A DNA stretch of 64,000 nucleotides from NCBI GenBank assembly GCA_963707305.1, contig CAVPPZ010000004.1, positions 298,590-362,589 on the forward strand. Reading direction: 5' to 3'. Positions within the stretch are counted from its first letter, which is position 1. Each line of letters starts with the position of its first letter. The notes under the pieces are model-generated. The model was not told the origin of the DNA. It worked only from the letters and a program-made list of their open reading frames with translations, and did no database searches. The translations under genes were made by a program, and so were the position numbers. This document shows positions 1-64,000 of the stretch, one piece after another. The stretch comes from an uncultured Candidatus Rokubacteria bacterium. GTDB taxonomy: Bacteria > Methylomirabilota > Methylomirabilia > Rokubacteriales > CSP1-6.

Positions 1-417
1 CGGAGGCCTTTCATGGCATCGGTGACCATCAGGTCGTCGAGCAGTGCCTGCTCGTGGCGGAGCGGCTCGGCGCCAGCGCCGAGCACGAGGCGATCGTGCG
101 GCTCCGCGTCCTCACCCAGGAGGCGCTCGACGTGCGACCGTCGCCTCGCATCGAGCCATGAGTCCCGTCTCGGGCCGCGAGCCACTGGGGGTGACCCTGG
201 CGCTCGCGCCCCTCGGCCGGCTCGCGGTGGCCACGACGTGCGCGGCGCTCGGGCTCCACCCCGATGCGCTCGTTCCGGGAGCGGCGCACATCGTCGCGCG
301 CGCGTGGACCACCACGGTTGCGGCGTGGCGACGCCTTCACCTATCATGGCCGCCCACTCGGTCACGGACCGCGCGCCTGGCCGATGGGGGACCCGTCGGC
401 AGGAGGGTGCCGAAGTC

Positions 418-3082
418 ATGCTGAGACGCGTCGCTCGTCGCCCGCTCGCAGACGTCCTCGTGATCGACGACCCGCTCCAGATGGCCGCGCTCAACGACCA
501 CCCGAACGTGAGCCGGCACGTCCTCGACGAGGGTGGGTGGCTCAACCGGCTGGTCCACCGCTGGATCTACCGCACCTTCACCGTGGGCGGCGCCCCGCTC
601 GGCGTCTTCACCGCGCACGACGACGACGCGCGGATCACGCGCCAGGAGGCGCTCGAGCGTCGTCTCAAGCAGACGGAGCCCGACGCCGACGGCGTCGCCG
701 CCCTCGCGCGCTACGTGGCCGGGGCCGAGCTCCCCGCCGACGTGGGCGTCGTGGCGCAGCAGGTGATCGGCCGGCTGTTCTTCGCCGACTACGTCGCCAC
801 GCCGGAGTCGTATCGCGCGGCCCGGCGTCTGCTGAACCCGATCTGGATCGTCTGGGCCGCGCTCACCGGTCACCGGCCACCCGGCGCCGACATCGTGTGG
901 GCCGCGGCGCGCGACGACCTCGACTGCGTCCACGCCACCGGGATCGCGGTCGGCGGAGTCGTCGACACGCTCGAGCGCATGCGCAGGCTGGCCGCCGACC
1001 GCCATCGCGGCCGGGCTCAGCAGGCCGAGTCGGCGCTGCTCCAGGCCCTCGTCGCGCCGTCGTTCCTGTTCCGCTCGTGCACGAAGGACACGATCGTCCC
1101 CTTCCTCGACCAGCCGCTGCACCGCGGGACGTTGATCGTGTTCCGCCTCCGCGCCATGTACGAGGCGGCGCGGACCACCGATCTCGCGTTCTCGCGCGGC
1201 GCCTGGAGCCGCTGTCCCGCGCACGAAGCGGTCCCGAGGCTCCTCCTGGCCGTGTGGCGCGAGGCGAAGCACGTGCCGACCCATGGGCCGCGACGCCGGT
1301 CGTGGCTGTCGCGCCTGTTCACCGCGACGTTCGAGCTGATCAACCGGGCGGTGCCCTGGCACCGGTTGCCGACGCGGCTCGGCGTGCTGAACCTGCTCGC
1401 GCTCCGCACGGTCCTCCGCGAGAAGAACCTGTACAGCACGGAGCCGCCGGCCTCGCGCGGGCGCTGCCCCATCACCGGCTGGCTGCCCCGCTACCAGCAC
1501 GAGCGGACGCCCGACGGCACCCACAACGATCTCGCGGAGCCGCACATGGGCGCGGCCCACACGCGCTTCGGTCGCGCCGTTCCGCTGGATCGGACGATCC
1601 CCGACGCGCCGCCCGCGCTGCTGACGCCGAACCCGCGCCGGATCAGCAACGAGCTCCTCGCGCGCCGGCGCGGGCGGATGATCGAGGCGCAGGCCTTGAA
1701 CCTGCTCGCGGCGGCGTGGGTCCAGTTCGAGATCCACGACTGGTTCAGTCACGGGCGCCCGGACACCCGCGACCCGTACGAGCTGCCGCTCGACGCGGAC
1801 GATCCCTGGCCGGACCCGTCCATGCTGATCGGCCGGACGCCCGCGGAGCCGCCGGACCATCCGCCGCTGCCGTCGCCCACGTATCGCAACCACGTGACCC
1901 ACTGGTGGGACGCGTCGCAGCTCTACGGGAGCACCCTCGAGACGCAGCGGCGCGTCCGTGCGGGCCGGGACGGCAAGCTCGCCGTCGTCGACGGACTGCT
2001 GCCCTGCGACCTCGTCACCCGCATCCCGGTGACCGGGTTCAACGACAACTGGTGGGTCGGCCTCGCGTTGTTCCACCTGCTGTTCACGCTCGAGCACAAC
2101 GCCATCTGCGACCGGCTGCGCGCCGAGCGGCCGGGCTGGGACGACGAGCCGCTGTTCCAGACCGCGCGGCTGATCAACGCGGCGCTCATCGCGAAGATCC
2201 ACACGCTCGAGTGGACGCCGGCCATGCTCGGGCATCCGGCCCTCCAGATCGGCATGAAAGGCAACTGGTGGGGCCTCGCCGGCGAGCGGATCCACCGGCT
2301 CCTCGGACGCATCAGCGCCAGCGAGGTGGTGAGCGGCATCCCCGGCTCGCTCGACCGACCACCACGCGGCGCCGTACGCGATGCCCGAGGAGTTCGTGTC
2401 CGTCTACCGCATGCACCCGCTGATCCCGGACCGCGTGGTGTGTCGCTCCGCGGCCACGGGCCGCGTGCAGGACCACTACACCCTCATGGACGTGACCGGC
2501 GCCGGCGCGCAGGCGGTGCTGGAGGCGACGCCGGCGACGGATCTCTTCTACTCGTTCGGCGTGTCGCACCCCGGGCAGGTCACGCTCGGCAACTATCCGG
2601 ACACGCTCCGCACGTTCCGGCGGGCCGACGACGGCGCGCTCCTCGATGTCGCGGCGATCGACGTGCTGCGCGATCGCGAGCGCGGCGTGCCGCGCTACAA
2701 CGAGTTCCGCCGGCTCTTCCACCTGCCGCGGATCGACTCGTTCGAGATGCTCAACCCGGCGTGGGCCGCGAAGCTGCGCGACGTGTACGAGAACGACATC
2801 GACCGCGTGGACCTGATGGTCGGGATGTTCGCCGAGACGCCGCCGCGGGGCTTCGCGTTCAGCGACACGGCGTTCCGCATCCTGATCCTGATGGCCTCGC
2901 GCCGCCTCAAGAGCGACCGCTTCTTCACGAGCGACTACACGGCCGATGTCTACACGCAGACGGGGCTCGACTGGATCGAGCACAACGATCTGCGCTCGGT
3001 GCTGACGCGGCACTACCCGGGCCTGCGACCGGCGCTCGTGGGCATCGAGAACGCGTTCGCGCCGTGGAACGCGATCGAGTGA
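418..3082 (+). CDS. Animal-type haem peroxidase / fatty-acid alpha-dioxygenase (PIOX/cyclooxygenase-like) with ~390-aa N-terminal extension of unknown function; single frameshift near 2340-2357
   Basis: ATG at 418 preceded by GGAGGG. Translation contains RFGRAV, LNLLAAAWVQFEIHDWFSHG (distal His helix), then in the +1 frame HHAAPYAMPEEFVSVYRMHPLIPD (proximal His region) and RGVPRYNEFRR. Frame switches from 1 to 2 between 2333 and 2357 in the run cgaccgaccaccacgcg. Frame 2 has TGA at 2330-2332. Confidence 0.75.
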
Positions 3083-3089
3083 CGATCCC

Positions 3090-4541
3090 GTGCGGGTCAG
3101 GAACTTCGGCCGGAACGTGGACTTCCAGGCGGAGGGCCTGACCCCGCGCGACGAGCTCGAGGTGCTCGACCTGCTCCGCGCGCACGCGGGCCGAACGATC
3201 CGCGCGGTCGGCGCGGCCCACTCCTGGAGCGACCTCGTGCGCAGCGACGGCCTCGTGATCGACCTGCGCCGGCTCGATCGGATCGCGGTGCATCGCGGCG
3301 GTCCGGGGGTCGCGACCGTGACCGCGGGCGCGGGGTGCCGGATCGGAGCGATCCTGAAGGCGCTGGGCGCGCACGGGCTCACGCTCCCGACCGTCGGCGC
3401 CATCACGAAGCAGACCATCGCGGGCGCCGTCTCGACGGGCACCCACGGCTCCGGCGCCAGCAGTCTCTCGCACTACGTGCGGGCCGTGCGGCTCGCGACG
3501 TACGATCCGCAGACCCGCGAGCCGACGGTGATCGACCTCGACGTGACGGGCCCCGAGCCGTCTCCGTTGCGCGCGGCCCGCTGCGGGCTCGGCTGCCTCG
3601 GCGTGATCGTGTCCGTCACCCTCGTGTGCGTCCCGGCGTACGAGGTGGAGGAGGTCCTCGACCTGCCGCGCTCGGTGCTCGAGGTGCTCGCCCTCTCCGC
3701 GATGTTTCCGCTCCAGCAGTTCGTGATGATCCCGTACGCCTGGCGGCCGTATGCCTTCCATCGCCGCCGCGCGGATCCCCGACGACGCCGCAGCCTCGCG
3801 TCCTGGCTCACCACGCGCGCCTACCGCGCGCACAAGCTCCTGACGGTCGACGTCCTCATGCACCTGCTGGTGAAGGGCCTCGCCCGCTTCGGCTCGGCAC
3901 GCCTCATCCGCGGGTTCTACCGGAAGGCGCTCCCGGCGACGGCCCTGCGCGGCCTGGCCGTGACCGATACGAGCGAGCGCACGCTCACGCTCCGCCACGA
4001 CCTCTTTCGTCACGTCGAGATGGAAGTGTTCGTCCCGGCCGCGGCGCTCGTCGAGGCGATCCACCTCGTGCAGGTCCTCACCGACGCGTTCGCCGGCGTG
4101 CGCCGCCTCTCCACGTCCGTCGAGGCGTCGCTGGCCGCCCGCGCCCCCGGCGCGCTGGCGGAGCTGCAGCGCCACGCGGGACGCTACACGCATCACTACG
4201 TGATCCCGTGCCGGCGCGTGCATCCCGACGACACCCTGATCTCGATGACCGCCGACGGCCGCGAGGCATGGGCGCTCGGGTTCTTCAGCTACGTGGGGCT
4301 CACGCCGGCGTTCAGCGCGTACTGTCGCGCGGTGGGACTGGCCCTCACCGCGCTCCACGGCGCGAGGCTGCACTGGGGCAAGTACTTCCCGCTGACGCAC
4401 GCGGAGGCCGTCGCGGACGCCTACCCCGGCCTCGCGCGCTTCCGCGCGCACTGCGCCGGCTACGACCCGGCAGGCACCTTCCGCGGCGCCGAGGTCGAGG
4501 CCACGCTCGCGCTCACAGGAGATCCGCGAAGTACGGGTTGA
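3090..4541 (+). CDS. FAD-linked oxidoreductase, FAD_binding_4 / ALO (gulonolactone-oxidase/vanillyl-alcohol-oxidase superfamily)
   Basis: GTG start 8 nt after the peroxidase stop. N-terminal RNFGRNV...GAAHSWSDL, GGVSTGTHGSG-like FAD site (ISTGTHGSGASS), C-terminal YPGLARFRA. Confidence 0.7.
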   Translation: MRVRNFGRNVDFQAEGLTPRDELEVLDLLRAHAGRTIRAVGAAHSWSDLVRSDGLVIDLRRLDRIAVHRGGPGVATVTAGAGCRIGAILKALGAHGLTLPTVGAITKQTIAGAVSTGTHGSGASSLSHYVRAVRLATYDPQTREPTVIDLDVTGPEPSPLRAARCGLGCLGVIVSVTLVCVPAYEVEEVLDLPRSVLEVLALSAMFPLQQFVMIPYAWRPYAFHRRRADPRRRRSLASWLTTRAYRAHKLLTVDVLMHLLVKGLARFGSARLIRGFYRKALPATALRGLAVTDTSERTLTLRHDLFRHVEMEVFVPAAALVEAIHLVQVLTDAFAGVRRLSTSVEASLAARAPGALAELQRHAGRYTHHYVIPCRRVHPDDTLISMTADGREAWALGFFSYVGLTPAFSAYCRAVGLALTALHGARLHWGKYFPLTHAEAVADAYPGLARFRAHCAGYDPAGTFRGAEVEATLALTGDPRSTG

Positions 4542-5904
4542 GCAACCGGCCGCGCGGATCCTCCTGCTTGGTGAGCGCGCGGAGGGCGTGCCAGTCCTGG
4601 CCGAGCGAGCGATGGACGATCGCGCGCGTGATGTGCTTGGTCTGGTTCAGGAGCGGGCGCGCGCCGTGGCGGGCGGCGAAGTCGTTGAACTCCCGGTGCA
4701 TCAGCTCCCAGTAGTCGGCGTCGGCCGGCTCGCGCGGCGTCCAGTCCACCATGTCGAGCGTGAAGATGTCCTCCTGCTTCGAGAACGACAGCGGTGAGCG
4801 CGTGTCACGGCGGATGAAGTAGACCTCGGTCGGCAGCGCGGGCCGGAAGCCCGTGCGCCGGAAGAACGCTTCGCAGAACTCGAAGTACGCGGGGAGCACC
4901 GTCGGCCACGAGCTGGCGGGGAACGCCCAGAACGTGAACTCGAAGTGGCTCGCCACGTCCCGCTTGAAATCGAGCATCGCGTCCACCCGGTACGCCACGA
5001 AGCTCCGGATCAGCTTCGCGAACAGGAACTTCAGGATGTTGTCGATGACGGAGACCCAGGTGTTGACGCCGCGGGTCGCCGACCGCACCAGGCGCGGGCC
5101 GAGCCACGTGCTGATCGAGCGCGGGAGCAGGTTGATCGGACGCGCGCCGCTCTTCCAGGACTTGTCGCGAATCCACGCCTTGAGGCGGTCGACCGGGCCG
5201 ATCGGTGTCGTGTCCGGGACGATCGTCCGGCGCTCCACGAGCAGGCGCTTGTGGTACGGCAGCAAGAAACCGAGGAAGCCGTCGGCGCCGCTGAGCACCC
5301 GCGAGGCGAGCGGCGGCACGGGCGTGAGCGTGAGCCACTCGTAGTGGTAGCGGATCTTCTGCAGCGACCGCGTGCGGAAGGTGACCTCGTAGATGATGCC
5401 GAGCAGCCCGTAGCTCGAGCGGATCTGCCGCATCCGCTCCGGATCGCGCGCCTCGGTCACCGTCACCACGCCCCCGTCCGGGCTGATCATCTTGACGCCC
5501 ACGACGGTGGAGCTGATCTGGCCGAGTCCCTTCTCCCCGAGCGACGAGTCCTTCGTGCCGCAACACGCGACCGAGCCCGCCGTGGCGTTGCCGATCTCCG
5601 GCACGACCTCGATCTGCAGGCCGTGCGGCTTGAGCCAGTCGCGCAGGTCGATCATGCGGACACCGGCGCCGACGGTCACCGTCCAGTCGACCGGATCGTG
5701 CTTGGCGATGAAGTGCTTCATCTGCACGGCGGTGCCCGAGGTCGTGAAGCACTCGTTGAGCGAGTGCAGCTCCCCGATCGCGCGCACGGGCGACGGATAG
5801 AGATCCGTGTCGCCGACGATGGCGGCGAGCTCCTCCACGGTGGTCGGCGCCACGAGCTCGGCCGGCGTGCAGCGCGCGGAGTCGTTCCAGTTCCACAGGA
5901 TCAT
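4513..5904 (-). CDS. FAD-linked oxidase (FAD_binding_4, ALO/GULO-like), paralogous in fold to 3090-4541
   Basis: Minus-strand translation MILWNWNDSARC...VGAGVRMIDL...TAGSVACCGTKDSS...LLNPYFADLL. ATG at 5902-5904 overlaps the stop of the upstream regulator gene (ATGA at 5901-5904). Converges with the 3090-4541 gene with a 29-bp 3' overlap. Confidence 0.75.
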   Translation of the reverse strand: MILWNWNDSARCTPAELVAPTTVEELAAIVGDTDLYPSPVRAIGELHSLNECFTTSGTAVQMKHFIAKHDPVDWTVTVGAGVRMIDLRDWLKPHGLQIEVVPEIGNATAGSVACCGTKDSSLGEKGLGQISSTVVGVKMISPDGGVVTVTEARDPERMRQIRSSYGLLGIIYEVTFRTRSLQKIRYHYEWLTLTPVPPLASRVLSGADGFLGFLLPYHKRLLVERRTIVPDTTPIGPVDRLKAWIRDKSWKSGARPINLLPRSISTWLGPRLVRSATRGVNTWVSVIDNILKFLFAKLIRSFVAYRVDAMLDFKRDVASHFEFTFWAFPASSWPTVLPAYFEFCEAFFRRTGFRPALPTEVYFIRRDTRSPLSFSKQEDIFTLDMVDWTPREPADADYWELMHREFNDFAARHGARPLLNQTKHITRAIVHRSLGQDWHALRALTKQEDPRGRLLNPYFADLL

Positions 5905-8900
5905 GGCTGGCCCTCCAGCAGCTTCCGAGCAATGAGGAGGTCGGGCAGCCCGAGGCCAGGCCGGAACCGGGCCACGATCGGGCGCAGGGTCTCGAGGCCG
6001 CGCGGAGCGATGCGCGCGAGCGCCGCGGCGCCGCGGAGCGCGAAGAGCCACGCGCCTTGCGCGGTGGCCGCCTCGACCGCGTGCGCGAACACCGCCGTGG
6101 CCGCCTCCGTCTCGCCCCGCCGCATCAGGATCTCGCCGTGCACGCGGTGGAGCTCGCTGACGAACGCCTGTTCGCCGGTCTCCTCGGCCTGCTGCTGCGC
6201 CTCGGCGACGACCGACGCGGCCTCGTCCAGCTGACCCACGGTGGCCAGCGCTTCCGCCAGGTGCGCGCGATGCGCGAGCCCGATTCGCTGTCCGAGCGAG
6301 CGAAAGAGCTCGGCTCCAAGGCGCATCATGGGGACGCCTTCGGCCGGCTCGTGGCTCGCCACGCGCGCCCAGCCGGCCAGGTTCATCCCGAACGCGGAGA
6401 ACAGCGGGAACGACTGCTCCCGCGCGATCGCGAGCAGCTCCTCGCCCAGCGCCCGCACGGTGGCGGCGTCGCGGCACAGCTCGTGGACCTGGGCGGCGAA
6501 GTAGATGGCACTCCCGATCGTGGGCGGGTGTTGCGTGGCGCGCGCCTGCCACACCGCGCGCTCCGCGGTGATGCACGCGCGATCGACATCGCCCAGGATC
6601 GCGAGGGTCCACGCCAGGAACGCCGACGCGCCGACGCCGAGGTCCTGTCCGTATCGGAGCGCCTGCGATCGGCTCCGCACGGGATCGTAGGTGCTCAGCG
6701 CCTGCTCGAAGTGCGCGCTCGCCTCGTTGAACCGTCCCAGGTAGAAGGCGTTGGCGCCGGCGGCGAGGTGCGCGCCGATGCTCACGTCGGGATCGCTCTC
6801 GTGCTCCATGGTCCGCAGGAGCTGGCCGGCGATCTCCTGCGCCGCGCGGAGATCCGCGCGCGACGCGTAGAAGCGCCAGAGCCCCCAGCGGACGAAGAAG
6901 AACTCGATGGACTCGCCGACGCGATCGGCGAGCGCCTCGCACAGCTCGCGCGCCCGGTCCATCGTCGCGCCGACTTCGGGCGCCCCCCACCCGCGTGTCA
7001 TCGCGAGGGCGGCGCCGAGCAGCATGTGGAGCCGCAGCTCCAGCGGCACCCGTTCGGACGCCTCCGCAAGGGCGCTCACGAGCTCCAGCCCCTTGGTGAG
7101 ATGGGCGACGGCCTCGATGTGGGCCGAGCGCTGGAACGCCCGCTGACCCGCCCGATGCCAGTAGGTGACGGCCTCGGCGATGCGGCCGCCGGACGTGTAG
7201 TGATGGGCGAGCAGCTCCGGCTGCCGCTCGCGGACGTCGGGCATGAGCCGCTCGATCGCCTGCGCCACCCGCACGTGCAGTCCGCGCTGCACATCGTCGA
7301 GGAGGCTGCGATACGCGACCTCCTGGGTCAGCGCGTGCTTGAACGTGTACGCCCGCGTGGGCCCGCTCACGGTCTCGTGGAGGAACTCGGCGGCTTGCAG
7401 GTGGCTCAAAGAGCGTCCCAGCGTCGCGTCCGGAAGCTCGGCGACGTGAGCGAGGAGCGTGAGGTCGACGTCCTTGCCGATGACGGAGGCCATCTGCAGG
7501 ACGGCGCGATCGTCGTCGGGCAGGCGGTCGAGCCGGGCGGTGAGGACGCCCTGGATCGTGTCGGGCACCCGCACCTCGGAGCGCAGGTCGGGATGCTCGG
7601 CCACGGCGCGCGCGAGCTCCTCGAGGAAGAACGGCACGCCGTCGGCGTGGCCCAGGATGGTCTCGGCGAGCTGCGCGGGGAGCTGCTCCTGCGGCACGAC
7701 GTCGTGCACCACGCGGAGACTGTCCGCGCGCGACAGGTGATCGAGGACCATCTGGGTCGCGTACGAGCGCCCGAGCCACGGCGGCTGATAGCCCGGACGA
7801 TAGGTGAGGAGCAAGAGCAGGGGACCGCCGCTGAGCGCCTCCGCGAACGACGCGAGGACCTCTTCCGACGTGCGATCGATCCAGTGCAGGTCTTCGACGG
7901 CGACGACGAGCGTCCGCCGCCGGCTCCCGGCCACGGCGATCTGCCGCAAGATGTCGAGCGTGCGCGCCCGCAGGGCCTCCGGGCTCTGGCCGGCCAGCTC
8001 CTCGGTGCCTTCCTTCACGCCGACCAGATGGAGCAGGTACGGCACCGATCCCTTCGCCTCGAGGCCGAGGATGCTCAGCCCGGTCGTGAGCTTGTCGGCG
8101 ATCACGTCGGGCGCATCGAGCTCGCCGAGGCGGAAGTTGTGACGGATCAGCGCGAGGAGCGGCGCGTACGGCACGGTGCTCCCGTACGACACGCAGCGTC
8201 CCTCGACCCACGTGACGCGGCCGCGTCCCAGGCTCTGCTTGAACTCGTGGAGCAGCCGCGACTTCCCGACCCCCGGCTCGCCGACGATCCCCACGACCTG
8301 GCCGCGGCCGGCTTCGACGTGCGCGAGACGATCGTGCAGCAGCGCGAGGTCCCGTTCGCGACCGACGAAGCCGCTCAGCACGCGTCCGCCCACCTCGAAT
8401 CCCGTGCGCTCGTGCCCGACCACGCGATAGACCTGGGGCGGCGGCGACACCGTGCCGCGCGGCGGATCGAGCGCGAAGCGACGCTCGATGAGCGGCGCCG
8501 CCGCGCTGTCCAGGACCACGGCGTCGGCCGGCGCCGCGGCGAGGAGACGATCGAGGATCGCCCACACCTCGCCGCGCTCCATCGGATCCATGCCGGTGAC
8601 GTCGCCACCGTGCGCGATCAGTCGCGAGCCCGCATGGATCGCGATCCGCGCCTGGAGCCCCTGGACCGCCGCGGCGCTCGCACGCTGCGCGGCCTTGAGC
8701 ATCGCGAGCGCGGCGTGCGTGGCGCGGCTGGGCGCGTCCTCCATCGGCTCGAACCCGAAGACGGCCACGAGGCCGAGCGGCGTCACCTCCTCGACGCGCG
8801 CGCTGAAGCTCTTCACCTTCGCGATGAGCTCCTCGAGCAGCGGCGCGAGCTGGAAGGCCGCCGTGTCCGCGGGCGCGTCGAGCGCGACGCGCACCACGGT

Positions 8901-10064
8901 GATGAGCCGGCGCTCCCAGCGGAGCGGTCCCGCGGGCGTCGCGGCGACCACCGCCGTGCCGCTCGGCGCCGCGAGACGCCGGGGCGCCGGACGAGGCTCC
9001 GTCACGCGCTTCGCCGGGCGCATCGCCGACGGCCGCAGTCCCAGCTTGTCGAGGTGGGCGCGCAGCGTGTTGCGCGAGATCCCGAGCAGCGTCGCCGTCC
9101 GGGAGATGTTGCCGCCCGTGTGCTCCAGCACCTCCTGGATGTGCGTGCGCACGACCTCGTCCAGCGTGCCCGGCACGGCGGGCGCCGGCGTTGATGGCGC
9201 CGGCGGCGCGACGGAGACGTCGAGATCGAGCATGGCGGCGTCGATGCGCGGCGAATCGGACAGGAGCGCGACGCGTTCCATCACGTTGCTCAGCTCGCGC
9301 ACGTTGCCGGGCCAGTGATAGGCCTCCAGCTTCGCGAGCGCATCGGCCGTCAGCTCGCGGACGGGCAGCCCGTGGTCCGTGCAGGCGTGCGCCAGGTAGT
9401 GCCTGGCGAGCAGCGGAATATCCCCGGGGCGGTCCCGGAGCGGCGGCAGCGAGAGCGTGACGACGGCGAGCCGGTGATAGAGGTCCTCCCGGAACGTTCG
9501 CGCACGAACATTGGCCACCAGGTCCGCGTTGGTGGCGCTGATGATCCACGCGTCCGCGGGCTCGTTGTCGGTGCTGCCGAGCCGCCGGACCGCGCGCTCC
9601 TCGATGACCTTGAGGAGCTTCGCCTGCACCGCTTCCGGCAGGAGCCCGACTTCATCCAGGAAGATCGTTCCGCGATGCGCCGCCTGGAAGAGACCGGGCT
9701 TCGCGCGCCGGGCGTCGGTGAATGCGCCCCGCTCGAAGCCGAAGAGCTCGGCCTCGATGAGGCTCTCGGGAATGGCGGCGCAGTTGACGTCGACGAACCG
9801 GCCGCTCGCGCGCGGGCCCGAACGGTGCAGGAGCGATGCCACCAGTCCCTTGCCGCTGCCGGTTTCACCCTGGATGAGCACCGCCGGCGGGCGGCCGGCA
9901 CTCTGCGCGAGCGTGGTGAGGCGCGTGATGGTGGCGAGCAGCGCCAGCATCGCCGGGCTCTGACCGATCAGGCCCGTCGGCTCGCCCTTCAAGATCACCA
10001 GCGCCTCCTGCCGGCGGTAACGACCGCCGCACACGCGATCATAGAAAAGCGCCTGGGGCGACAC
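5901..10064 (-). CDS. 1387-aa multidomain regulator: sigma-54 interaction AAA+ domain (N-terminal), Fis-type HTH, degenerate class-III cyclase-homology domain, STAND/AAA_16 NTPase, TPR repeats
   Basis: GTG start at 10064. Motifs: GETGSGKG (Walker A), GTIFLDEVG (Walker B), ELFGFERGAFTDA (GAFTGA variant), NVRELSNVMER, HTGGNISRTATLLGISRNTL (HTH_8). Then ITVVRVALDAPAD...LVAVFGF (cyclase-homology-like). Then GIVGEPGVGKSRL...LVVAVEDLHWID (P-loop NTPase) followed by a long alpha-helical TPR-like tail. No N-terminal sensor domain precedes the AAA+ core. Confidence 0.8.
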   Translation of the reverse strand: MSPQALFYDRVCGGRYRRQEALVILKGEPTGLIGQSPAMLALLATITRLTTLAQSAGRPPAVLIQGETGSGKGLVASLLHRSGPRASGRFVDVNCAAIPESLIEAELFGFERGAFTDARRAKPGLFQAAHRGTIFLDEVGLLPEAVQAKLLKVIEERAVRRLGSTDNEPADAWIISATNADLVANVRARTFREDLYHRLAVVTLSLPPLRDRPGDIPLLARHYLAHACTDHGLPVRELTADALAKLEAYHWPGNVRELSNVMERVALLSDSPRIDAAMLDLDVSVAPPAPSTPAPAVPGTLDEVVRTHIQEVLEHTGGNISRTATLLGISRNTLRAHLDKLGLRPSAMRPAKRVTEPRPAPRRLAAPSGTAVVAATPAGPLRWERRLITVVRVALDAPADTAAFQLAPLLEELIAKVKSFSARVEEVTPLGLVAVFGFEPMEDAPSRATHAALAMLKAAQRASAAAVQGLQARIAIHAGSRLIAHGGDVTGMDPMERGEVWAILDRLLAAAPADAVVLDSAAAPLIERRFALDPPRGTVSPPPQVYRVVGHERTGFEVGGRVLSGFVGRERDLALLHDRLAHVEAGRGQVVGIVGEPGVGKSRLLHEFKQSLGRGRVTWVEGRCVSYGSTVPYAPLLALIRHNFRLGELDAPDVIADKLTTGLSILGLEAKGSVPYLLHLVGVKEGTEELAGQSPEALRARTLDILRQIAVAGSRRRTLVVAVEDLHWIDRTSEEVLASFAEALSGGPLLLLLTYRPGYQPPWLGRSYATQMVLDHLSRADSLRVVHDVVPQEQLPAQLAETILGHADGVPFFLEELARAVAEHPDLRSEVRVPDTIQGVLTARLDRLPDDDRAVLQMASVIGKDVDLTLLAHVAELPDATLGRSLSHLQAAEFLHETVSGPTRAYTFKHALTQEVAYRSLLDDVQRGLHVRVAQAIERLMPDVRERQPELLAHHYTSGGRIAEAVTYWHRAGQRAFQRSAHIEAVAHLTKGLELVSALAEASERVPLELRLHMLLGAALAMTRGWGAPEVGATMDRARELCEALADRVGESIEFFFVRWGLWRFYASRADLRAAQEIAGQLLRTMEHESDPDVSIGAHLAAGANAFYLGRFNEASAHFEQALSTYDPVRSRSQALRYGQDLGVGASAFLAWTLAILGDVDRACITAERAVWQARATQHPPTIGSAIYFAAQVHELCRDAATVRALGEELLAIAREQSFPLFSAFGMNLAGWARVASHEPAEGVPMMRLGAELFRSLGQRIGLAHRAHLAEALATVGQLDEAASVVAEAQQQAEETGEQAFVSELHRVHGEILMRRGETEAATAVFAHAVEAATAQGAWLFALRGAAALARIAPRGLETLRPIVARFRPGLGLPDLLIARKLLEGQP

Positions 10065-10098
10065 AAGCGACGGCCGCGCGCGATGTTAGACTCGCCGC

Positions 10099-11289
10099 GT
10101 GGCGCTGCCGCTCGAAGGGATCGTCGTCGTGGATCTCACCCAGAACGTCGCGGGCCCGTTCTGCTCGCAGATCCTCGGCGACATGGGCGCCGAGGTCATC
10201 AAGGTGGAGCGGCCGGGACGCGGCGACGACGCGCGCGCGTGGGCGCCGCCGTGGTGGGGCGACGAGAGCTCTGCGTTCATGGCGTTCAACCGCAACAAGA
10301 AGAGCCTGGCGCTCGACCTCAAGCACGAGGCGGGCCTGGCGGTCCTGCGACGGCTGGTCGCACGCGCGGACGTCTTCATCCAGAGCCTCCGCGCCGGGGT
10401 CATCGGCGAGCTTGGCCTGGATTTCGCGGGAGCCTCGGCGCTGAACCCGCGCCTCGTCTACTGCTCCATCACCGCGTTCGGCACCCGCGGCCCCCTCGCC
10501 AGCCGGCCGGGCTACGATCCGCTCATGCAGGCCTACGCCGGCCTGATGTCGATCAACGGGCATCCGGGCGCCGAGCCGGCGCGCGTCGGGACGTCGATCG
10601 TCGACATGGGCACCGGGATGTGGGCGGCGCTCGGCATCGTGGCGGCGCTGCGGCAGCGCGACGCGACCGGCCGCGCCGTCGAGGTGACGACCGCGCTCTT
10701 CGAGACCGCGCTGATGTGGGTCTCGTATCAGGCCATGGGCTACTTCGCGTCGGGCGAGGTGCCGGAGCCGCAAGGGTCGGGCACCTTGATGATCGCGCCG
10801 TACCAGGCGTTCCGTGTCGCCGACGGGTACGTGATGATCGCGGCCGGCTCGGACGCGCTCTTCGCGCGACTCGCGGGAGCGCTCGGCGTCCCCGAGCTCG
10901 CGCGCGACCCGCGATTCATCGACAATCCGACGCGCGTCGCCAATCGCGCGGTCCTCGTCGAGACCATCACGGCGCTGACGGCGGATCGCAAGGCCGCCGA
11001 TCTCCTCGAGGCGCTGCGCGTGGCCGGCGTGCCGAGCGCGCCGATCTTCCGCATGGACCAGGTGATGGCGGAGCCGCAGACGCGCGAGAGCGGCATGGTG
11101 ATCGCGGCGCCGCACCCGCGCCTGCCGGACTACCGCTCGATCGGCCTGCCGCTCCAGTGGGACGGCGCACGCCCCGGCGTGCGGCGCGTGCCGCCGAAGC
11201 TCGGCGAGCACGACGCCGACGTCCTCACGTGGCTCGGCTACACGCTCGACGACATCCGCAGCCTGCGGCAGCAGAAGGTGCTCGGGTGA
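10099..11289 (+). CDS. CoA-transferase family III (CaiB/BaiF/Frc-like)
   Basis: GTG start. LPLEGIVVVDLTQNVAGPFC, GAEVIKVERPGRGDD, CSITAFGTRGP, EHDADVL. Divergent from the regulator with only ~34 bp between starts. Confidence 0.85.
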   Translation: MALPLEGIVVVDLTQNVAGPFCSQILGDMGAEVIKVERPGRGDDARAWAPPWWGDESSAFMAFNRNKKSLALDLKHEAGLAVLRRLVARADVFIQSLRAGVIGELGLDFAGASALNPRLVYCSITAFGTRGPLASRPGYDPLMQAYAGLMSINGHPGAEPARVGTSIVDMGTGMWAALGIVAALRQRDATGRAVEVTTALFETALMWVSYQAMGYFASGEVPEPQGSGTLMIAPYQAFRVADGYVMIAAGSDALFARLAGALGVPELARDPRFIDNPTRVANRAVLVETITALTADRKAADLLEALRVAGVPSAPIFRMDQVMAEPQTRESGMVIAAPHPRLPDYRSIGLPLQWDGARPGVRRVPPKLGEHDADVLTWLGYTLDDIRSLRQQKVLG

Positions 11290-12074
11290 GTTACCAGCAC
11301 CTCCTCGTCGAGCGCTCGGACGGCGGTCACGTGGTCACGGTGACGCTGAACCGCCCCGAGCAGATGAACGCGATGAACACCGCGATGGGCGAGGACCTCC
11401 TCGCGTGCTTCGAGGCGCTGCACCACGATCGCGAGGCGCGCGCCATCGTGTTCACCGGCGCCGGCGACCGGGCGTTCTGTGCGGGCGGCGACCTCAAGGA
11501 GCGCAACGGGATGACGGACGAGGCGTGGCGGGCCCAGCACGTCATCTTCGAGCAGGCCGCGTTCCGCGTGCTGCGCTGCCCGGTGCCCGTCATCGCCGCC
11601 GTCGAGGGCTTCGCGCTGGCGGGGGGCTGCGAGCTCGCCGTGCTCTCCGACTTCATCGTCGCCAGCGAGACCGCGGTGTTCGGCGTGCCCGAGACGACGC
11701 TGGCCATCTTCCCGGGCATCGGCGGCACGCAGCTCTTGCCGCGCATCCTCGGCGCGCCGCTCGCGAAGGAGCTGATCTTCACGGGGCGCCGCATGAAGGC
11801 GGAGGAGGCGAAGGCCGCGGGCCTCGTCAACCACCTCGTGCCCAAGGGCCAGGCGCGCGCGAAGGCGCTCGAGATCGCGGAGACCATCGCGCGGAACGGG
11901 CCGATCGCCGTGCGGCAGGCGAAGAAGGCGATCGCCTACGGGCTCGAGACCGATCTGGAGACCGGCATGATCCTCGCCATCGAGGCCTACAATGCCACCG
12001 TGGTGACCGAGGACCGGCTCGAGGGCGTGCGGGCGTTCAACGAGAAGCGGACGCCGCAGTTCAGGGGAAAATAG
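11286..12074 (+). CDS. Enoyl-CoA hydratase/isomerase (crotonase fold)
   Basis: GTGA start/stop overlap with the upstream gene. VFTGAGDRAFCAGGDL, AAVEGFALAGGCELA, C-terminal RAFNEKRTPQF. Confidence 0.85.
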   Translation: MSYQHLLVERSDGGHVVTVTLNRPEQMNAMNTAMGEDLLACFEALHHDREARAIVFTGAGDRAFCAGGDLKERNGMTDEAWRAQHVIFEQAAFRVLRCPVPVIAAVEGFALAGGCELAVLSDFIVASETAVFGVPETTLAIFPGIGGTQLLPRILGAPLAKELIFTGRRMKAEEAKAAGLVNHLVPKGQARAKALEIAETIARNGPIAVRQAKKAIAYGLETDLETGMILAIEAYNATVVTEDRLEGVRAFNEKRTPQFRGK

Positions 12075-12082
12075 GGAGTGAG

Positions 12083-13249
12083 ATGACGACGCTCCGGCTC
12101 ACGTTGACCGACGACCAGCGCGCGCTCAAGGCGGGCGTCGTGGAGATCTGCAAGCGCTACCCGGGCGAGTACTGGCGCGAGCTCGACGCGAAGCGCGAGT
12201 ACCCCGAAGCGTTCGTGAACGAGCTGACCCGGGCGGGCTACCTCGGCGCGCTCATCCCCCAGGAGTACGGCGGGGCCGGGCTGCCGATCGTGGACGGCGC
12301 GCTCATCCTCCAGACCATCCACGAGTACGGCGGCAACGCGGCGGCGTGCCACGCGCAGATGTACATCATGGGCACCGTGCTCCGCCACGGCAGCGAGGCG
12401 CAGAAGAAGAAGTACCTGCCGAAGATCGCCACGGGCGACCTGCGCCTCCAGGCGTTCGGGGTCACGGAGCCGAACGCGGGCTCGGACACGATGATGCTGC
12501 AGACCACCGCGATCCGTGACGGCGACCGCTACATCGTCAACGGTCAGAAGATGTTCATCTCGCGCGCCATGCAGTCCGACCTCATGCTGCTCCTCGCGCG
12601 CACCACGCCCCGCGACAAGGCGAAGAAGCGCGGCGAAGGCCTCTCCGTGTTCCTGTTCGACATCCGGAACCTGAAGGGCTTCGAGATCCGGCCGCTCCGC
12701 ATGATGATGAACCACTCCACCAACGCGCTCTTCTTCGACAACGTGGAGATCCCGGCCGACAGCCTCATCGGTGAGGAGGGCCGGGGCTTCCACTACATCC
12801 TCGACGGCATGAACGCCGAGCGCATCCTCGTGGCGTCGGAGTCGATCGGCGACGGCCACTGGTTCGTCGAGAAGGCCGTGGCGTACTCGAACCAGCGCGT
12901 GATCTTCGGCAAGCCCATCGGCGCCAACCAGGGCGTCCAGTTCCCCGTCGCCAAGGCCCACATGGCGGTGGAGACCGCGCAGCTCATGCGGGACAAGGCG
13001 GCGGCGCTGTTCGACGCGGGCGAGCCGTGCGGGGCGGAAGCGAACATGGCGAAGTACCTCGCGGCGGAGGCGGCGTGGGAGGCCGGCAACGCCTGCATCG
13101 ACTGTCACGGCGGCTACGGCTACGCCGAGGAGTACGACATCGAGCGCAAGTTCCGCGAGTCGCGCCTCTACAAGACCGCGCCCATCAACAACAACCTCGT
13201 GCTCGCCTACGTCGGCCAGCACGTCCTGGGGATGCCGCGATCGTACTGA
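12083..13249 (+). CDS. Acyl-CoA dehydrogenase
   Basis: ATG preceded by AGGGAG. AFGVTEPNAGSD, YIVNGQKMFIS, GGYGYAEEYDIERKFRESRL. Confidence 0.85.
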   Translation: MTTLRLTLTDDQRALKAGVVEICKRYPGEYWRELDAKREYPEAFVNELTRAGYLGALIPQEYGGAGLPIVDGALILQTIHEYGGNAAACHAQMYIMGTVLRHGSEAQKKKYLPKIATGDLRLQAFGVTEPNAGSDTMMLQTTAIRDGDRYIVNGQKMFISRAMQSDLMLLLARTTPRDKAKKRGEGLSVFLFDIRNLKGFEIRPLRMMMNHSTNALFFDNVEIPADSLIGEEGRGFHYILDGMNAERILVASESIGDGHWFVEKAVAYSNQRVIFGKPIGANQGVQFPVAKAHMAVETAQLMRDKAAALFDAGEPCGAEANMAKYLAAEAAWEAGNACIDCHGGYGYAEEYDIERKFRESRLYKTAPINNNLVLAYVGQHVLGMPRSY

Positions 13250-13560
13250 CGCCGAACGCGCGATCCCGCCGGCGCCGTTCGCGCTCCGCGGGCGCGGGAG
13301 CGGCGGCGCCTCAAGTTCTATCTCATCACGGGCATCCTCGTCCTGGCGGTCGCCTTCGTCGTGGTGCCGCTCATCACCAGGCTCGTCGACTCGATGATGG
13401 GGTTCGACCCGGTCGGCTACGAACCCAAGGACTCCGCCCGCTCGAAGTCGGTCACGCTCCGCGGCGTCACCGACCTCTTCACCGGCGCCGAGGCGTACCT
13501 CTCCATCGCCTTCCTCCTCCTCTGCGCGCTGTTCTTCATGCGGAGCCGGCGGATAGACAT

Positions 13561-13583
13561 GGGGGGTGCGAGACGCACCCCCC
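13561..13583. terminator. Perfect 10-bp GC stem-loop GGGGGGTGCG-AGA-CGCACCCCCC, no downstream U-tract
   Basis: Read directly. Lies ~310 bp downstream of the acyl-CoA dehydrogenase stop and ~100 bp upstream of the lyase start. Confidence 0.3.
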
Positions 13584-13679
13584 AAGCCCCCCGCGCTCCG
13601 CGGCCCGGCGAAGCCGTGCCGCTCCGGCGGACGTGCCGTTCCCCTGCGGGCTCGCCGGACCTGACGTACACTGGCGCCC

Positions 13680-14600
13680 ATGAACCTGCCCCCGCGCGTG
13701 ACCCTCTGTGAAGTCGGGACCCGGGACGGGTTCCAGATCGAGCCCGAGTTCATCGCCACCGACGAGAAGATCGAGGTCGTCGATCTGCTCTCCGCGGCCG
13801 GCGTGCCGCGCATCGAGGTCACCTCGTTCGTCCATCCGAAGGCGATCCCGCAGCTGCGCGACGCCGAGCAGGTCATGGCGCGCATCCGGCGCCGGCCGGG
13901 CACGCGCTACGCGGCGCTGGTGCCGAACGACAAGGGCGCCGCGCGCGCGGTGGACGCGGGCGTGGACGCCATCCACACGGTGGTGTCGGCCAGCGAGAGC
14001 CACAACCTCGCCAACGTCAACATGACGGTCGCCGAGTCGCTCGTGAAGCTCCGCGGGGTGATGGAGATCGCCGCCCGCGCGCGCGTGCCGGTGCAGGCCG
14101 GGATCTCGACCTCGTTCGGCTGCCCGTTCGAAGGCGACGTCCCGCTCGACCGCCTCGAATGGGTCGTCCGCGCGCTGGTCGACATGGGAGCCGGCGCCAT
14201 CGGCATCGCGGACACGACCGGCATGGCGAACCCGCGCCAGGTCACCCGGACGTTCGAGCACCTGATGCCACGCTTCCCCGGCGTGGAGTGGACGATCCAC
14301 ACCCACGATACGCGCGCGATGGCCATCCCGAACATCCTCGCGGCGATGGAGATGGGCGTCACGACCATCGACGCGTCGATCGGCGGCCTCGGCGGCTGCC
14401 CGTTCGCGCCGGGCGCATCCGGGAACGTGTGCAGCGAGGACCTCGTGCACTGCCTGCACGCGATGGGCATCGAGACGGGCATCGATCTCGACCGGCTCAT
14501 CGCGGTCTCGCGTCGCGTGCAATCGATCGTCGGCCGCGCGCTCCCCGGCCAGGTCGTGAAGGCCGGGCAAGTCCGACCGTCGCTACCCGCTCCCCGACGG
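13680..14600 (+). CDS. HMG-CoA lyase family (hydroxymethylglutaryl-CoA / citramalyl-CoA lyase-like); 3' end uncertain
   Basis: MNLPPRVTLCEVGTRDGFQ, TVVSASESHNLANVNM, IADTTGMANP, TIHTHDTRAMA, GLGGCPFAPGASGNV. Homologues end ~10 aa after ...GQVVKAG, but the frame stays open to 15344 across the next gene. A 1-nt indel near 14570-14620 is suspected. Confidence 0.75.
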
Positions 14601-14625
14601 CATCGCCGAGCGCCTCCCTGCGCGC

Positions 14626-15192
14626 GTGATCACGAAAAAGGCCAGGCGGATGCTGGCGCTGATCGATCGCGCCACCACGCTCTGGCACATCCCGGTCGTC
14701 GGACGCGCCAAGGGCCGGCTGATCCGGCGCCTCATCGAGCGTCACGGCTGTCACCGCGGCATCGAGCTCGGCTCGCTGATCGGCTACTCGGCGATCCTGA
14801 TCGCGAGCGCGATGCCCTCGAAGGGCCGCCTCGTCTGCGTCGAGTCGAACGACTTCCTCTCCTGGATGACCGAGGCGAACGCGGCGGAAGCGGGCCTCGC
14901 GCGCAAGGTGAAGGTCGTCACCGGCGACGCGCTGCGCGTGATCCCGCTCATCCCCGGCCGCTTCGACTTCGCCTTCATCGACGCCGCGAAGCCCGACTAC
15001 CTCGACTACCTCCGCCAGCTCGAGCCCAAGCTCCTCGGCGGCGCCGTCGTCATCGCGGACAACACCGGCGCCGGCTTCCGCCGCGACGTGAAGCCGTACC
15101 TCGACTACGTGCGCGACCCGGCCGGCCGCTACACGAGCCGCGAGTACGACTTCGACGACGACGCGATGGAGGTCAGCGTCCTGACGCGCTGA
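14626..15192 (+). CDS. Class I SAM-dependent O-methyltransferase (caffeoyl-CoA OMT-like, Methyltransf_3)
   Basis: GTG start. IELGSLIGYSAILIA, VCVESNDF, AFIDAAKPDY, VVIADN. Confidence 0.7.
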   Translation: MITKKARRMLALIDRATTLWHIPVVGRAKGRLIRRLIERHGCHRGIELGSLIGYSAILIASAMPSKGRLVCVESNDFLSWMTEANAAEAGLARKVKVVTGDALRVIPLIPGRFDFAFIDAAKPDYLDYLRQLEPKLLGGAVVIADNTGAGFRRDVKPYLDYVRDPAGRYTSREYDFDDDAMEVSVLTR

Positions 15193-16334
15193 GCGGCCGC
15201 GCGGCCGGCCCGATGTACTCCGCGCGCGGACGGATGAGCCGGTTGTCCGCGAACTGCTCGAAGATGTGCGCCATCCACCCCGCCGAGCGTCCCACCGCGA
15301 AGATCGACGTGCAGAAGTCCGGCGGGATGCCGAGCGCGTCGTAGACCACCGCCGAGAAGAAGTCGACGTTCACCGGCAGGGACGTGCGCGCGTGCATCGC
15401 GTCGTACACGCCCTGCGCCACCTCGAACAGCCGCGTCTTGCCGGTGGCGTCCGCCATCGACTTCGCCATGCCGCGCAGCACGCGGGCGCGCGCGTCGTCC
15501 ACCTTGTAGACGCGGTGGCCGAAGCCCGGCATGCGCGCCTTCGGATCCGCTCGCTCGGCCTTCGACAGGGCGCCGCGCGCGCCGATCCGCGCCTCGACGA
15601 ACGCCTCCGCGCGCGCGGGGTCGGCGATCTCCAGCAGCATCGCGAGGACGTCCTCGTTGGCGCCGCCGTGCCGCGGGCCCTTCAGCGTCGCCACCGCCGC
15701 CGTGACCGCGGCGTGGAGATCGGCGAGGGTCGCCACCGCGACCCGCGCGGCGAACGTGGAGGCGTTGAGCTCGTGATCCGCGTGGAGGATCAGCGCGACG
15801 TCGAGCACGTGCGCCACCTCCGCCGAGGGCGCGCGCCCGTCGAGCAGGTGCAGGAACCGCGCGGCGTGGCCGCCGCCCACACCCCCTGCCGGCGCCTCCA
15901 CCGGCGCGCGGCCGGTCCGGATGCGCTGCCACGCGGCGACCGTCTCGGGCACGAGGTTCATCAGGCGGTACGCCTTGCGGAGATTCGCGTCAGGATCGGA
16001 GGCGCGGGTGTCGGGATCGTAGGCGGCGGCGAGCGAGACGGCCGTGCGAAGCGCGTCGAGCGGATGCGTGTCGCGCGGCAGCCCGTCGAGGAGCGCGCGG
16101 ATCTCCTTCGGCAGCCCGCGCGTGGCCGCGAGGCGCCGGCGATGCTCGGCGGCGGCGGCCGCGTCCGGCAGCTCGCCGAACCACAGCAGGTACGTCACGT
16201 CCTCGAACGTCGATCCCGCGCGCGAGGTCGCCGATGTCGTAGCCGCGGAAGAACAGCCGGCCCTCCTCGCCGTCCACGCGACAGATCGCCGAGCGCCCCG
16301 CCACCACGTCCTCGAGCCCCGCCTTCCAGTCCAT
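15173..16334 (-). CDS. Citrate synthase (or 2-methylcitrate synthase), one frameshift near 16200-16230
   Basis: N-terminus MDWKAGLEDVVAGRSAICRVDGEEGRLFFRGYDIGDLA in one frame. Remainder STFEDVTYLLWFGELP...GFGHRVYKVDDARA...MPGFGHR-type motifs in another. Confidence 0.75.
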
Positions 16335-16373
16335 GCCGGCCTCCTTTGAACTCGCGGGCTCCCGGGCTTCGCC

Positions 16374-16443
16374 CGCCCGCTCGGGCGCCCGCTCCTTGGT
16401 TGTGCGAACGCCCGCTCGGGCGCCCGCTCTTTGGTTGCCTGAG
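16374..16443. promoter_or_regulatory. Two tandem 35-bp direct repeats, each with the palindrome CGCCCGCTCGGGCG, in the divergent citrate-synthase / HTH intergenic region
   Basis: Repeat A 16374-16408 cgcccgctcgggcgcccgctccttggttgtgcgaa. Repeat B 16409-16443 cgcccgctcgggcgcccgctctttggttgcctgag. Followed by AT-rich cttgatttgacttgac (TTGAC repeats) and attata, which is TATAAT on the minus strand. Confidence 0.4.
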
Positions 16444-16523
16444 CGTGATTATACTTGATTTGACTTGACTCCACCGCAATGGCCTGTGGACGGGCCGGGG
16501 ACGGGGCTGTTAGCGTGGGGGCG

Positions 16524-16781
16524 ATGGTGATCGTCGACGGCGAGGAATACCTGACGGTGGACGAAGCGGCCGCCCTCATGGGCGTGAAGCCGGCCACGCT
16601 CTACGCCTACGTGAGCCGTGGCATCCTGCGCAGCTACCGGCAGGGCATCAAGCGACAACGGCTCTACCGGCGCGCCGAGGTCGAGGGCCTCATCCGGATG
16701 GCGCCGAGCGTCCCGGTCGAGGGCGACGATTCGTCCAAGCTCCCCGACATCCCGCTCGCCGAGTCCTGGATCAGGGACTGA
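16524..16781 (+). CDS. Small helix-turn-helix DNA-binding protein (excisionase/MerR-like HTH_17 type)
   Basis: EYLTVDEAAALMGVKPATLYAYVSRGILRSYRQG. Alternative ATG at 16479. Stop overlaps the start of the next gene (TGATG). Confidence 0.5.
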   Translation: MVIVDGEEYLTVDEAAALMGVKPATLYAYVSRGILRSYRQGIKRQRLYRRAEVEGLIRMAPSVPVEGDDSSKLPDIPLAESWIRD

Positions 16782-17731
16782 TGCGGACGGCGGCGTTCCT
16801 CTCTCCGGGCGGTGATTTCGGCGCCGCCCTCGACCTCGCCCGGCGCGCCGACGCCCTCGGCTACGACAGCCTCTGGGTCACGCACGGCCTCGGCCGCGAT
16901 TCCTTCCTGGTCCTCGCCGCCTATGGCGCGGCGACGACGCGCGCGCGCCTCGGCGTCGGGGTGCTGCCGATCTATCCGCGTCATCCGGTGGCCACCGCGC
17001 AGGCCGCGCTCACGCTCGCCGAGCAGACGCGGCGGCCGGTACATTCTCGGTCTCGGCGTGAGCCACAAGGCCTCCATGGAGCAGCAGCTCGGCCTGAAGC
17101 TCGACGAGCCCCTCGGGGTGATGCGCGAGTACGTGGCGGTCCTGCGCGGCGCGTTCGGAGACGGCGCGCGCTTCGAGGGCAAGCACTACCGCGTGCAGTG
17201 GAGCATGGCGCTGCCGGGCAAGCTGCCCGCGCCGCCGGTCTACCTGGCCGCGCTCTCGACGAAGATGCTCGAGCTCGCCGGTGAGATCGCCGACGGCGTC
17301 GTGCTCTGGCTGTGCGATCCGACCTACATCCGCACCGTCGCGGTCCCGGCGCTCGAGCGCGGGCGGCGGCGCGCGGGCAAGACCCTCGACGGCTTCGAGA
17401 TCGTCGCGTCGGTGCCGCTCGCCGTCACCGACGATCCGGGCAACGCGCGCGAAGCGTTCCGCGGCGAGCTCGCGCGCTATCTCTCGTTGCCGTTCTACCG
17501 CGCGATGCTGGAGGCGAGCGGCCACGCGCCTCCGTGAAGCGCTTCGATACCAGCCGCGCGGCGGACGATGCGCTGCTGGAAGCCCTGGGCGCCATCGGCG
17601 ACCGCGCGACGTGCCGCGCCTACGTGGAGCGCTATCGCGCGGCCGGCGTCACGCTGCCCGCCATCCGCCCCATCACCTTCCCCGACGCGCCCTGGTACCG
17701 CCGCACCCTGGAGGATGCCGCGGGCGCCTGA
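16781..17731 (+). CDS. LLM-class (luciferase-like) flavin/F420-dependent oxidoreductase, two compensating frameshifts (~17030 and ~17530)
   Basis: GYDSLWVTHGLGRDSF...LAEQ then +1 frame GGRYILGLGVSHK...VYLAALSTKMLELAGEIADGV, then back to the original frame ...GDRATCRAYVERYRAAGVTLP. Confidence 0.7.
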
Positions 17732-17756
17732 CGTCTGGCCTGTCTCCGGCGCGGTC

Positions 17757-18488
<732 letters not shown>

Positions 18489-18489
18489 C

Positions 18490-19839
18490 TCACGGCCGGG
18501 CCGCGCTCCCGCCGGCCGTGCGGGCGAGCGCGTCCAGCTCGGCGCGCAGCGCGCGGCGCCGGGCGTGGAACCGGCGGTGCAGGTCCGGGCGGAAGAGGAA
18601 CGCGAGGAACCCGACCACCTGGCCGCGGAATCGTCGCAGGCGCTCCTGCCAGCCGAGCGCGAAGAACCCGCTCGGGACGAGCGCGACGAGGAAGCCCGCG
18701 ACCGCCCACGCGCCCGCGATCCGGCCGAGCGCCCACGCTTCCATCGCCCAGCACACGGGGAACGCGACGATGGCGACGGCGAGCTTGACGGTCGCCACCA
18801 TGTCGTCGTCCGGCGTGGCGACGCGCACGACGAGCCGGGGCAGCTGATACGGCAGCCCATGCACGAGCACGCCCCACAGCGCGAGCGGCGCCCCGAGCAG
18901 CAGCGAGCCTCCCTCTCGCAGCGTATAGCGGGCCACCCGGGCGGCGGAGTAGCGCGCCGGGATCCGCTCGTCGAAGCCGGCCAGCTCCCGGTCCTTCTCG
19001 TAGCGCTCGAGCTCCTGACGGAACCGCATGACGCGCTCGGGCGCATCACGTCGCAGGGTCCTGTACGCCACCATCACGCCGCGCATCCAGGCGGCCTGCT
19101 CGGCGGCGTCATCGTCGGCGCGCGCGTGCCACAACCGGGCGATCGCGGTGACGAGCTGGAGGGTGCGGCGATCCTCGGCCTCGACCACCAGCGCGCGGAG
19201 CGCGGACGCGATCCCGTCGGTCAATCCGCGCACGGTCCCTTCCGGGTCGATGGCGTAGGCGCCGACGAGATCGCGCGTCGGCACCGGCTCGCCCACGAGC
19301 ACCAGGGCGCGGCCCGTGCGGAACGTGCCGGGCTCCTCGTACACGAGCCCGACCGGGAGGAGCGTCACGCCGAGCGCCCCGGCCTTCAGGTGCTCCGCGC
19401 CGAGGACGAGGCGCGCGGCGCCCGTGCGGAGCGGCATGAGCACGGGCTCCGGCTGACTCACGCCCTCGGGGAAGAGCAGGATGGCCTCGCCCGCGGCGAG
19501 CAGCTCGCTGACGCGATCGAACGCGGCCGCATTGCGATCCGGCCCCCCCTCGCTCTCGTGACGCCGGTGCACCGGGATGGCGCCGATGAGATGAAGGAGC
19601 GTGCCGAGCACGGGAATGCGGAACAGGGGGGCCTTGGCGATCGGCCGCAGCGCCCGCGGCAACCGCGCCAGGAGCAGCAGGGGATCGACGAGCGCGTTCT
19701 GGTGGTTGGCGACGACGACGAGCGGACCGCGGACGGGGACGCGCTCGAGGCCCGCGACGTCCACACGGCGATAGAAGGTCGCGACCAACAGCCGCGCCGT
19801 GACCGCGATCGCGCGCGCAATCATGGCCCTGGTGTACAA
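18490..19839 (-). CDS. Lysophospholipid (1-acyl-sn-glycerol-3-phosphate) acyltransferase, PlsC-like, with C-terminal transmembrane extension
   Basis: VVANHQNALVDP (HX4D acyltransferase motif), LLFPEG, hydrophobic C-terminal segments. Confidence 0.7.
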   Translation of the reverse strand: MYTRAMIARAIAVTARLLVATFYRRVDVAGLERVPVRGPLVVVANHQNALVDPLLLLARLPRALRPIAKAPLFRIPVLGTLLHLIGAIPVHRRHESEGGPDRNAAAFDRVSELLAAGEAILLFPEGVSQPEPVLMPLRTGAARLVLGAEHLKAGALGVTLLPVGLVYEEPGTFRTGRALVLVGEPVPTRDLVGAYAIDPEGTVRGLTDGIASALRALVVEAEDRRTLQLVTAIARLWHARADDDAAEQAAWMRGVMVAYRTLRRDAPERVMRFRQELERYEKDRELAGFDERIPARYSAARVARYTLREGGSLLLGAPLALWGVLVHGLPYQLPRLVVRVATPDDDMVATVKLAVAIVAFPVCWAMEAWALGRIAGAWAVAGFLVALVPSGFFALGWQERLRRFRGQVVGFLAFLFRPDLHRRFHARRRALRAELDALARTAGGSAARP

Positions 19840-19849
19840 CAGTAGGCCG

Positions 19850-20791
19850 ATGCGCGGCTACGTCCTCTCGCGCCTGGCGCAGACCGCGCTGGTCGTGTTC
19901 CTCTCGCTCACCGCGGTGTTCGGCATGGTGCGGCTCTCCGGCGACCCCGTGCTCCTGTTCCTGCCGATGGACATCCAGGCCAAGGACGTGAACGAGTTCC
20001 GCCAGCGGCTGGGCTTCAACGACCCGATCGCGCGTCCAGTACGCGCGCTTCATGGCCGGCGCCGTCCGCGGCGACTTCGGCGAGTCGCTGCGCTACCGGC
20101 GCGACGCGCTCGGGCTCGTGCTCGAGCGGCTGCCCGCCACGCTGCTGCTGGCCGGCTCGGCGATGGCGCTCACGCTCGTGGTCGCGATCCCGCTCGGCGT
20201 GATGACGGCGGTGCGCCGCGACACGTTGGTCGATCACGTCGGCACCTGGTCACGGTGCTCGGGCAGGCGATGCCCGGCTTCTGGCTCGGGCTGATGCTGA
20301 TCTACCTCTTCGCCGTGCAGCTGCGCTGGCTGCCCACCGGCGGCATCGGCACCGCTCGCGCACCTCGTCATGCCGTCGGTCGTGCTGGCGGCGTTCTACG
20401 CCGCCCGCGTCGCGCGCCTCACGCGCTCGGCGGTGCTCGAGGTCCTGGGCGAGGAGTACATCCTGACCGCGCGCGCCAAGGGCCTCGCGCGAGGGCCGGG
20501 TGATCGGCAAGCACACGCTGCGCAACTCCGCGATCCCGATCGTGACCCTGGCCGGGCTCGAGGCCGGCCAGCTCCTGGGCGGCGCCGTGATCACCGAGAC
20601 GATCTTCGCGTGGCCCGGGCTCGGCCGGCTCACCGTGCAGGCGCTGCTCAACCGCGACTTCCCGGTGGTGCTGGCGGCCGTGTCGTTCACGTCGATCGTC
20701 TACACGCTGATGAACCTGGCGGTCGATCTCGCCTACGGCTGGCTCGACCCGCGCGTCCGCGTACGCGCTCGTGAACGAGCCCGGCTCGTGA
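19850..20791 (+). CDS. Dpp/Opp-type ABC permease (DppB-like), multiply frameshifted
   Basis: MRGYVLSRLAQTALVVFLSLTAVFGMVRLSGDP in frame A. FGESLRYRRDA...LVVAIPLGV in frame B. AMPGFWLGLMLIYLFAVQLRWLPTGG back in A. YILTARAKGL in a third frame. TETIFAWPGLGRL...LDPRVR again in another. Confidence 0.6.
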
Positions 20792-21591
20792 AGAAGTGGC
20801 TGGGCCTCGTCGCTGACGCGGCCGTGCTGGTCGTCGCGGCGCTCGCGCCGTGGCTGGCGGCGCACGATCCGCTCGCGGCGGACTTCGCGGCGAGCCTCAA
20901 GCCGCCGGGCACGCCCGGCCATCCGCTCGGCACCGATCAGCTCGGCCGCGATCTCCTGGCGCGGGTGCTCTACGGCGCGCGCCTCGCGCTCTTCATCGGC
21001 GTGTGCACGGTGGTGGTGACCGCGGTGGTCGGCGGGCTGCTCGGCCTGCTCGCCGGCTTCGTCGAGCGCTGGCCCTCGGCGGTCGTCATGCGGATCGCCG
21101 ACGTGCAGCTCTCGTTTCCCGTTCATCCTGCTCGCGCTGACCATCAACGCGATCGTCGGCCTCGGCCTGCGCAACATCATCCTCAGCCTCTCGGCGGCGG
21201 GCTGGGTCGTCTACGCGCGCGTCGTGCGCGGCGAGGTCCTCGGCGTGAAGCAGCGCGACTTCGTCCAGGCCGCGGCCGCGCTCGGCGTGGGACGCGCGCG
21301 GCTGCTCTTCCGCCACGTGCTGCCCAACGTGGCGCCGTCGATCATCGTGGTCGCCAGCCTGCAGTTCTCGCAGTTCATCGTGGCCGAGGCCGCCATCAGC
21401 TTCCTCGGCTTCGGCGTGCAGCCGCCGACGCCGGCGTGGGGCAGCATGCTGTCGCGAGAGCCGCGACTTCCTCTACATCGCGTGGTGGCTGGCCGCCTTC
21501 CCCGGCGCCGCGCTCGCGCTCACCGCGCTCGGGCGTCAATCTGGTCGGCGACTGGCTGCGCGACACGCTCGATCCGAAGCTTCGCGTGTAG
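20788..21591 (+). CDS. Dpp/Opp-type ABC permease (DppC-like), frameshifted
   Basis: GTG start overlapping the putative DppB stop (GTGA). LGTDQLGRDLLARVLYGARLALFIGV...VQLSFP then ILLALTINAIVGL...FIVAEAAISFLGFGVQPP...LVGDWLRDTLDPKLR. Confidence 0.6.
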   Translation: MKKWLGLVADAAVLVVAALAPWLAAHDPLAADFAASLKPPGTPGHPLGTDQLGRDLLARVLYGARLALFIGVCTVVVTAVVGGLLGLLAGFVERWPSAVVMRIADVQLSFPVHPARADHQRDRRPRPAQHHPQPLGGGLGRLRARRARRGPRREAARLRPGRGRARRGTRAAALPPRAAQRGAVDHRGRQPAVLAVHRGRGRHQLPRLRRAAADAGVGQHAVARAATSSTSRGGWPPSPAPRSRSPRSGVNLVGDWLRDTLDPKLRV

Positions 21592-21603
21592 CGGAGGACT
21601 GGC

Positions 21604-22206
21604 CATGGACCTCACGACGTTCTTCCTCAGACTCCATGCGACGGTGCGACACGCCGACCGTGGAGCGCTGGCTCGGCGGGCTCTCCGACGATCAGATGCG
21701 CGCGCGGCCCGGCGACGGGCGTGAACTCGATCGTGTGGCTGCTCTGGCACATGGCGCGGACGGAAGACGTCGGCGGTGAACCTGGTCGTGCACGCGGGCC
21801 GGCAGGTGCTCGACGACGCGTGGGCGCGCCGGATGCGCATCGACCACCGCGACATCGGCACCGGAATGACCGAGGACGAGGTCGCGGTCCTGACGGCCCG
21901 CGCCGACGTCGCCGCGGTCTGGGCGCTACCGGTCCGCGGTCGGCGTGCGCACGCGCGACGTCGTCCGCGAGCTGCCCGCCCGGCGCGTGGGACGAGACGA
22001 TCGGCGCCGAAGACATCGATGCGCGCCGCCCGCGGCGGCGCGTTTCGGCCAACGACCACGTGGAGCACGTGGCCGCCGGCCGGCACCCCTGGCAGGGCAA
22101 CACGCGAGCGGATCAGCTCGGGCAGCCCGCCATCCGCCACAACAGCGGTCACATCGGGGAAGCCGTGACGGTCCGGGGCCTGGGCGGGTTCGGCGTGGGG
22201 ATCTGA
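21604..22206 (+). CDS. DinB_2 / DinB-YfiT-like metalloenzyme family protein, frameshifted (at least 3 indels)
   Basis: Fragments across frames: ERWLGGLSDDQMRARPGDGRELDRV, NSIVWLLWHMARTEDV, LGQPAIRHNSGHIGEAVTVRGLGGFG. Confidence 0.55.
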   Translation, partial: HGPHDVLPQTPCDGATRRPWSAGSAGSPTIRCARGPATGVNSIVWLLWHMARTEDVGGEPGRARGPAGARRRVGAPDAHRPPRHRHRNDRGRGRGPDGPRRRRRGLGATGPRSACARATSSASCPPGAWDETIGAEDIDARRPRRRVSANDHVEHVAAGRHPWQGNTRADQLGQPAIRHNSGHIGEAVTVRGLGGFGVGI

Positions 22207-22284
22207 GTCGTCGTCGAGCGCTCACGACTCGTCGACGCCGCACGTACGGCGCGCTCAACCAATCCAGCACTCGATCAAAGGAGA

Positions 22285-23856
22285 CGCTATCGTCGGCGTC
22301 AGGACGCGTCGTGACTCGTCGTTGCGTCGCTGCTCGTCGATCGCGCTGATCGGTCTCGATCGTGACGGCGCCGGCCGCGGCGCAGGATCGCGCGCAAGAC
22401 GAAGGAGGTCGTCGTCGGGCTCGGCGCCGAGCCGCGCACGATGCTCGGCGTGACCATCGTGGACTGGACGACCAACAACATGCTCGAGCACATCTACGAC
22501 CGCCTGCTCGACCGCGACGCGAAGACCTTCAAGCCCAAGCCGATGCTGGCCACGAGCTGGAAGATCGTCAACGACACCACGTGGGAGTTCAAGCTGCGCC
22601 AGAACGTGAAGTTCCACAACGGCGAGCCGTTCACGGCGGCCTCGGTGAAGGCCACCATCGACTACGCGCTCGATCCGGCCAACAAGAGCCACTACGCCAC
22701 CGCCGCGTACTGGGGGCTCGGTCAAGGACGTCCAGGTCGTCAACGACTACACGGTCCGCTTCGTCACCAAGCAGCCGTGGCCGAACCTGGTCGACCAGCG
22801 CGTCGCTCGACCAACTCGCTCATCATGCCGGCCAAGGCGCTCAAGGAGCTCGGGCCCGGCCAAGCTCGCCGAGAAGCCGATCGGCACGGGGCCGTTCAAG
22901 TTCGTGGAGTGGAAGCGCGACGAGCGCCTGGTGCTCGAGCGCAACCCGGACTACTGGCAGGGCGCCGGCCGACGTCAGCCGGGTGACCTTCCGCTTCATC
23001 CCCGAGTTCAGCGCGCGGCTCGCCGCCCTGCTCTCCGGCGAGATCGACATCATGAAGGACGTGCCGCCGCACGCGGTGGAGCCGGTGGAGCGCTAGCGGG
23101 CGCGCCAAGATCCGCTCGACCGTGTCCTCGCGCATCAACTACCTGGCCCTGGTGAACCTGAAGCCGGGCCCGATGCAGGACGTCCGCGTGCGCCGCGCGA
23201 TGAACCACGCGGTCGACGTGGACGAGCTGATCAAGCAGGTGCTCAAGGGCCGGGCCACCCGGATGTGCGGGCCGCTGGCGCCGGCCAACGTCGACTACGC
23301 GCCCGTCGAGTGCTACAAGCACGACCCCGCGCGCGCCCAGGCGCTGTTCAAGGAGGCGGGCGTCGATCCGACGAAGCTCGCGCTCACGCTCGACACGCCG
23401 TCGGGGCGCTACCCGCTCGACAAGGACGTCTCGCTCGCCATCGCCGCGCAGCTCCAGCGGCTCGGCATCAAGACCAACGTGGTCGTCAACGAGTGGGGCA
23501 CGCACCTCGACAAGATCAAGAACCGCAACACCGGCGAGCTGTTCTTCCTCGGCTGGGGCCCGGCCCTGCACGGCCAGGGCACGATCCAGCCGCTCTTCCG
23601 CGCCGACCAGACGTACGCGTCCTACGGCAACAACAAGGTGATCGACGACAAGATCGCGCGCGCGGTGACGCTGATGGACCCGAAGGCGCGCGCCGAGGCC
23701 TACGCGGAGCTGCAGAAGCTCGCTGCGCGACGAGGCGCCGTGGGTCTTCCTCTGGCAGCAGCACGACCTCTACGGCGTGGCGAGCCAGATCGAGTGGACG
23801 CCGCGCGCCGACGAGAAGATGTGGATGTACGACGCGAAGGTCGTCGCGCGCGATGA
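22285..23856 (+). CDS. ABC substrate-binding protein, family 5 (DppA/OppA-like), heavily frameshifted; start approximate
   Basis: RBS AAAGGAG at 22276. Signal-like LVVASLLV, then KEVVVGLGAEPRTMLG...KPMLATSWKIVNDTTWEFKLRQNVKFHNGEPFTA...NPDYWQGA...SRINYLALVNLKPGPMQDVRVRRAMNHAVD...NEWGTHLDKI...WTPRADEKMWMYDAKVV, spread over more than 6 frame switches. Confidence 0.6.
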
Positions 23857-25094
23857 GCCTCACCGTCTTCACCAACGCGTTCCTGATCGACTGCACGGGC
23901 GCCGACCCCATCGAGGGCGCCGCGGTGGTGGTCGAGGACGAGCGGATCAAGGACGTGCTGCCCAAGGGCAACGTCGGCGCGCTGCCCGGGCCCGGTGACC
24001 ACGCTCGACCTCAAGGGCGCCACGCTGATGCCCGGCCTCACCGACGCCCACGTGCACATCTGCGCGGTGACCGAGAACATCACCGACCAGCACCGGTACT
24101 ACCCGCCGTCCTACATCGCCGCGCGGGCGATGAAGCGCGCCGAAGAGTGCCTGATGCAGGGCTTCACCACCGCGCGCGACGCCGGCGGCGCCGACTACGG
24201 CTTCCGCATGGCGCTGGAGGAAGGGCACTTCGTCGGGCCGCGGCTGCTCGTGTCGGGCCGCTACATCTCGCAGACCGGCGGCCACGGCGACAAGCGGCGC
24301 CGGTCGGAGTGGAACGAGCCCATCGACTGCTGCGTGGGCATGATCGGCTTCATCGCCGACGGGCCCGACGAGGTGCGCCGCGCCGCCCGCGAGAACATCC
24401 GCCGCGACGTGGACCAGATCAAGATCATGGCCTCGGGCGGCGCGATGTCGCCCGTCCGACGAGCTCGACACCACGCAGTACACGGTGGCCGAGATGCGGG
24501 CGGCGGTCGAGGAAGCGCAGGCGGTCGGCACGTACGTGCTCGCCCACGCGTACTCGGACACCGCGGTGCGCCGGGCGATCGAGGCCGGCGTGCGGTCGAT
24601 CGAGCACGGCAACCTGATCCGCGAGGCGCGCGGCCAAGGCCATCAAGGACGCGGACGCGTTCCTCGTGCCCACCATGGTGACGTACGAGGCGATCTACCG
24701 CGAGGGCAAGAAGTACGGCATCGGCGATCACCAGGTCGCCAAGATCAACCTCGCGCGCGAGCAGAGCGTGCAGGGGCCTCGAGTACGCCTACCGGGCCGG
24801 CTGCCAGATCGGCTCGGGCTCGGACCTGCTCGGCGACATGGCCGCCCAGCGCACCGTGGAGTTCGAGCTCAAGGCCGAGGTGATGAAGCCGATGGAGGTG
24901 CTGCTCTCGGCCACGAAGGTCAACGCCGAGATCTTCAGGATGACGCGACAAGATCGGCAGCGTCGACGCCCGGCAAGTACGCCGACCTCATCGTGGTGAG
25001 CGGCAACCCGCTGAAGAACCTGCGCGTGTTCCAGAACCAGGACAACCTGCGCGTGATCATGAAGGGCGGCCGCACGTACAAGCGGACGCTGTGA
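23853..25094 (+). CDS. Amidohydrolase-superfamily metal-dependent hydrolase, at least 5 frameshifts
   Basis: MSLTVFTNAFLIDCTG...ATLMPGLTDAHVHI...IKIMASGGAMSP...VLAHAYSDTAVRRAIEAGVRSIEHGNLI...ADLIVVSGNPLKNL...MKGGRTYKRTL assembled from 5-6 frames. ATGA overlap with the upstream gene. Confidence 0.65.
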
Positions 25095-25864
25095 TGGCCA
25101 CGCATCGCGACGCGATCCTCGACCAGTTCACCCGGCAGGCGGTGCCGTTCGCCACCTCGGCCGGCATCAACGACGAGGCGGCGCTCACGCTCGCGATCGA
25201 GTTCTCCGGCGCGGGCGCGAACGACACCGTGCTCGACGTCGCCTGCGGGCCCGGCATCCTCGCGTGCGCGTTCGCGCGCGTGGCCACGCACGTCACCGGC
25301 ATCGACATCACGCCGGCCATGCTCGAGCGCGCGCGGATCTTGCAGGCGGAGCGCGGGCTCACGAACGTCACCTGGCGGCAGGGCGACGTGCTGCCGCTGC
25401 CGTTCGCCGGACGCGCGCGTTCACGCTCGTGACCTCGCGCTTCGCCTTCCACCACTTCCTCGATCCGAAGGCGGTGCTGGCGCGAGATGATGCGCGTGTG
25501 CGCGCCGGGCGGCACCGTGCTGGTCATCGATTCAGCGCGCCGGCGCCGGAGAAGGCCGACGCGTTCAACCGCATGGAGGTCGTGCGCGATCCGTCGCACA
25601 CGCGCGCGATGCCCGAGCACGAGCTCGCCGGTCTCTTCACGGCCGTGGGCCTCCCCGACCCCGCGCGTGACCCGCTATCGGCTCGAAGGCGAGCTCGAAG
25701 GGTTGATCTCCCGCTCGTTCCCGAATCCCGGCGACGACGAGACGCTGCGCCGGATCTTCCGGGACTCCCTGGCCAACGACGATCTGGGCATGGCCGCGCA
25801 CCGTGTCGGTGACCAGATCCATTTCGGCTACCCGGTGGCCGTGCTCGCCGCGAGGCGCCCATGA
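25094..25864 (+). CDS. Class I SAM-dependent methyltransferase (Methyltransf_11-like), frameshifted
   Basis: TGATG overlap with the amidohydrolase stop. VLDVACGPGILA, TGIDITPAMLERAR. After the frame switch FTLVTSRFAFHHF...VCAPGGTVLVID. Confidence 0.6.
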
Positions 25865-26570
25865 AGATCATCGACCTGAGCTTCCCGATCAAACCGCACT
25901 TCCGCTGGAAGGCGCTCTCCGAGCGCCCGGCGACGCATGCCGCCGGCGATCCGCTCCAGTCGACGGTGATGACGATCTCCTGTCACGCGTACACGCACGT
26001 GGACGCGCCGCTGCACTTCCTGCCGGACGGGCGCGACATCGCCGCGATGCCGATCGACCAGTGGATCGGCGACGCCGCCGTCGTCGACCTCAGCCATCTC
26101 GGCGAGAACGGCGAGGTCAGCGCGGCCGAGCTCGAGAAGCACGCGGGCCACGTGCGCGCCGGCGACATCGTGCTGCTGCGCACCGACTGGCCGCGCAAGA
26201 TGAGCGTGGAGAAGGAGGAGTTCTGGAGCCGCGGGCCCTTCACCGGCGCGTCGGGCTGCGACTGGCTGGTGGCGAAGGGCGTGAAGGCGGTGGGCTACGA
26301 CTACCCGCCGGACGAGTGCATCCGCGACACCGTGACCACGCCGCGCCGCCGGAAGCCGGCGCGCGACGAGTACACCACGCACGCGCGCTTCTTCCCGCAC
26401 GGCATCACGGTGATCGAGTACCTCACGAACCTCGACGCGATCGGCGCCGCGCGCTGCCGGTTCCTGGCGCTGCCGCTGAAGATCGACGGCGCCGACGGCT
26501 CGCCGGTCCGCGCCGTCGCGACTCCGTCGGATGCCACGCGCTCGCCCCACCGCTGCGATGATGGACGCAT
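25861..26570 (+). CDS. Cyclase-family protein (kynurenine formamidase-like, PF04199)
   Basis: MKIIDLSFPI, HAYTHVDAPLHF, IVLLRTDW, LALPLKIDGADGSPVRAVA. No in-frame stop before the next gene's ATG. A terminal indel is suspected. Confidence 0.7.
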
Positions 26571-27479
26571 GACGTCACCGCTCGATCTCCGGCTCGCCCC
26601 GATGGCGGCCGTCACCAACGCGCCGTTCCGGGTCGTCGCCCGCGAGTGCGGCGCGGGCCGCCTCACCAGCGAGGAGCTGGACGCGCGCGCCGTCCTGTAC
26701 GGCAACGAGAAGACGTGGGACCTCGCGCGCTTCTTCCCCGAGGAGCGCCCGATCTCGCTGCAGCTCCTCGGCGACGATCCCGACGTCCTCGCGGAGGCCG
26801 CGCGGAAGCTCGAGGCGACGGGCGCCGACGGCATCGACCTCAACATGGGCTGCCCGGTGCCGAAGATCGTCAGCAAGGGCCAGGGCGCGGCGCTCATGCG
26901 CGATCCCCTCACCGCCGCGGTGATCTTCCGCACCATGCGCAAGGCCGTGCAGGGCGCGTTCACCATCAAGGTGCGCGGCGGCTGGGACGACCGCACGATC
27001 AACGCGCCCGAGATCGCGCGCATCGCCGAGAGCGAAGGCGTGGACGCGATCACCGTCCATCCGCGCACGCGCGCTCAGCAGTACACGGGCCGCGCGCCGT
27101 GGGACGTGATCGCGAGCGTGGTGGACGCGGTGGCCATCCCGGTGACCGGCAACGGCGACGTGCGCATCGGTCGCCGACGCGGAGGCCATGCGCGCGCAGC
27201 ACCGGCTGCGCGGCGGTGATGATCGGGCGCGGCGCGCTCGGCCGGCCGTGGATCTTCCGCGGCGAGCGACGTCGGGCGCGACGAGCGCGCCGCGCATCAT
27301 CCGCCGGCACTGCGCGCTGATGGAGGCGCACCTGCCGCCGAGGATCGGCGTTCATCCAGCTCAGGAAGCACCTCGCGTGGTACGCGGCGGAGCGCCCGGG
27401 CATGGCGCAGCTGCGGCGTCAGCTGTTCGAGGCGCGCGATCCGGCCGAGGCGCTGGACCTGTTCTGGAGCGCGTGGTGA
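26569..27479 (+). CDS. tRNA-dihydrouridine synthase (Dus family), frameshifted
   Basis: LAPMAAVTNAPFR, IDLNMGCPVPKIV, GAALMRDP, TVHPRTRAQQYTG, then other frames CAAVMIGRGALGRPWIF and HLAWYAAERPG...LFEARDPAEALDLFWSAW. Confidence 0.7.
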
Positions 27480-27930
27480 GCGAGCATCGCTGGTTCGAGG
27501 ACTTCAAGGTCGGCGACACGTTCGAGAGCCCGTCGAAGACGCTCAACGACGCGCACTTCATGTTCTTCGCGGGCCTGACGGGCGACGCGCACCCGATCCA
27601 CTACGACGACGAGTACGCGAAGGGCACGCGCTTCGGCCGCCGGCTCGCGCACGGCCTGCTGCTCACGTCGATGACCGCGGTCGGCGCGTCGACGCTCTCG
27701 CCGCTCATCGAGCACTCGATCGTCGCGTTCCTGGAGCAGACGACGCACGTTCCGCGCGCCGGCGTTCGTCGGCGACACGATCAAGCCGCGCCACGAGATC
27801 GTCGATCTCCAGCGCAAGCGGTCGGCCGGGCCTGATGACGCTCCGGGTGACGCTGACCAACCAGCGCGGCGAGACCGTGCTCGACGGCCAGCACAAGTAC
27901 CTGATCGCGTACCGGCCGGCCCGGTGGGCA
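27475..27930 (+). CDS. MaoC-like (R)-specific enoyl-CoA hydratase, hot-dog fold; frameshifted, 3' end uncertain
   Basis: GTGA overlap with Dus. FEDFKVGDTFESPSKTL, HPIHYDDEYAKGTRFGRRLAHG, then shifted TLRVTLTNQRGETVLDGQHKYLIAYRPA. Confidence 0.55.
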
Positions 27931-28044
27931 GTCGCGGAGCGGCACGGCTTCGCCGCGTCGCGCAGCGTGGGCTGGGGGCGTCTCCCCCATGTCAGGAGTC
28001 CTCCGAGCCACCGGCGCCACCACGGAGGCGGCGGTGGCCGGGTG

Positions 28045-28487
28045 GTCTTGTTCTGGCAGCGATCCACGTCGCCGATGTCCACGGGACGCCACGTCGTGGC
28101 GAGCGAGGCGCGGATGCAGTGCGCCAGGTTGTAGGAGGCGCTCCGGAGCGGAGTGAGCGACGTGCCGGGCAACGGCGAGGGGCACGATGCCTTCTCGCCC
28201 GCCTCGCACGCCGCCAGCACGGTGCCGTACCGGTACATCGCGGCCTCGACTTCGGGATGCTCGATCGCGGACAGCGGTCCCCAGTAGAGTTGCCAGAACC
28301 GCTGGCGCTCCTTCTCGACGTCCTCCAGCCTCCGCGCGTTCGCGATGGCCGCCGCCGACGCCGCCGCATCCGTGTACAACGTGTACTGCGCATCCCAGTA
28401 GCGCTTGCGGAACTCCTCCTGCTGCGTCCGCGCATACTGCGTGGCACCGAAGAAGATGCTGAGCGCCGTGAGGAGCAAGGGGATCAC
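28045..28487 (-). CDS. Hypothetical small secreted/membrane-anchored Cys-containing protein; 3' end uncertain
   Basis: GTG at 28487, 9 nt after AAAGGGA. MIPLLLTALSIFFGATQYA...EFRKRYWDAQYTLYTD...FWQLYWGPLSAIEHPEVEAAMYRYGTVLAACEAGEKASC. Normal amino-acid composition, unlike the Arg-rich plus-strand frame across it. Confidence 0.35.
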
Positions 28488-28526
28488 GTCAGCATCCCTT
28501 TCATCGGGCTCACACCTCCGGGAGGT

Positions 28527-29627
28527 CAGTCGGAGCGGCCGCGCGCGGAGATCTCCCACACGCTCTCGACGTTCTCGCCCCGCACCGACGTACACCCGGT
28601 CGTAGAGATTGAAGGTCGGATCGCAGTGCGGCGGGAAGAACTCGATGCGCTCGCCGAGCTGGGGCGCCCGTGACGCGTCGGTGATGGTCAGGCGGCCGTG
28701 CTCGTCGCCCGCGAACTCGTACGTGATCCCGGGACGCTCCACGGGCTCCGGCGGGAAGGGCTTGTCGGTCGAGAAGGCCTTGAGCCCCGCGTCCGCCATC
28801 GCGCGGTCGGCGGTCGGCACGCTCACCACGGTGGCGAGCACCGTCAGCGCCATCTCGAAGTCCGTGAGCATCTCGCCGCTGCGCCCGCCGATGCGCCGGT
28901 AGTCCAGGTCCATCACGCAGTACGAGCCGCTCTGCAGCTCGGTGAGGCCGGAGAGCTCGACGTCGATGTCGTAGGTGCCGGTCGAGCCACCCGCGACGAT
29001 CTCGACGGGAAGACCCGCGCGCTCGAACAGCGTCCGCGTCTCCATGAGCGGCGCCATCGCCTTGTGCGAGGCCTCGCGCCGCGCGGCCCACCCCATGACG
29101 TGCGCGCAGTGGCCCGCGTAGCCCTGCAGGCCGCGCAACCGGAGCCCGCGGTGCTTCGTGATGGCGCGGCCGAGCGCGAGCGCCGCCTCCCCCGGCTGCG
29201 CCCCGGTGCGCCGGCCGCCCACGTCGATGTCGACGAGCACGTCCAGCACGAGGCCGCGCGAGGCCATCGAGCGCGCGAGCGCCTCGACGTTCGCCTCGTT
29301 GTCGACGACGACCATGGTGTCGGGGGCGACCTCGAGCAGGCGCACGAGGCGAAAGATCGAGCGGTCCGGGACGATTTCCGTCGTGATCAGGAGGCCGCGG
29401 ATGCCGGCGCCCGCCATCACCTCCGCCTCGCCGAGCTTCGCGCACGCGACGCCGAGGGCGCCCGCCTCGATCTGCCGGCGCGCGATCTCCGGACAGCGAT
29501 GCGTCTTCGCGTGAGGGCGATAGTGCTTGCCGCTCGCCTGCGCGTGCGCGCGCATGCGGGCGAGATTGCGTTCGAAGCGATCGACGTCGATGAGCAGAGC
29601 GGGGGTCGGGATCTCGTCGCGGTGCAT
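28527..29627 (-). CDS. Alanine-racemase-fold PLP enzyme of the D-threonine aldolase / D-serine dehydratase-like (DSD1) family; one 1-nt insertion near 28570
   Basis: MHRDEIPTPALLIDVDRFERNL, YRPHAKTHRCPEIARRQIEAGALGVACAKLGEAEV, FFPPHCDPTFNLYDRVYV then +1 frame VRGENVESVWEISARGRSD-stop. Extra g visible in tacgtcggtgcggggcgag. Confidence 0.7.
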
Positions 29628-29652
29628 GGCGATAGGGTACACTCGGCGGGCG

Positions 29653-30813
29653 ATGTCCGGGCGCCCCTTCCTCTCGATTCCCGGTCCCACCCTCGTGCCG
29701 GAGCGCATCACGCGCGCGATGGCGCAGCCGATCATCGATCACCGCGGCCCGCGGTTCGGCGCGCTCGTGCGGGAGTGCCTGGCCGGGCTCGCGCGCGTCT
29801 TCCGCGCCGAGCGCGGCCACATCGTCGTCTACCCGGGGTCGGGCACCGGCGCGTGGGAGGCGGCCCTCGTCAACACGCTCTCACCGGGCGACCGCGTGCT
29901 CGCGGTGGTGAACGGACACTTCTCGACCGGCTTCGCGAAGACGGCGACGGCGTACGGCATCGAGGTCGAGCGCATCGACGTCGCCTACGGCGAGGGCGTG
30001 CCCGTCGCCGCGGTCGAAGCCCGTCTGGCCGCCGACCAGGCGCACGAGCTGCGCGCGGTGCTCGTCGTGCACAACGAGACGTCGACCGGCGTCACGTCGA
30101 ACGTGCGCGCCGTGCGCGAGGCGATGGACCGCGCGCGCCATCCCGCGCTCCTGCTCGTGGACACGGTGTCGTCGCTGGCGTCGATCGAGTTCCGTCACGA
30201 CGAGTGGGGCGTCGACGTGACGCTGACGGGCCCGCAGAAGGGCCTGATGCTGCCGCCGGGCCTGGCCATCCTCGCCGTGAGCGACAAGGCGCTCGCCGCG
30301 AGCGAGAAGGCGAAGTGCCCGCGCTCGTACTGGGACTGGACGCCGGTGCTCGAGCGGAACAAGCGCGGCGAGTTCCCGTACACGCCGGCCACGCTCCTGC
30401 TGTTCGGGCTCCGTGAAGCACTCGCGATGCTGGAGGAGGAAGGGCTCGAGCAGGTCTTCGCGCGTCACGCGCGGCTGGCGGAGGCGTGCCGCCGCGCGGT
30501 GCAGGCACTCGGCCTCGAGATCCTCTGCCGCGATCCCGCCGAGTACTCCAACACGCTCACGGCGGTGGTCATGCCCGCGGGGTTCGACTCAGACGCGTTC
30601 GTGCGCCACGCCTACGACACGCTGAACTTCTCGCTGGGCGTGGGGCTCGGCGCCGTGAAGGGCAAGGTCTTCCGCATCGGTCATCTCGGGAGCCTCAACG
30701 AGCTCGAGCTCCTCGGCGCGCTCGCGGGCGTGGAGATGATGCTGAGGGACTTCCGCGTTCCGATCCGCCTCGGCGCCGGCCTCGCCGCCGCCCAGGAGTT
30801 CCTGCTCGGCTAA
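29653..30813 (+). CDS. Class V aminotransferase (serine-pyruvate / alanine-glyoxylate aminotransferase-like)
   Basis: FLSIPGPTLVPERI, VVHNETSTGV, LLLVDTVSSLASIEFRHDEWGVDVTLTGPQKGLMLPPG. Divergent from the D-threonine-aldolase-like gene with ~25 bp between starts. Confidence 0.85.
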   Translation: MSGRPFLSIPGPTLVPERITRAMAQPIIDHRGPRFGALVRECLAGLARVFRAERGHIVVYPGSGTGAWEAALVNTLSPGDRVLAVVNGHFSTGFAKTATAYGIEVERIDVAYGEGVPVAAVEARLAADQAHELRAVLVVHNETSTGVTSNVRAVREAMDRARHPALLLVDTVSSLASIEFRHDEWGVDVTLTGPQKGLMLPPGLAILAVSDKALAASEKAKCPRSYWDWTPVLERNKRGEFPYTPATLLLFGLREALAMLEEEGLEQVFARHARLAEACRRAVQALGLEILCRDPAEYSNTLTAVVMPAGFDSDAFVRHAYDTLNFSLGVGLGAVKGKVFRIGHLGSLNELELLGALAGVEMMLRDFRVPIRLGAGLAAAQEFLLG

Positions 30814-31136
30814 CGGCCCTTCCGCGCGTCGTTGAGCCGCTGGGACTGGACGCCGCTCCTCACGTCGGAGTCGAGATCGGGCCGGGCCGAGGGACGCACG
30901 GGCGAGGTCTCGCGCACCACCTTGCCCGGGTTACGCGTCGCCGCGTACTCGTTCACGGCCGCGTCGGCATCCGTGCGGATCTGTTCCGGGGTGGGTTTCG
31001 GCAACACGATCGAGCGCCGTTGCTTGGTCTGCATCTCGAGGTCGCCGGTGCTGGGCTTGGGCGACTGCGCCGCCGCCGCGAGCGGCAGACCGGCGACGAG
31101 CATCGCGATCCCCATGGCGAGCGTCGACTTCATCAC
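30810..31136 (-). CDS. Small secreted protein with signal peptide
   Basis: MMKSTLAMGIAMLVAGLPLAAAAQSPKP... Last gene of the LemA-TPM operon. Confidence 0.5.
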   Translation of the reverse strand: MMKSTLAMGIAMLVAGLPLAAAAQSPKPSTGDLEMQTKQRRSIVLPKPTPEQIRTDADAAVNEYAATRNPGKVVRETSPVRPSARPDLDSDVRSGVQSQRLNDARKGR

Positions 31137-31177
31137 GAACCTCCCTGCCCCATTGATGCCCAGCGTACACCCGCGAC

Positions 31178-31633
31178 TTACCCGGTACTGACTTCATTCG
31201 CCAGCTCGTCGGGGTCGTGGCCCGGCCCACGCGGGAAGTGCTGCGCCAGCGCCCGGCCCAGCTCCTCCACCGCGCGGACGACGGCCTCGCGTGGCGCCGC
31301 GGCTCGGAGGTGGCCCACCATCAGGTCGCGCACGCCTTCCCAGTACGCGTCGCCGACCCGCGCGTGGATCCCCGCGTCACCGACGATCGCGAGCTTTCTG
31401 TCCTCCAGCGCGAGGTAGACGAGGACGCCGTTGCGCTGACGCGTCTTGTGCATGCGGAGACGGCGGAAGACTTCCTGCGCGCGGCCGATCGTCTCGCGGC
31501 CCGCCGGCACCGCGCGCTCCATGTGCACGCGGATCTCGGCCGTGGTCAGCGACTCCGCGCCACGGACGGCACGTGCGATCGCGTCGAGATCCTCGACGCG
31601 GAAGAGGTTCAGCACCCAGGCCGGATGCGCCAT
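31178..31633 (-). CDS. TPM-domain protein (TLP18.3/Psb32/MOLO-1 phosphatase-like), short form
   Basis: ATG overlaps the upstream stop (TGATG). LFRVEDLDAIARAVRGAE...GVLVYLALEDRKLAIVGDAGI...AVEELGRALAQHFP. Confidence 0.6.
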   Translation of the reverse strand: MAHPAWVLNLFRVEDLDAIARAVRGAESLTTAEIRVHMERAVPAGRETIGRAQEVFRRLRMHKTRQRNGVLVYLALEDRKLAIVGDAGIHARVGDAYWEGVRDLMVGHLRAAAPREAVVRAVEELGRALAQHFPRGPGHDPDELANEVSTG

Positions 31634-32380
31634 CACCAGTTTCCGCTCGCGCCGCCCCCGCCGAAGCCGCCGCCGCCGGAAGAGAAGCCACCGAACCCGC
31701 CGCCACCACCGCCATCGCCGCGCCGCCCACCGCCGAACGGGGGAAAGAAGACGACGGGAGGCACGCCCCACCCGCGGCGTCCGCCGGCCGTGTACCCGCG
31801 CGTGATCCCGCGCGTCGTCGCCGCCTCGCGCATCAGCATGACCGCGATGACGGCGAGGATCCCGAAGAAGCCGACCACGCCCCAGAACGGAAAGTTGGAG
31901 CCGCGACCGCGCGAGGTTCCCCGCCGCTCGGCCGGCGCCTTCGTCTCCACGCGCGCGTAGATCGCCCGGGCCGCCGCTTCGAGCCCGGCGTCGTACCGGC
32001 CCTCGCGAAAGCGCGGCGCGATCGATTCGCGGATGATGCGTCCGGCCTCGATGTCCGGGATCGCGCCCTCGAGGCCGTACCCCACCTCGATCCGGACCTT
32101 CCGGTCCGCCACGAACACGACGACGATCGCGCCGTCGTCGAGCGCCTTGCGGCCGACACGCCATTTCTCCGCGAGGCGGATCGAGAAGTCCTCCAGGCTC
32201 TCGCCGTCCAGCGACGGAAAGATCGCCACCACCACCTGCGCGCCGGTGGCGCGCTCGCCGTCGGCCAGCACACCCTCGAGCCGCGCGCGGCCCTCGGGCG
32301 TCAACGCATTGGCATAGTCGTTCACTCGGACCGTCGGGGCAGGCGGGACGACGAGGCCGAGGACGAGAAGGACGGCGAGG
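31633..32380 (-). CDS. TPM-domain protein, YgcG-like with C-terminal TM helix and Gly-rich tail; no canonical start codon found in frame
   Basis: Hydrophobic signal LLLAVLLVLGLVVPPAPT, VNDYANALTPEG, VVAIFPSLDGESLEDFSIRLAEKWRVGRK, TM GVVGFFGILAVIAV, tail GGGGFGGFSSGGGGFGGGGASGNW. Upstream in frame there is only a TGA and no ATG/GTG/TTG before the signal peptide. Confidence 0.65.
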
Positions 32381-32386
32381 AGCAGG

Positions 32387-32980
32387 CTAGAACTTCACGG
32401 GCGGCGGCGTGGCAGCGCCCGGCGCCGCCTCGAAGAACGCCTTGGGCGTGAAGCCCGCCAGCCGCGCGACGATGCTACCGGGAAAGAGCCGGAGCCGCGT
32501 GTTGTAGGCGGCGACGGCATCGTTGAAGCGCTTGCGCTCGACCGCGATGCGGTTCTCGGTGCCTTCGAGCTGCTTCTGGAGGTCGAGGAAGTTCTGGTTC
32601 GATTTCAGCTCGGGGTAGCGCTCGACGGTGACGAGGAGCCGGCTCAAGGCGCCTGACAGCTCGCGCTGCGCGGCCTGGAACCGCTCCATCGCCTTCGGGT
32701 CGTTCAGCGCTTCCGGCGTGAGCTGCACGCCGGTGGCGCGCGCCCGCGCCTGCGTCACGCTCTCGAGCACGCCGCGCTCCTGCGCCGCGAAGCCCTTCAC
32801 GGTCTCCACGAGGTTGGGGATGAGGTCGGCGCGCCGCTGGTACTGGTTCTGCACCTGCGCCCACGCGGCGTTCGCCGCCTGGTCGAGGGTGATGAGCTGG
32901 TTGTTGATGCCGACGCCCCAGGCGACGAGGCCGCCCAGCACCACCAGGACCACGAGTCCGATGATCAATCCGCGGCTCAC
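32387..32980 (-). CDS. LemA-family protein
   Basis: GLIIGLVVLVVLGGLVAWGVGINNQLI, QYQRRADLIPNLVETVKGFAAQE, RYPELKSNQNF. GTG at 32980 preferred. The ATG at 33043 would overlap the divergent receiver gene. Confidence 0.75.
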   Translation of the reverse strand: MSRGLIIGLVVLVVLGGLVAWGVGINNQLITLDQAANAAWAQVQNQYQRRADLIPNLVETVKGFAAQERGVLESVTQARARATGVQLTPEALNDPKAMERFQAAQRELSGALSRLLVTVERYPELKSNQNFLDLQKQLEGTENRIAVERKRFNDAVAAYNTRLRLFPGSIVARLAGFTPKAFFEAAPGAATPPPVKF

Positions 32981-33005
32981 GCTTTGGATTATAGTGTCCG
33001 GCGCA

Positions 33006-33402
33006 ATGGCCCGGGGAGGGTTCTTCGCCGTCGACTCGCTCACCGGCGTCCACGCTCTCGTGGTCGACGACGACGCCGTCGCTGCGCAACGCGCTCGTCT
33101 CGCTCCTCCGGTATTGCGGCGCGCTCGTGACCGTCGTGGCGACCCCGGACGACGCGCTCACGGCCATGGACCAGGTGAGACCCGACGTGATCGTGGTGAC
33201 GATCACCACGACGGGCTGCACGCCCTCGCTCGCGCGGCGCGTGCGCGCACGCAAGCCCGAGGACGGCGGGAATGCGCCGATCGTCGCGATCCTCCGCCGG
33301 GGTGCGAGCGACGTGCCTGACGGCGTGAACGTCCACCTGACGGAGCCCTTGAACCCGTGGGAGCTCTGCCGGGAAATCTCGATGCTGCTGGCGACGGGGT
33401 AG
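33006..33402 (+). CDS. CheY-like receiver-domain protein lacking the phosphoacceptor Asp (pseudo-receiver), one frameshift near 33075
   Basis: VHALVVDDDAV then +1 frame LLRYCGALVTVVATPDDALTAMDQVRPDVIVVTITTTG...PIVAIL... The position equivalent to the phospho-Asp reads VVTIT. TATAGT 12 nt upstream of the ATG. Confidence 0.5.
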
Positions 33403-33409
33403 GTGCGCG

Positions 33410-33820
33410 GTGGGGCGCCGCGACCCGTTGCCGCGCGAGAGCCTCGTCGGCGTGCAGGTGCTCGTCGTCGACGACGACCCGGAAGCGTGCGAGCTGCTGG
33501 CCACCATCCTCGGATACTGCGGCGCGCTCGTCACCACGGCCAGGAGCGCGGACGCCGCGCTCACCAGCGTCAGCAGCGTCGTCCCCGACGTGATCGTGTG
33601 CGACATCGTGATGGAGCGCCACGACGGCTACTGGTTCCTGTCGGAGCTCCGGAAGCAGCCCGGCGGGGCTGGCGTTCCCGTCATCGCGGTGACGGGCTAC
33701 AACGAGGTGCACCGCGCCGAGCGGACGCTGTCGGCGGGGTTCAACGGCCACGTCCGCAAACCGATCGACCCGTGGGAGCTGGCGCGCCTGGTCGGCGCGC
33801 TCGCGCGCCCGCGCACGTGA
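33410..33820 (+). CDS. Single-domain response-regulator receiver (CheY-like)
   Basis: VLVVDDDPEACELLATIL, DVIVCDIVMERHDGYWF, PVIAVTGY, GFNGHVRKPIDP. Confidence 0.75.
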   Translation: MGRRDPLPRESLVGVQVLVVDDDPEACELLATILGYCGALVTTARSADAALTSVSSVVPDVIVCDIVMERHDGYWFLSELRKQPGGAGVPVIAVTGYNEVHRAERTLSAGFNGHVRKPIDPWELARLVGALARPRT

Positions 33821-33828
33821 GGACGCAG

Positions 33829-34176
33829 ATGGCGAAGGTCGAATGGAGCTATCACCGGCAGGGCTGAACGACGTGCAAGAAGACGCAAGAGTTTCTTGCG
33901 TCGCACGGGGTGCAGGTCGCCGCGCAGACGGATGCGAAGAAGGCCACCATTCGCGGAGACGCGGCGCTCGGGGCACTGAAGGACGTGGACGAGCTCTACG
34001 TCATGAAGGGCGCGAAGGTCGTTCACGTCGACCTCAAGGCGCAGAAGCCTGCCAGGGCGGAGCTGCTCGGCCTGCTGCTCGGGCCGACGGGGAACTTGCG
34101 CGCGCCGACGCTGCGCCGGGGACGTACGCTGCTCGTCGGGTTCGACGCCGCCACCTACGCCCGGGTGCTGCGTTGA
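33829..34176 (+). CDS. ArsC-family (Spx/YffB-like) glutaredoxin-fold protein, frameshifted near 33855-33870
   Basis: MAKVEWSYH, then +2 frame CKKTQEFLASHGVQVAAQTDAKKATI, then GDAALGALKDVDELYVMKGAKVVHVDL...LLVGFDAATYARVL. Confidence 0.5.
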
Positions 34177-34209
34177 CCCTCTCCGCGCACGCGTCGTAGA
34201 CTTCGCGCC

Positions 34210-35038
34210 ATGCCCGAACCGCTCCCGGACTACCACGTCAAGGCCGTCAACACGTCCTCGGACAGCGAGAACAAGATCCATGACACCGCCACCGCGCGCC
34301 GCTACGGCTTCGCGGGCGGCCTGGTGCCCGGCGTGACCGTCTACGCCTACCTCACGGAGCCGCTGGTGGCGGCGCTCGGCCCGGCGTGGATTCAACGTGG
34401 CACCGCGAGTGTGAGATTCGTGAAGCCCATTCTCGACGGGGAAGCCGTCCAGGTGGCCGGGGAGATCACCGGGCGGGACCCGCAGGGCGGCGTCTCGGCC
34501 ACCGTCCGCGCGACCACGGCGAGCAGCGGGGAGTGCGCGGTGCTCAACGCAACCCTGCCGGCGGGCTCGCCCACGCCGCTCAACCTCGCGCTGTACGCCG
34601 AGGCGCCGCTGCCGGCGGAGCGCGTGCCGGGCACGCGTGCAGTACTTCGACACGCACGCGGTTCTCGGCACGTTCGTCACGCCCTACGACGCCGCGCAGG
34701 CCCAGGACTACGTGACCACCGTGTCCGACCCGCTGCCGGTCTATCGCCCGGCCGGAGGCGGCTGGATCCATCCGGCGTTCTACACCTGGCTCGGCAACCG
34801 GTCCCTGCGGACGAACGTCATCATCGGCCCGTGGATCCACATCGGCAGTGTGGTGCGGCATCTCGCGCCCGCGCGCATCGGCGACACGCTCGCGGCGCGG
34901 GCGCGCGTGCGCTCGCTCTGGGACAAGAAGGGCCGCGACTTCGTCGAGCTCGACATCGCGATCCTCGCCAACGGCAAGCCGGTGGCGCACGTGCTCCACT
35001 CCGCGATCTACCGCCTGCCGGAACCCGAGAAAGGCTAG
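34210..35038 (+). CDS. Double hot-dog MaoC-like (R)-hydratase, one frameshift near 34630
   Basis: N-terminal hot-dog YGFAGGLVPGVTVYAYL...VKPILDGEAVQVAGEIT. C-terminal hot-dog after frame switch HPAFYTWLGN...GDTLAARARVRSLWDKKGRDFVELDIAILANGKPVAHVLHSAIYRL. Confidence 0.65.
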
Positions 35039-35040
35039 CC

Positions 35041-36252
35041 ATGGATCTGAATTACGCGCCCGAGGACCTCGCGTTTCGTCGCGCCACACACGCCTGGTTC
35101 GCGTCGAACACGCCGGCGGTCGAGCCCAAGACGCTGGCCGAGCGCAAGGCGTGGCACCGCACGCTGTACGACGCGGGCTACGTCGGGATGCTGTGGCCCA
35201 AGGCGTACGGCGGGCGCGGCGCGTCGCCGATGCAGCAGGCCATCGTGCAGGACGAGATGGCGCGCGCGAGCGCGCCGCCGCCGATCAACGGGCTCGGCAT
35301 CGGGTTCATCGGCCCGACCATCATCGTGCACGGCACCGAGGCGCAGAAGCAGCGCTACCTGCAGAAGATGCTGACGGCCGAGGAGATCTGGTGCCAGCTC
35401 TACTCGGAGCCGAACGCCGGCTCCGACCTCGCGGGCCTGAAGACGCGCGCCGAGGACGCCGGCGACCATTTCGTGGTGAACGGCCAGAAGATCTGGACGT
35501 CGAGCGGCCCGATCGCGGACTGGGGCATCCTGCTCGCCCGCACCGACTCGAAGGTGGCCAAGCACAAGGGCATCTCGTGCTTCCTCTTCAGCATGCGACA
35601 GCCCGGGGTCGAGGTGCGGCCGCTCAAGCAGATCACGGGGAGCTCGCTCTTCTCGGAAGTGTTCATGACGAACGCCCGCGCGGAGAAATCCGATCTCATC
35701 GGGGTGCTGAACGGCGGGTGGGAGATCGCGCAGACCACGCTCGGCTACGAGCGAGGCGCCAACTCGCTGGGCCGCGTCACGCGCTATCTGATGGCGTTCC
35801 ACCAGCTCGTGGCGTCGGCGAAGGGACTCAAGCGCAACGGCAAGTCGCTGATCGAGGATCCCGTGGTCCGCGCGAAGCTCGGCAAGGCCTTCGCGGAGCT
35901 CGAGGTGCAGCGCTACGCCGCGCTGCGCGTGCTCTCCGCGCTCGCGAAAGGTGAGCCGATCAGCTCGGCGTCGTCGATCACCAAGCTCTCCTACACGGAG
36001 TTCGAGAAGCGCTTCTTCGAGATCGGCCTCGAGATCCTGGGGCCGTGGGGCCAGCTCATGCCGGGGTCGCCCGACGAGGTCACGGAAGAGGTGTCGACGT
36101 CGTCCGGGGAGCCGGGCACGTTCGCGACGGCGTTCCTCTGGTCGCGCGCGGGCACCATCTATTCCGGCTCGTCGGAGATCCAGAAGAACGTCATCGGCGA
36201 GCGCGTGCTCGGTCTTCCCAAGGAGATCCGCGCGGATCGGGTGAAGAGGTAG
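35041..36252 (+). CDS. Acyl-CoA dehydrogenase, probable alpha subunit of a two-subunit ACAD (FadE/ChsE-like)
   Basis: LWPKAYGGRGASPMQQAIVQDEM, CQLYSEPNAGSDLAGLKT, FVVNGQKIWTSS, TIYSGSSEIQKNVIGERVLGLP. Confidence 0.85.
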   Translation: MDLNYAPEDLAFRRATHAWFASNTPAVEPKTLAERKAWHRTLYDAGYVGMLWPKAYGGRGASPMQQAIVQDEMARASAPPPINGLGIGFIGPTIIVHGTEAQKQRYLQKMLTAEEIWCQLYSEPNAGSDLAGLKTRAEDAGDHFVVNGQKIWTSSGPIADWGILLARTDSKVAKHKGISCFLFSMRQPGVEVRPLKQITGSSLFSEVFMTNARAEKSDLIGVLNGGWEIAQTTLGYERGANSLGRVTRYLMAFHQLVASAKGLKRNGKSLIEDPVVRAKLGKAFAELEVQRYAALRVLSALAKGEPISSASSITKLSYTEFEKRFFEIGLEILGPWGQLMPGSPDEVTEEVSTSSGEPGTFATAFLWSRAGTIYSGSSEIQKNVIGERVLGLPKEIRADRVKR

Positions 36253-36255
36253 GCC

Positions 36256-37375
36256 ATGGACTTCGCCTTCACGTCCGATCAGCAGCTCCTGAAGAACTCG
36301 GCGCGCGCGTTCCTCGACGAGCACTGCAAGCCCGCCACCGTGCGTCTCCTGTGGACGGATCCGCGCGGCGAGAGCGAGGCGATGTGGAAGGAGATGGCGC
36401 AGCTCGGCTGGCTCGGCCTCGCGCTGCCCGAAGCCCACGGTGGCAGTGACCTGGGCATGGTCGAGACCGCGATTCTCCTCGAAGAGCTCGGGCGCGCGAC
36501 CTATCCCGGCCCGTATCTGCCGACGGCGCTCGTGGCGTCCGCGATCAACCTCGCCGGCACCGACGCGCAGAAGAACCGCTGGCTGCCCGGCCGTCTGCGC
36601 CGGCGGCGCCCGCGCGTCGCTCGCGCTCCTCGACGGCGAGCTGTCGTGGGCGCCGGACGCCATCGCGACGCGCGCGGAGAAGGCCCCCGGCGGGTGGAAG
36701 CTCTCGGGCGCGAAGCCGTTCGTCGCGTGGGCCCATCTCGCCGACGTGATCCTGGTCCCGGCGCGCGCGCCGGAAGGGCTCACGCTGTTCCTCGTGGATC
36801 CGGGCGCGGCGGGCTTCACGCAGACGCCGGTCACGGGCATGGATCTCGCCACCCGCTGGGTGAACCTCGCGCTCGACGGCGTTCCCGTCGGCGCCGACGC
36901 GGTGCTCGGCGCGCCGGGCAAGGGCCAGGCGCTGCTCGGGACGCTGCTTCGCATGGGCGCGGTCGGCGCCGCCGCCGAGATGCTCGGCGCCGCCCGCCGC
37001 TGTCTCGACATGGCCGTCGAGTACGCGAAAGTGCGCGAGCAGTTCGGCCAGCCCATCGGCTCGTTCCAGGCCATCCGGCACAAGTGCGCCGAGATGCTCC
37101 TCGAGGTCGAGAACTCGCACGCCGCCGTGTACTACGCGGCGTGGGCGCTCGACGCGAAGGCCGAGGACGCGGACCTTGCGGCGTCGGTCGCGAAGTCGTA
37201 CGTCGGCGACGCGGCGCGGAAGGTGTGCGGCGAAGCCATCCAGGTGCACGGCGGGATCGGGTTCACCTGGGAGTACGACCTCCACCTCTACTTCAAGCGG
37301 GCGAAGGCGCTCGAGGTCCAGTACGGCGACGCGGACTACCACCGCGAGCTGATCACCAGCCGCGTCGCATCGTGA
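36256..37375 (+). CDS. Acyl-CoA dehydrogenase family protein, probable partner (beta) subunit; one frameshift near 36600
   Basis: FTSDQQLLKNSARAFLDEHC, ALPEAHGGSDLGMVE, then shifted GWKLSGAKPFVAWAHLADVILV...FGQPIGSFQAIRHKCAEM...IQVHGGIGFTWEYDLHLYFKRAKALEVQYG. Confidence 0.75.
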
Positions 37376-38517
37376 CCCCACTCGACGGCATTCGCGTCGT
37401 CGACTGCTCCGGCTACATCGCCGGGGCGTATGCGGGGATGATGCTCGCCGACCTCGGCGCCTCCGTCATCAAGGTGGAGCCGCTCGAAGGCGAAGCCTTC
37501 CGCGAGCTGCCCGGGTTCTACGCGTGGAATCGCGGCAAGCGGTCGATCGCGCTGAACCTGAAGTCCCCCGAGGGCGTCGCCGTCGTCGAGAAGCTCGTCC
37601 GTGACGGCGACGTGTTCCTCGAGAACATGCGCGCGGGCGTCGCCGACCGGCTGGGTCTCGGCTACGAGGCGCTCTCGCGGATCAATCCACGTCTCGTCTA
37701 CTGCTCGGTGACCGCGTTCGGCTCCACCGGCCCGTACGCGGACCGGCCCGGCTTCGACCCGCTCCTCCAGGCGATGTCCGGCATGATGGCGCTGCAAGGG
37801 TTCGGTGGCCCGCCGCAGTACCTGCGCATCGCGGTGACCGACTACTACACGGCCTCGCTCGCGGCGCAGGCGATGATCACGGGCCTCTTCGTGCGCGAGC
37901 GCACGGGCCGCGGCCAGCGGGTCGAGACCTCGCTGCTCCACGGGTCGCTCTCGTTCCAGTCCGGCAACACGGTGGAGTACGCGGGCAAGCCGACGGGATT
38001 CCGTCCGAGCCCCGCCTACCGTCTCTACCAGGCCGGCGACGACGAGTGGTTCTTCCTGGCCTGCGGCAACCAGGTGATCTGGGTCCGGCTCTGCAAGGCG
38101 CTCGGCCTCGACGACCTCGCGCATGACCCGCGCTTCGCCTCGTGGATCCTCCGCAACGACAACGCCGCCGCGCTCATGCCCCTGCTCGAGGCGCGCTTCC
38201 GGACGAAGCCGCGCAGCCACTGGCTCGAGCTGCTGGCGGAGCACGACGTGCCGGCGGCGCCCGTGCAGACGCTGGCCGATTTCATGGCCAACGATCCCGC
38301 CGTGCGCCATCACGACCTCGTGCGCGAGTACGAGCATCCCGAGATCGGCCGGCTCCGGATGCTGGGACAGCCGCTCGTCTTCTCCGACACACCGACGCAG
38401 GATCCCGGGCGGCCTCCGACGCTCGGCGAGCACACGGACGCGATCCTCCGGGAGGTCGGCTACGACGACGCGGCCATCGCCGCTCTGCGCACCAAGAAAG
38501 TCCTGAGGACCTCATGA
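37372..38517 (+). CDS. CoA-transferase family III (CaiB/BaiF-like)
   Basis: GTGA overlap. [63 protein letters not shown]. Confidence 0.85.
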   Translation: MTPLDGIRVVDCSGYIAGAYAGMMLADLGASVIKVEPLEGEAFRELPGFYAWNRGKRSIALNLKSPEGVAVVEKLVRDGDVFLENMRAGVADRLGLGYEALSRINPRLVYCSVTAFGSTGPYADRPGFDPLLQAMSGMMALQGFGGPPQYLRIAVTDYYTASLAAQAMITGLFVRERTGRGQRVETSLLHGSLSFQSGNTVEYAGKPTGFRPSPAYRLYQAGDDEWFFLACGNQVIWVRLCKALGLDDLAHDPRFASWILRNDNAAALMPLLEARFRTKPRSHWLELLAEHDVPAAPVQTLADFMANDPAVRHHDLVREYEHPEIGRLRMLGQPLVFSDTPTQDPGRPPTLGEHTDAILREVGYDDAAIAALRTKKVLRTS

Positions 38518-39300
38518 AGAGCTACGAGACGATTCTCTACGCGGTCGACGAGCAGGTGGCGACGATCACGCTCAACCGGCCCGAGGTGCACAACGCGCAG
38601 AACGACACGCTGCGACGGGAGCTGCACCAGGCGTTCACCGCGCTGAGCACCGACGACGACGTCAAGGCGATCGTCATCACCGGCGCCGGCGAGCGCGCCT
38701 TCAGCGCGGGCGCCGACATCCGCGAGTTCGTCGAGCCGGCGTCGCCGACGCAGCTGCGCGAGCGCCGCAAGCGCATCGAGTACCGCGCCGTGATGGACCG
38801 CTGCTCGCAGCCGATCATCGCGGCCATCAACGGCTTCGCGCTCGGCGGCGGGCTGGAGCTGGCGCTCGCGTGCGACATCCGCATCGCCGCCGAGAACGCG
38901 ACGCTCGGGCTCACCGAGATCAACCTCGCGATCATCCCGGGCGGCGGCGGCACCCAGCGCCTGCCGCGGCTGGTCGGCAAGGGCAAGGCGCTCGAGATGA
39001 TCCTGACCGGGGCCAGGATCCCGGCGTCGGAAGCGCTCCGCATCGGGCTCATCGAGCGCGATGGTGCCGGCGGGCGAGGCGCTCAAGGCGGCCACCGAGC
39101 TCGCGCGCACGATCGCCGAGAAGGCGCCGATCGCGCTGCGCTACGCGAAGGAGTCGGTGGTGAAGGGCCTCGGCATGGCGCTGGAAGACGGCCTGCGGCT
39201 CGAAGGCGACCTCTCCACGCTCCTGCGCACCACCGAGGACCGCGTCGAGGGCGCGAAGGCGTTCCTCGAGAAGCGCAAGCCCCGATGGACCGGCAAGTGA
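38514..39300 (+). CDS. Enoyl-CoA hydratase/isomerase, one frameshift near 39060
   Basis: ATGA overlap. VITGAGERAFSAGADI, AAINGFALGGGLELALACDIRIAAENA, then shifted tail EGAKAFLEKRKPRWTGK. Confidence 0.75.
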
Positions 39301-39306
39301 GGTGAG

Positions 39307-40317
39307 ATGCCGTTCGCCTATTACGCGCGGCTGAATCGCGCGCAGCAGGCGGTCTACCGCAAGAGCGACGCGATCACCGAAGTCCGCCTGTCACGTCCCG
39401 CCGAGCTCCACCCGCTCGTCGGGGCGCTGGACGTGGCGCTCCGCACCGAGGATCGCGCGGACACCCAGCGCGCCACCGATCGGCTCATCCGCGGCCTCAC
39501 CGAGGCGCTCGCCATTCCGGCCGTAAGGGTGGAGGTCCTCGCCGCGCGCCCGCACGCCAAGTGGGGCGAGCTGCACGGCCTCTACACGGCGGAGCGCGGC
39601 AAGATCCCGAAGATCCAGCTCTGGATGCGCACGGCCAAGCAGAAGCGGGTGGTGGCGTTCCGCACGTACATGCGCACGCTGCTGCACGAGGTCGGGCACC
39701 ACGTCGACTACACGCTGCTCCGGCTCGCCGACTCGTTCCACACCGAGGGCTTCTACAAGCGGGAGTCGAGCCTGTTCTATCAGCTCGTGCCCGAGGCGGC
39801 GCGCCAGGGCGGGCCGCCGAGCATCCGGTCGATCGACGAATGGGCCACGGCGCCGGTGGCCGAGCGCCTCGCCCGACTCGAACGCACGCCGTCGGACCTC
39901 GCCCGCCTCATGCGCGGCCAGGGCGACCCGGCGCTGTCACGGCGCCCGTCGCCGGACGCGTGGTCGGCAAAAGAGGTGGTCTGCCATCTCCGGGACGCCG
40001 AGGAGCATCTCAGTGGCTGGGTGACCCTCATCCTGACCATGGACGAGCCGGTCCTCGTGGAGGCGGGCACCGCCGCGCGCTGGGCCGAGGACCGTCAATA
40101 CGCGCGCCACCACGCGGGGGCGGCGTGGGACGCCTTCGGCCGGCGCCGGGACGAGACGCTGGCGCTGTTCGGCGGCCTCGCGCCGACGCAGTGGGAGCGA
40201 GGCGGGCATCACCGTCGGCGCGGACGGATGACCGTCGATGACTTGCTGAGCCTCATGACGTGGCACGACGACAACCACCTCGACCAGCTCCGACGAGCCT
40301 TGAAAGGAGAGCCGTGA
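39307..40317 (+). CDS. Fusion protein: N-terminal HExxH zincin-like domain (WLM/SprT/YgjP-like) + C-terminal DinB_2 domain
   Basis: TYMRTLLHEVGHHVDYTLLRLADSFHTEGFY (HExxH...H). C-terminal WSAKEVVCHLRDAEEHL...MTWHDDNHLDQLRRAL matches the next gene. Confidence 0.7.
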   Translation: MPFAYYARLNRAQQAVYRKSDAITEVRLSRPAELHPLVGALDVALRTEDRADTQRATDRLIRGLTEALAIPAVRVEVLAARPHAKWGELHGLYTAERGKIPKIQLWMRTAKQKRVVAFRTYMRTLLHEVGHHVDYTLLRLADSFHTEGFYKRESSLFYQLVPEAARQGGPPSIRSIDEWATAPVAERLARLERTPSDLARLMRGQGDPALSRRPSPDAWSAKEVVCHLRDAEEHLSGWVTLILTMDEPVLVEAGTAARWAEDRQYARHHAGAAWDAFGRRRDETLALFGGLAPTQWERGGHHRRRGRMTVDDLLSLMTWHDDNHLDQLRRALKGEP

Positions 40318-40808
40318 TGGCCACGATGGAGGAGTACGCCAAGCAGCCGAAGGAGCAGCGCCTGCAGCGTCTCGAGCGCACCGCCGACGAGCTTGCCGCG
40401 GCGATCAAGGGCCAGTCCGTCGGCGCCCTGACGAAGCGTCCCGACGCGAAGAACTGGGCGGGCGTCGAGGTCGTCTGCCACCTGCGCGACGTCGAGGAGG
40501 CGTTCGGCGCCCGGTTCCAGATGTTCCTGGCGATGGACGACGTGAAGCTGCTGCCCGCCGATCCCGACCGCTGGGCGGTCGACCGCCAGTACCTCCGGTG
40601 CGATGCCGGCGAGGCGGTCGAGGCGTTCAGGAAGCGCCGCGCGGAGACGCTGGAGCTCTACCGGACGCTGTCACCGGAGCAGTGGAAGCGCGGGGGCACG
40701 CACCCGCAGCGCGGCAAGATGACGTTCGAAGACTTCCTGAACCTCCTCTGCTTCCACGACGACAACCACCTGGACCAGCTCGGGCGCGCGCTCGCGGGCA
40801 AGGCCTGA
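40317..40808 (+). CDS. DinB_2 family protein (paralogue of the C-terminal domain of the upstream gene)
   Basis: RBS AAAGGAG, TGATG overlap. WAGVEVVCHLRDVEEAF...LLCFHDDNHLDQLGRAL. Confidence 0.8.
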   Translation: MATMEEYAKQPKEQRLQRLERTADELAAAIKGQSVGALTKRPDAKNWAGVEVVCHLRDVEEAFGARFQMFLAMDDVKLLPADPDRWAVDRQYLRCDAGEAVEAFRKRRAETLELYRTLSPEQWKRGGTHPQRGKMTFEDFLNLLCFHDDNHLDQLGRALAGKA

Positions 40809-40922
40809 GCTGCCATTGGCGGGTTGGAGGTTCCGCCTTGCTGCCATAGATGGCTGCGCCGCCCGCAGCGTTCACCGTGCTACGTGGTTCAAGAGAGATT
40901 GAGTTATGCGGAGTAGCGGACG

Positions 40923-41396
40923 ATGGAGATGACCAGCCTCGAGCGGCAGGCGATGGATTTCCTGTTGCGGGGCAACAACGAAACGCTTGCCATCCTAAGA
41001 GCGCAACTCGGAGCCTCTTCAGTGATCCGTCGGGAACTCACCGGCGTCGGCTTCTTCACGCACTTCGACGTCTTACCGGTGGCCGACAAGCTGCCCTCCC
41101 CAGGACGACTCACCATCCACGACGTGCACGCCACCCTGGCTGAAATCGAGTACCCGGTTGGCTTTGTTTTGTTCGTCGAGGCCGGCGCTGTTGACGCTCT
41201 CGAGGGCTTGCCTACAACGATAAGTGGCCCACTACGGCGACAATCACGCGCTTGTACTATGTCCGCCCTGTGCCTCCCTCCGCAGAAGGGGTTCTTCGGT
41301 CCTGGACAGAGACTGCGGAGCGCGACCTCTCTGGTAATCACCGCCCGGCATAACTCGCCGATGAAGCTGCCGGCGAAGCCTCCCTCGAAAGAATAG
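40923..41396 (+). CDS. Hypothetical protein in a lower-GC islet; true 3' end probably earlier (~41250)
   Basis: MEMTSLERQAMDFLLRGNNETLAILRAQLGASSVIRRELTGVGFFTHFDVLPVADKLPSPGRLTIHDVHATLAEIEYPVGFVLFVEAGAVDALEGL. Local base composition is visibly AT-richer than the flanks. Confidence 0.35.
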   Translation: MEMTSLERQAMDFLLRGNNETLAILRAQLGASSVIRRELTGVGFFTHFDVLPVADKLPSPGRLTIHDVHATLAEIEYPVGFVLFVEAGAVDALEGLPTTISGPLRRQSRACTMSALCLPPQKGFFGPGQRLRSATSLVITARHNSPMKLPAKPPSKE

Positions 41397-41517
41397 ACAC
41401 TTGTCGCTGACGATGGCGTCGCGCTGGCGAAAGGACGTGCGCGACGCGTGCTCCCCGAGAACGCGATCCTCGAGGAGGAGCAGCGACCACTTCGCCCTCA
41501 GGCTCCTGGAAGGAGAC

Positions 41518-41860
41518 GTGTCTGAAGATCCGAGTCCAGCGCATCACGTTTTTCGTCGAAGACCTCGACGCGGCCACGACGTACTACCGCGACACTCTCG
41601 GCCTCGGGGTGGCGGATGTCCGCGAGGGCTGGTCGTCCTTCCACGCGGCCGGGGATGTCGAGATCGCCTTTCACAGAGGCAAAGGGCGTCGTCCCCGCAT
41701 CGAGTTGCTCGTCGAGGGCGATCTGGGGCAAGCTCGCGCCCATTTGAATGAGCGGGGCGCTCGACTCGGCCCCTGCACGGAGGTGCGCGGCCGCGAGATC
41801 TGCGTCGGAAAGGACAAGGACGGGAACTCGGTCCAGCTGTCCTCCGACTCTACGCCCTAG
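41518..41860 (+). CDS. VOC/glyoxalase-family protein; start unclear (possible frameshift right after start)
   Basis: IRVQRITFFVEDLDAATTYYRDTLGLGVADVREGWSSFHAAGDVEIAFHRG...GREICVGKDKDGNSVQL. No ATG/GTG in frame upstream of the first beta-strand. Confidence 0.55.
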
Positions 41861-42798
41861 CTCCGGAGCGCGGGCGCGACGTCCGACATGAACCGGTCGA
41901 GCAGCGGGCGCGGGTCCTTCGGGAAGAACATCGACGGGACGAAGAGCTGTCCCACCCCGGCCTCACGGAGCTGGCCGAGCGTGTCCTGCACCTGCGCGAC
42001 GGAGCCGCCCAGGATCGTGTCCTGCGCGCGCGCCTCGTCGAAGCCCATGCGCCGCATCGACGCCTGACGCACCTTCTCCACGTCGGCCTTGTCGTCGCTG
42101 ATCACGAGCGGCATGACGGCGGAGCGCAGGATCTTCTTCGGATCGCGGCCCACGGCGGCGCAGTGCTGGTCGAGGATCGCGTTCTTCGCGCGGAGGATGC
42201 GCGGGCCGCCCCAGGTGTTCCAGTGGTCGGCGTGCTTGGCGGCGATCTTCAGCGTGACCTTCTCGCCGCCGCCCCCGATGAGCAGCTCGGGATGCGGCTG
42301 CTGCACGGGCTTCGGGTTCGCGGGCGCGTCGTCGAGCTGGTAGAACCGCCCCTTGAACGTCGAGCGGTCCTGCGTCCACAGCATCTTCAGCACCTGGCAG
42401 GCCTCGTCGAGCCGCGCCAGGCGCTCGCCCACCGTGTAGAAGGGAATGCCGTAGGCCTGGTGCTCGTTCTGCTGCCAGGCGCCGCCGATCCCCGCGATCA
42501 GCCGGCCGCCCGAGACGACGTCGATGGTGGTCAGCGTCTTGGCGAGCACCGCGGGATGGCGATACGTGTTGCCGAGCACGATGGTCCCCAGGCGGATGCG
42601 CGGCACGAGGCCTGCGAGCGCCGCCAGGGTGCCGAGGCATTCGAGGTTGTCGCCCACCCGGTCGGGCGTGTTCGGCATGAAGTGATCGGTGAGGCACGCC
42701 GCGTCCCAGCCGGTGGCCTCCGCGTGCTTCGTGAGGCCGAGGACGGCGTTCCAGATCGTGTTGCCGAGCCCGACGAACAGCGCGAACTTCATGCTCAA
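41857..42798 (-). CDS. LLM-class F420/flavin-dependent oxidoreductase (luciferase-like monooxygenase)
   Basis: GWDAACLTDHFMP, RIRLGTIVLGNTYRHPAVLAK, SGGRLIAGIGGAWQQNEHQAYG. Confidence 0.8.
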   Translation of the reverse strand: MSMKFALFVGLGNTIWNAVLGLTKHAEATGWDAACLTDHFMPNTPDRVGDNLECLGTLAALAGLVPRIRLGTIVLGNTYRHPAVLAKTLTTIDVVSGGRLIAGIGGAWQQNEHQAYGIPFYTVGERLARLDEACQVLKMLWTQDRSTFKGRFYQLDDAPANPKPVQQPHPELLIGGGGEKVTLKIAAKHADHWNTWGGPRILRAKNAILDQHCAAVGRDPKKILRSAVMPLVISDDKADVEKVRQASMRRMGFDEARAQDTILGGSVAQVQDTLGQLREAGVGQLFVPSMFFPKDPRPLLDRFMSDVAPALRS

Positions 42799-42816
42799 TC
42801 CTCCGGAATGCGGCCG

Positions 42817-43083
42817 CTAGTAGCGGCGGCCGCCTTGGGGGCGTAGCGGATCCATCGGCTTGGTTTGCGTGTCTTCCTTCGTGGGATTCATCGGAATCCA
42901 GCCGCGCTGGCGCATGCAGGAGTCGTCGAGATCGCCCTTGCGGGAGCAGTCCCGGTAGTCGCGCTGGAGGTCTTCCTTCGAGTAGCGCCGATCGACCTTC
43001 ATCCACTCGCGGTCGTCGAGCGAGCCACAGCCTGTGAGGAACAGGGCGCCGAGCCCGAGCAGGAGGACGACCCACCGTGACAT
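42817..43083 (-). CDS. Small lipoprotein
   Basis: MSRWVVLLLGLGALFLTGC (lipobox LTGC), balanced composition. Confidence 0.6.
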   Translation of the reverse strand: MSRWVVLLLGLGALFLTGCGSLDDREWMKVDRRYSKEDLQRDYRDCSRKGDLDDSCMRQRGWIPMNPTKEDTQTKPMDPLRPQGGRRY

Positions 43084-43127
43084 GCCGGGCGATTGTACCC
43101 CGGTGTACGATCGGCTTAGGAGCCCGC

Positions 43128-43829
43128 ATGGAAAGCCGCTGGGGAGAGGGCGTCTGGGGTGCGCTCACCGCGCTCGGTGACCGGCTGGCCGTGCTCGGCC
43201 CCGCCCTACTCGTCGCGATCACGCTGATCGGCCTCGGCCTGCTGCTGGGCGCCATCCTGCGCGCACTGGTCAGCCGGATCGCCCGCGGTGTCGGCTTCGA
43301 CCATCTCATGGAGCGCTGGGGCATGGGCGCGTCGCTCCGCGGCTCCGGCGTGTTCCGTACGCCCTCGGACGCGCTGGGCGTGTTCCTCTTCTGGGCCACG
43401 TTCGTCGTCTTCGCGAGCCTCGGCATCGATGCCCTGGGCATCGCCGGCGGCGGCGCCACCGCGTTCCTGGCCGGCTTCGTTCCGCCCCTGTTCGCCGCCG
43501 TCCTCATCCTGATCGTCGGCTGGCTCGTCGCGAACTTCCTGAGCCAGGGCCTCCTGATCGCCGCCGTCAACCGGGGCCTCCCCGAAGCGCGCCTGCTCGC
43601 GCGTGCCGTGCACTGGGGTGTCCTGCTCTTCGCGGTGGCGACCGCGCTGACGCACCTCGGCATCGGCAAGGAGATGGTGCTGGTCGCGTTCGGGATCACG
43701 TTCGGCGGGCTCGTCTTCGCGCTCGCGCTCGCGTTCGGGCTGGGCGGCCGCAGGCTCGCGCGCGAGCTGCTGGAGCGCCGGCTACGCCGCGAGGGTCCGC
43801 CGGCGCAGGAGCGGCTCACCCACCTCTAA
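43128..43829 (+). CDS. Hypothetical polytopic membrane protein
   Basis: AGGAG RBS then ATG. At least 5 hydrophobic helices (LLVAITLIGLGLLLGAIL, VFLFWATFVVFASLGI, LIVGWLVANFL, LLFAVATALTHLGI, FGGLVFALALAF). Confidence 0.55.
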   Translation: MESRWGEGVWGALTALGDRLAVLGPALLVAITLIGLGLLLGAILRALVSRIARGVGFDHLMERWGMGASLRGSGVFRTPSDALGVFLFWATFVVFASLGIDALGIAGGGATAFLAGFVPPLFAAVLILIVGWLVANFLSQGLLIAAVNRGLPEARLLARAVHWGVLLFAVATALTHLGIGKEMVLVAFGITFGGLVFALALAFGLGGRRLARELLERRLRREGPPAQERLTHL

Positions 43830-44957
43830 GCTCGGAGGGGGGATCGCGGCTTCGCCCCCCTTCAGACGGGGCGCATGAAGACGTAGCCGATGCCCGTGCG
43901 CTCCAGCCAGACACGGGACAGCTCGTCCACGGCGATAGCGGCGACGGACCTCGGCCGGCGTCGGGGCCGCCGGGTCGTTCACCAGGACCTCGTCGCCATC
44001 CAGGCCCGTGATCACGATGAGGTGGCCCGTGGTTTCGGGGATCGCCGCGTGGCTCAGCTCGCCCGCCTTGTACCGCACCGACGCCACGATCGGCAGGCCG
44101 CGTGTGAGACACCACGCGGCCGCCTCCCAGTCGGGGAAACGCAACAGATAGCCGAGGACGCCGTACGTCGCCGCCGCGCGGATCGCGGCCGGCCACACCC
44201 CGTACCGATCCGTCGCCGCGTGGAAGACCGCCTCGGCGAGCACGGGCGTGGGCACCGCGCATCCGAGGTGCTCGAGCGCCATCGCGACGCTGGTCGGCGA
44301 ACAGATCCGGAGTCGGATGTCCTCGGCCTCGGTCATCTGCGTCCGCGCCGGGACCTCGAGGCTGACCGCGGGACTGGTCGTCGTCAGGTCCCCGAGCGCA
44401 CCGTCCCAGGCGGACAAGGTCACCAGCCACGGCACGTCGACGATCGCCTCCGCCTCCGGCCCCGCGACGCGGATGTGCAGACGCACCGCGTCGACCGGCG
44501 GCGTCGCGCACACTTCGTCGATATCGGCGCTGAAGCCGTCGATGCCCGCGGGCATCGGGGCGAACGCATGCGCGCCCAGCGGCGCCGTGCCGATCCACGG
44601 GGACCACGTGCCCGCGCGTCGCGCGGAGAGCTCGAACCGCACGCTCGGCGCCCGGGGCATCAGCAGCGCCAGCGCCGGGACCAGGTGACGGGCCGGCGTG
44701 CGGGGCGCCCACGGCCCGAACTCCAGCACGAGATCCCGGCCGTCGCGACGCGGCGCCGGCGCGGGCGTGAGCTCGCGGCGCACCGAGGGCGGGATCGCGT
44801 CGGCCACGGCGCGGGCGTCGAGCTGAGAGGTGGCCGCGAAAAGGTCCGTCACGGGCACTGGCCGTCCAAGGTTGGGAACGAAACTACCACGCGCTCGTCG
44901 ACGCACCGCCGAAGTCCCTGGTTCCTGGACGGGCACCTCGCGGCATTTTGCTTGCAC
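43782..44957 (-). CDS. Protein with C-terminal papain-like Peptidase_C39_2 (BtrH_N-type) domain and ~200-aa N-terminal region of unknown function; C-terminus uncertain
   Basis: RICSPTSVAMALEHLGCAV, YGVWPAAIRAAATYGV, GHLIVITGLDGDEVLVNDPAAP. The last ~25 codons translate the GC hairpin and overlap the convergent gene, so the real stop is probably upstream. Confidence 0.55.
   Translation of the reverse strand: MQAKCREVPVQEPGTSAVRRRARGSFVPNLGRPVPVTDLFAATSQLDARAVADAIPPSVRRELTPAPAPRRDGRDLVLEFGPWAPRTPARHLVPALALLMPRAPSVRFELSARRAGTWSPWIGTAPLGAHAFAPMPAGIDGFSADIDEVCATPPVDAVRLHIRVAGPEAEAIVDVPWLVTLSAWDGALGDLTTTSPAVSLEVPARTQMTEAEDIRLRICSPTSVAMALEHLGCAVPTPVLAEAVFHAATDRYGVWPAAIRAAATYGVLGYLLRFPDWEAAAWCLTRGLPIVASVRYKAGELSHAAIPETTGHLIVITGLDGDEVLVNDPAAPTPAEVRRRYRRGRAVPCLAGAHGHRLRLHAPRLKGGEAAIPPPSLEVGEPLLRRRTLAA
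43834..43863. repeat. GC hairpin related to the 56226/58875 element (GGAGGGGGG-atcgcggcttcg-CCCCCCTTC)
   Basis: Read directly. Sits between convergent genes. Confidence 0.4.
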
Positions 44958-44985
44958 CTGTACACCCTACCCTCGAAAGGAGCGG

Positions 44986-45174
44986 CCATGACCTTCGGCA
45001 AATGTGTGTGGGACGGTTGCACCCGCCATGCGGAAAAACCGACGACCAGCGCCTGCCGCGCACACCACGTCACGATTCGCGACCACCGGTGCGAGAAGTG
45101 CCAGGGGCCGCTCACGAGCTCGCGCGAGGTCGACGCCCGGCGCTGCCGCCGCTGCGCGGCCAGCCGCGCCGCCT
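44986..45174 (+). CDS. 62-aa Cys-rich zinc-ribbon-like protein
   Basis: Strong RBS GAAAGGAG then ATG. MTFGKCVWDGCTRHAEKPTTSACRAHHVTIRDHRCEKCQGPLTSSREVDARRCRRCAA (CxxxxC...C...H...CxxC...CxxC). Confidence 0.5.
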
Positions 45175-45315
45175 GACCGACGGCCTGTTCCCTCCGCCGC
45201 CGTCTTGCTGCAGCCTCACGACACCGCCGTGTGTCCGGGCTGCATAGCAGCGCCCGTACGCCCGCACGAAACCGCCCGTTCCAGGCCTGGCATTCGCGTT
45301 GCACCTTTGAGGGGC

Positions 45316-45492
45316 ATGCTGCCAGACCCTGAGTTCCACGACGACCTTCCGGAAGGCGCGGTCGACGCCGAGGTCCACCGCTTCACCGTGCAGCGGGGCA
45401 TGGCGGTGGCGCTGGTGATCGAGACGCGCGATTGGTACTCGGGGTTGCTTCAGGCGTCGATGGCGCGGGTGCGCATCGAAGGGCAGAACTGA
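45316..45492 (+). CDS. 59-aa hypothetical protein
   Basis: MLPDPEFHDDLPEGAVDAEVHRFTVQRGMAVALVIETRDWYSGLLQASMARVRIEGQN. Weak RBS. Confidence 0.3.
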   Translation: MLPDPEFHDDLPEGAVDAEVHRFTVQRGMAVALVIETRDWYSGLLQASMARVRIEGQN

Positions 45493-45847
45493 CGGTCGAG
45501 GTTCAGTCAGTCGGGGGGGTGGGCGGCGCGGAGGCCGCCCACGACCACCCCTGTTACGTGTGCGCAGCGTCCGCTGCGCGGCCCGACGTGCGTCGGGACC
45601 TTGTCCTGCTCGATCCCGTGGCGTCGCCCGAAGCCGCTAGCAAGCGTCGCGCGACGCGGTCTCTGAGTCCGGTGGCGTCTGCTCCATCCACACCTCCTGG
45701 ATCGGAGTCTCGGCCACGATGGAGACGGCGACGGCGCCGATGCAGATTGTCGCCGCCCATCACCCTCTTCGTACGCCCGCCGGCCGGTGCCGTCAAGCGC
45801 CGTTGAAGATGGGGGCCCCGCAACTGACGGACCCCCCAAGCCCCCTC

Positions 45848-46777
45848 CTACGCGCCTCGGAGGCGGGGATCGAGCACGTCGCGGAGCGCGTCACCGAGCA
45901 TGTTGAACGCGAACACGGCGAGCGAGATCGCCACGCCCGGCCACACCGCCATCCACGGCGCGCGGTACATGTACGTGCGGCCCGAGCCCGACAGCATCGA
46001 GCCCCACGACGGGTACGGCGGCGGCACGCCGAAGCCGAGGAACGAGAGCGCGGATTCCGCGAGGATGATGCCGCCGAGCCCGATGGTGGCGAGGATGATG
46101 ATGGTCGCGGTCACGTTCGGCATGATGTGGCACAACACGATGCGCGCGTGCCCGCAGCCCATCGCGCGCGCCGCCTCCACGTACGCGTTCTGCGCGATCG
46201 CGATGGTGGCGCCGCGGATGACGCGCGAGCCGGTGGCGGCGACGATGATCGACAGCGACAGGATCACGTTGAACAGGCCGGGCCCGAGCACCGCCATCAC
46301 CGACAGGATGATGACGAGGTACGGAAAGGACATCCACGCGTCAACGATGCGCTGCACGACCAGGTCGTACTTCCCGCCGAAATAGCCGCTGGTGACGCCG
46401 AGCGCGGCGGCGGCGGCGGTGCCCAGCAGGATCGTGGCGAAGCCGATCGTGATGGAGACACGCGCGCCGTAGATGATGCGGCTCGCGATGTCACGGCTCA
46501 GGTTGTCGGTTCCGAGCCAGTGCTTGGCGCTCGGCGGCGTCATGCGCGCGCCGCGCACGCTCTCATCGTAGCCGTAGGGCGCGATGGACTCGGCGAACAC
46601 GGTCATCACGAGCATCGCGACCACGATCAGCCCACTGAACGCGCCGATCGGCTTGCGCCTCGCGAAGAACCACAGCGCCCGTCCGATCGCCCCGAGGCGC
46701 GAGCGTTCGGGCCGCTGCACGGCCGCCTTGCTTCGTTCGAGCGCAGGCTCGACCCGCGCCGCTACATTACCGGCCAC
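45848..46777 (-). CDS. Dpp/Opp-type ABC permease (DppC-like), intact
   Basis: N-terminal TM then ...SRIIYGARVSITIGFATIL...FPYLVIILSVMAVLGPG...AESALSFLGFGVPPP...NMLGDALRDVLDPRLR. Confidence 0.85.
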   Translation of the reverse strand: MAGNVAARVEPALERSKAAVQRPERSRLGAIGRALWFFARRKPIGAFSGLIVVAMLVMTVFAESIAPYGYDESVRGARMTPPSAKHWLGTDNLSRDIASRIIYGARVSITIGFATILLGTAAAAALGVTSGYFGGKYDLVVQRIVDAWMSFPYLVIILSVMAVLGPGLFNVILSLSIIVAATGSRVIRGATIAIAQNAYVEAARAMGCGHARIVLCHIMPNVTATIIILATIGLGGIILAESALSFLGFGVPPPYPSWGSMLSGSGRTYMYRAPWMAVWPGVAISLAVFAFNMLGDALRDVLDPRLRGA

Positions 46778-46796
46778 CGGAGCCCCCCTCCGAGTT

Positions 46797-47741
46797 TCAG
46801 TAGCGGATCCGTGGATCCAGCACCGCGTAGAGCGCGTCCACGGCCAGGTTGACGAGCACGATGAACGACACGACCACGAGGTTGACGCCCTGGATCACCG
46901 GGTAGTCGCGCTGGTTGATGGCATCGAAGAGAAAGCGGCTCATGCCCGGCAGGCCGAAGATCGTCTCGATGACGACGGTGCCGCCGATCACCTGTGGGAG
47001 CTGCGTGCCGATGTACGTGATGACCGGGATGATCGCGTTGCGCAGCCCGTGCTTCAGGATGATCACCCGTTCGCGGAGTCCCTTCGACCAGGCCGTGCGC
47101 ACGTAGTCCTGACGGAGCACCTCGAGCAGCATGCCGCGCGTGAGCCGCATCATCGCCGCCGCGAACGCGATCCCGAGGATGACGGCGGGCAGGAGCATCT
47201 GGATGATGTGGCCGGTGACATCCTTCGAGATCTCGACGTAGCCCGTGAGCGGGCGCCAGCCCCACCAGATGGCGGGGAGCACGATCACGAGCGTGGCCAG
47301 CCAGAATCCAGGCACCGACAGCCCGAGGATGGCGGCGCTGCGGAAGGTGTAGTCCTGGGCCGTGTCCTGCCGCGCGGCCGCGATGACCCCGACGGGCACC
47401 GCGATGACGAGCGCCACCACCAGCGACAGCAGCGCCAGCTCCAGCGTGATCGGCAGCCGTTGCCCGATCTCCTCCAGCACCGGCCGCCTGGTCCACAGCG
47501 ACTCGCCGAGGTCGCCGGTGACGGCGCGCCCCAGCCACTCGAAGTACTGCACGTAGATCGGCCGGTTCAGCCCGAGCTTCGCGCGCAGCTCCTCGAGGTC
47601 CTTCGCGTAGGCCTTCTCCTCGAGCATCATCGCCACCACGTCGCCGGGGATCAGCCGCGGCAGCGTGAAGACGATGAGCGAAGCGATCAGCAGCGACGGG
47701 ATCGCCACCACCAACCGCTTCGCCAGGTACCGTCTCAGCAT
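46797..47741 (-). CDS. Dpp/Opp-type ABC permease (DppB-like), intact
   Basis: MLRRYLAKRLVVAIPSLLIASLIVF, VPGFWLATLVIVL, VRTAWSKGLRERV, IETIFGLPGM, AVLDPRIRY. Confidence 0.85.
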   Translation of the reverse strand: MLRRYLAKRLVVAIPSLLIASLIVFTLPRLIPGDVVAMMLEEKAYAKDLEELRAKLGLNRPIYVQYFEWLGRAVTGDLGESLWTRRPVLEEIGQRLPITLELALLSLVVALVIAVPVGVIAAARQDTAQDYTFRSAAILGLSVPGFWLATLVIVLPAIWWGWRPLTGYVEISKDVTGHIIQMLLPAVILGIAFAAAMMRLTRGMLLEVLRQDYVRTAWSKGLRERVIILKHGLRNAIIPVITYIGTQLPQVIGGTVVIETIFGLPGMSRFLFDAINQRDYPVIQGVNLVVVSFIVLVNLAVDALYAVLDPRIRY

Positions 47742-47751
47742 CGGCGGACAC

Positions 47752-49383
47752 TCACCGATTCAGCCACGCGGCCATCAGGCGGCCGCCGTAGTCGTAGCCG
47801 ATGTTCGGGCCGTAGTTCTGCAGCGCGCCGTCCCACACGGCGACGTACACGCCGGAGTTCGTGGTGACGTAGTACTGCTGCTTCGCGAGGTAGCGCTGGA
47901 TCTCGGCGACCTGCTCCTTGCGCTTCGGCACGTCGAACGTGCGGCGCTGCCGGACGAGCATGTCGGCGAGGACGGGATCCTTGATGTGGCTCTGGTTGCG
48001 CGGCTCGTCGGGGTAGTACTGGCCGTAGAGGAAGCTGTCGGGCTCGAGGAACGGCGTCTGCGGCCCGTAGGTCATCGAGTCGAACTTGCCGTAGAAGCAG
48101 CTCGTGATGTAGGCGCCGTACTCCTTGGTGTCGAGCTTCGCGGTGATGCCGACGTCCTTGAGGTTCTTCAGGATGATCTGCGTCGAGTCGACGAGCACGG
48201 TGGAGCCGTACGTCGTGAAGCAGATCGTGCCCTGGAACCCGTTCGGGTAGCCCGCCGCCGCGAGGAGGCGCTTGGCCTCGGCGGGGTCGTACTTGAAGTA
48301 CTTCGCGCCTTCGCCGAGCTGCGTGACCGGCACCGCCCAGTCCTTCAGCGCCGCCGGGACCGCCGCGTTGAAGACGCCCACGCCCTCGGCGACCGCGTCG
48401 ATGATGCCCTGGCGGTCGATCGCATGCGAGATCGCGTGGCGCACGCGCACGTCGCTGAAGGGCTTCTGGTCCGTGCGCATCGAGATGTGGCTCATGACGT
48501 TGGCGGGAAACTCCACCGTCTTGAGGTTGGGACGCTTCTTCAGCGCCGAGTCCTTGATCTGCACCCAGTCCGTCCGGTTGATCTGTCCCGGGAACTCCCA
48601 GCCGAGGTCGAACTTGCCGGCCATGAAGGACGCCGTGCGCGACGCGTTGTCCTCGTCGACGAAGATCTCGATCCGGTCGATGTTCGGCAGTCCCGCGATG
48701 AAGAAGTTCGGGTTCCGGACGAGGGTCATGCCCTGGTTCGGCCGGTAGCTGTCGAGCATCCACGGGCCCGTGCCGATGAACGACTCCGGCTTCTTCAGGT
48801 CGCCGAACTTCTCCGACGCTTCCTTGTTGACCATGCCGACGACCATGGGGCTGGCCAGCGTGTCGAGGAACCACGTCGATGGCTCCTTGAGCGTGAACTT
48901 CACGGTGTACTTGTCGACCGCCTCGACCTTGTCGACCGCCTTCAGCATGTGCGCGTTGGCGTGGCCCTGGGTGGTCTGGAAGCGGTTGATCGTGTAGATG
49001 ACGTCGTCGGCCACGAACTCCCGGCCGTTGGCGGGCGGCTTGTTGTGCCAGCGTACCCCGCGGCGCAGCTTGAAGATGTAGGTGGTCTCGTTCGGCTGCG
49101 TCCACGACTCGGCCAGGTCGGGCTCGAACTGGAACGTGCCCGGCACGACGGACGGCCCGGTCTTGTGGCGCACGAGGCGGCTGTGCGTGAACGACATCGG
49201 GATGTGGAGCTTGTACGAGAGGCCGCCTCCCGCGTGCAGGTCGAAGTGCGGCGGATCCCACAGGCGGAGGTTCAGCGTGCCGCCGCGCTTGGGGGCCTGG
49301 GCGCGGACGATCGACGGCACCACGACGGAACCGGCGGCGGTGAGACCACCGGCGATCAACAGCTCACGACGGCTCAAAGCCAT
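47752..49383 (-). CDS. ABC substrate-binding protein family 5 (DppA/OppA-like) with Tat signal, intact
   Basis: MALSRRELLIAGGLTAAGSVV (SRRxLL twin-arginine), GGTLNLRLWDPPHFD, WHNKPPANGREFVADDVIYT. Confidence 0.85.
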   Translation of the reverse strand: MALSRRELLIAGGLTAAGSVVVPSIVRAQAPKRGGTLNLRLWDPPHFDLHAGGGLSYKLHIPMSFTHSRLVRHKTGPSVVPGTFQFEPDLAESWTQPNETTYIFKLRRGVRWHNKPPANGREFVADDVIYTINRFQTTQGHANAHMLKAVDKVEAVDKYTVKFTLKEPSTWFLDTLASPMVVGMVNKEASEKFGDLKKPESFIGTGPWMLDSYRPNQGMTLVRNPNFFIAGLPNIDRIEIFVDEDNASRTASFMAGKFDLGWEFPGQINRTDWVQIKDSALKKRPNLKTVEFPANVMSHISMRTDQKPFSDVRVRHAISHAIDRQGIIDAVAEGVGVFNAAVPAALKDWAVPVTQLGEGAKYFKYDPAEAKRLLAAAGYPNGFQGTICFTTYGSTVLVDSTQIILKNLKDVGITAKLDTKEYGAYITSCFYGKFDSMTYGPQTPFLEPDSFLYGQYYPDEPRNQSHIKDPVLADMLVRQRRTFDVPKRKEQVAEIQRYLAKQQYYVTTNSGVYVAVWDGALQNYGPNIGYDYGGRLMAAWLNR

Positions 49384-49392
49384 GGAATCCTC

Positions 49393-50685
49393 CTACGACG
49401 TGCGCCGCTTCACGGCCGCGAGCGCCTCGTCGAAGATGCCGAGCGTCTCGTCGACGTCGGCATCGGTGTGTGCGAGCGACACGTAGATCTTGTTGACGGC
49501 CTTCACGACGCCGCGGCGCAGGCACTCCTCGTTGAAGAGCGCGATCCGCCGGCGATCGGCGGTGAGCGTCGCGCGATAGTCCACGATGTCCTGGTCCGTG
49601 AAGAGGATGTCGAACACCGGCGCCTCGCCCGACACGCGGGCCGGCATGCCGTGCTTCGCGGCGAGCCGCGTGAGCCCGTCCTTCAGCCGGTTGCCGGTGC
49701 GATGCAGCGTCTCGTACTGGCCGGGCTTGCGGAGCTCGGCGAGCGTCGCGAGCCCGGCCGCGGCGGCGACGGGATTGCCGTTCAACGTCCCCGCCTGCCA
49801 GACGTGCTCGGGCGTGCCTTCGAGCGCGGGATCGAAGTGCTTCATGATGGCGGCGGGCCCCGCGATGCAGCCGAGCGGAAAGCCGCCGGCGAGGATCTTG
49901 CCGAAGGCCGCGATGTCCGGCACGACGCCGTAGTACTCCTGGGCGCCGCCGTACGCGAAGCGGAAGCCGGTCACGATCTCGTCGAAGACCAGCGGCACGT
50001 CGTAGCGGCGCGTCACCGCGCGCAGCCCCTGCAGGAACTGACGGTCGGGGACGATCACACGCTGGTACGGCTCGAGGATGACGGCCGCCAGCTCGTTGTG
50101 ATGCGCGGCGATCAGCGCTTCGGTCGTGGCGAGGTCGTTGTACGGCGCGATCAGCATCGTCTCTTCGAGCGCGTGCGGGATGCCGCCCGGAGTCGCGCAC
50201 CGCCGCCGGGAACGCCTTCGGCGTCCGCGGCGTCACGCTCATGAGCGCGTAGTCGTGGGTGCCGTGGAAGCCGCCCTCGAACTTCATCACCTTCTCGCGG
50301 CCCCGGTAGGCGCGCGCGACGCGCAGCGCGAAGAACGTGGCCTCGCTGCCGCTGGAGGTGAAGCGCACCTGCTCGGCGCACGGCACCGCGCGCACGATCT
50401 CTTCGGAGAGCTCGATGATCGGCTCGTTCAGCAGCATGAACGTCGATCCGTGCGGCACCTGCTTCTGGACGGCGTCGACGACCGGCGGGATGGGAGTGAC
50501 CGAGCACCATGGGGCCGGAGCCGAGGAGGTAGTCGAGGTAGCGGCGTGCCGTTGGTGTCCCAGAGGTACGCGCCGCGCGCGTCCTTCACCACGAACTCGA
50601 GGCCGGGCGCGTGACGGTGGCTCCCGAGCACCCCACCGGGGAGGACACGGGCCGCACGCGCGACGAGGTCGGGCTGCGTGGTCAT
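49393..50685 (-). CDS. Class III aminotransferase (glutamate-1-semialdehyde aminomutase-like), at least 3 frameshifts
   Basis: MTTQPDLVARAARVLPGGV...YLWDTNG / PHGSTFMLLNEPIIELSEEI...FTSSGSEATFFALRVARAY / LVFDEIVTGFRFAYGGAQEYYGVVPDIAAFGKILAGGFP...TLNGNPVAAAAG in three frames. Confidence 0.65.
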
Positions 50686-50760
50686 CGTGACCTGCTTCGC
50701 CAGTCGGATGCCTGGCGCGCCGGCACTCGGCCAGTGCAAAGTTGGCGGATTATACAGCGG

Positions 50761-51746
50761 TTACGGGAGAAGAACGCCGGAGCCCGCGAACGCACCTTGC
50801 TTGAGGGACAGGAGCGCGCGGTTCGCGTCCTCCAGGGGAAAGGTGGTCACCGTCGGGCGGATCGGGATCTTCGCGGCCTCCGCCAGCAGCTCCTCGCCGT
50901 CGGCGCGGGTGTTCGCCGTGACCGACGTGATGCGGCGCTCCTGGAAGAGGTCCTCGTACGGGAGCGGCGGGATGGTGGACATGTAGATGCCGGCCAGCGC
51001 GAGCGTCCCGCCGCGCGCGAGGTTCTTCAGCGCGAGCGGGACCAGATCCCCGGCCGGGGCGAAGATGATCGCGCCGTCGACCGGATGCGGCATCGGCTCG
51101 GGGATGTCGCCCGCCCACGCCGCGCCGAGCGTGCGCGCCAGCGCGCGGTGGGACGCTTCGCGCGTGCACACGAACACCTCGCAGCCTCGCGCGCGCGCGA
51201 CCTGGATCGTCACGCTCGCCGACGAGCCGAAGCCGTAGAGGCCGAGCCGCCCGCCGGGCCGCACCGCGCTGAGGCGCAGCGCGCGATACCCGATGATGCC
51301 CGCGCAGAGCAGCGGCGCCGCCTCCGCGTCGTCGAGCGTGCCCGGCAGCGGGTACGCGAAGGCTTCCGGCACCGTGACGTAGTCGGCGAACCCGCCGTCG
51401 GCATGCCAGCCGGTGAAGCTCGCGCGCTCGCAGAGATTCTCGCGGCCCTCCCGGCAGAAGACGCACGTCCCGCACGTCCATCGCAGCCAGGCGACGCCGA
51501 CCCGGTCTCCCGCCCGCAGGCGGGCGCCATCACGGACGACGCGACCGACGACCTGATGGCCGGGCACGATCGGCGTGACGACGAGGGGAAGATCGCCCTC
51601 GACGACGTGGAGGTCGGTGCGGCAGACCCCGCACGCGCGCACCTCGACGAGGATCTCGCCGGGAGCGGGTGACGGCACGGCGCGCTCCTCGCGCACGAGC
51701 GGCGCCGTGTCGATCGGCGCCTGCGCGTGGACGGCGAAGCGCCCGC
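50761..51746 (-). CDS. Zinc-dependent alcohol dehydrogenase (MDR family)
   Basis: GEILVEVRACGVCRTDLHVVEGDLP, CGTCVFCREGRENLC, GLYGFGSSASV. Start region appears to carry an indel. Confidence 0.75.
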
Positions 51747-51748
51747 AC

Positions 51749-52602
51749 TCAGCCGCCCGCGCGCGCGATGACCTTGCGGGCGCGGGTGAGATGCGGCGCG
51801 TCCACCATCTGGCCCTTGAAGCGAAACGCGAAGACGCCGCGCGCGCGCGTGCTCGTCGAACTGCGCCACGAGCTCGCGCGCCTCGGCCACGTCGTGCGGC
51901 GCACGGGGTGAAGACCTCGTTGATGACCTCGATCTGGCTCGGATGGATCGAGATCTTCCCGGTGAAGCCCATCGCCACGGCTTCCTCGCATTCGCGGCGC
52001 AGGCCCTCGAGGTCGGCGATGTCGGTGAAGACGGTGTCCATCGCCTCGATGCCCGCCGCGGACGCGGCGACCGCGCACATCACGCGCGCATAGCGCGGGA
52101 TGTCGAGGTACTGTCCGCGCGCGTCTCGCACGCGGGGCAGCCCCATGGCCGCCGACAGGTCCTCGACGCCCCAGGTGAGCGTGACGGTGCGCGGGCTGGC
52201 CGTGGCGATCTCGGCGATGTTGAGCAGACCTTCCGGCACCTCGGTGGCGAGGACGACGAGCTTCGTGCTGCCGAAGGGCACGCCGTGCGCGGCCTCGAGA
52301 CGTTCGAGGTGGTTGACGATCGCGTGGACGTCGCTCGCGCGGCGCGCCTTGGGGACGATGTAGCCCTCGGGCCGTCCGGCGATGGTTTCTTCCAGGTCGG
52401 CCACCGCGAGGTCGGTGAAGATCGGATTCATGCGCACCCAGCGCTCGCGGCCGCCGAAGTCGAGCTTCTGCAGCCACTCGCGCACGATCGGCCGCGTGGC
52501 CGCCTTGCGGTCCGGCGGCACCGCGTCTTCCAGGTCGAGGATCAGGCCGTCCGCGGGCAGCGTGAGCGCCTTCGCGATCATCTTCTCGTTGCCGCCGGGC
52601 AC
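51749..52602 (-). CDS. CitE / HpcH-HpaI aldolase family (citryl-, malyl- or citramalyl-CoA lyase-like), 2-3 frameshifts near the 3' end; N-terminus truncated in frame
   Basis: VPGGNEKMIAKAL, ADGLILDLEDAV, GSTKLVVLATEV, then shifted C-terminus GVFAFRFKGQMVDAPHLTRARKVIA. Confidence 0.65.
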
Positions 52603-52629
52603 GAAGTGCAGACGAGCGCCGCCGGGTCA

Positions 52630-53082
52630 TCACGCGGGCTTCTTCCGCATCATGGCCTGCCGCACGCAGCGGACGACGAGGTCGCCGTGCTGGTTCTTGC
52701 CGCGGTGCTCGAAGGTGACGATCCCCCACTGCGGCCGTGACTTCGACTCGCGCCGGTCCACGACCTCGGTCTCGGAGTAGATCGTGTCGCCGTGGAACAC
52801 GGGCTTGGGGAACTCGGTCTTCTCGAAGCCGAGGTTGCCGACCGTCGTCCCGAGCGTGGTCTCGCCGACCGAGAGGCCGATGACCACGCCGAGCGTGAAC
52901 AGGCTGTTCACGAGCGGCTTGCCGAACTCCGCCTTCGACGCCGCGTGGAAGTCGACGTGCAGCGGCTGCGGGTTCATGGTGAGACAGGAGAAGAAGACGT
53001 TGTCCGCCTCGGTCACCGTCCGTCCCGGCTGGTGCTGGAAGGTCAGCCCCACCGTCAGCTCTTCGTAGTACTTGCCGGCCAT
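52630..53082 (-). CDS. MaoC-like dehydratase, hot-dog fold (itaconyl-/mesaconyl-CoA-hydratase-like size), intact
   Basis: [39 protein letters not shown]...[19 protein letters not shown]. Confidence 0.8.
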
Positions 53083-53180
53083 CGCCGTCCTCCGTGTACG
53101 TCGTTCGCCGCGTAGTGTACGTCAACGGCGGAACGCGCTCCGTGAGGCCGATCGCTGCTACGCTGCGGGAGGGCGAGGCC

Positions 53181-53663
53181 ATGGCGGCGCGATCACAGGG
53201 CACGCGGATCGGTGTCATCTCCGACACGCACGGGCTGCTGCGTCCGGAGGCCGTGCGCGCGCTGCGCGGGAGTGCGCTCATCCTGCACGCGGGCGACGTC
53301 GGGGCGCCGGAGGTGCTCGAGGCGCTCCGCGGCATCGCGCCGGTCGTCGCCGTGCGAGGCAACAACGACCACGGCGGCTGGGCGCGGGCGTTGCGGGAGC
53401 GGGAGATCGTGGAGGTCGACGGCGCGCGCCTGCTCGTCATCCACGATCTGAAGACCTTGGCTCGCACGCCGCGCCGATGTCGCGGTCATCATCGCGGGGC
53501 ACTCCCACCAGCCGTCGATCACGCGGCGAGACGGCATCGTCTTCCTCAATCCCGGCAGCGCCGGGCCCCGGCGGTTCTCCCTCCCCGTCACCGTCGCGAC
53601 CGTCCGCGCGCAGCGCGGACGAGTGCGAGCGCGCATCGTCGATCTCCCGGTCGCACCGCGATG
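53181..53663 (+). CDS. YfcE/MJ0936-type metallophosphoesterase, one frameshift near 53460
   Basis: RIGVISDTHGL, ILHAGDVG, AVRGNNDHG, then shifted VIIAGHSHQPSITRRDGIVFLNPGSAG. Confidence 0.65.
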
Positions 53664-53753
53664 ACGGTCGCGGCCGCGGGGCGGTGCTATCATCGCGAGC
53701 AGATGGAATCCGGTGACGCGGCCATCGCGGCCGCGGCAGGGAGGCGCTGAGCC

Positions 53754-54978
53754 GTGGCGGACCGTTACGACATCACGATCATCGGCGGCGGCATCGTCGG
53801 GCCTGGCCACCGCCCTCGCGATCACCGAGAAGCATCCCGGCATCCGGCTCGTGATCCTCGAGAAGGAATCCGAGCATCGCCACGCACCAGACCGGGCACA
53901 ACAGCGGCGTCATCCACTCCGGCATCTACTACAAGCCCGGCTCGTACAAGGCGCAGCACTGCGTCGAGGGCAAGGGGCTGATGCGGCGAGTTCTGCGAGA
54001 AGCACGCGATCAAGATCGACGACTGCGGCAAGGTCATCGTCGCGACCACGCCCGGAGGAGCTGCCGCGCCTGACACGCTCTACGAGCGCGGCGCAGGCCA
54101 ACGGCGTGCCCGGTGGAGATGATCGAGCGCCGAGCGGCTGCGCGAGATCGAGCCGCACGCGGCGGGCATCCGCGCGATCTGCTCGCCCACCACCGCCATC
54201 GTCGACTACATCGAGGTGGCGGCGGCGATCGGCGCGCGATCTGCGGCAGCGCGGCGTGGAGATCGAGACGAACGCCGCCGTCACCAACATCGCGCGCACC
54301 GGCGACGGCCTCGACCTCTGGGCGACGCGCCGCGCGGTGCTGACCCGCGCGCCTCGTCAACTGCGCCGGGCTCTACTCCGACGTGGTCGCGCGCATGGCG
54401 GGCGCGACGCCGGACGTGCAGATCGTGCCGTTCCGCGGCGAGTACTACATGCTGCGCCCGGAGCGCGTCACCTGGTCGCACGGCCTGATCTACCCGGTGC
54501 CCGATCCGGAGTTCCCGTTCCTCGGCGTGCACTTCACCCGCACCATCCACGGCGAGGTGGAGGCCGGGCCCAACGCGGTGCTCGCCTTCGCGCGCGAGGG
54601 CTACACGTTCTGGACGGTGCGGCCGGGCGAGCTGGGCCAGACGCTGAGCTACTCGCGGCTTCTGGCACATGGCGCGCAAGTACTGGAAGACCGGCGCGCT
54701 ACGAGGTGTACCGCTCGCTGTCGAAGAAGGCGTTCGTGAAGGCCCTGCAGCGGCTCGTCCCGGAGATCCGTCCCGAGGACGTCGAGCGCGGGCGGCGCCG
54801 GGGTGCGCGCCCAGGCCGTGGCGCCGGACGGCTCGCTCGTCGACGACTTCCGCATCGTCGACGACTCCGACGCGCATCCACGTGCTCAACGCGCCGTCAC
54901 CCGGCGCGACCGCCTCGCTGGCGATCGGCCGCCACATCGCCGGGCTGGCCGCGGAGACGCTTCGGTCTGACCTAAGGC
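53754..54978 (+). CDS. FAD-dependent L-2-hydroxyglutarate oxidase/dehydrogenase (LhgO-like), about 10 frameshifts
   Basis: [83 protein letters not shown]...[61 protein letters not shown], pieced from all three frames. Confidence 0.65.
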
Positions 54979-55038
54979 GATCGTAGGGCACCGCCAAATC
55001 AAGGAACTACCGGTTGGGATAGTCCAAAAACCCCTCTG

Positions 55039-55068
55039 TTGACAGGGGTTTGCGGCATCGGATAGCAT
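55039..55068 (+). promoter_or_regulatory. Sigma-70-like promoter: TTGACA - 17/18 nt - ATAGCA/TAGCAT, within an AT-richer 80-bp intergenic patch
   Basis: TTGACA at 55039-55044 is a perfect -35 and is embedded in the near-palindrome CCCTCTGTTGACAGGG. The ATG of the downstream gene is at 55080, so the leader is very short. Confidence 0.35.
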
Positions 55069-55079
55069 GTGCTGTGCAC

Positions 55080-56223
55080 ATGATCACCGTGCCGGCGCGC
55101 CGCGTCAAGCAGTTCGGCGTCGAGTTCTACCAGGCTGGACTCTCCGCGAAGGACATCGATCGGCTGGTGAAGTTCGAGGTGCTCGGCTACACCGGGCGAC
55201 GAGAAGCCCGAGCCGAAGACCAGCAAGGCCCGGACGAGCGTCCGCGCGCCGCGTCAACTGGGACAGCCTCGAGAAGCGGATCAGCGAGAGCGAGAGCGCG
55301 TACCAGCGGCCCGGTCATCCGCCGCAAGATCGACGAGCTGGCCGCCTACTACCGCGAGTGCAAGGACGCGGCGACGCTGCCCGCCATCCCGGGCGCGGTG
55401 ATCATCACCTCGGAGAAGCGGTTCACCTTCACGCCGGTCGCCGGCCACCACGACCTCGGGCTCGCTGCAGATCCCCGAGGAGCACGGCGTGCTGCGCGTG
55501 CTCGACGGCCAGCATCGCCTGCTCGCGCTGCACGCGCTCAACCAGCAGGGCGAGAACGTGGGCATCGAGGTCCCGGCCGTGCTGTTCGACTCGCTGGACG
55601 CGCGCCAGATCGTCGAGCTGTTCGTGACGATCAACGCCAAGCACACGCGGCTGAACCCGTCGCACATCATCAGCCTCGCCGGGCGCAAGCTCTATCCCGA
55701 TCCGAACCAGGCACTCGCGCACGACGTGATCCGCTCGCTGAACGAGGACGAGACCTCGCCGCTGCGTCGGCGAGATCAAGATGCTCGGCACCGGGCGCGG
55801 CCGGGTCAGCCAGGCGCCGCTGGCCGAGGAGATCGTCGACTTCCTCGAGACCGTGGAGAAGGTGGGCGACGGGCGCGCGGCTCTCCGAGATCCGCAGCGG
55901 GCGCCAAGCGCTTCTTCCTCAACTACATGAAGGCGCTCTCGACCACGTTCCCGCAGGCGTGGGTGGGCCGGAAGTACTCGATCAAGACCGGCGCCGCCCT
56001 CCGCGCGTTCATCCGCGTGGCCCCGGACGTGATGGCGCGCGCCCGCGAGCTTCGCCGCGATCCGTTCGACCTCAACGCGATCCGCGAGGCCATCAAGCCG
56101 TGGGGCGAGCGCCTGCGCGACCGCCGCTTCGAGACCGAGGGCGAGTGGAAGCTGAAGCTCGCCGGCGGCACGCGCGGCACCGTCGAAGTCCTCGGCCGCG
56201 AACTTCGCGACGCACTCCGCTGA
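55080..56223 (+). CDS. DGQHR-domain protein (DndB-like, ParB/Srx nuclease fold), standalone; 5-6 frameshifts
   Basis: MITVPARRVKQFGVEFYQAGLSAKDIDRLVKF, AIPGAVIITS, VLDGQHRLLALHAL (the DGQHR signature), LFVTINAKHTRLNPSHII, FFLNYMKALSTTFPQAWVGRKYSIKTGAALRAF. Confidence 0.7.
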
Positions 56224-56225
56224 CC

Positions 56226-56345
56226 CCGGAGGGGGGCTTCGCCCCCCTTCCGGCGGTCGTCGCGCGCCTGACGGCGCGCTCCTCCCTGCCTCCCCCAGGA
56301 GGATTGCGGCGGCAAAGCCGCCGCTCGGAATCCGCGGATCAATCG
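56226..56345. repeat. Left copy of a ~110-120-bp inverted-repeat element. Begins with the hairpin CCGGAGGGGGGC-TTC-GCCCCCCTTCCGG and contains a second hairpin GCGGCGGC-AAA-GCCGCCGC
   Basis: Immediately after the DGQHR stop. Its reverse complement matches 58780-58902 at roughly 85%, read by eye. Confidence 0.6.
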
Positions 56346-56460
56346 CGTCTGCCTTCTCGTCGCCGAGCGATGGCAGATTCCTCGTCCGGAAGCGCTCCGA
56401 AGAATCGCGTAGGCTTCCAGGTGAGATGGTGGCATCGGGATCGCATGGCGCGGAGGCGGG

Positions 56461-58650
<2,190 letters not shown>

Positions 58651-58779
58651 AGGCAGGCGGCCTGAAGCGCTCGGCGTGAGGTGCGTGATCACGTCTCGCG
58701 GTCACGCGGCCCGAGCGCGCGTCGGATCGATTCCTAGCGCTGCTCCGCCGACATCACTCCTGTTGCTCAGCGGAGCCCG

Positions 58780-58902
58780 ATGAGATCAGCAGTGTCCGAG
58801 CGCGGGCTTCGCCCGCGCAATCCTGCTGCTGGGGGGAGGCAGGGAGGAGTGCGCCCTCAGGCGCGCGACGACCGCCGGAAGGGGGGCGAAGCCCCCCTCC
58901 GG
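58780..58902. repeat. Right copy (inverted) of the repeat element. Ends with the hairpin CCGGAAGGGGGGC-GAA-GCCCCCCTCCGG and contains GCGGGC-TTC-GCCCGC with compensatory stem changes relative to the left copy
   Basis: Ends 1 nt before the stop of the convergent HDOD gene, so it sits exactly between glgB and that gene. Confidence 0.6.
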
Positions 58903-58903
58903 G

Positions 58904-59776
58904 CTAATACCGCCAGAGCGTCTCGATCACCAGGAGATCGCGGGCCGCGTCGGCGCGCGTCTCGTCGACGATCCGCCCGAGGGCGTCCGGCTCGAGGTTC
59001 AGCAGCGCGATCGCTTCTTCGATCGTCTCCACGTGCGCGCCTTCGCACATGTTCGAGGCGTCGTCCTCGTTGCAGAGCGCGTCGGCGAGCGCCACCACGG
59101 CCGCGAGCCAGCGCGCCGGCGCGGGGGCCGACGCGAAGTCGTGGTGGAACTCGATCACGCTCGTGATCGCCTCGGGGAACGCCCAGTGGATCGCGAGGCG
59201 AGCCCCGAGCTGCGCGTGGTCCACGCCGAGCATCTGGCGTTCGACCTGCCAGCGCGCCATCCGGTTCTCCGTGGCGTACGCGACCACGGCGGCGTCCTCA
59301 CGCGCATGATGGCGGCCGAGCGCCAGGAGCCCGATGTCGTGGATGAGCGCGGCGAGGAACGCGTGCTCGGCCTGGCCGCTCGCGTTCCACTTCACCGCGT
59401 GTCGCGCGACGACGTTGGCCGCGTGCGCCACCGCCAGGCTGTGACGCCAGAAGGCCTGCCGCTGGGCGCCCGTGCCCGGCACGGCCGAGTAGAAGCTCAG
59501 CAGGAACGCGAGCCGCCGGACCTCCAGGACGCCGAGGCGCATGATCGCGCTGTGGATCGAGACGGTCGGAGCATGCCCCGCGTACGCGACGGTGTTGGCG
59601 GAGCTGATCACCCGAGCGGTCAGGACCGGGTCGCGACGGATGATCCGCTCGATGTCGCGGAAATCGACATCGTCGCCGCTGAGCGTCCCCGTGAGCTGCG
59701 CCACCACCGGGGACAGGGGGGGCAGCTCCGCGAGGAGCCGAGGGTCGTTTCCGATCCGCGAGACGGGGGCGGCCAT
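58904..59776 (-). CDS. HDOD-domain signalling protein
   Basis: DIERIIRRDPVLTARVISSANTVAYA, IMRLGVLEVRRLAF, LAALIHDIGLLAL. Confidence 0.8.
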   Translation of the reverse strand: MAAPVSRIGNDPRLLAELPPLSPVVAQLTGTLSGDDVDFRDIERIIRRDPVLTARVISSANTVAYAGHAPTVSIHSAIMRLGVLEVRRLAFLLSFYSAVPGTGAQRQAFWRHSLAVAHAANVVARHAVKWNASGQAEHAFLAALIHDIGLLALGRHHAREDAAVVAYATENRMARWQVERQMLGVDHAQLGARLAIHWAFPEAITSVIEFHHDFASAPAPARWLAAVVALADALCNEDDASNMCEGAHVETIEEAIALLNLEPDALGRIVDETRADAARDLLVIETLWRY

Positions 59777-59819
59777 GGTGCTCTCTCTATCGGCCGCCGC
59801 CCGGCGGGAGTTGAGGCGG

Positions 59820-60343
59820 CTACCCGGCGTCGATCTGTGCGGGATTCTTGAGCTTGTCGCCCGGCCGCATGTTCAGGACCGCCTCCGGGAAGATCTCGGC
59901 GAGCCAGCGCACCACGTCGTTGACGGTGACGATGCCGATCGGCCGGTGGCGGTCGTCGACGAGCGGCAGGCTGCGGAACCCGCCGTTGTGCATCCGGTTG
60001 ATGGCGAAGCAGATGCGGTCGTCCGGCCGGAGCGACTCCGGTTCGGGCGTCATCACGTCGGCCAGCAGGGTGTCGCGGGCGACGCGCCCCGCTCCCATCA
60101 CGCGGGTGAGGACGTCCCGCTCGGTGAAGATGCCGATGAGACGGTCGTCGTGTCGACGATCACCACCGCGGCCCGGCGGTTCTGGACCATGGCCTGGATG
60201 GCACGCGCGACGCTATGGTCCGCGTGAAGCTTCAGCGGCTCGCTCGGCGCGAGGAGCCGCACGGTGTCTTCGAGGAGCGCGCCCTCCGTCCTGCGGAACT
60301 CGGTCTCGAGCGATTCGGAATACTCGTCGCCCGGCTCGTTCAT
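59820..60343 (-). CDS. CBS-pair domain protein, one frameshift near 60100
   Basis: AVVIVD... / LADVMTPEPESLRPDDRICFAINRMHNGGFRSLPLVDDRHRPIGIVTVNDVVRWL. Confidence 0.7.
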
Positions 60344-60385
60344 GCTCGTGCTCCCTGCGTCCGTCGGTGACCGCCTTGATGACCG

Positions 60386-61553
60386 TCAGATGACCTCGTC
60401 CCTCCGCAACCGCGCGAGGTCGTCGGCGCTGTAGCCGAGACCGCGCAGGATCTCGTCGTTGTGCTCGCCCGACTCCGGCGTCGGCATGCGGACACCACCC
60501 GGCGTGCGGGACAGCGTCGAGGGGACGCGCTGCACCAGCAGGTCGCCGAGCTTGGCGGACTTCACCGGCACCGCGAGCCCGAGGTGTTTCACCTGCTCGT
60601 TCTCGAAGACTTCCTTCACGTTCAGGATCGGCCCCGACGGCACGCCGGCCTGGTTCAGCGCCTCGACCAGCTCGGCGCTCGGTGCGCTTGCCCGTGGCCT
60701 TCTCCAGCTCGTCCGTGAGCTCGTGCCGGTTCTTCGAGCGATCGGGCGGGGTCTTGAAGCGCCGGTCGTCGATGAGGGCCGGCGTCCCGAGCGCCTCGCA
60801 CAGCCGCCGGAACATCTGCTGGCCCGACGCGGCGATGTTGATGTGGCCGTCCGCCGTCTTGAACACGCCGGTCGGGATGCCCGTCGGATGGTCGTTGCCG
60901 GCCTGCGGCGGGATCTCCTTGCCGATGAGCCAGCGCGACGCCTGGAAGTCGAGCATCGTCACCATCGCTTCGAGCAGCGACGTGTGCACCCACTGCCCCT
61001 TCCCGGACTTCGTGCGCTCGTACAGCGCGACCAGGATGCCCTGCGCGAGGAAGATGCCGGCGGTGAGGTCGGCGATCGGAATGCCGACGCGCACGGGCCC
61101 CTGCCCGGGCAACCCGGTGATCGACATCAGCCCGCCGAGCCCCTGCGCGATCTGGTCGTAGCCGGGACGATCACGGTACGGCCCCGACTGCCCGAAGCCC
61201 GAGATCGAGCCGTAGATCAACCGGGGGTTGATGGCCGACAGCGTCTCGTAGTCGATGCCCAGCCGCCGCTTCACGTCGGGCCGGTAGTTCTCGATCACCA
61301 CGTCGGTGGTCGGGATCATCTTCTTCAGAATGGCGACGCCCTCGGGCTTCTTGAGATCGAGCGTGAGCGAGCGCTTGTTGCGGTGCAGGTTCTGGAAGTC
61401 GAACCCGTGCCGGGCGAACGTCTGGTCCGGATCGTCGCGCGACTCCACCTTGATGACCGAAGCGCCCATGTCCGCGAGCTGGCGGACCGCCGTGGGCCCG
61501 GCGCGCGCCCGCGTGAGGTCGATGATCGAGATGCCGTCGAGGGGGAGGGTCAT
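60386..61553 (-). CDS. CoA-transferase family III (CaiB/BaiF/itaconate-CoA-transferase-like), one frameshift near 60680
   Basis: [55 protein letters not shown], then shifted [21 protein letters not shown]...[11 protein letters not shown]. Confidence 0.75.
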
Positions 61554-62437
61554 GGTTTCCTGGTCTGGAGGATCGCCGACGTGCTGATCGACTCGGGGTT
61601 GCGCCGCGGCCAGCGTCCCGCGTCCACCGCGGTGACGAAGTCGAGCACGGCCCGGTTGAACGCGTCCGGCTCCTCGAGGTTGATGGTATGCCCCGATTTC
61701 GGAATGATCACGAGCCCCGCCGTGGGGATCGTCCGCTTCATGTGGATGCCGGGATCGAGACAGGGCTCGTCCTCATCCCCGGTCATGATCAAGGTCGGCA
61801 CGTCGAGCTTGGCCATGCGATCGGTCAGCTCGTACACCGACGGCCGCTGCATCTGGACGCCGCGCATGGTCAGCGCGTGGCCCTTGGCGGACTGCTTCTT
61901 CAGGAGCTCGTAGAACTCCTGCCAGCCCACCGGGTCCTTGTCGCGGAACTGCACGCGCGTGGGCCCGATCGCGTAGGTGTCGGCGACCTTCTCCATGCCC
62001 TCGCGCTCGAACTTCTCCACGATCGACGCGGAGTCGCGACGGAACCCTTCGCGCTCGTCCGCCTTCGACCCGTAGCCGGCGCCCGCCACCACGAGCGACA
62101 GCGCGCGCTCCGGGTACATGAGGCCGAAGTGCAGCGTCGCGTAGCCGCCCATCGACAGGCCGACCACGTGCGCCTTCGGGATCTTCAGCGCGTCGAGCAT
62201 CCCGCGGATGTCCTCGGCCGCCTGCGCCTGCGAATAGGCCGCGGGATCCTCGGGGACGTCGGACGGCGGATACCCGCGCGCGTTGTACGCGATGGTGCGA
62301 TAGCGCCGCGCGAAGAAGCGCACCTGCGGCGCCCAGCTCGCCGCTTCGCCGGCGAACTCGTGCACGAAGATCATCGGGACGCCCTGGCCGACGTCCTCGT
62401 AGGAGAGTTTGACGCCGTTGACTAGCGCGTGGGCCAT
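61550..62437 (-). CDS. Alpha/beta-hydrolase fold protein
   Basis: [27 protein letters not shown] (GxSxG), [26 protein letters not shown] overlap with the CoA-transferase start. Confidence 0.8.
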
Positions 62438-62908
62438 GGAAAGTTCACCTCGAGGACGTCGAAGGTCTTCTTGCCGCTGGGGAGCTGCGCGGTCACCGTC
62501 GTCGCCGACACGCTTGCCGATGAGCGTGCGCGCGAGCGGTGACATGACCGAGATGCGTCCGTTGGCCGGCTCCGACTCGTCCGAGCCGACGATCTGATAG
62601 CGCACTTCCTTGCCGCCCTCGTCCTCGAGCCGGACGCTGGAGCCGAACGTGATGCGGTCGCCGCCGGTGGGGGGATCGATGACCTCGGCCGCGCCGACCT
62701 TGGCTTCGAGCTCGTTGATCCGGCCCTCGATGAAGCCCTGTTTCTCACGCGCCGCGTGGTACTCGGCGTTCTCGCTGAGGTCGCCGTGCGCCCGCGCCTC
62801 CGCGATGGCCTTGATGATGGCGGGCCGGTCCTTGTACTTCAGCCGGTCGAGCTCGGCACTCAGCTTCTCGTACCCGGGCCGCGTCATCGGCGTGCGCTGG
62901 ACCGACAT
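62422..62908 (-). CDS. greA: Transcript cleavage factor GreA, one frameshift near 62510
   Basis: [38 protein letters not shown], then shifted [20 protein letters not shown]. Confidence 0.75.
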
Positions 62909-62941
62909 GAGTCTCTTACGTTAACACGCCGGGCCGGACGG

Positions 62942-63382
62942 TCAGGCGGGCCGCGCCTTGACCAGCTGGATGGCGACCAGCGTCATCACGGGCTCGCCGC
63001 GCTGGTTCATGGTGGTGTACGCCATCCTCACGGCGCCGCGATCGGGCTTCGAGCTCGAGCGCGTGACCTCGACGACCCGCGCCACGACGCGCAGCGTATC
63101 GCCCGGCCGCACCGGCTTGAGCCACCGGAGCTCGTCGAAGCCCGGCGATCCGAGGCTCGCGTCGCCGAGCACGCCGGTCTGCCAGAAGAGACGGAAGCTC
63201 AGCGCGGCGGTGTGGAAGCCACTCGCGATGAGGCCGCCGAAGGGCCCGGTGGCGGCGGCGGTGGCGTCGACGTGGAAGGGCTGCGGGTCGAACGTCAGCG
63301 CGAACTCGATGATCTGCGCTTCGGTGAGGGTGATGCCGGGCGACGCGAACTCGTCGCCGGCCTTGAAGTCCTCGAGGTACAT
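62942..63382 (-). CDS. MaoC-like dehydratase (hot-dog fold)
   Basis: MYLEDFKAGDEFASPGITLTEAQIIEFALTFDPQPFHVD, GGLIASGFHTAAL, GDTLRVVARVVEV. Confidence 0.75.
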   Translation of the reverse strand: MYLEDFKAGDEFASPGITLTEAQIIEFALTFDPQPFHVDATAAATGPFGGLIASGFHTAALSFRLFWQTGVLGDASLGSPGFDELRWLKPVRPGDTLRVVARVVEVTRSSSKPDRGAVRMAYTTMNQRGEPVMTLVAIQLVKARPA

Positions 63383-63420
63383 CAGGCTTCTGGACCTTGA
63401 CCGTCCATGACGGTCAACTG

Positions 63421-64000
63421 TTAACTTCGGCGCGGGGCGGGCGGCTTCGACGCGACCTCGACCTTGGCGCCGGCGCGCGCGGCGTCGACCCACGCTTGCC
63501 ACGCCTGGCTCTGCTTCTGCGTGAGCACGTCCTTGCCGACCTTTTCCTTCTCGGCCGCGAACCCGGACGGATCCGGGGGCTTGCGCTCCAGCACCTTCAT
63601 CACGTAGTAGCCCTGCTGCGTCTTCACGGGCTCGGTGGCGACGCCGGGCGCCGTCTGGAACGCGGCCAGCATCGCGTCGCCCGGCAGCTTCTCCGCCGGC
63701 TTCGCCAGCGTGAAGAACGGCGTGTCGCCGGTCGTCGCGCCCGCCTTCTTCGCCGCGGCGGCGAAGTCGCCCGCCTTGGCGTCGGTCGCCAGCTGCTTCG
63801 CGCGTTCGAGGGCGATCGCCTCGGCGCGCTCGCGCTTCAGCGCGGCCGTCACGCGGTCCTTCACCTCCGCCAGCGGCGGCACCGCGGGCGGGAGCGTCTC
63901 GCGCGCCTTGATCACGATCCAGCCCGCCGGCGTCTTCACGGGCGCGGACACGCCGTCGTGCGCCAGCGCGAAGACCGCGTCCGCCATCAGGTCGGGCGCG
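63421..64000 (-). CDS. PpiC/parvulin-type peptidyl-prolyl isomerase (SurA/PpiD-like), C-terminal part only; the gene continues beyond the window
   Basis: HDGVSAPVKTPAGWIVIKARE, QGYYVMKVLERKPPDPSGF. The ORF is open at 64000. Confidence 0.6.
   Translation of the reverse strand, partial: APDLMADAVFALAHDGVSAPVKTPAGWIVIKARETLPPAVPPLAEVKDRVTAALKRERAEAIALERAKQLATDAKAGDFAAAAKKAGATTGDTPFFTLAKPAEKLPGDAMLAAFQTAPGVATEPVKTQQGYYVMKVLERKPPDPSGFAAEKEKVGKDVLTQKQSQAWQAWVDAARAGAKVEVASKPPAPRRS

Follow-up and report, generated by a model that had tools for sequence, protein, structure and literature searches.

The 64,000-nucleotide stretch of DNA analysed here (the window), from an uncultured Candidatus Rokubacteria bacterium, carries on its minus strand a gene that probably encodes an enhancer-binding protein (EBP) with a C-terminal STAND switch as its regulatory module and with no N-terminal sensor. 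The modules follow one another as EBP effector, NOD and C-terminal repeats, which is the usual STAND layout. Because the order is that of effector, NOD and repeat sensor, the protein is best read, from its sequence, as a STAND protein with an EBP effector. The gene and its upstream signals are as follows.

5901-9998, minus strand: coding sequence of the EBP-STAND regulator in its most likely form, 1365 residues plus the TGA stop at 5901-5903
10004-10009, minus strand: Shine-Dalgarno AGGAGG, 5 nt ahead of GTG 9998, read from sequence
10038-10066, minus strand: putative sigma-70-type promoter of the regulator gene, read from sequence as a consensus match only (-35 TTGTGT, 10066-10061; 17-nt spacer; -10 TATGAT, 10043-10038)

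The longest ORF, 5901-10064 on the minus strand, has 1387 residues, and its numbering is used for all domains below. It runs from the most upstream possible start codon, GTG 10064, which an earlier, sequence-only reading had taken as the start. That choice is not upheld. The start is most likely GTG 9998, because this codon is preceded by AGGAGG, because GTG 10064 falls within the -35 hexamer of the putative sigma-70-type promoter, and because the identical database protein P0001 has the 1365 residues that correspond to a start at 9998. The TATGAT block is kept upstream of the ortholog in locus L081. With a start at 9998, about 10 residues rather than about 30 precede the AAA+ core, and thus the earlier point that the core lies at the extreme N-terminus becomes even stronger. 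An in-frame sensor domain missed upstream, which the sequence-only reading had named as the finding that would overturn it, is impossible, because an in-frame TAA stop lies at 10088-10086, 24 nt upstream of the ORF, and 35 nt upstream, at 10099, a CoA-transferase gene begins in the divergent direction. More than 100 full-length homologs start at the same point as the regulator.

It might be supposed that so long an ORF is an artefact, whether a mis-assembled stretch, two genes fused by read-through or a pseudogene, since high-GC DNA yields long spurious ORFs (one such, 4513-9549, lies in the same region) and a neighbouring gene contains a frameshift. However, the codon-position GC of the regulator ORF is coding-like (GC3 0.91), the same full-length protein occurs in hundreds of independent assemblies, and both modelled halves have pLDDT of at least 90. 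The likelihood of an artefact is negligible, and the homolog data already refute it.

The N-terminal part of the protein contains these features.

9453-9968, minus strand: sigma-54 interaction AAA+ domain, residues 33-204 (Pfam Sigma54_activat PF00158, E 3.4e-58)
9846-9869, minus strand: Walker A motif GETGSGKG of the EBP core
9711-9728, minus strand: GAFTDA L1 loop, residues 113-118
9648-9665, minus strand: Walker B motif IFLDEV of the EBP core
9528-9542, minus strand: sensor I, within the EBP AAA+ domain
9468-9494, minus strand: R-finger region, within the EBP AAA+ domain
9207-9437, minus strand: AAA+ lid domain AAA_lid_14, residues 210-286 (Pfam PF25601, E 4.6e-23)
9291-9314, minus strand: sensor II motif WPGNVREL, within the lid domain
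9045-9149, minus strand: Fis-type HTH (HTH_8), residues 306-340 (Pfam PF02954, E 3.9e-11), aligning with the HTH of ZraR

Judged by these motifs, residues 1-345 make up an entire activator of the PspF/ZraR type. The core has both Walker motifs, sensors I and II and the R-finger region, and it matches ZraR (1ojl) with E 2.9e-63 and with the motifs aligned; further matches are to NifA, FlrC, NtrC1 and PspF. The Walker motifs, the GAFTDA variant and the Fis-type HTH behind the core, all named in the sequence-only reading, were located, and the Pfam scan supports both of the ATPases that it had proposed, the sigma-54 domain and the STAND NTPase.

A Pro/Ala-rich linker separates the HTH from a domain that retains the beta-alpha-beta-beta-alpha-beta fold of a class III cyclase.

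8412-8924, minus strand: pseudo-cyclase of class III cyclase-homology fold, residues ~381-551 (profile, AlphaFold, Foldseek)
8907-8921, minus strand: family motif RWERR, within the pseudo-cyclase
8721-8741, minus strand: family motif EDAPSRA, within the pseudo-cyclase

The Pfam Guanylate_cyc score of this segment is 15.9 bits, under the gathering score of 21.9. The family profile matches the class III cyclases CyaB (3r5g, E 1.1e-6) and CyaC (1wc0, E 5.2e-5), and the AlphaFold model of the segment (pLDDT 90.5) resembles the catalytic domains of the guanylyl and adenylyl cyclases RhoGC, Cya2, CyaB and CyaC in Foldseek (E 3.7e-11, TM 0.70). The domain is nonetheless a cyclase by fold and not as an enzyme: from its residues it is catalytically dead. 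In the regulator the first metal-binding Asp is replaced by Ala, the Lys by Glu, the second Asp by Leu and the Asn by Ala. None of six catalytic positions, among them those of the two metal Asp, the substrate Lys and the transition-state Asn and Arg, is conserved in the family; over 117 sequences, Lys is replaced by Glu in 98, the second Asp is retained in only 25, and at the first Asp position aspartate is outside the six commonest residues. The earlier proposal that the segment is non-catalytic is therefore borne out, as is the loss of the second metal Asp, but it is not the only residue lost, both Asp, the Lys and the Asn having been replaced.

The remainder of the protein is formed by the second ATPase and a helical arm.

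7305-8384, minus strand: STAND module, residues ~561-920, with P-loop NBD, helical domain and winged helix (AAA_16, AlphaFold, Foldseek)
8259-8282, minus strand: STAND Walker A motif GEPGVGKS
7875-7904, minus strand: STAND Walker B motif VAVEDLHWID
5904-7298, minus strand: C-terminal TPR-like alpha-solenoid, residues ~923-1387, the presumed sensor arm

Pfam places AAA_16 at residues 566-751 (E 2.4e-30), and the G, K and S of Walker A and the E, D, W and D of Walker B are invariant in a 47-sequence family alignment. The STAND and TPR part, modelled as the C-terminal 827 residues, has pLDDT 92. The top folds for the STAND portion in Foldseek are 6mfv (STAND-TPR), Apaf-1, Avs3, MalT (8bob), CED-4 and plant NLRs. 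The arm is modelled as all-helical repeats with pLDDT >90 and resembles the TPR region of 6mfv and the TPR domain of LGN; Pfam finds a weak TPR_2 match at residues 1098-1124. Thus profiles, models and fold searches agree with the earlier description of the ~1000 residues after the HTH as cyclase homology, STAND NTPase and TPR. That description had likened the module to LuxR/SARP-type regulators, and this part did not stand, for the closest cassette is that of the TIGR03903-type kinase/cyclase fusions. NCBIfam TIGR03903 aligns residues 432-1350 of the regulator with profile positions 344-1265 (E 8.8e-124). Membership in TIGR03903 itself was rejected: the score (414.7) is under the family cut-off of 705.75, the start of the profile is unmatched, and there is no kinase domain. 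Assignment as a LAL- or SARP-type regulator was likewise rejected, because DNA-binding domains of the LuxR and SARP kinds are absent; GerE/LuxR, Trans_reg_C and BTAD domains have no Pfam match in the protein at E ≤ 0.1, and its sole HTH is the HTH_8 between the two ATPases.

Each half of the protein has well-characterised relatives. With PspF/ZraR-type EBPs (PF00158 + PF02954) it has in common the AAA+ core, lid, Fis-type HTH, ATPase motifs and L1 loop, and like PspF it is without an N-terminal regulatory domain. The regulator alone adds ~1040 residues after the HTH, and its loop reads GAFTDA, as it does in 90% or more of the 117 homologs. Control of PspF comes in trans, from PspA, whereas the presumed regulator of the EBP-STAND protein is fused in cis. 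Regulatory domains C-terminal to an AAA+ core have a precedent in the PRD-containing LevR-type EBPs of Firmicutes. LevR differs in its N-terminal HTH and in its control by PRD/EIIA/EIIB phosphorylation domains, and is without STAND NTPase, cyclase fold or TPR. MalT (LAL) and AfsR (SARP-STAND) are, as is proposed here, single-polypeptide transcription factors gated by a STAND NOD and a helical-repeat sensor, and AfsR even has the same order, with the transcription module at the N-terminus and NOD and TPR behind it. Their outputs are LuxR- or SARP-type DNA binders, which themselves contain no ATPase and work with sigma-70 RNA polymerase; the output of the EBP-STAND regulator, by contrast, is predicted to be a second ATPase, the EBP, acting on sigma-54 RNA polymerase.

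The cassette of cyclase homology, AAA_16 and TPR is homologous end to end with that of TIGR03903, the 'TOMM system kinase/cyclase fusion protein', and of Rv0386-type proteins. At the N-terminus the former carries a Ser/Thr kinase and the latter no such module, whereas here the place is taken by EBP plus HTH. Rv0386 is an active cyclase, whereas the cyclase domain of the regulator is without the catalytic residues. In structure, the C-terminal 827 residues come closest to the STAND-TPR protein PH0952 (6mfv, E 1.3e-13) and to Apaf-1 (E 2.3e-10), but identity to these is only 12-18%, their N-terminal effectors are different, and they have no sigma-54 transcription role.

The regulator is a member of a large and uncharacterised family, most of which comes from MAGs of uncultured soil and groundwater Rokubacteria. 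The best 120 clusters at 90% identity all have the identical domain set and ~1350 residues, and the architecture recurs in 280 or more clusters at 50% identity (E ≤ 1e-30), with the pseudo-cyclase at residues ~340-560. Species-representative genomes yielded 134 family loci, mostly from Methylomirabilota/Rokubacteria and often in several copies per genome, and almost all complete loci have GAFTDA and two Walker A motifs. The sequence-only reading could recall no described example. A literature search indeed found no published description of the EBP-STAND fusion, but the fusion is common, and databases already name its proteins 'sigma 54-interacting transcriptional regulator'.

Near-consensus sigma-54 promoters lie at a fixed divergent position beside the family genes and are enriched ~80-fold. 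For TGGCAC-N5-TTGCW in 83 family loci there are 6 sites with no mismatch (0.3 expected) and 52 with at most one (13.8 expected). Of the 83 family genes, 29 have a site with at most one mismatch on the other strand, at a distance of 84-170 nt from the beginning of the AAA+ domain; the shuffle rate predicts ~0.4. Because of these divergent sites, the family members are probably working sigma-54 activators. The genes behind the sites encode ROS_MUCR, TauE, LPG_synthase_TM, Aminotran_3 or a small, unannotated, putatively secreted protein, and the type varies with paralog group. In two paralog groups conserved repeat blocks occur 100-140 nt upstream of the -24 element, the position expected of enhancers. 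For many members the divergently transcribed neighbour is probably the target. No RpoN box was found in the 64-kb window or in the 1.28 Mb of family loci, which is too little sequence to be informative.

The window's own copy has other conserved partners: a co-transcribed FAD oxidase and an adjoining haem-peroxidase/FAD-oxidase cluster.

4513-5904, minus strand: FAD_binding_4/ALO-type oxidase, 463 residues, co-transcribed and downstream of the regulator (Pfam)
418-4541, plus strand: convergent cluster of animal-haem-peroxidase and second FAD oxidase (Pfam)
418-3082, plus strand: animal-haem-peroxidase gene, with a frameshift near 2350-2365
3090-4541, plus strand: second FAD_binding_4/ALO oxidase gene (Pfam)

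The oxidase ATG (5904-5902) overlaps the regulator TGA (5903-5901) as ATGA, and the same overlapping pair is present in the orthologs P0002, P0003 and P0004. The peroxidase/FAD-oxidase cluster is syntenic in L082, L083, P0002 and P0003, and may be functionally tied to the regulator. With up to two mismatches allowed, no intergenic sigma-54-type promoter lies within 13 kb of this copy; the highest-scoring candidate anywhere in the window, at 45288, is 35 kb away, and its score was reached by one of ten shuffles. Sigma-70-like promoters precede both the regulator gene and the peroxidase gene cluster.

These features of the local copy could suggest that the EBP-like core is no longer linked to sigma-54 and that the protein, in the manner of TyrR or R. 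capsulatus NtrC, activates or represses sigma-70-dependent transcription, with the AAA+ domain serving for oligomerisation only. The L1 loop does differ from the canonical GAFTGA, and a pull-down with VfmH, another GAFTDA protein, did not recover sigma-54 (PMC10714721). However, DVU2106, a regulator of D. vulgaris, also has GAFTDA, and this sequence is included in a list of motif variants that are expected still to activate transcription (PMC4641369). Since the loop keeps its F and T, since none of the ATPase motifs has been lost, and since divergent sigma-54 promoters are so strongly enriched beside the family genes, loss of the sigma-54 link is improbable.

A role in defence is still less probable. 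An anti-phage or conflict STAND, an Avs-like NLR that had acquired an EBP-like effector by chance, would account for Avs3 among the fold matches and for the many family paralogs per genome, and inactive cyclase domains are frequent in conflict systems (PMC7159879). Against this, the Pfam scan of the regulator shows no toxic effector domain such as a nuclease or a protease, and the neighbours of family genes are metabolic, membrane and regulatory genes under sigma-54 promoters. PADLOC matches residues 31-343 to RtcR/PspF-type EBP models and to no Avs/STAND defence model; its only other match is a marginal P-loop one, to mad8 (E 3e-4).

If the protein is an EBP under the control of a STAND switch, a plausible cycle can be proposed. 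A ligand or partner protein would dock on the TPR arm and free the NOD for exchange of ADP for ATP and then for oligomerisation. The STAND oligomer would gather the N-terminal AAA+ modules into a hexameric ring at upstream enhancer sites, and the EBP ATPase could then remodel the sigma-54 closed complex. The dead cyclase would probably link the NOD to the HTH/AAA+ module as an adaptor that dimerises, or else bind nucleotide without catalysis. By analogy with MalT, Apaf-1 and EBPs, we infer that oligomerisation of the STAND module controls whether the activator ring forms; the sign of control and any ligand would be drawn from the same analogy. A point against such gating is that STAND rings vary in stoichiometry and need not fit the hexamer of an EBP.

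An alternative is that STAND, TPR and pseudo-cyclase together act as an intramolecular inhibitor that holds the EBP as an inactive dimer until a signal relieves it, with no templating of the ring. There are precedents in the receiver domains of NtrC1 and DctD, and in PspA, which restrains PspF. Truncation does not stop EBP cores such as PspF 1-275 from assembling and functioning by themselves, the core here is self-complete, and, class III cyclase domains being obligate dimers, the retained fold could lock such a dimer. Characterised STAND proteins, however, undergo signal-induced oligomerisation of their N-terminal effectors, and the fold matches are to Apaf-1, MalT and Avs. Simple inhibition seems rather unlikely, though it is the most credible of the alternatives.

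Gating by STAND oligomerisation leads to a broader suggestion, which we advance only tentatively: the family may constitute an undescribed class of sigma-54 activator, in which an apoptosome-like STAND switch would template the AAA+ ring and the dead cyclase would be an adaptor or would sense nucleotide. Its members would form the main local one-component set, expanded in Rokubacteria, each with a divergent and often nearly leaderless target. Two mechanistically different ATPases, a slow switch and a remodelling motor, would then operate in series within one polypeptide.

The open reading frame at 5901..10064 (−) encodes 1387 residues. Third codon positions in it have a GC content of 0.91, the value expected of a gene in a window of 71% GC. 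The sequence-only reading had placed a sigma-54 activator core at the extreme N-terminus of this protein, followed by a Fis HTH, a cyclase-like segment, a STAND NTPase and TPRs. Pfam scans support both the sigma-54 domain and the NTPase.

Pfam domains of the regulator (numbered on the 1387-residue frame)
aa 33-204, Sigma54_activat, E 3.4e-58
aa 210-286, AAA_lid_14
aa 306-340, HTH_8, E 3.9e-11
aa 566-751, AAA_16, E 2.4e-30
TPR, weak match

Residues 1-345 match the solved bacterial enhancer-binding proteins (EBPs) ZraR (E 2.9e-63), NifA, FlrC, NtrC1 and PspF over the AAA+ core and HTH. The Walker A and Walker B motifs and the GAFTDA loop variant, noticed from the start, are all located in this core, which also retains sensor I, the R-finger region and sensor II and is complete for motifs. 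Two other long frames lie off-frame over the regulator, 4513-9549 (−; 1678 residues) and 6057-9194 (+; 1045 residues). Both are rich in Arg, Ala and Gly, typical of 71% GC DNA, and were rejected as genes; the former is real only in its last 463 codons (4513-5904), which encode an FAD oxidase.

No sensor domain was overlooked in frame upstream of the core: an in-frame TAA stop lies at 10088-10086 and the divergently transcribed gene for a CoA-transferase begins at 10099, leaving no space for one. The start codon itself probably has to be moved. Because GTG 10064, the start adopted at first, falls within a probable −35 hexamer, GTG 9998, ~10 residues ahead of the AAA+ domain, is most likely the true start. 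An AGGAGG precedes it, homologs begin at the same point, and an identical database protein (P0001) has 1365 residues.

Putative signals read from the sequence around the regulator start
10066-10061 (−), −35 TTGTGT, 17 nt from the −10
10043-10038 (−), −10 TATGAT
10009-10004 (−), AGGAGG preceding GTG 9998

The TATGAT block is also kept upstream of the ortholog in locus L081.

A PDB sequence search with the C-terminal 827 residues gave no match, so that a fold search was needed. The AlphaFold model of this half (pLDDT 92, pTM 0.88) has its closest fold in the archaeal STAND-TPR protein 6mfv (E 1.3e-13), and the other top matches include Apaf-1, Avs3, MalT, CED-4 and plant NLRs. Among 47 sequences there is no variation in the STAND Walker A or in E, D, W and D of its Walker B. 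As judged from the predicted fold and the AAA_16 match, the C-terminal half is a true STAND nucleotide-binding oligomerisation module (NOD) followed by a TPR-like solenoid, much as had been proposed. The parts of the regulator are present and intact. PADLOC recognised the EBP core alone and no defence STAND model, and on this result a reading of the protein as a defence system was rejected.

The Pfam Guanylate_cyc model scores 15.9 bits on the regulator, under the cut-off of 21.9. The cyclase fold is settled despite this by a profile built from 42 family segments, which matches two class III cyclases, CyaB (E 1.1e-6) and CyaC (E 5.2e-5), by the AlphaFold model of residues 374-570 (pLDDT 90.5), and by the resemblance of that model to guanylyl and adenylyl cyclase catalytic domains (E 3.7e-11, TM 0.70). 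Catalytic positions were read from CyaC aligned with 117 family members. The first metal-binding Asp is Ala in the window protein, and the six residues most frequent there in the family do not include Asp; the second is Leu, Asp being kept in only 25 of the 117; the substrate Lys is replaced by Glu in 98; and the transition-state Asn and Arg are unconserved. The probable loss of catalysis suspected earlier is thus upheld, but it is not confined to the second metal Asp, since the first and further positions are also changed. With conserved motifs peculiar to it (RWERR, SFGGRVEE and FGxEPxEDAPRRA), the domain is, by its sequence, a pseudo-cyclase apparently retained for some non-catalytic role, and may act as an adaptor that dimerises or as a site for nucleotide binding. 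For conflict systems, inactive cyclase domains have been noted with roles of this kind proposed (PMC7159879).

Residues 432-1350 align to positions 344-1265 of NCBIfam TIGR03903 (E 8.8e-124, with a score under the cut-off). That model describes a kinase/cyclase/AAA_16/TPR fusion, whereas the regulator lacks the kinase part. Because the cassettes are homologous, it is suggested that an EBP took the place of the kinase in front of an older cyclase-NOD-TPR module.

The EBP-STAND architecture is a family and not a curiosity. The best 120 clusters at 90% identity are all about 1350 residues long with an identical domain set, and an exhaustive search with the pseudo-cyclase profile yielded 280 clusters at 50% identity (E ≤ 1e-30), the pseudo-cyclase lying at residues ~340-560 of full-length members. 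Some NCBI records from metagenome-assembled genomes (MAGs) are named "sigma 54-interacting transcriptional regulator", the only description the databases at present give the family. A scan of species-representative genomes, which was seeded with the pseudo-cyclase subset having an invariant EDAPRRA and so covers part of the family, found 134 relatives. The 80 loci retained come overwhelmingly from Methylomirabilota/Rokubacteria MAGs, where a single MAG often has two or three of them, and a few from MAGs of other soil phyla. On this distribution the window, too, probably derives from that phylum. GAFTDA and two Walker A motifs are found in nearly all complete loci, and two family copies lie inside 20 kb in 7 of 83. 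Four loci in which the EBP half seemed absent (L024, L036, L041 and L049) were considered as stand-alone cassettes; they are most likely frameshifted assemblies rather than a separate architecture, and in L036 and L041 GAFTDA lies on a separate frame upstream of the cassette. A few members also occur in MAGs assigned to distant phyla: Nitrosotalea (L023), which is an archaeon, Verrucomicrobiia (L020), the actinobacterial order Solirubrobacterales (L042) and Dehalococcoidia (L044). Either horizontal transfer or contamination during binning could account for these. According to a published report, Actinomycetota have no rpoN (PMC12316311).

GAFTDA is conserved throughout the family. It is among the loop variants expected to retain activator function and is present in D. 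vulgaris DVU2106 (PMC4641369); with VfmH, another GAFTDA protein, sigma-54 was not recovered in a pull-down (PMC10714721). The family genes are linked to predicted sigma-54 promoters. A search for TGGCAC-N5-TTGCW in 83 family loci (1.28 Mb) found 6 perfect sites against 0.3 expected, and 52 with at most one mismatch against 13.8 ± 4.1. An opposite-strand site with at most one mismatch lies at a distance of 84-170 nt from where the AAA+ domain begins in 29 of the 83 genes, where the shuffle rate predicts ~0.4 sites in all such zones; with two mismatches allowed the number is 41. These predicted promoters face a divergent neighbour, whose type varies with the paralog group. Neighbours were taken from called genes with Pfam annotation and from promoter-anchored frames; six-frame clustering, swamped by off-frame ORFs of high-GC DNA, served as a lead only.

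Divergent neighbours facing the predicted sigma-54 promoters
Type 1, ROS_MUCR zinc-finger proteins
Type 2, TauE exporters
Type 3, LPG_synthase_TM membrane proteins
Type 4, class III aminotransferase
Type 5, unannotated ~190-residue protein, apparently secreted

Two groups have conserved repeat blocks, TTTACCAC and TGGTCA, at 100-140 nt from the −24 element on its upstream side, where enhancers would be expected. In the 200-nt stretch ahead of that element, blocks CTTACTGGTCAAG, CTGGTCAG, TTTACCAC and TGACCAC are conserved in L017, L040, L048, L054 and L073 and in L014, L038 and L052. These lie in the gap that separates the divergent sigma-54 promoter from the regulator start codon; as candidate enhancer sites, they would overlap the regulator's own promoter as well. 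In many loci (L014, L017, L038, L040, L052, L073, L074 and L083 among them) the ATG of a long frame lies 12-13 nt past the promoter TTGCW, often within a conserved "(G)TAGGGGCATG". Transcripts from such promoters would have little or no leader, an unusual feature for promoters of the sigma-54 class.

To open sigma-54 promoters, EBPs have to assemble into hexamers. STAND proteins couple ligand binding to oligomerisation of any effector they carry, a signal at the repeat arm permitting nucleotide exchange and the oligomerisation of N-terminal effectors. We infer that STAND oligomerisation gates assembly of the EBP ring: the TPR arm would sense a ligand or partner, the NOD would then oligomerise and so assemble the EBP ring at the enhancer, and the assembled EBP would remodel sigma-54 RNA polymerase. 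The regulator has the normal STAND order of effector, NOD and repeats, which would explain why its EBP core is N-terminal. Control of the opposite sign, with the STAND module inhibiting the EBP intramolecularly, is a less likely alternative.

EBPs and STAND proteins are two ATP-driven signalling machines that rank among the best studied. The components are known, as is their logic; what appears undescribed is a STAND switch that has an EBP for its effector and a pseudo-cyclase separating the two. Searches of the openly accessible literature found no published description of such a fusion, and the sequence-only reading likewise gave no described example. If STAND gating holds, this natural fusion would show how an AAA+ motor of transcription can have its ring assembly brought under STAND control, and the standard list of EBP regulatory architectures would gain a sixth type (receiver domains; GAF, PAS or V4R domains; none, as in PspF; no DNA-binding domain; PRD). 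The regulator, divergent promoter and upstream repeats would form a defined, portable set, testable in E. coli, which possesses sigma-54. The family also marks a large unexplored regulatory block in Rokubacteria/Methylomirabilota, a phylum that is abundant in soil and groundwater and of which very few members have been cultured.

At the window's own copy, a search for −24/−12 promoters made three ways (by consensus, with a PWM from 41 family sites, and with up to three mismatches) found no intergenic sigma-54 site with at most two mismatches within 13 kb. A site at 9841 (−) was rejected as chance because it lies inside the coding region, encoding the conserved LVASLLH segment. The ATGA overlap between the regulator stop codon and a downstream FAD_binding_4/ALO oxidase gene makes co-transcription of the two genes probable; the pair recurs in orthologs P0002, P0003 and P0004. 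A haem-peroxidase gene is convergent to the pair in the window, L082, L083 and P0002, accompanied in some loci by a hydrolase and a second FAD oxidase, and the upstream neighbours of the ortholog group vary. L081 carries two family paralogs in tandem (3434-12101) with a small GYD-domain gene separating them; one shares 43% and the other 77% identity with the window protein, and the 43% paralog and the GYD gene are placed between the 77% ortholog and the CoA-transferase operon.

At the peroxidase gene, L082 has TGGCAC-N5-TTGT ~155 nt upstream of the start codon, weak and with the −12 GC broken, and L083 a weak candidate sigma-54 site, TGGCTT-N5-TTGC; both were weighed as possible targets of this ortholog group, and no counterparts were found in window positions 1-417. 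The window, L082 and L083 all conserve a sigma-70-like TTGC(N2)-17/18-TAT(G/C)AT that precedes the peroxidase start codon by 55-80 nt, and its −10 box TATGAT recurs in the promoter of the regulator itself.

Sigma-70-like promoter of the haem-peroxidase gene
Window, 338-355
L082, ~18795-18812
L083, ~18760-18775

The An_peroxidase gene of the window (418-3082, +) is split by a frameshift near "ctcgaccgaccaccac" (2340-2400), Pfam profile positions 2-291 falling in one frame and 306-522 in another. Its orthologs are intact at ~890-910 residues; either the window's gene is a true pseudogene, or the assembly is wrong by one base.

Elsewhere in the window a single intergenic region has two sigma-54-like promoters, CGGCATTTTGCTTGCA at 44941-44956 (+) and TGGCATTCGCGTTGCA at 45288-45303 (+), the latter with the window's top PWM score (18.2 bits). 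These promoters suggest that the genome uses sigma-54, although one of ten shuffles scored as high.

Small frames following the two promoters
44988-45176, 62-residue Cys-rich protein, after 44941-44956
45316-45492, 58 residues, ATG 12 nt past the 16-mer, after 45288-45303

At 45304-45318, as in many family loci, an ATG stands 12-13 nt past a sigma-54-like TTGCW.

Follow-up and report, generated by a model that had tools for sequence, protein, structure and literature searches.

A solitary gene for a DGQHR-domain protein occupies positions 55080-56223 on the forward strand of the window, by which we mean the whole 64-kb stretch of DNA that was analysed. Its start codon is the ATG at 55080 and its stop codon the TGA at 56221-56223. 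The first-pass annotation had given the gene and its promoter as 55000-56223; of that span, 55000-55079 is promoter and lies outside the coding sequence. The features of the locus are as follows.

55004..55016, + strand: upstream box GGAACTACCGGTT, 35 nt before the -35 hexamer, a possible regulator site
55026..55052, + strand: conserved promoter block defined from 82 upstream regions, comprising an A-tract (55026-55030), CCCCTCTG, TTGACA (55039-55044) and the spacer start GGGGTTTG (55045-55052)
55063..55068, + strand: -10 hexamer TAGCAT, 18 nt after the -35 hexamer and 11 nt before the ATG
55080..56223, + strand: coding sequence of the DGQHR protein, 378 aa after correction, 98.1% identical to public protein P0001, TIGR03187 score 124 bits
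55301..55309, + strand: YQR motif, residues 74-76; Q75 and R76 invariant in the Rokubacteria clade and in distant relatives
55504..55518, + strand: DGQHR motif, residues 141-145, invariant in all alignments
55621..55635, + strand: FVTIN motif, residues 180-184, opening the invariant stretch FVTINAKHTRLNPSH; F180, I183, N184 and T188 invariant
56225..56296, + strand: G+C-rich, terminator-like hairpin region without a T-run, beginning 2 nt after the stop codon

As recorded, the gene runs through frames 0>1>2>0>1>2>0>1. Alignment with clean orthologues located seven single-base G/C insertions, at 55196, 55247, 55313, 55463, 55764, 55871 and 55899, and no deletion, so that all lesions are +1; taking out the seven bases gives 1137 nt encoding the 378 residues without a stop codon. 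The corrected protein aligns to P0001 without gaps, and its exact sequence was absent from a collection of 15 billion proteins. A frame interrupted seven times might suggest decay into a pseudogene in this genome, but the lesions are uniformly +1 insertions of G or C, the corrected frame is free of stops and 98% identical to intact proteins, the orthologues are under strong purifying selection, and every other gene in the window has the same frameshift density. The pseudogene reading was therefore dropped as extremely unlikely. Because the entire window is dense in frameshifts, with the frame changing every 150-250 bp throughout and fragmentary ORFs in the other genes too, the seven frameshifts are errors of the sequence record, and the gene is not decaying. 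Since the frameshifts stem from the record, the window is unsuited to pseudogene calling.

The identity of the gene and its membership in the DGQHR family are established. The TIGR03187 profile matches the corrected protein with 124 bits against a cutoff of 58.85 (E 9e-36) over model positions 1-276 of 276, and a hand-joined version of the uncorrected sequence scores 115 bits, so the DGQHR motif that had been read from the raw letters survives both indel correction and the profile search. The signature set of TIGR03187, namely DGQHR with an upstream QR and a downstream F..IN, is complete in the protein; RVLDGQHRLLALHAL is readable in a single frame, and VLDGQHRLLALHAL lies at 55498-55539. The stretch FVTINAKHTRLNPSH is invariant among 78 orthologues, and QR, DGQHR and F..IN..T are invariant from Rokubacteria to relatives that are about 30% identical. 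The Pfam DndB model PF14072 matches the N-terminal half with 55 bits against a gathering cutoff of 29. Models that stand for named proteins score far lower than their cutoffs: 24.7 bits against 328 for the DndB equivalog TIGR03233, which aligns only with residues 71-193, 46.3 against 450 for DGQHR_dnd_1 (TIGR04172), and 50.7 against 300 for the DpdB equivalog NF041060. The last of these spans residues 71-356, and the PADLOC model of DpdB spans residues 73-360 (E 2e-13); DpdB is the sole named protein whose models align over both domains. The label “DndB-like” used in the first-pass annotation is thus correct at the level of the superfamily and fails at the level of the DndB equivalog, and the protein, which falls in the ParB/Srx superfamily, is an uncharacterised new member of the known DGQHR family. 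Weak matches were also obtained with GmrSD_N in Pfam (16.9 bits against a cutoff of 33.2) and with a PHROG “ParB-like partition protein” (residues 71-192, E 2.5e-6). In Pfam searches of the protein, ParBc (PF02195) gave no match up to E 0.1, and neither an HTH nor any other domain for reading DNA, nor a DUF1524 or HNH-like nuclease domain, was detected; the EHxxP nicking motif is absent from the protein. The calculated pI is 9.5 for the whole protein and 9.7 for the C-terminal domain. A structure model of the monomer is of moderate quality (pLDDT 77, pTM 0.49), with residues 182-203 at a low confidence of pLDDT below 50. Foldseek found no significant fold match in the PDB, the best being BrxU at E 0.29, and neither the single protein nor a profile matched the sequence of any solved structure; the geometry of a ParB-like pocket therefore rests on family precedent.

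Conservation of the gene is also established. Orthologues were confirmed in at least 185 stretches from species-representative genomes, almost all labelled Rokubacteria or Methylomirabilota, and the best 80 of the 185 are 82-95% identical. Relative to the related locus L001, the median identity of the DGQHR protein is 86.8%, and those of its neighbours are 84.2% for MaoC, 80.7% for TrmI, 79.5% for GreA, 74.9% for HpcH, 67.8% for lhgO and 61.8% for SurA; in paired comparisons the DGQHR protein was the more conserved every time, except in 7 of 54 against MaoC. Its dN of 0.091 is the lowest of eight genes, its dN/dS is 0.15, and 214 of its 378 residues are invariant among 78 distinct orthologues. 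A search of viral contigs with back-translated patterns, whose reach is limited to close relatives, found no close relative. Judged from these comparisons, the gene is a vertically inherited and strongly constrained core gene of Rokubacteria. The defence or mobile context implied by the first-pass annotation did not appear; set against it are this inheritance, a housekeeping neighbourhood, conservation exceeding that of GreA and the lack of a close relative in the viral contigs.

The promoter architecture, too, is established. The -35 hexamer TTGACA and the -10 hexamer TAGCAT, separated by 18 nt, agree with the sigma-70 consensus at 10 of 12 positions, and the ATG follows 11 nt after the -10, which bears out the consensus promoter and the nearby -10 that had been noticed at the outset. 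The scanned region contains two sites of this kind, where chance would give 0.1. The patch had been called AT-rich, which is true in a relative sense, as only four other dips of this kind occur in 64 kb and none of them is as low, but its GC content is still 0.50-0.54 against a window mean of 0.705. A TTGACA-17/18-TAnnnT promoter is present in 82 of 82 distinct orthologous upstream regions, and TTGACA itself in 75; their consensus is gAAAAccCCtCTgTTGACAGGGGTTTG, with about 1-2 bits at most positions of the block, and the window has a single copy of the block motif, with no related locus having more than one. In 61 of the 82 regions the distance from the end of the -10 to the ATG is 6-11 nt (mode 9), an arrangement of the leaderless type, and no SD was seen in regions of this type read by eye; a further 19 have a leader of 49-65 nt with a GGAGG SD. 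Such a promoter geometry implies an mRNA that is probably leaderless or nearly so in most lineages, the present one among them. Of 81 upstream regions, 22 match the pattern [GA]A[AC]CT[ATC][CA][ACG]GGT, which describes the upstream box, and in every one of the 22 it lies 35-37 nt upstream of the -35 hexamer; the background is 0.004 matches per 200 nt.

The promoter region 55000-55085 contains an AAAACCCC arm, a GGGGTTT arm and an GAACTACCGGT box. The near-palindrome AAAACCCC...GGGGTTT around the -35 hexamer, also remarked on in the first-pass annotation, is real as conserved sequence, but its arms do not covary: the left arm is unchanged in lineages where the right arm is AAGTACTT, CGTACTT or GACATTT. 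Because covariation is lacking, the hairpin reading is unsupported, and the near-palindrome is at most a putative operator. An RNA or DNA hairpin, or a terminator of lhgO, was rejected on the same ground, on a weak fold (dG -11.2, z -1.4) and on the fact that the motif accompanies the DGQHR gene even where the upstream gene differs. Another palindrome, CATGTGC-TGT-GCACATG over the start codon (55066-55082), occurs in this window only, is absent from the orthologues and shows no significant fold (z -1.6); we take it for a chance feature, which insertion errors may have exaggerated.

The solitary context of the gene is established as well. In frame-corrected blocks covering 257-38289, all families recognised by Pfam are metabolic or regulatory; the sole PADLOC match in 38523-63972 is a GlgB model, and no dnd, dpd, ssp, brx or other defence gene was seen in these scanned parts. 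Specifically, dndCDE (or dndDE), the TGT-like dpdA and dpdC were not found there, nor among the neighbours annotated in related loci, and no partner gene was evident among the annotated neighbours in loci L001-L005, in agreement with the initial remark that no recognisable partner accompanies the gene. Likewise, parA was absent from the annotated neighbours of the related loci and from the Pfam scan of 257-38289; beyond 38.5 kb the search was that of PADLOC only. Neither the window nor any of three related loci gave a match to a known RNA family. The neighbourhood is of a housekeeping kind and partly syntenic. Distant relatives are likewise solitary: among 78 loci of a sister clade, any one neighbour family is found in 10 at most, the commonest neighbours are pyk, pgk, tkt, gap and AcrB, and one subgroup is located between pgk and pyk. 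An operon with lhgO was considered and rejected, given the gene's own promoter and the position of lhgO directly upstream in only 27 of the 76 loci with room for it.

The best explanation, which we hold with slightly more belief than doubt, is that this functional, monocistronic core gene encodes an NTP-dependent DNA-binding switch or clamp acting on the host's own chromosome. The protein would most likely work in the manner of two relatives that have been characterised, DpdB and DndB. DpdB forms homodimers and is an ATPase stimulated by DNA, and models place its C-terminal domains around a DNA-sized tunnel; DGQQR, the equivalent of DGQHR, marks its ATPase domain and is required for the NTPase activity of SspE (PMC10164549). 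The promoter of DndB contains palindromic inverted repeats to which DndB itself binds (PMC4507180), and a DndB-like protein binds ATP and GTP (bioRxiv 10.1101/2025.10.10.680097). By analogy, QR, DGQHR and FVTIN may form an N-terminal pocket in which a nucleoside triphosphate is bound and hydrolysed; this step would control the closure of the dimer and the binding of DNA by the C-terminal domain, which is basic and helical. The protein, whose gene is probably transcribed from its own conserved, near-consensus sigma-70 promoter, might then serve as a regulator or accessory factor in a DNA transaction, and neither nuclease activity nor membership in a defence island would be expected. The NTPase activity, dimerisation, DNA binding and cellular role are what we infer from these relatives, and because the scores of the DpdB and DndB models are far below their cutoffs, the transfer of mechanism is an extrapolation.

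Among the known systems that resemble the protein most is DpdB, the ParB-fold ATPase of the Dpd system for 7-deazaguanine DNA modification, which is similar in size, has an N-terminal ParB-like domain with QR and DGQxR followed by a helical C-terminal domain, and is also devoid of a nuclease motif. It differs in having DGQQR instead of DGQHR, in being accompanied by dpdA, dpdC and dpdD-K, none of which is near the present gene, and in belonging to a mobile restriction-modification island rather than to the core genome of a single lineage. On one rival view, the protein is a ParB-fold accessory subunit that serves a DNA-modification system with its catalytic genes at another place in the genome; it might then be DpdB-like and assist a DpdA/TGT-type transglycosylase, or DndB-like and regulate phosphorothioation. 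Among named models, those of DpdB in NCBIfam and PADLOC give the best full-length matches, and genetic linkage is not mechanistically required, since DpdA and DpdB form no stable physical complex (PMC10164549). The equivalog scores are, however, far under their cutoffs, no partner appears in the scanned parts of the 64-kb window or in the annotated L001-L005, and the sister-clade loci share no recurrent neighbour family. Moreover, Dnd systems are described as sporadic and horizontally spread (PMC8569181), whereas the present gene occurs throughout its lineage, keeps synteny and ranks with the best-conserved genes of the region, and we regard an accessory role of this kind as fairly unlikely. 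DndB (TIGR03233/PF14072), the regulator of dndBCDE phosphorothioation, has the DGQHR motif in common with the protein, and the inverted-repeat-like promoter sequence is reminiscent of DndB autoregulation, but there is no dndCDE near the gene and no covariation between the two arms of the promoter repeat. The protein might be chiefly a sequence-specific transcription factor, that is, a DndB-type NTP-modulated repressor that autoregulates through the AAAACCCC...GGGGTTT sequence overlapping its own -35 hexamer and possibly controls other genes. Besides the DndB precedent (PMC4507180), the conservation around and just after the -35 hexamer that extends beyond both hexamers, the restriction of the conserved sequence to the DGQHR gene within each locus and the second box at a fixed distance upstream speak for such a repressor; the variation of the right arm beside an unchanged left arm and the lack of an HTH or DNA-reading domain in Pfam speak against it, and a strong promoter with a UP-like A-tract could explain the conservation. 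On balance, a repressor is unlikely.

ParB-fold and DUF262 proteins are active in several defence systems, and SspE, GmrSD and BrxU, which combine a DUF262 N-terminal NTPase with a DUF1524 nuclease, have a ParB-fold N-domain with DGQ(Q/H)R in common with the present protein. A stand-alone anti-phage effector, whether an NTPase-nuclease like SspE and GmrSD or a ParB-fold enzyme that depletes nucleotides, could be imagined on this basis and from the weak GmrSD_N match and the non-significant top fold match to BrxU. In contrast to those enzymes, the protein lacks DUF1524, HNH and EHxxP elements and is found in a non-defence context, outside any variable island and with no neighbour recognised by PADLOC; its housekeeping-type conservation and synteny are unlike those of typical defence genes, and the viral contigs held no close relative. 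An effector of this kind is very unlikely. The canonical ParB, Noc and KorB CTPase clamps (PF02195) share the superfamily of the protein, and their GxxRxxA is the counterpart of DGQHR. Like them, the protein is encoded by a conserved chromosomal gene and is plausibly an NTP-gated DNA clamp, but it has no PF02195 match and no detected HTH or parS-binding domain, and parA is not adjacent.

The switch or clamp that we favour has a wider extension, which we put forward as a tentative possibility: in Rokubacteria, and separately in some other soil lineages where a sister gene lies in the glycolytic pgk-pyk cluster, the solitary DGQHR/ParB-fold protein might be a housekeeping NTP-gated chromosomal factor, for example a clamp that organises the nucleoid or acts as a global regulator. 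ParB-fold proteins of the DGQHR/DndB type are mostly treated as components of mobile defence or DNA-modification islands, and the behaviour of one DGQHR clade as a core gene across a candidate phylum contrasts with that view. If the wider idea is true, a branch of the DndB/DpdB proteins lies outside defence and DNA modification, and the protein is among the most constrained of its lineage; an NTP-gated housekeeping DNA switch would add a chromosomal role, neither in segregation nor in defence, to the repertoire of the ParB fold. With 378 aa, the protein would in that case also be a tractable test case for the function of solitary DGQHR proteins.

Downstream of the gene, the RNA fold of 56215-56265 has a dG of -36.2 kcal/mol (z -4.4). 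The first hairpin is retained in the related locus L006, where its stem is altered on both sides. The whole hairpin region, 56225-56296, also forms the left arm of an inverted repeat of 72 nt on either side of glgB, with 97% complementarity to 58832-58903.

The DGQHR motif that the first-pass annotation attributed to this gene is present, since the peptide RVLDGQHRLLALHAL can be read directly on the plus strand of the window at the following positions.

55498–55539, plus strand: VLDGQHRLLALHAL, within the DGQHR gene
55504–55518, plus strand: DGQHR motif of the gene

As written, the sequence from ATG 55080 to TGA 56223 is not one ORF, and the frame runs 0, 1, 2, 0, 1, 2, 0, 1. Alignment to the clean orthologous DNA of two related loci, L006 and L001, revealed seven surplus bases in the gene, each a lone G or C (55196, 55247, 55313, 55463, 55764, 55871 and 55899), and no deletions. 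Deleting these seven bases restores an ORF of 1137 nt that encodes 378 aa with no internal stop, and the corrected protein aligns without gaps to the public protein P0001 at 98.1% identity. Because codon-position GC over the whole 64 kb shows the best frame shifting every 150–250 bp on both strands, and because the neighboring lhgO and glgB are broken up likewise, the frameshifts stem from the sequence record and do not belong to the DGQHR gene. All seven lesions in this gene, the sole one inspected base by base, are single G/C insertions. The frameshifts of the window look like a systematic insertion error in the record, which makes an ORF-based reading of window 1–64000 unreliable.

Profile models, each with its own cutoff, were scored against the indel-corrected protein.

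Profile models scored against the corrected protein (model; score; cutoff; extent)
TIGR03187 DGQHR domain; 124 bits, E 9e-36; 58.85; whole model 1–276
Pfam DndB PF14072; 55 bits; 29; N-terminal half
DndB equivalog TIGR03233; 24.7 bits; 328; residues 71–193
DGQHR_dnd_1 TIGR04172; 46.3 bits; 450; residues 112–238
DpdB NF041060; 50.7 bits; 300; residues 71–356
GmrSD_N; 16.9 bits; 33.2; not significant

Membership in the DGQHR family therefore holds after indel correction, at 124 bits against 58.85. The description as DndB-like stands only at the superfamily level and fails at the level of the DndB equivalog. The PADLOC DpdB model also matched residues 73–360 (E 2e-13); among the named models, those for DpdB alone extend over both domains. 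A profile search found no nuclease domain. The corrected protein is a true member of the DGQHR-domain family, lies outside every named subfamily and is nearer to DpdB than to DndB in overall architecture. An AlphaFold2 model built from a 15-sequence alignment (pLDDT 77, pTM 0.49; low confidence at residues 37–55 and 182–203) places an N-terminal beta-rich region before a mixed alpha/beta core with the DGQHR motif and a C-terminal domain made up entirely of helices. A Foldseek search of the PDB returned no significant match, its best hit being the GmrSD-family enzyme BrxU (E 0.29), and the PDB yielded no match by sequence or by profile.

In a protein search, more than 120 clusters matched at 86–96% identity, each about 376–381 aa, all bearing the one name "DGQHR domain-containing protein". 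Public data already use that label for the protein, an uncharacterised member of a known family. Sampling a single genome per species confirmed the orthologue in 185 stretches, and the best 80 of these were 82–95% identical and labeled nearly all as Rokubacteria, Rokuibacteriota or Methylomirabilota, the remaining few labels being mainly on short MAG contigs. Orthologues 83–89% identical to the Rokubacteria protein occur at loci L029, L030, L034, L060, L061, L078 and L081, whose MAG labels are Eisenbacteria, Binatia, Acidoferrum, Verrucomicrobiia and Limnocylindria. Such contigs are probably mis-binned Rokubacteria sequence rather than evidence of gene transfer.

Synteny across the related loci is partial, with aminotransferase, ADH, HpcH, MaoC, (metallophosphatase) and lhgO upstream and, in another gene order, GreA, MaoC, SurA and TrmI downstream in 42–56 of 81 loci. 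Median identity to the reference locus L001 is highest for DGQHR (86.8%), followed by MaoC (84.2%), TrmI (80.7%), GreA (79.5%), aminotransferase (75.8%), HpcH (74.9%), lhgO (67.8%) and SurA (61.8%), and in paired comparisons the DGQHR protein was always the better conserved, save in 7 of 54 against MaoC. Its gene has the lowest dN among the eight genes (0.091; dN/dS 0.15). Of the 378 residues, 214 are identical in all 78 distinct orthologues and 284 are conserved at ≥90%, the sole variable stretch being a K/E/P-rich linker at residues ~37–58. No close relatives were found in viral contigs. This conservation, together with the synteny, the Rokubacteria-wide spread and the finding of no close relatives in viral contigs, indicates a hyper-conserved, vertically inherited core gene of Rokubacteria, not a defence gene.

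Within the scanned regions, the claimed lack of a partner gene was borne out. Pfam searches of frame-corrected pseudo-proteins from 257–38289 found metabolic, transport and regulatory families only (haem peroxidase, CoA-transferases, acyl-CoA dehydrogenases, enoyl-CoA hydratase, HMG-CoA lyase-like, TerC, ABC transporter parts, Dus, LemA and response regulators); PADLOC on 38523–63972 matched nothing but a GlgB model, and no Rfam family was found in the window. A large ORF set at ~257–3403 (plus strand) matches animal haem peroxidase PF03098 (E 6e-59), a family unusual in bacteria.

The relatives of the gene are solitary as well. Representatives at 50% identity were searched exhaustively (E up to 1e-3), which gave 1100 matches; among these, only a handful of full-length relatives lie beyond the main cluster (52, 47, 44, 37 and ~30% identity), and those with readable context also stand alone amid ordinary genes. 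Scanning metagenomes with the most distant group as seed gave 80 loci (L091–L170), a sister clade of solitary DGQHR proteins at ~30% identity to this one that is common in soil metagenomes. At most 10 of 78 of these loci share any one neighbor family, the commonest being pyruvate kinase, phosphoglycerate kinase, transketolase, GAPDH and AcrB pump; in keeping with these glycolytic neighbors, one subgroup sits inside a glycolytic cluster in the order tkt-gap-pgk, DGQHR, pyk (clade examples L118, L147 and L153). Residues Q75-R76, P100, P103, D141-G-Q-H-R145, V163-P164, F180, I183-N184, T188, P226-L227, G235, Q243, E249 and W292 are invariant in all these clades.

The AT-rich promoter proposed ahead of the gene was recovered by a promoter scan, in which the region gave two sites against 0.1 expected. 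GC dips there to 0.50; of the five such dips in the window, this one is the deepest.

55039, plus strand: −35 hexamer TTGACA, 18 nt before the −10
to 55068, plus strand: −10 hexamer TAGCAT
55004–55016: upstream box GGAACTACCGGTT, pattern GAACT[AT]C[AC]GGT, 35–37 nt upstream of the −35

The two hexamers match 10 of 12 consensus positions. Among 82 distinct orthologous upstream regions, TTGAC[ATG]-17/18-TAnnnT occurs in every one and TTGACA in 75 (consensus gAAAAccCCtCTgTTGACAGGGGTTTGc..aTCa..TAnanT), and DNA farther upstream is unconserved. The window holds a single copy of the motif, and no related locus has more than one. In 61 of 82 regions the −10 ends 6–11 nt (mode 9) ahead of the ATG, and no Shine-Dalgarno was seen among the leaderless-type regions read by eye, a geometry that implies a leaderless or near-leaderless mRNA. 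Another 19 have a 49–65 nt leader with a GGAGG Shine-Dalgarno, and 2 have a 20–21 nt leader. Comparison of L061–L085 with L001–L060 showed the leaderless type and the 49–65 nt leader behind one promoter, so the same orthologous gene has switched between leaderless and leadered initiation of translation. The gene thus has its own conserved promoter, in most cases of the leaderless type. At its other end, the stop codon is followed by a strong G+C-rich hairpin (dG −36.2, z −4.4), whose first stem is retained in L006 with changes on both sides, so the gene looks monocistronic.

The near-palindrome noted around the −35, AAACCCCT..AGGGGTTT, is conserved as sequence. A hairpin is unsupported, because the fold is weak and the arms do not covary, the left remaining unchanged while the right differs between lineages (AAGTACTT, CGTACTT, GACATTT); the sequence may be a protein operator. 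The upstream box, found at its fixed 35–37 nt in 22 of 81 orthologous loci (background 0.004 per 200 nt), may be a regulator site or may only be a trait that one subclade inherited in common. The start codon lies within a perfect 7-bp inverted repeat at 55066–55082, CATGTGC-TGT-GCACATG; this repeat is in no orthologue, and its fold is not significant.

DpdB is a homodimeric, DNA-stimulated ATPase whose DGQQR is the counterpart of ParB's GxxRxxA box and whose C-terminal domains were modelled round a DNA-sized tunnel (PMC10164549). DndB binds to inverted repeats within the promoter of its own gene (PMC4507180). It is also described as repressing the dnd operon in an ATP-dependent manner. A DndB-like protein binds ATP and GTP (bioRxiv 10.1101/2025.10.10.680097). 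In SspE, DGQQR is needed for NTPase activity and EHxxP for nicking (PMC10164549); unlike SspE, the corrected protein lacks EHxxP. It keeps the nucleotide-pocket motifs without a nuclease element and is basic (pI 9.5). By analogy, the DGQHR protein would most likely be an NTP-gated, dimeric DNA-binding switch, and its substrate would likely be the host's own chromosome, given the gene's core status, solitary occurrence and housekeeping surroundings. The first-pass finding is real and its family assignment right at the domain level; the present analysis adds the record-artefact frameshifts, the hyper-conserved core status, the conserved, mostly leaderless promoter and the solitary relatives.

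A 72-nt inverted repeat (56225–56296 and 58832–58903, 97% complementary) lies on both sides of glgB (56461–58665), the only two copies in the window. The left arm begins 2 nt past the DGQHR stop, the right arm ends at the stop of a convergent HDOD gene, and the similarity runs on for ~105 nt with paired changes in another hairpin. As glgB was found at this position in 0 of 85 related Rokubacteria loci, the region looks like a segment that was inserted in this lineage or that can invert, with a duplicated terminator element at its two ends.
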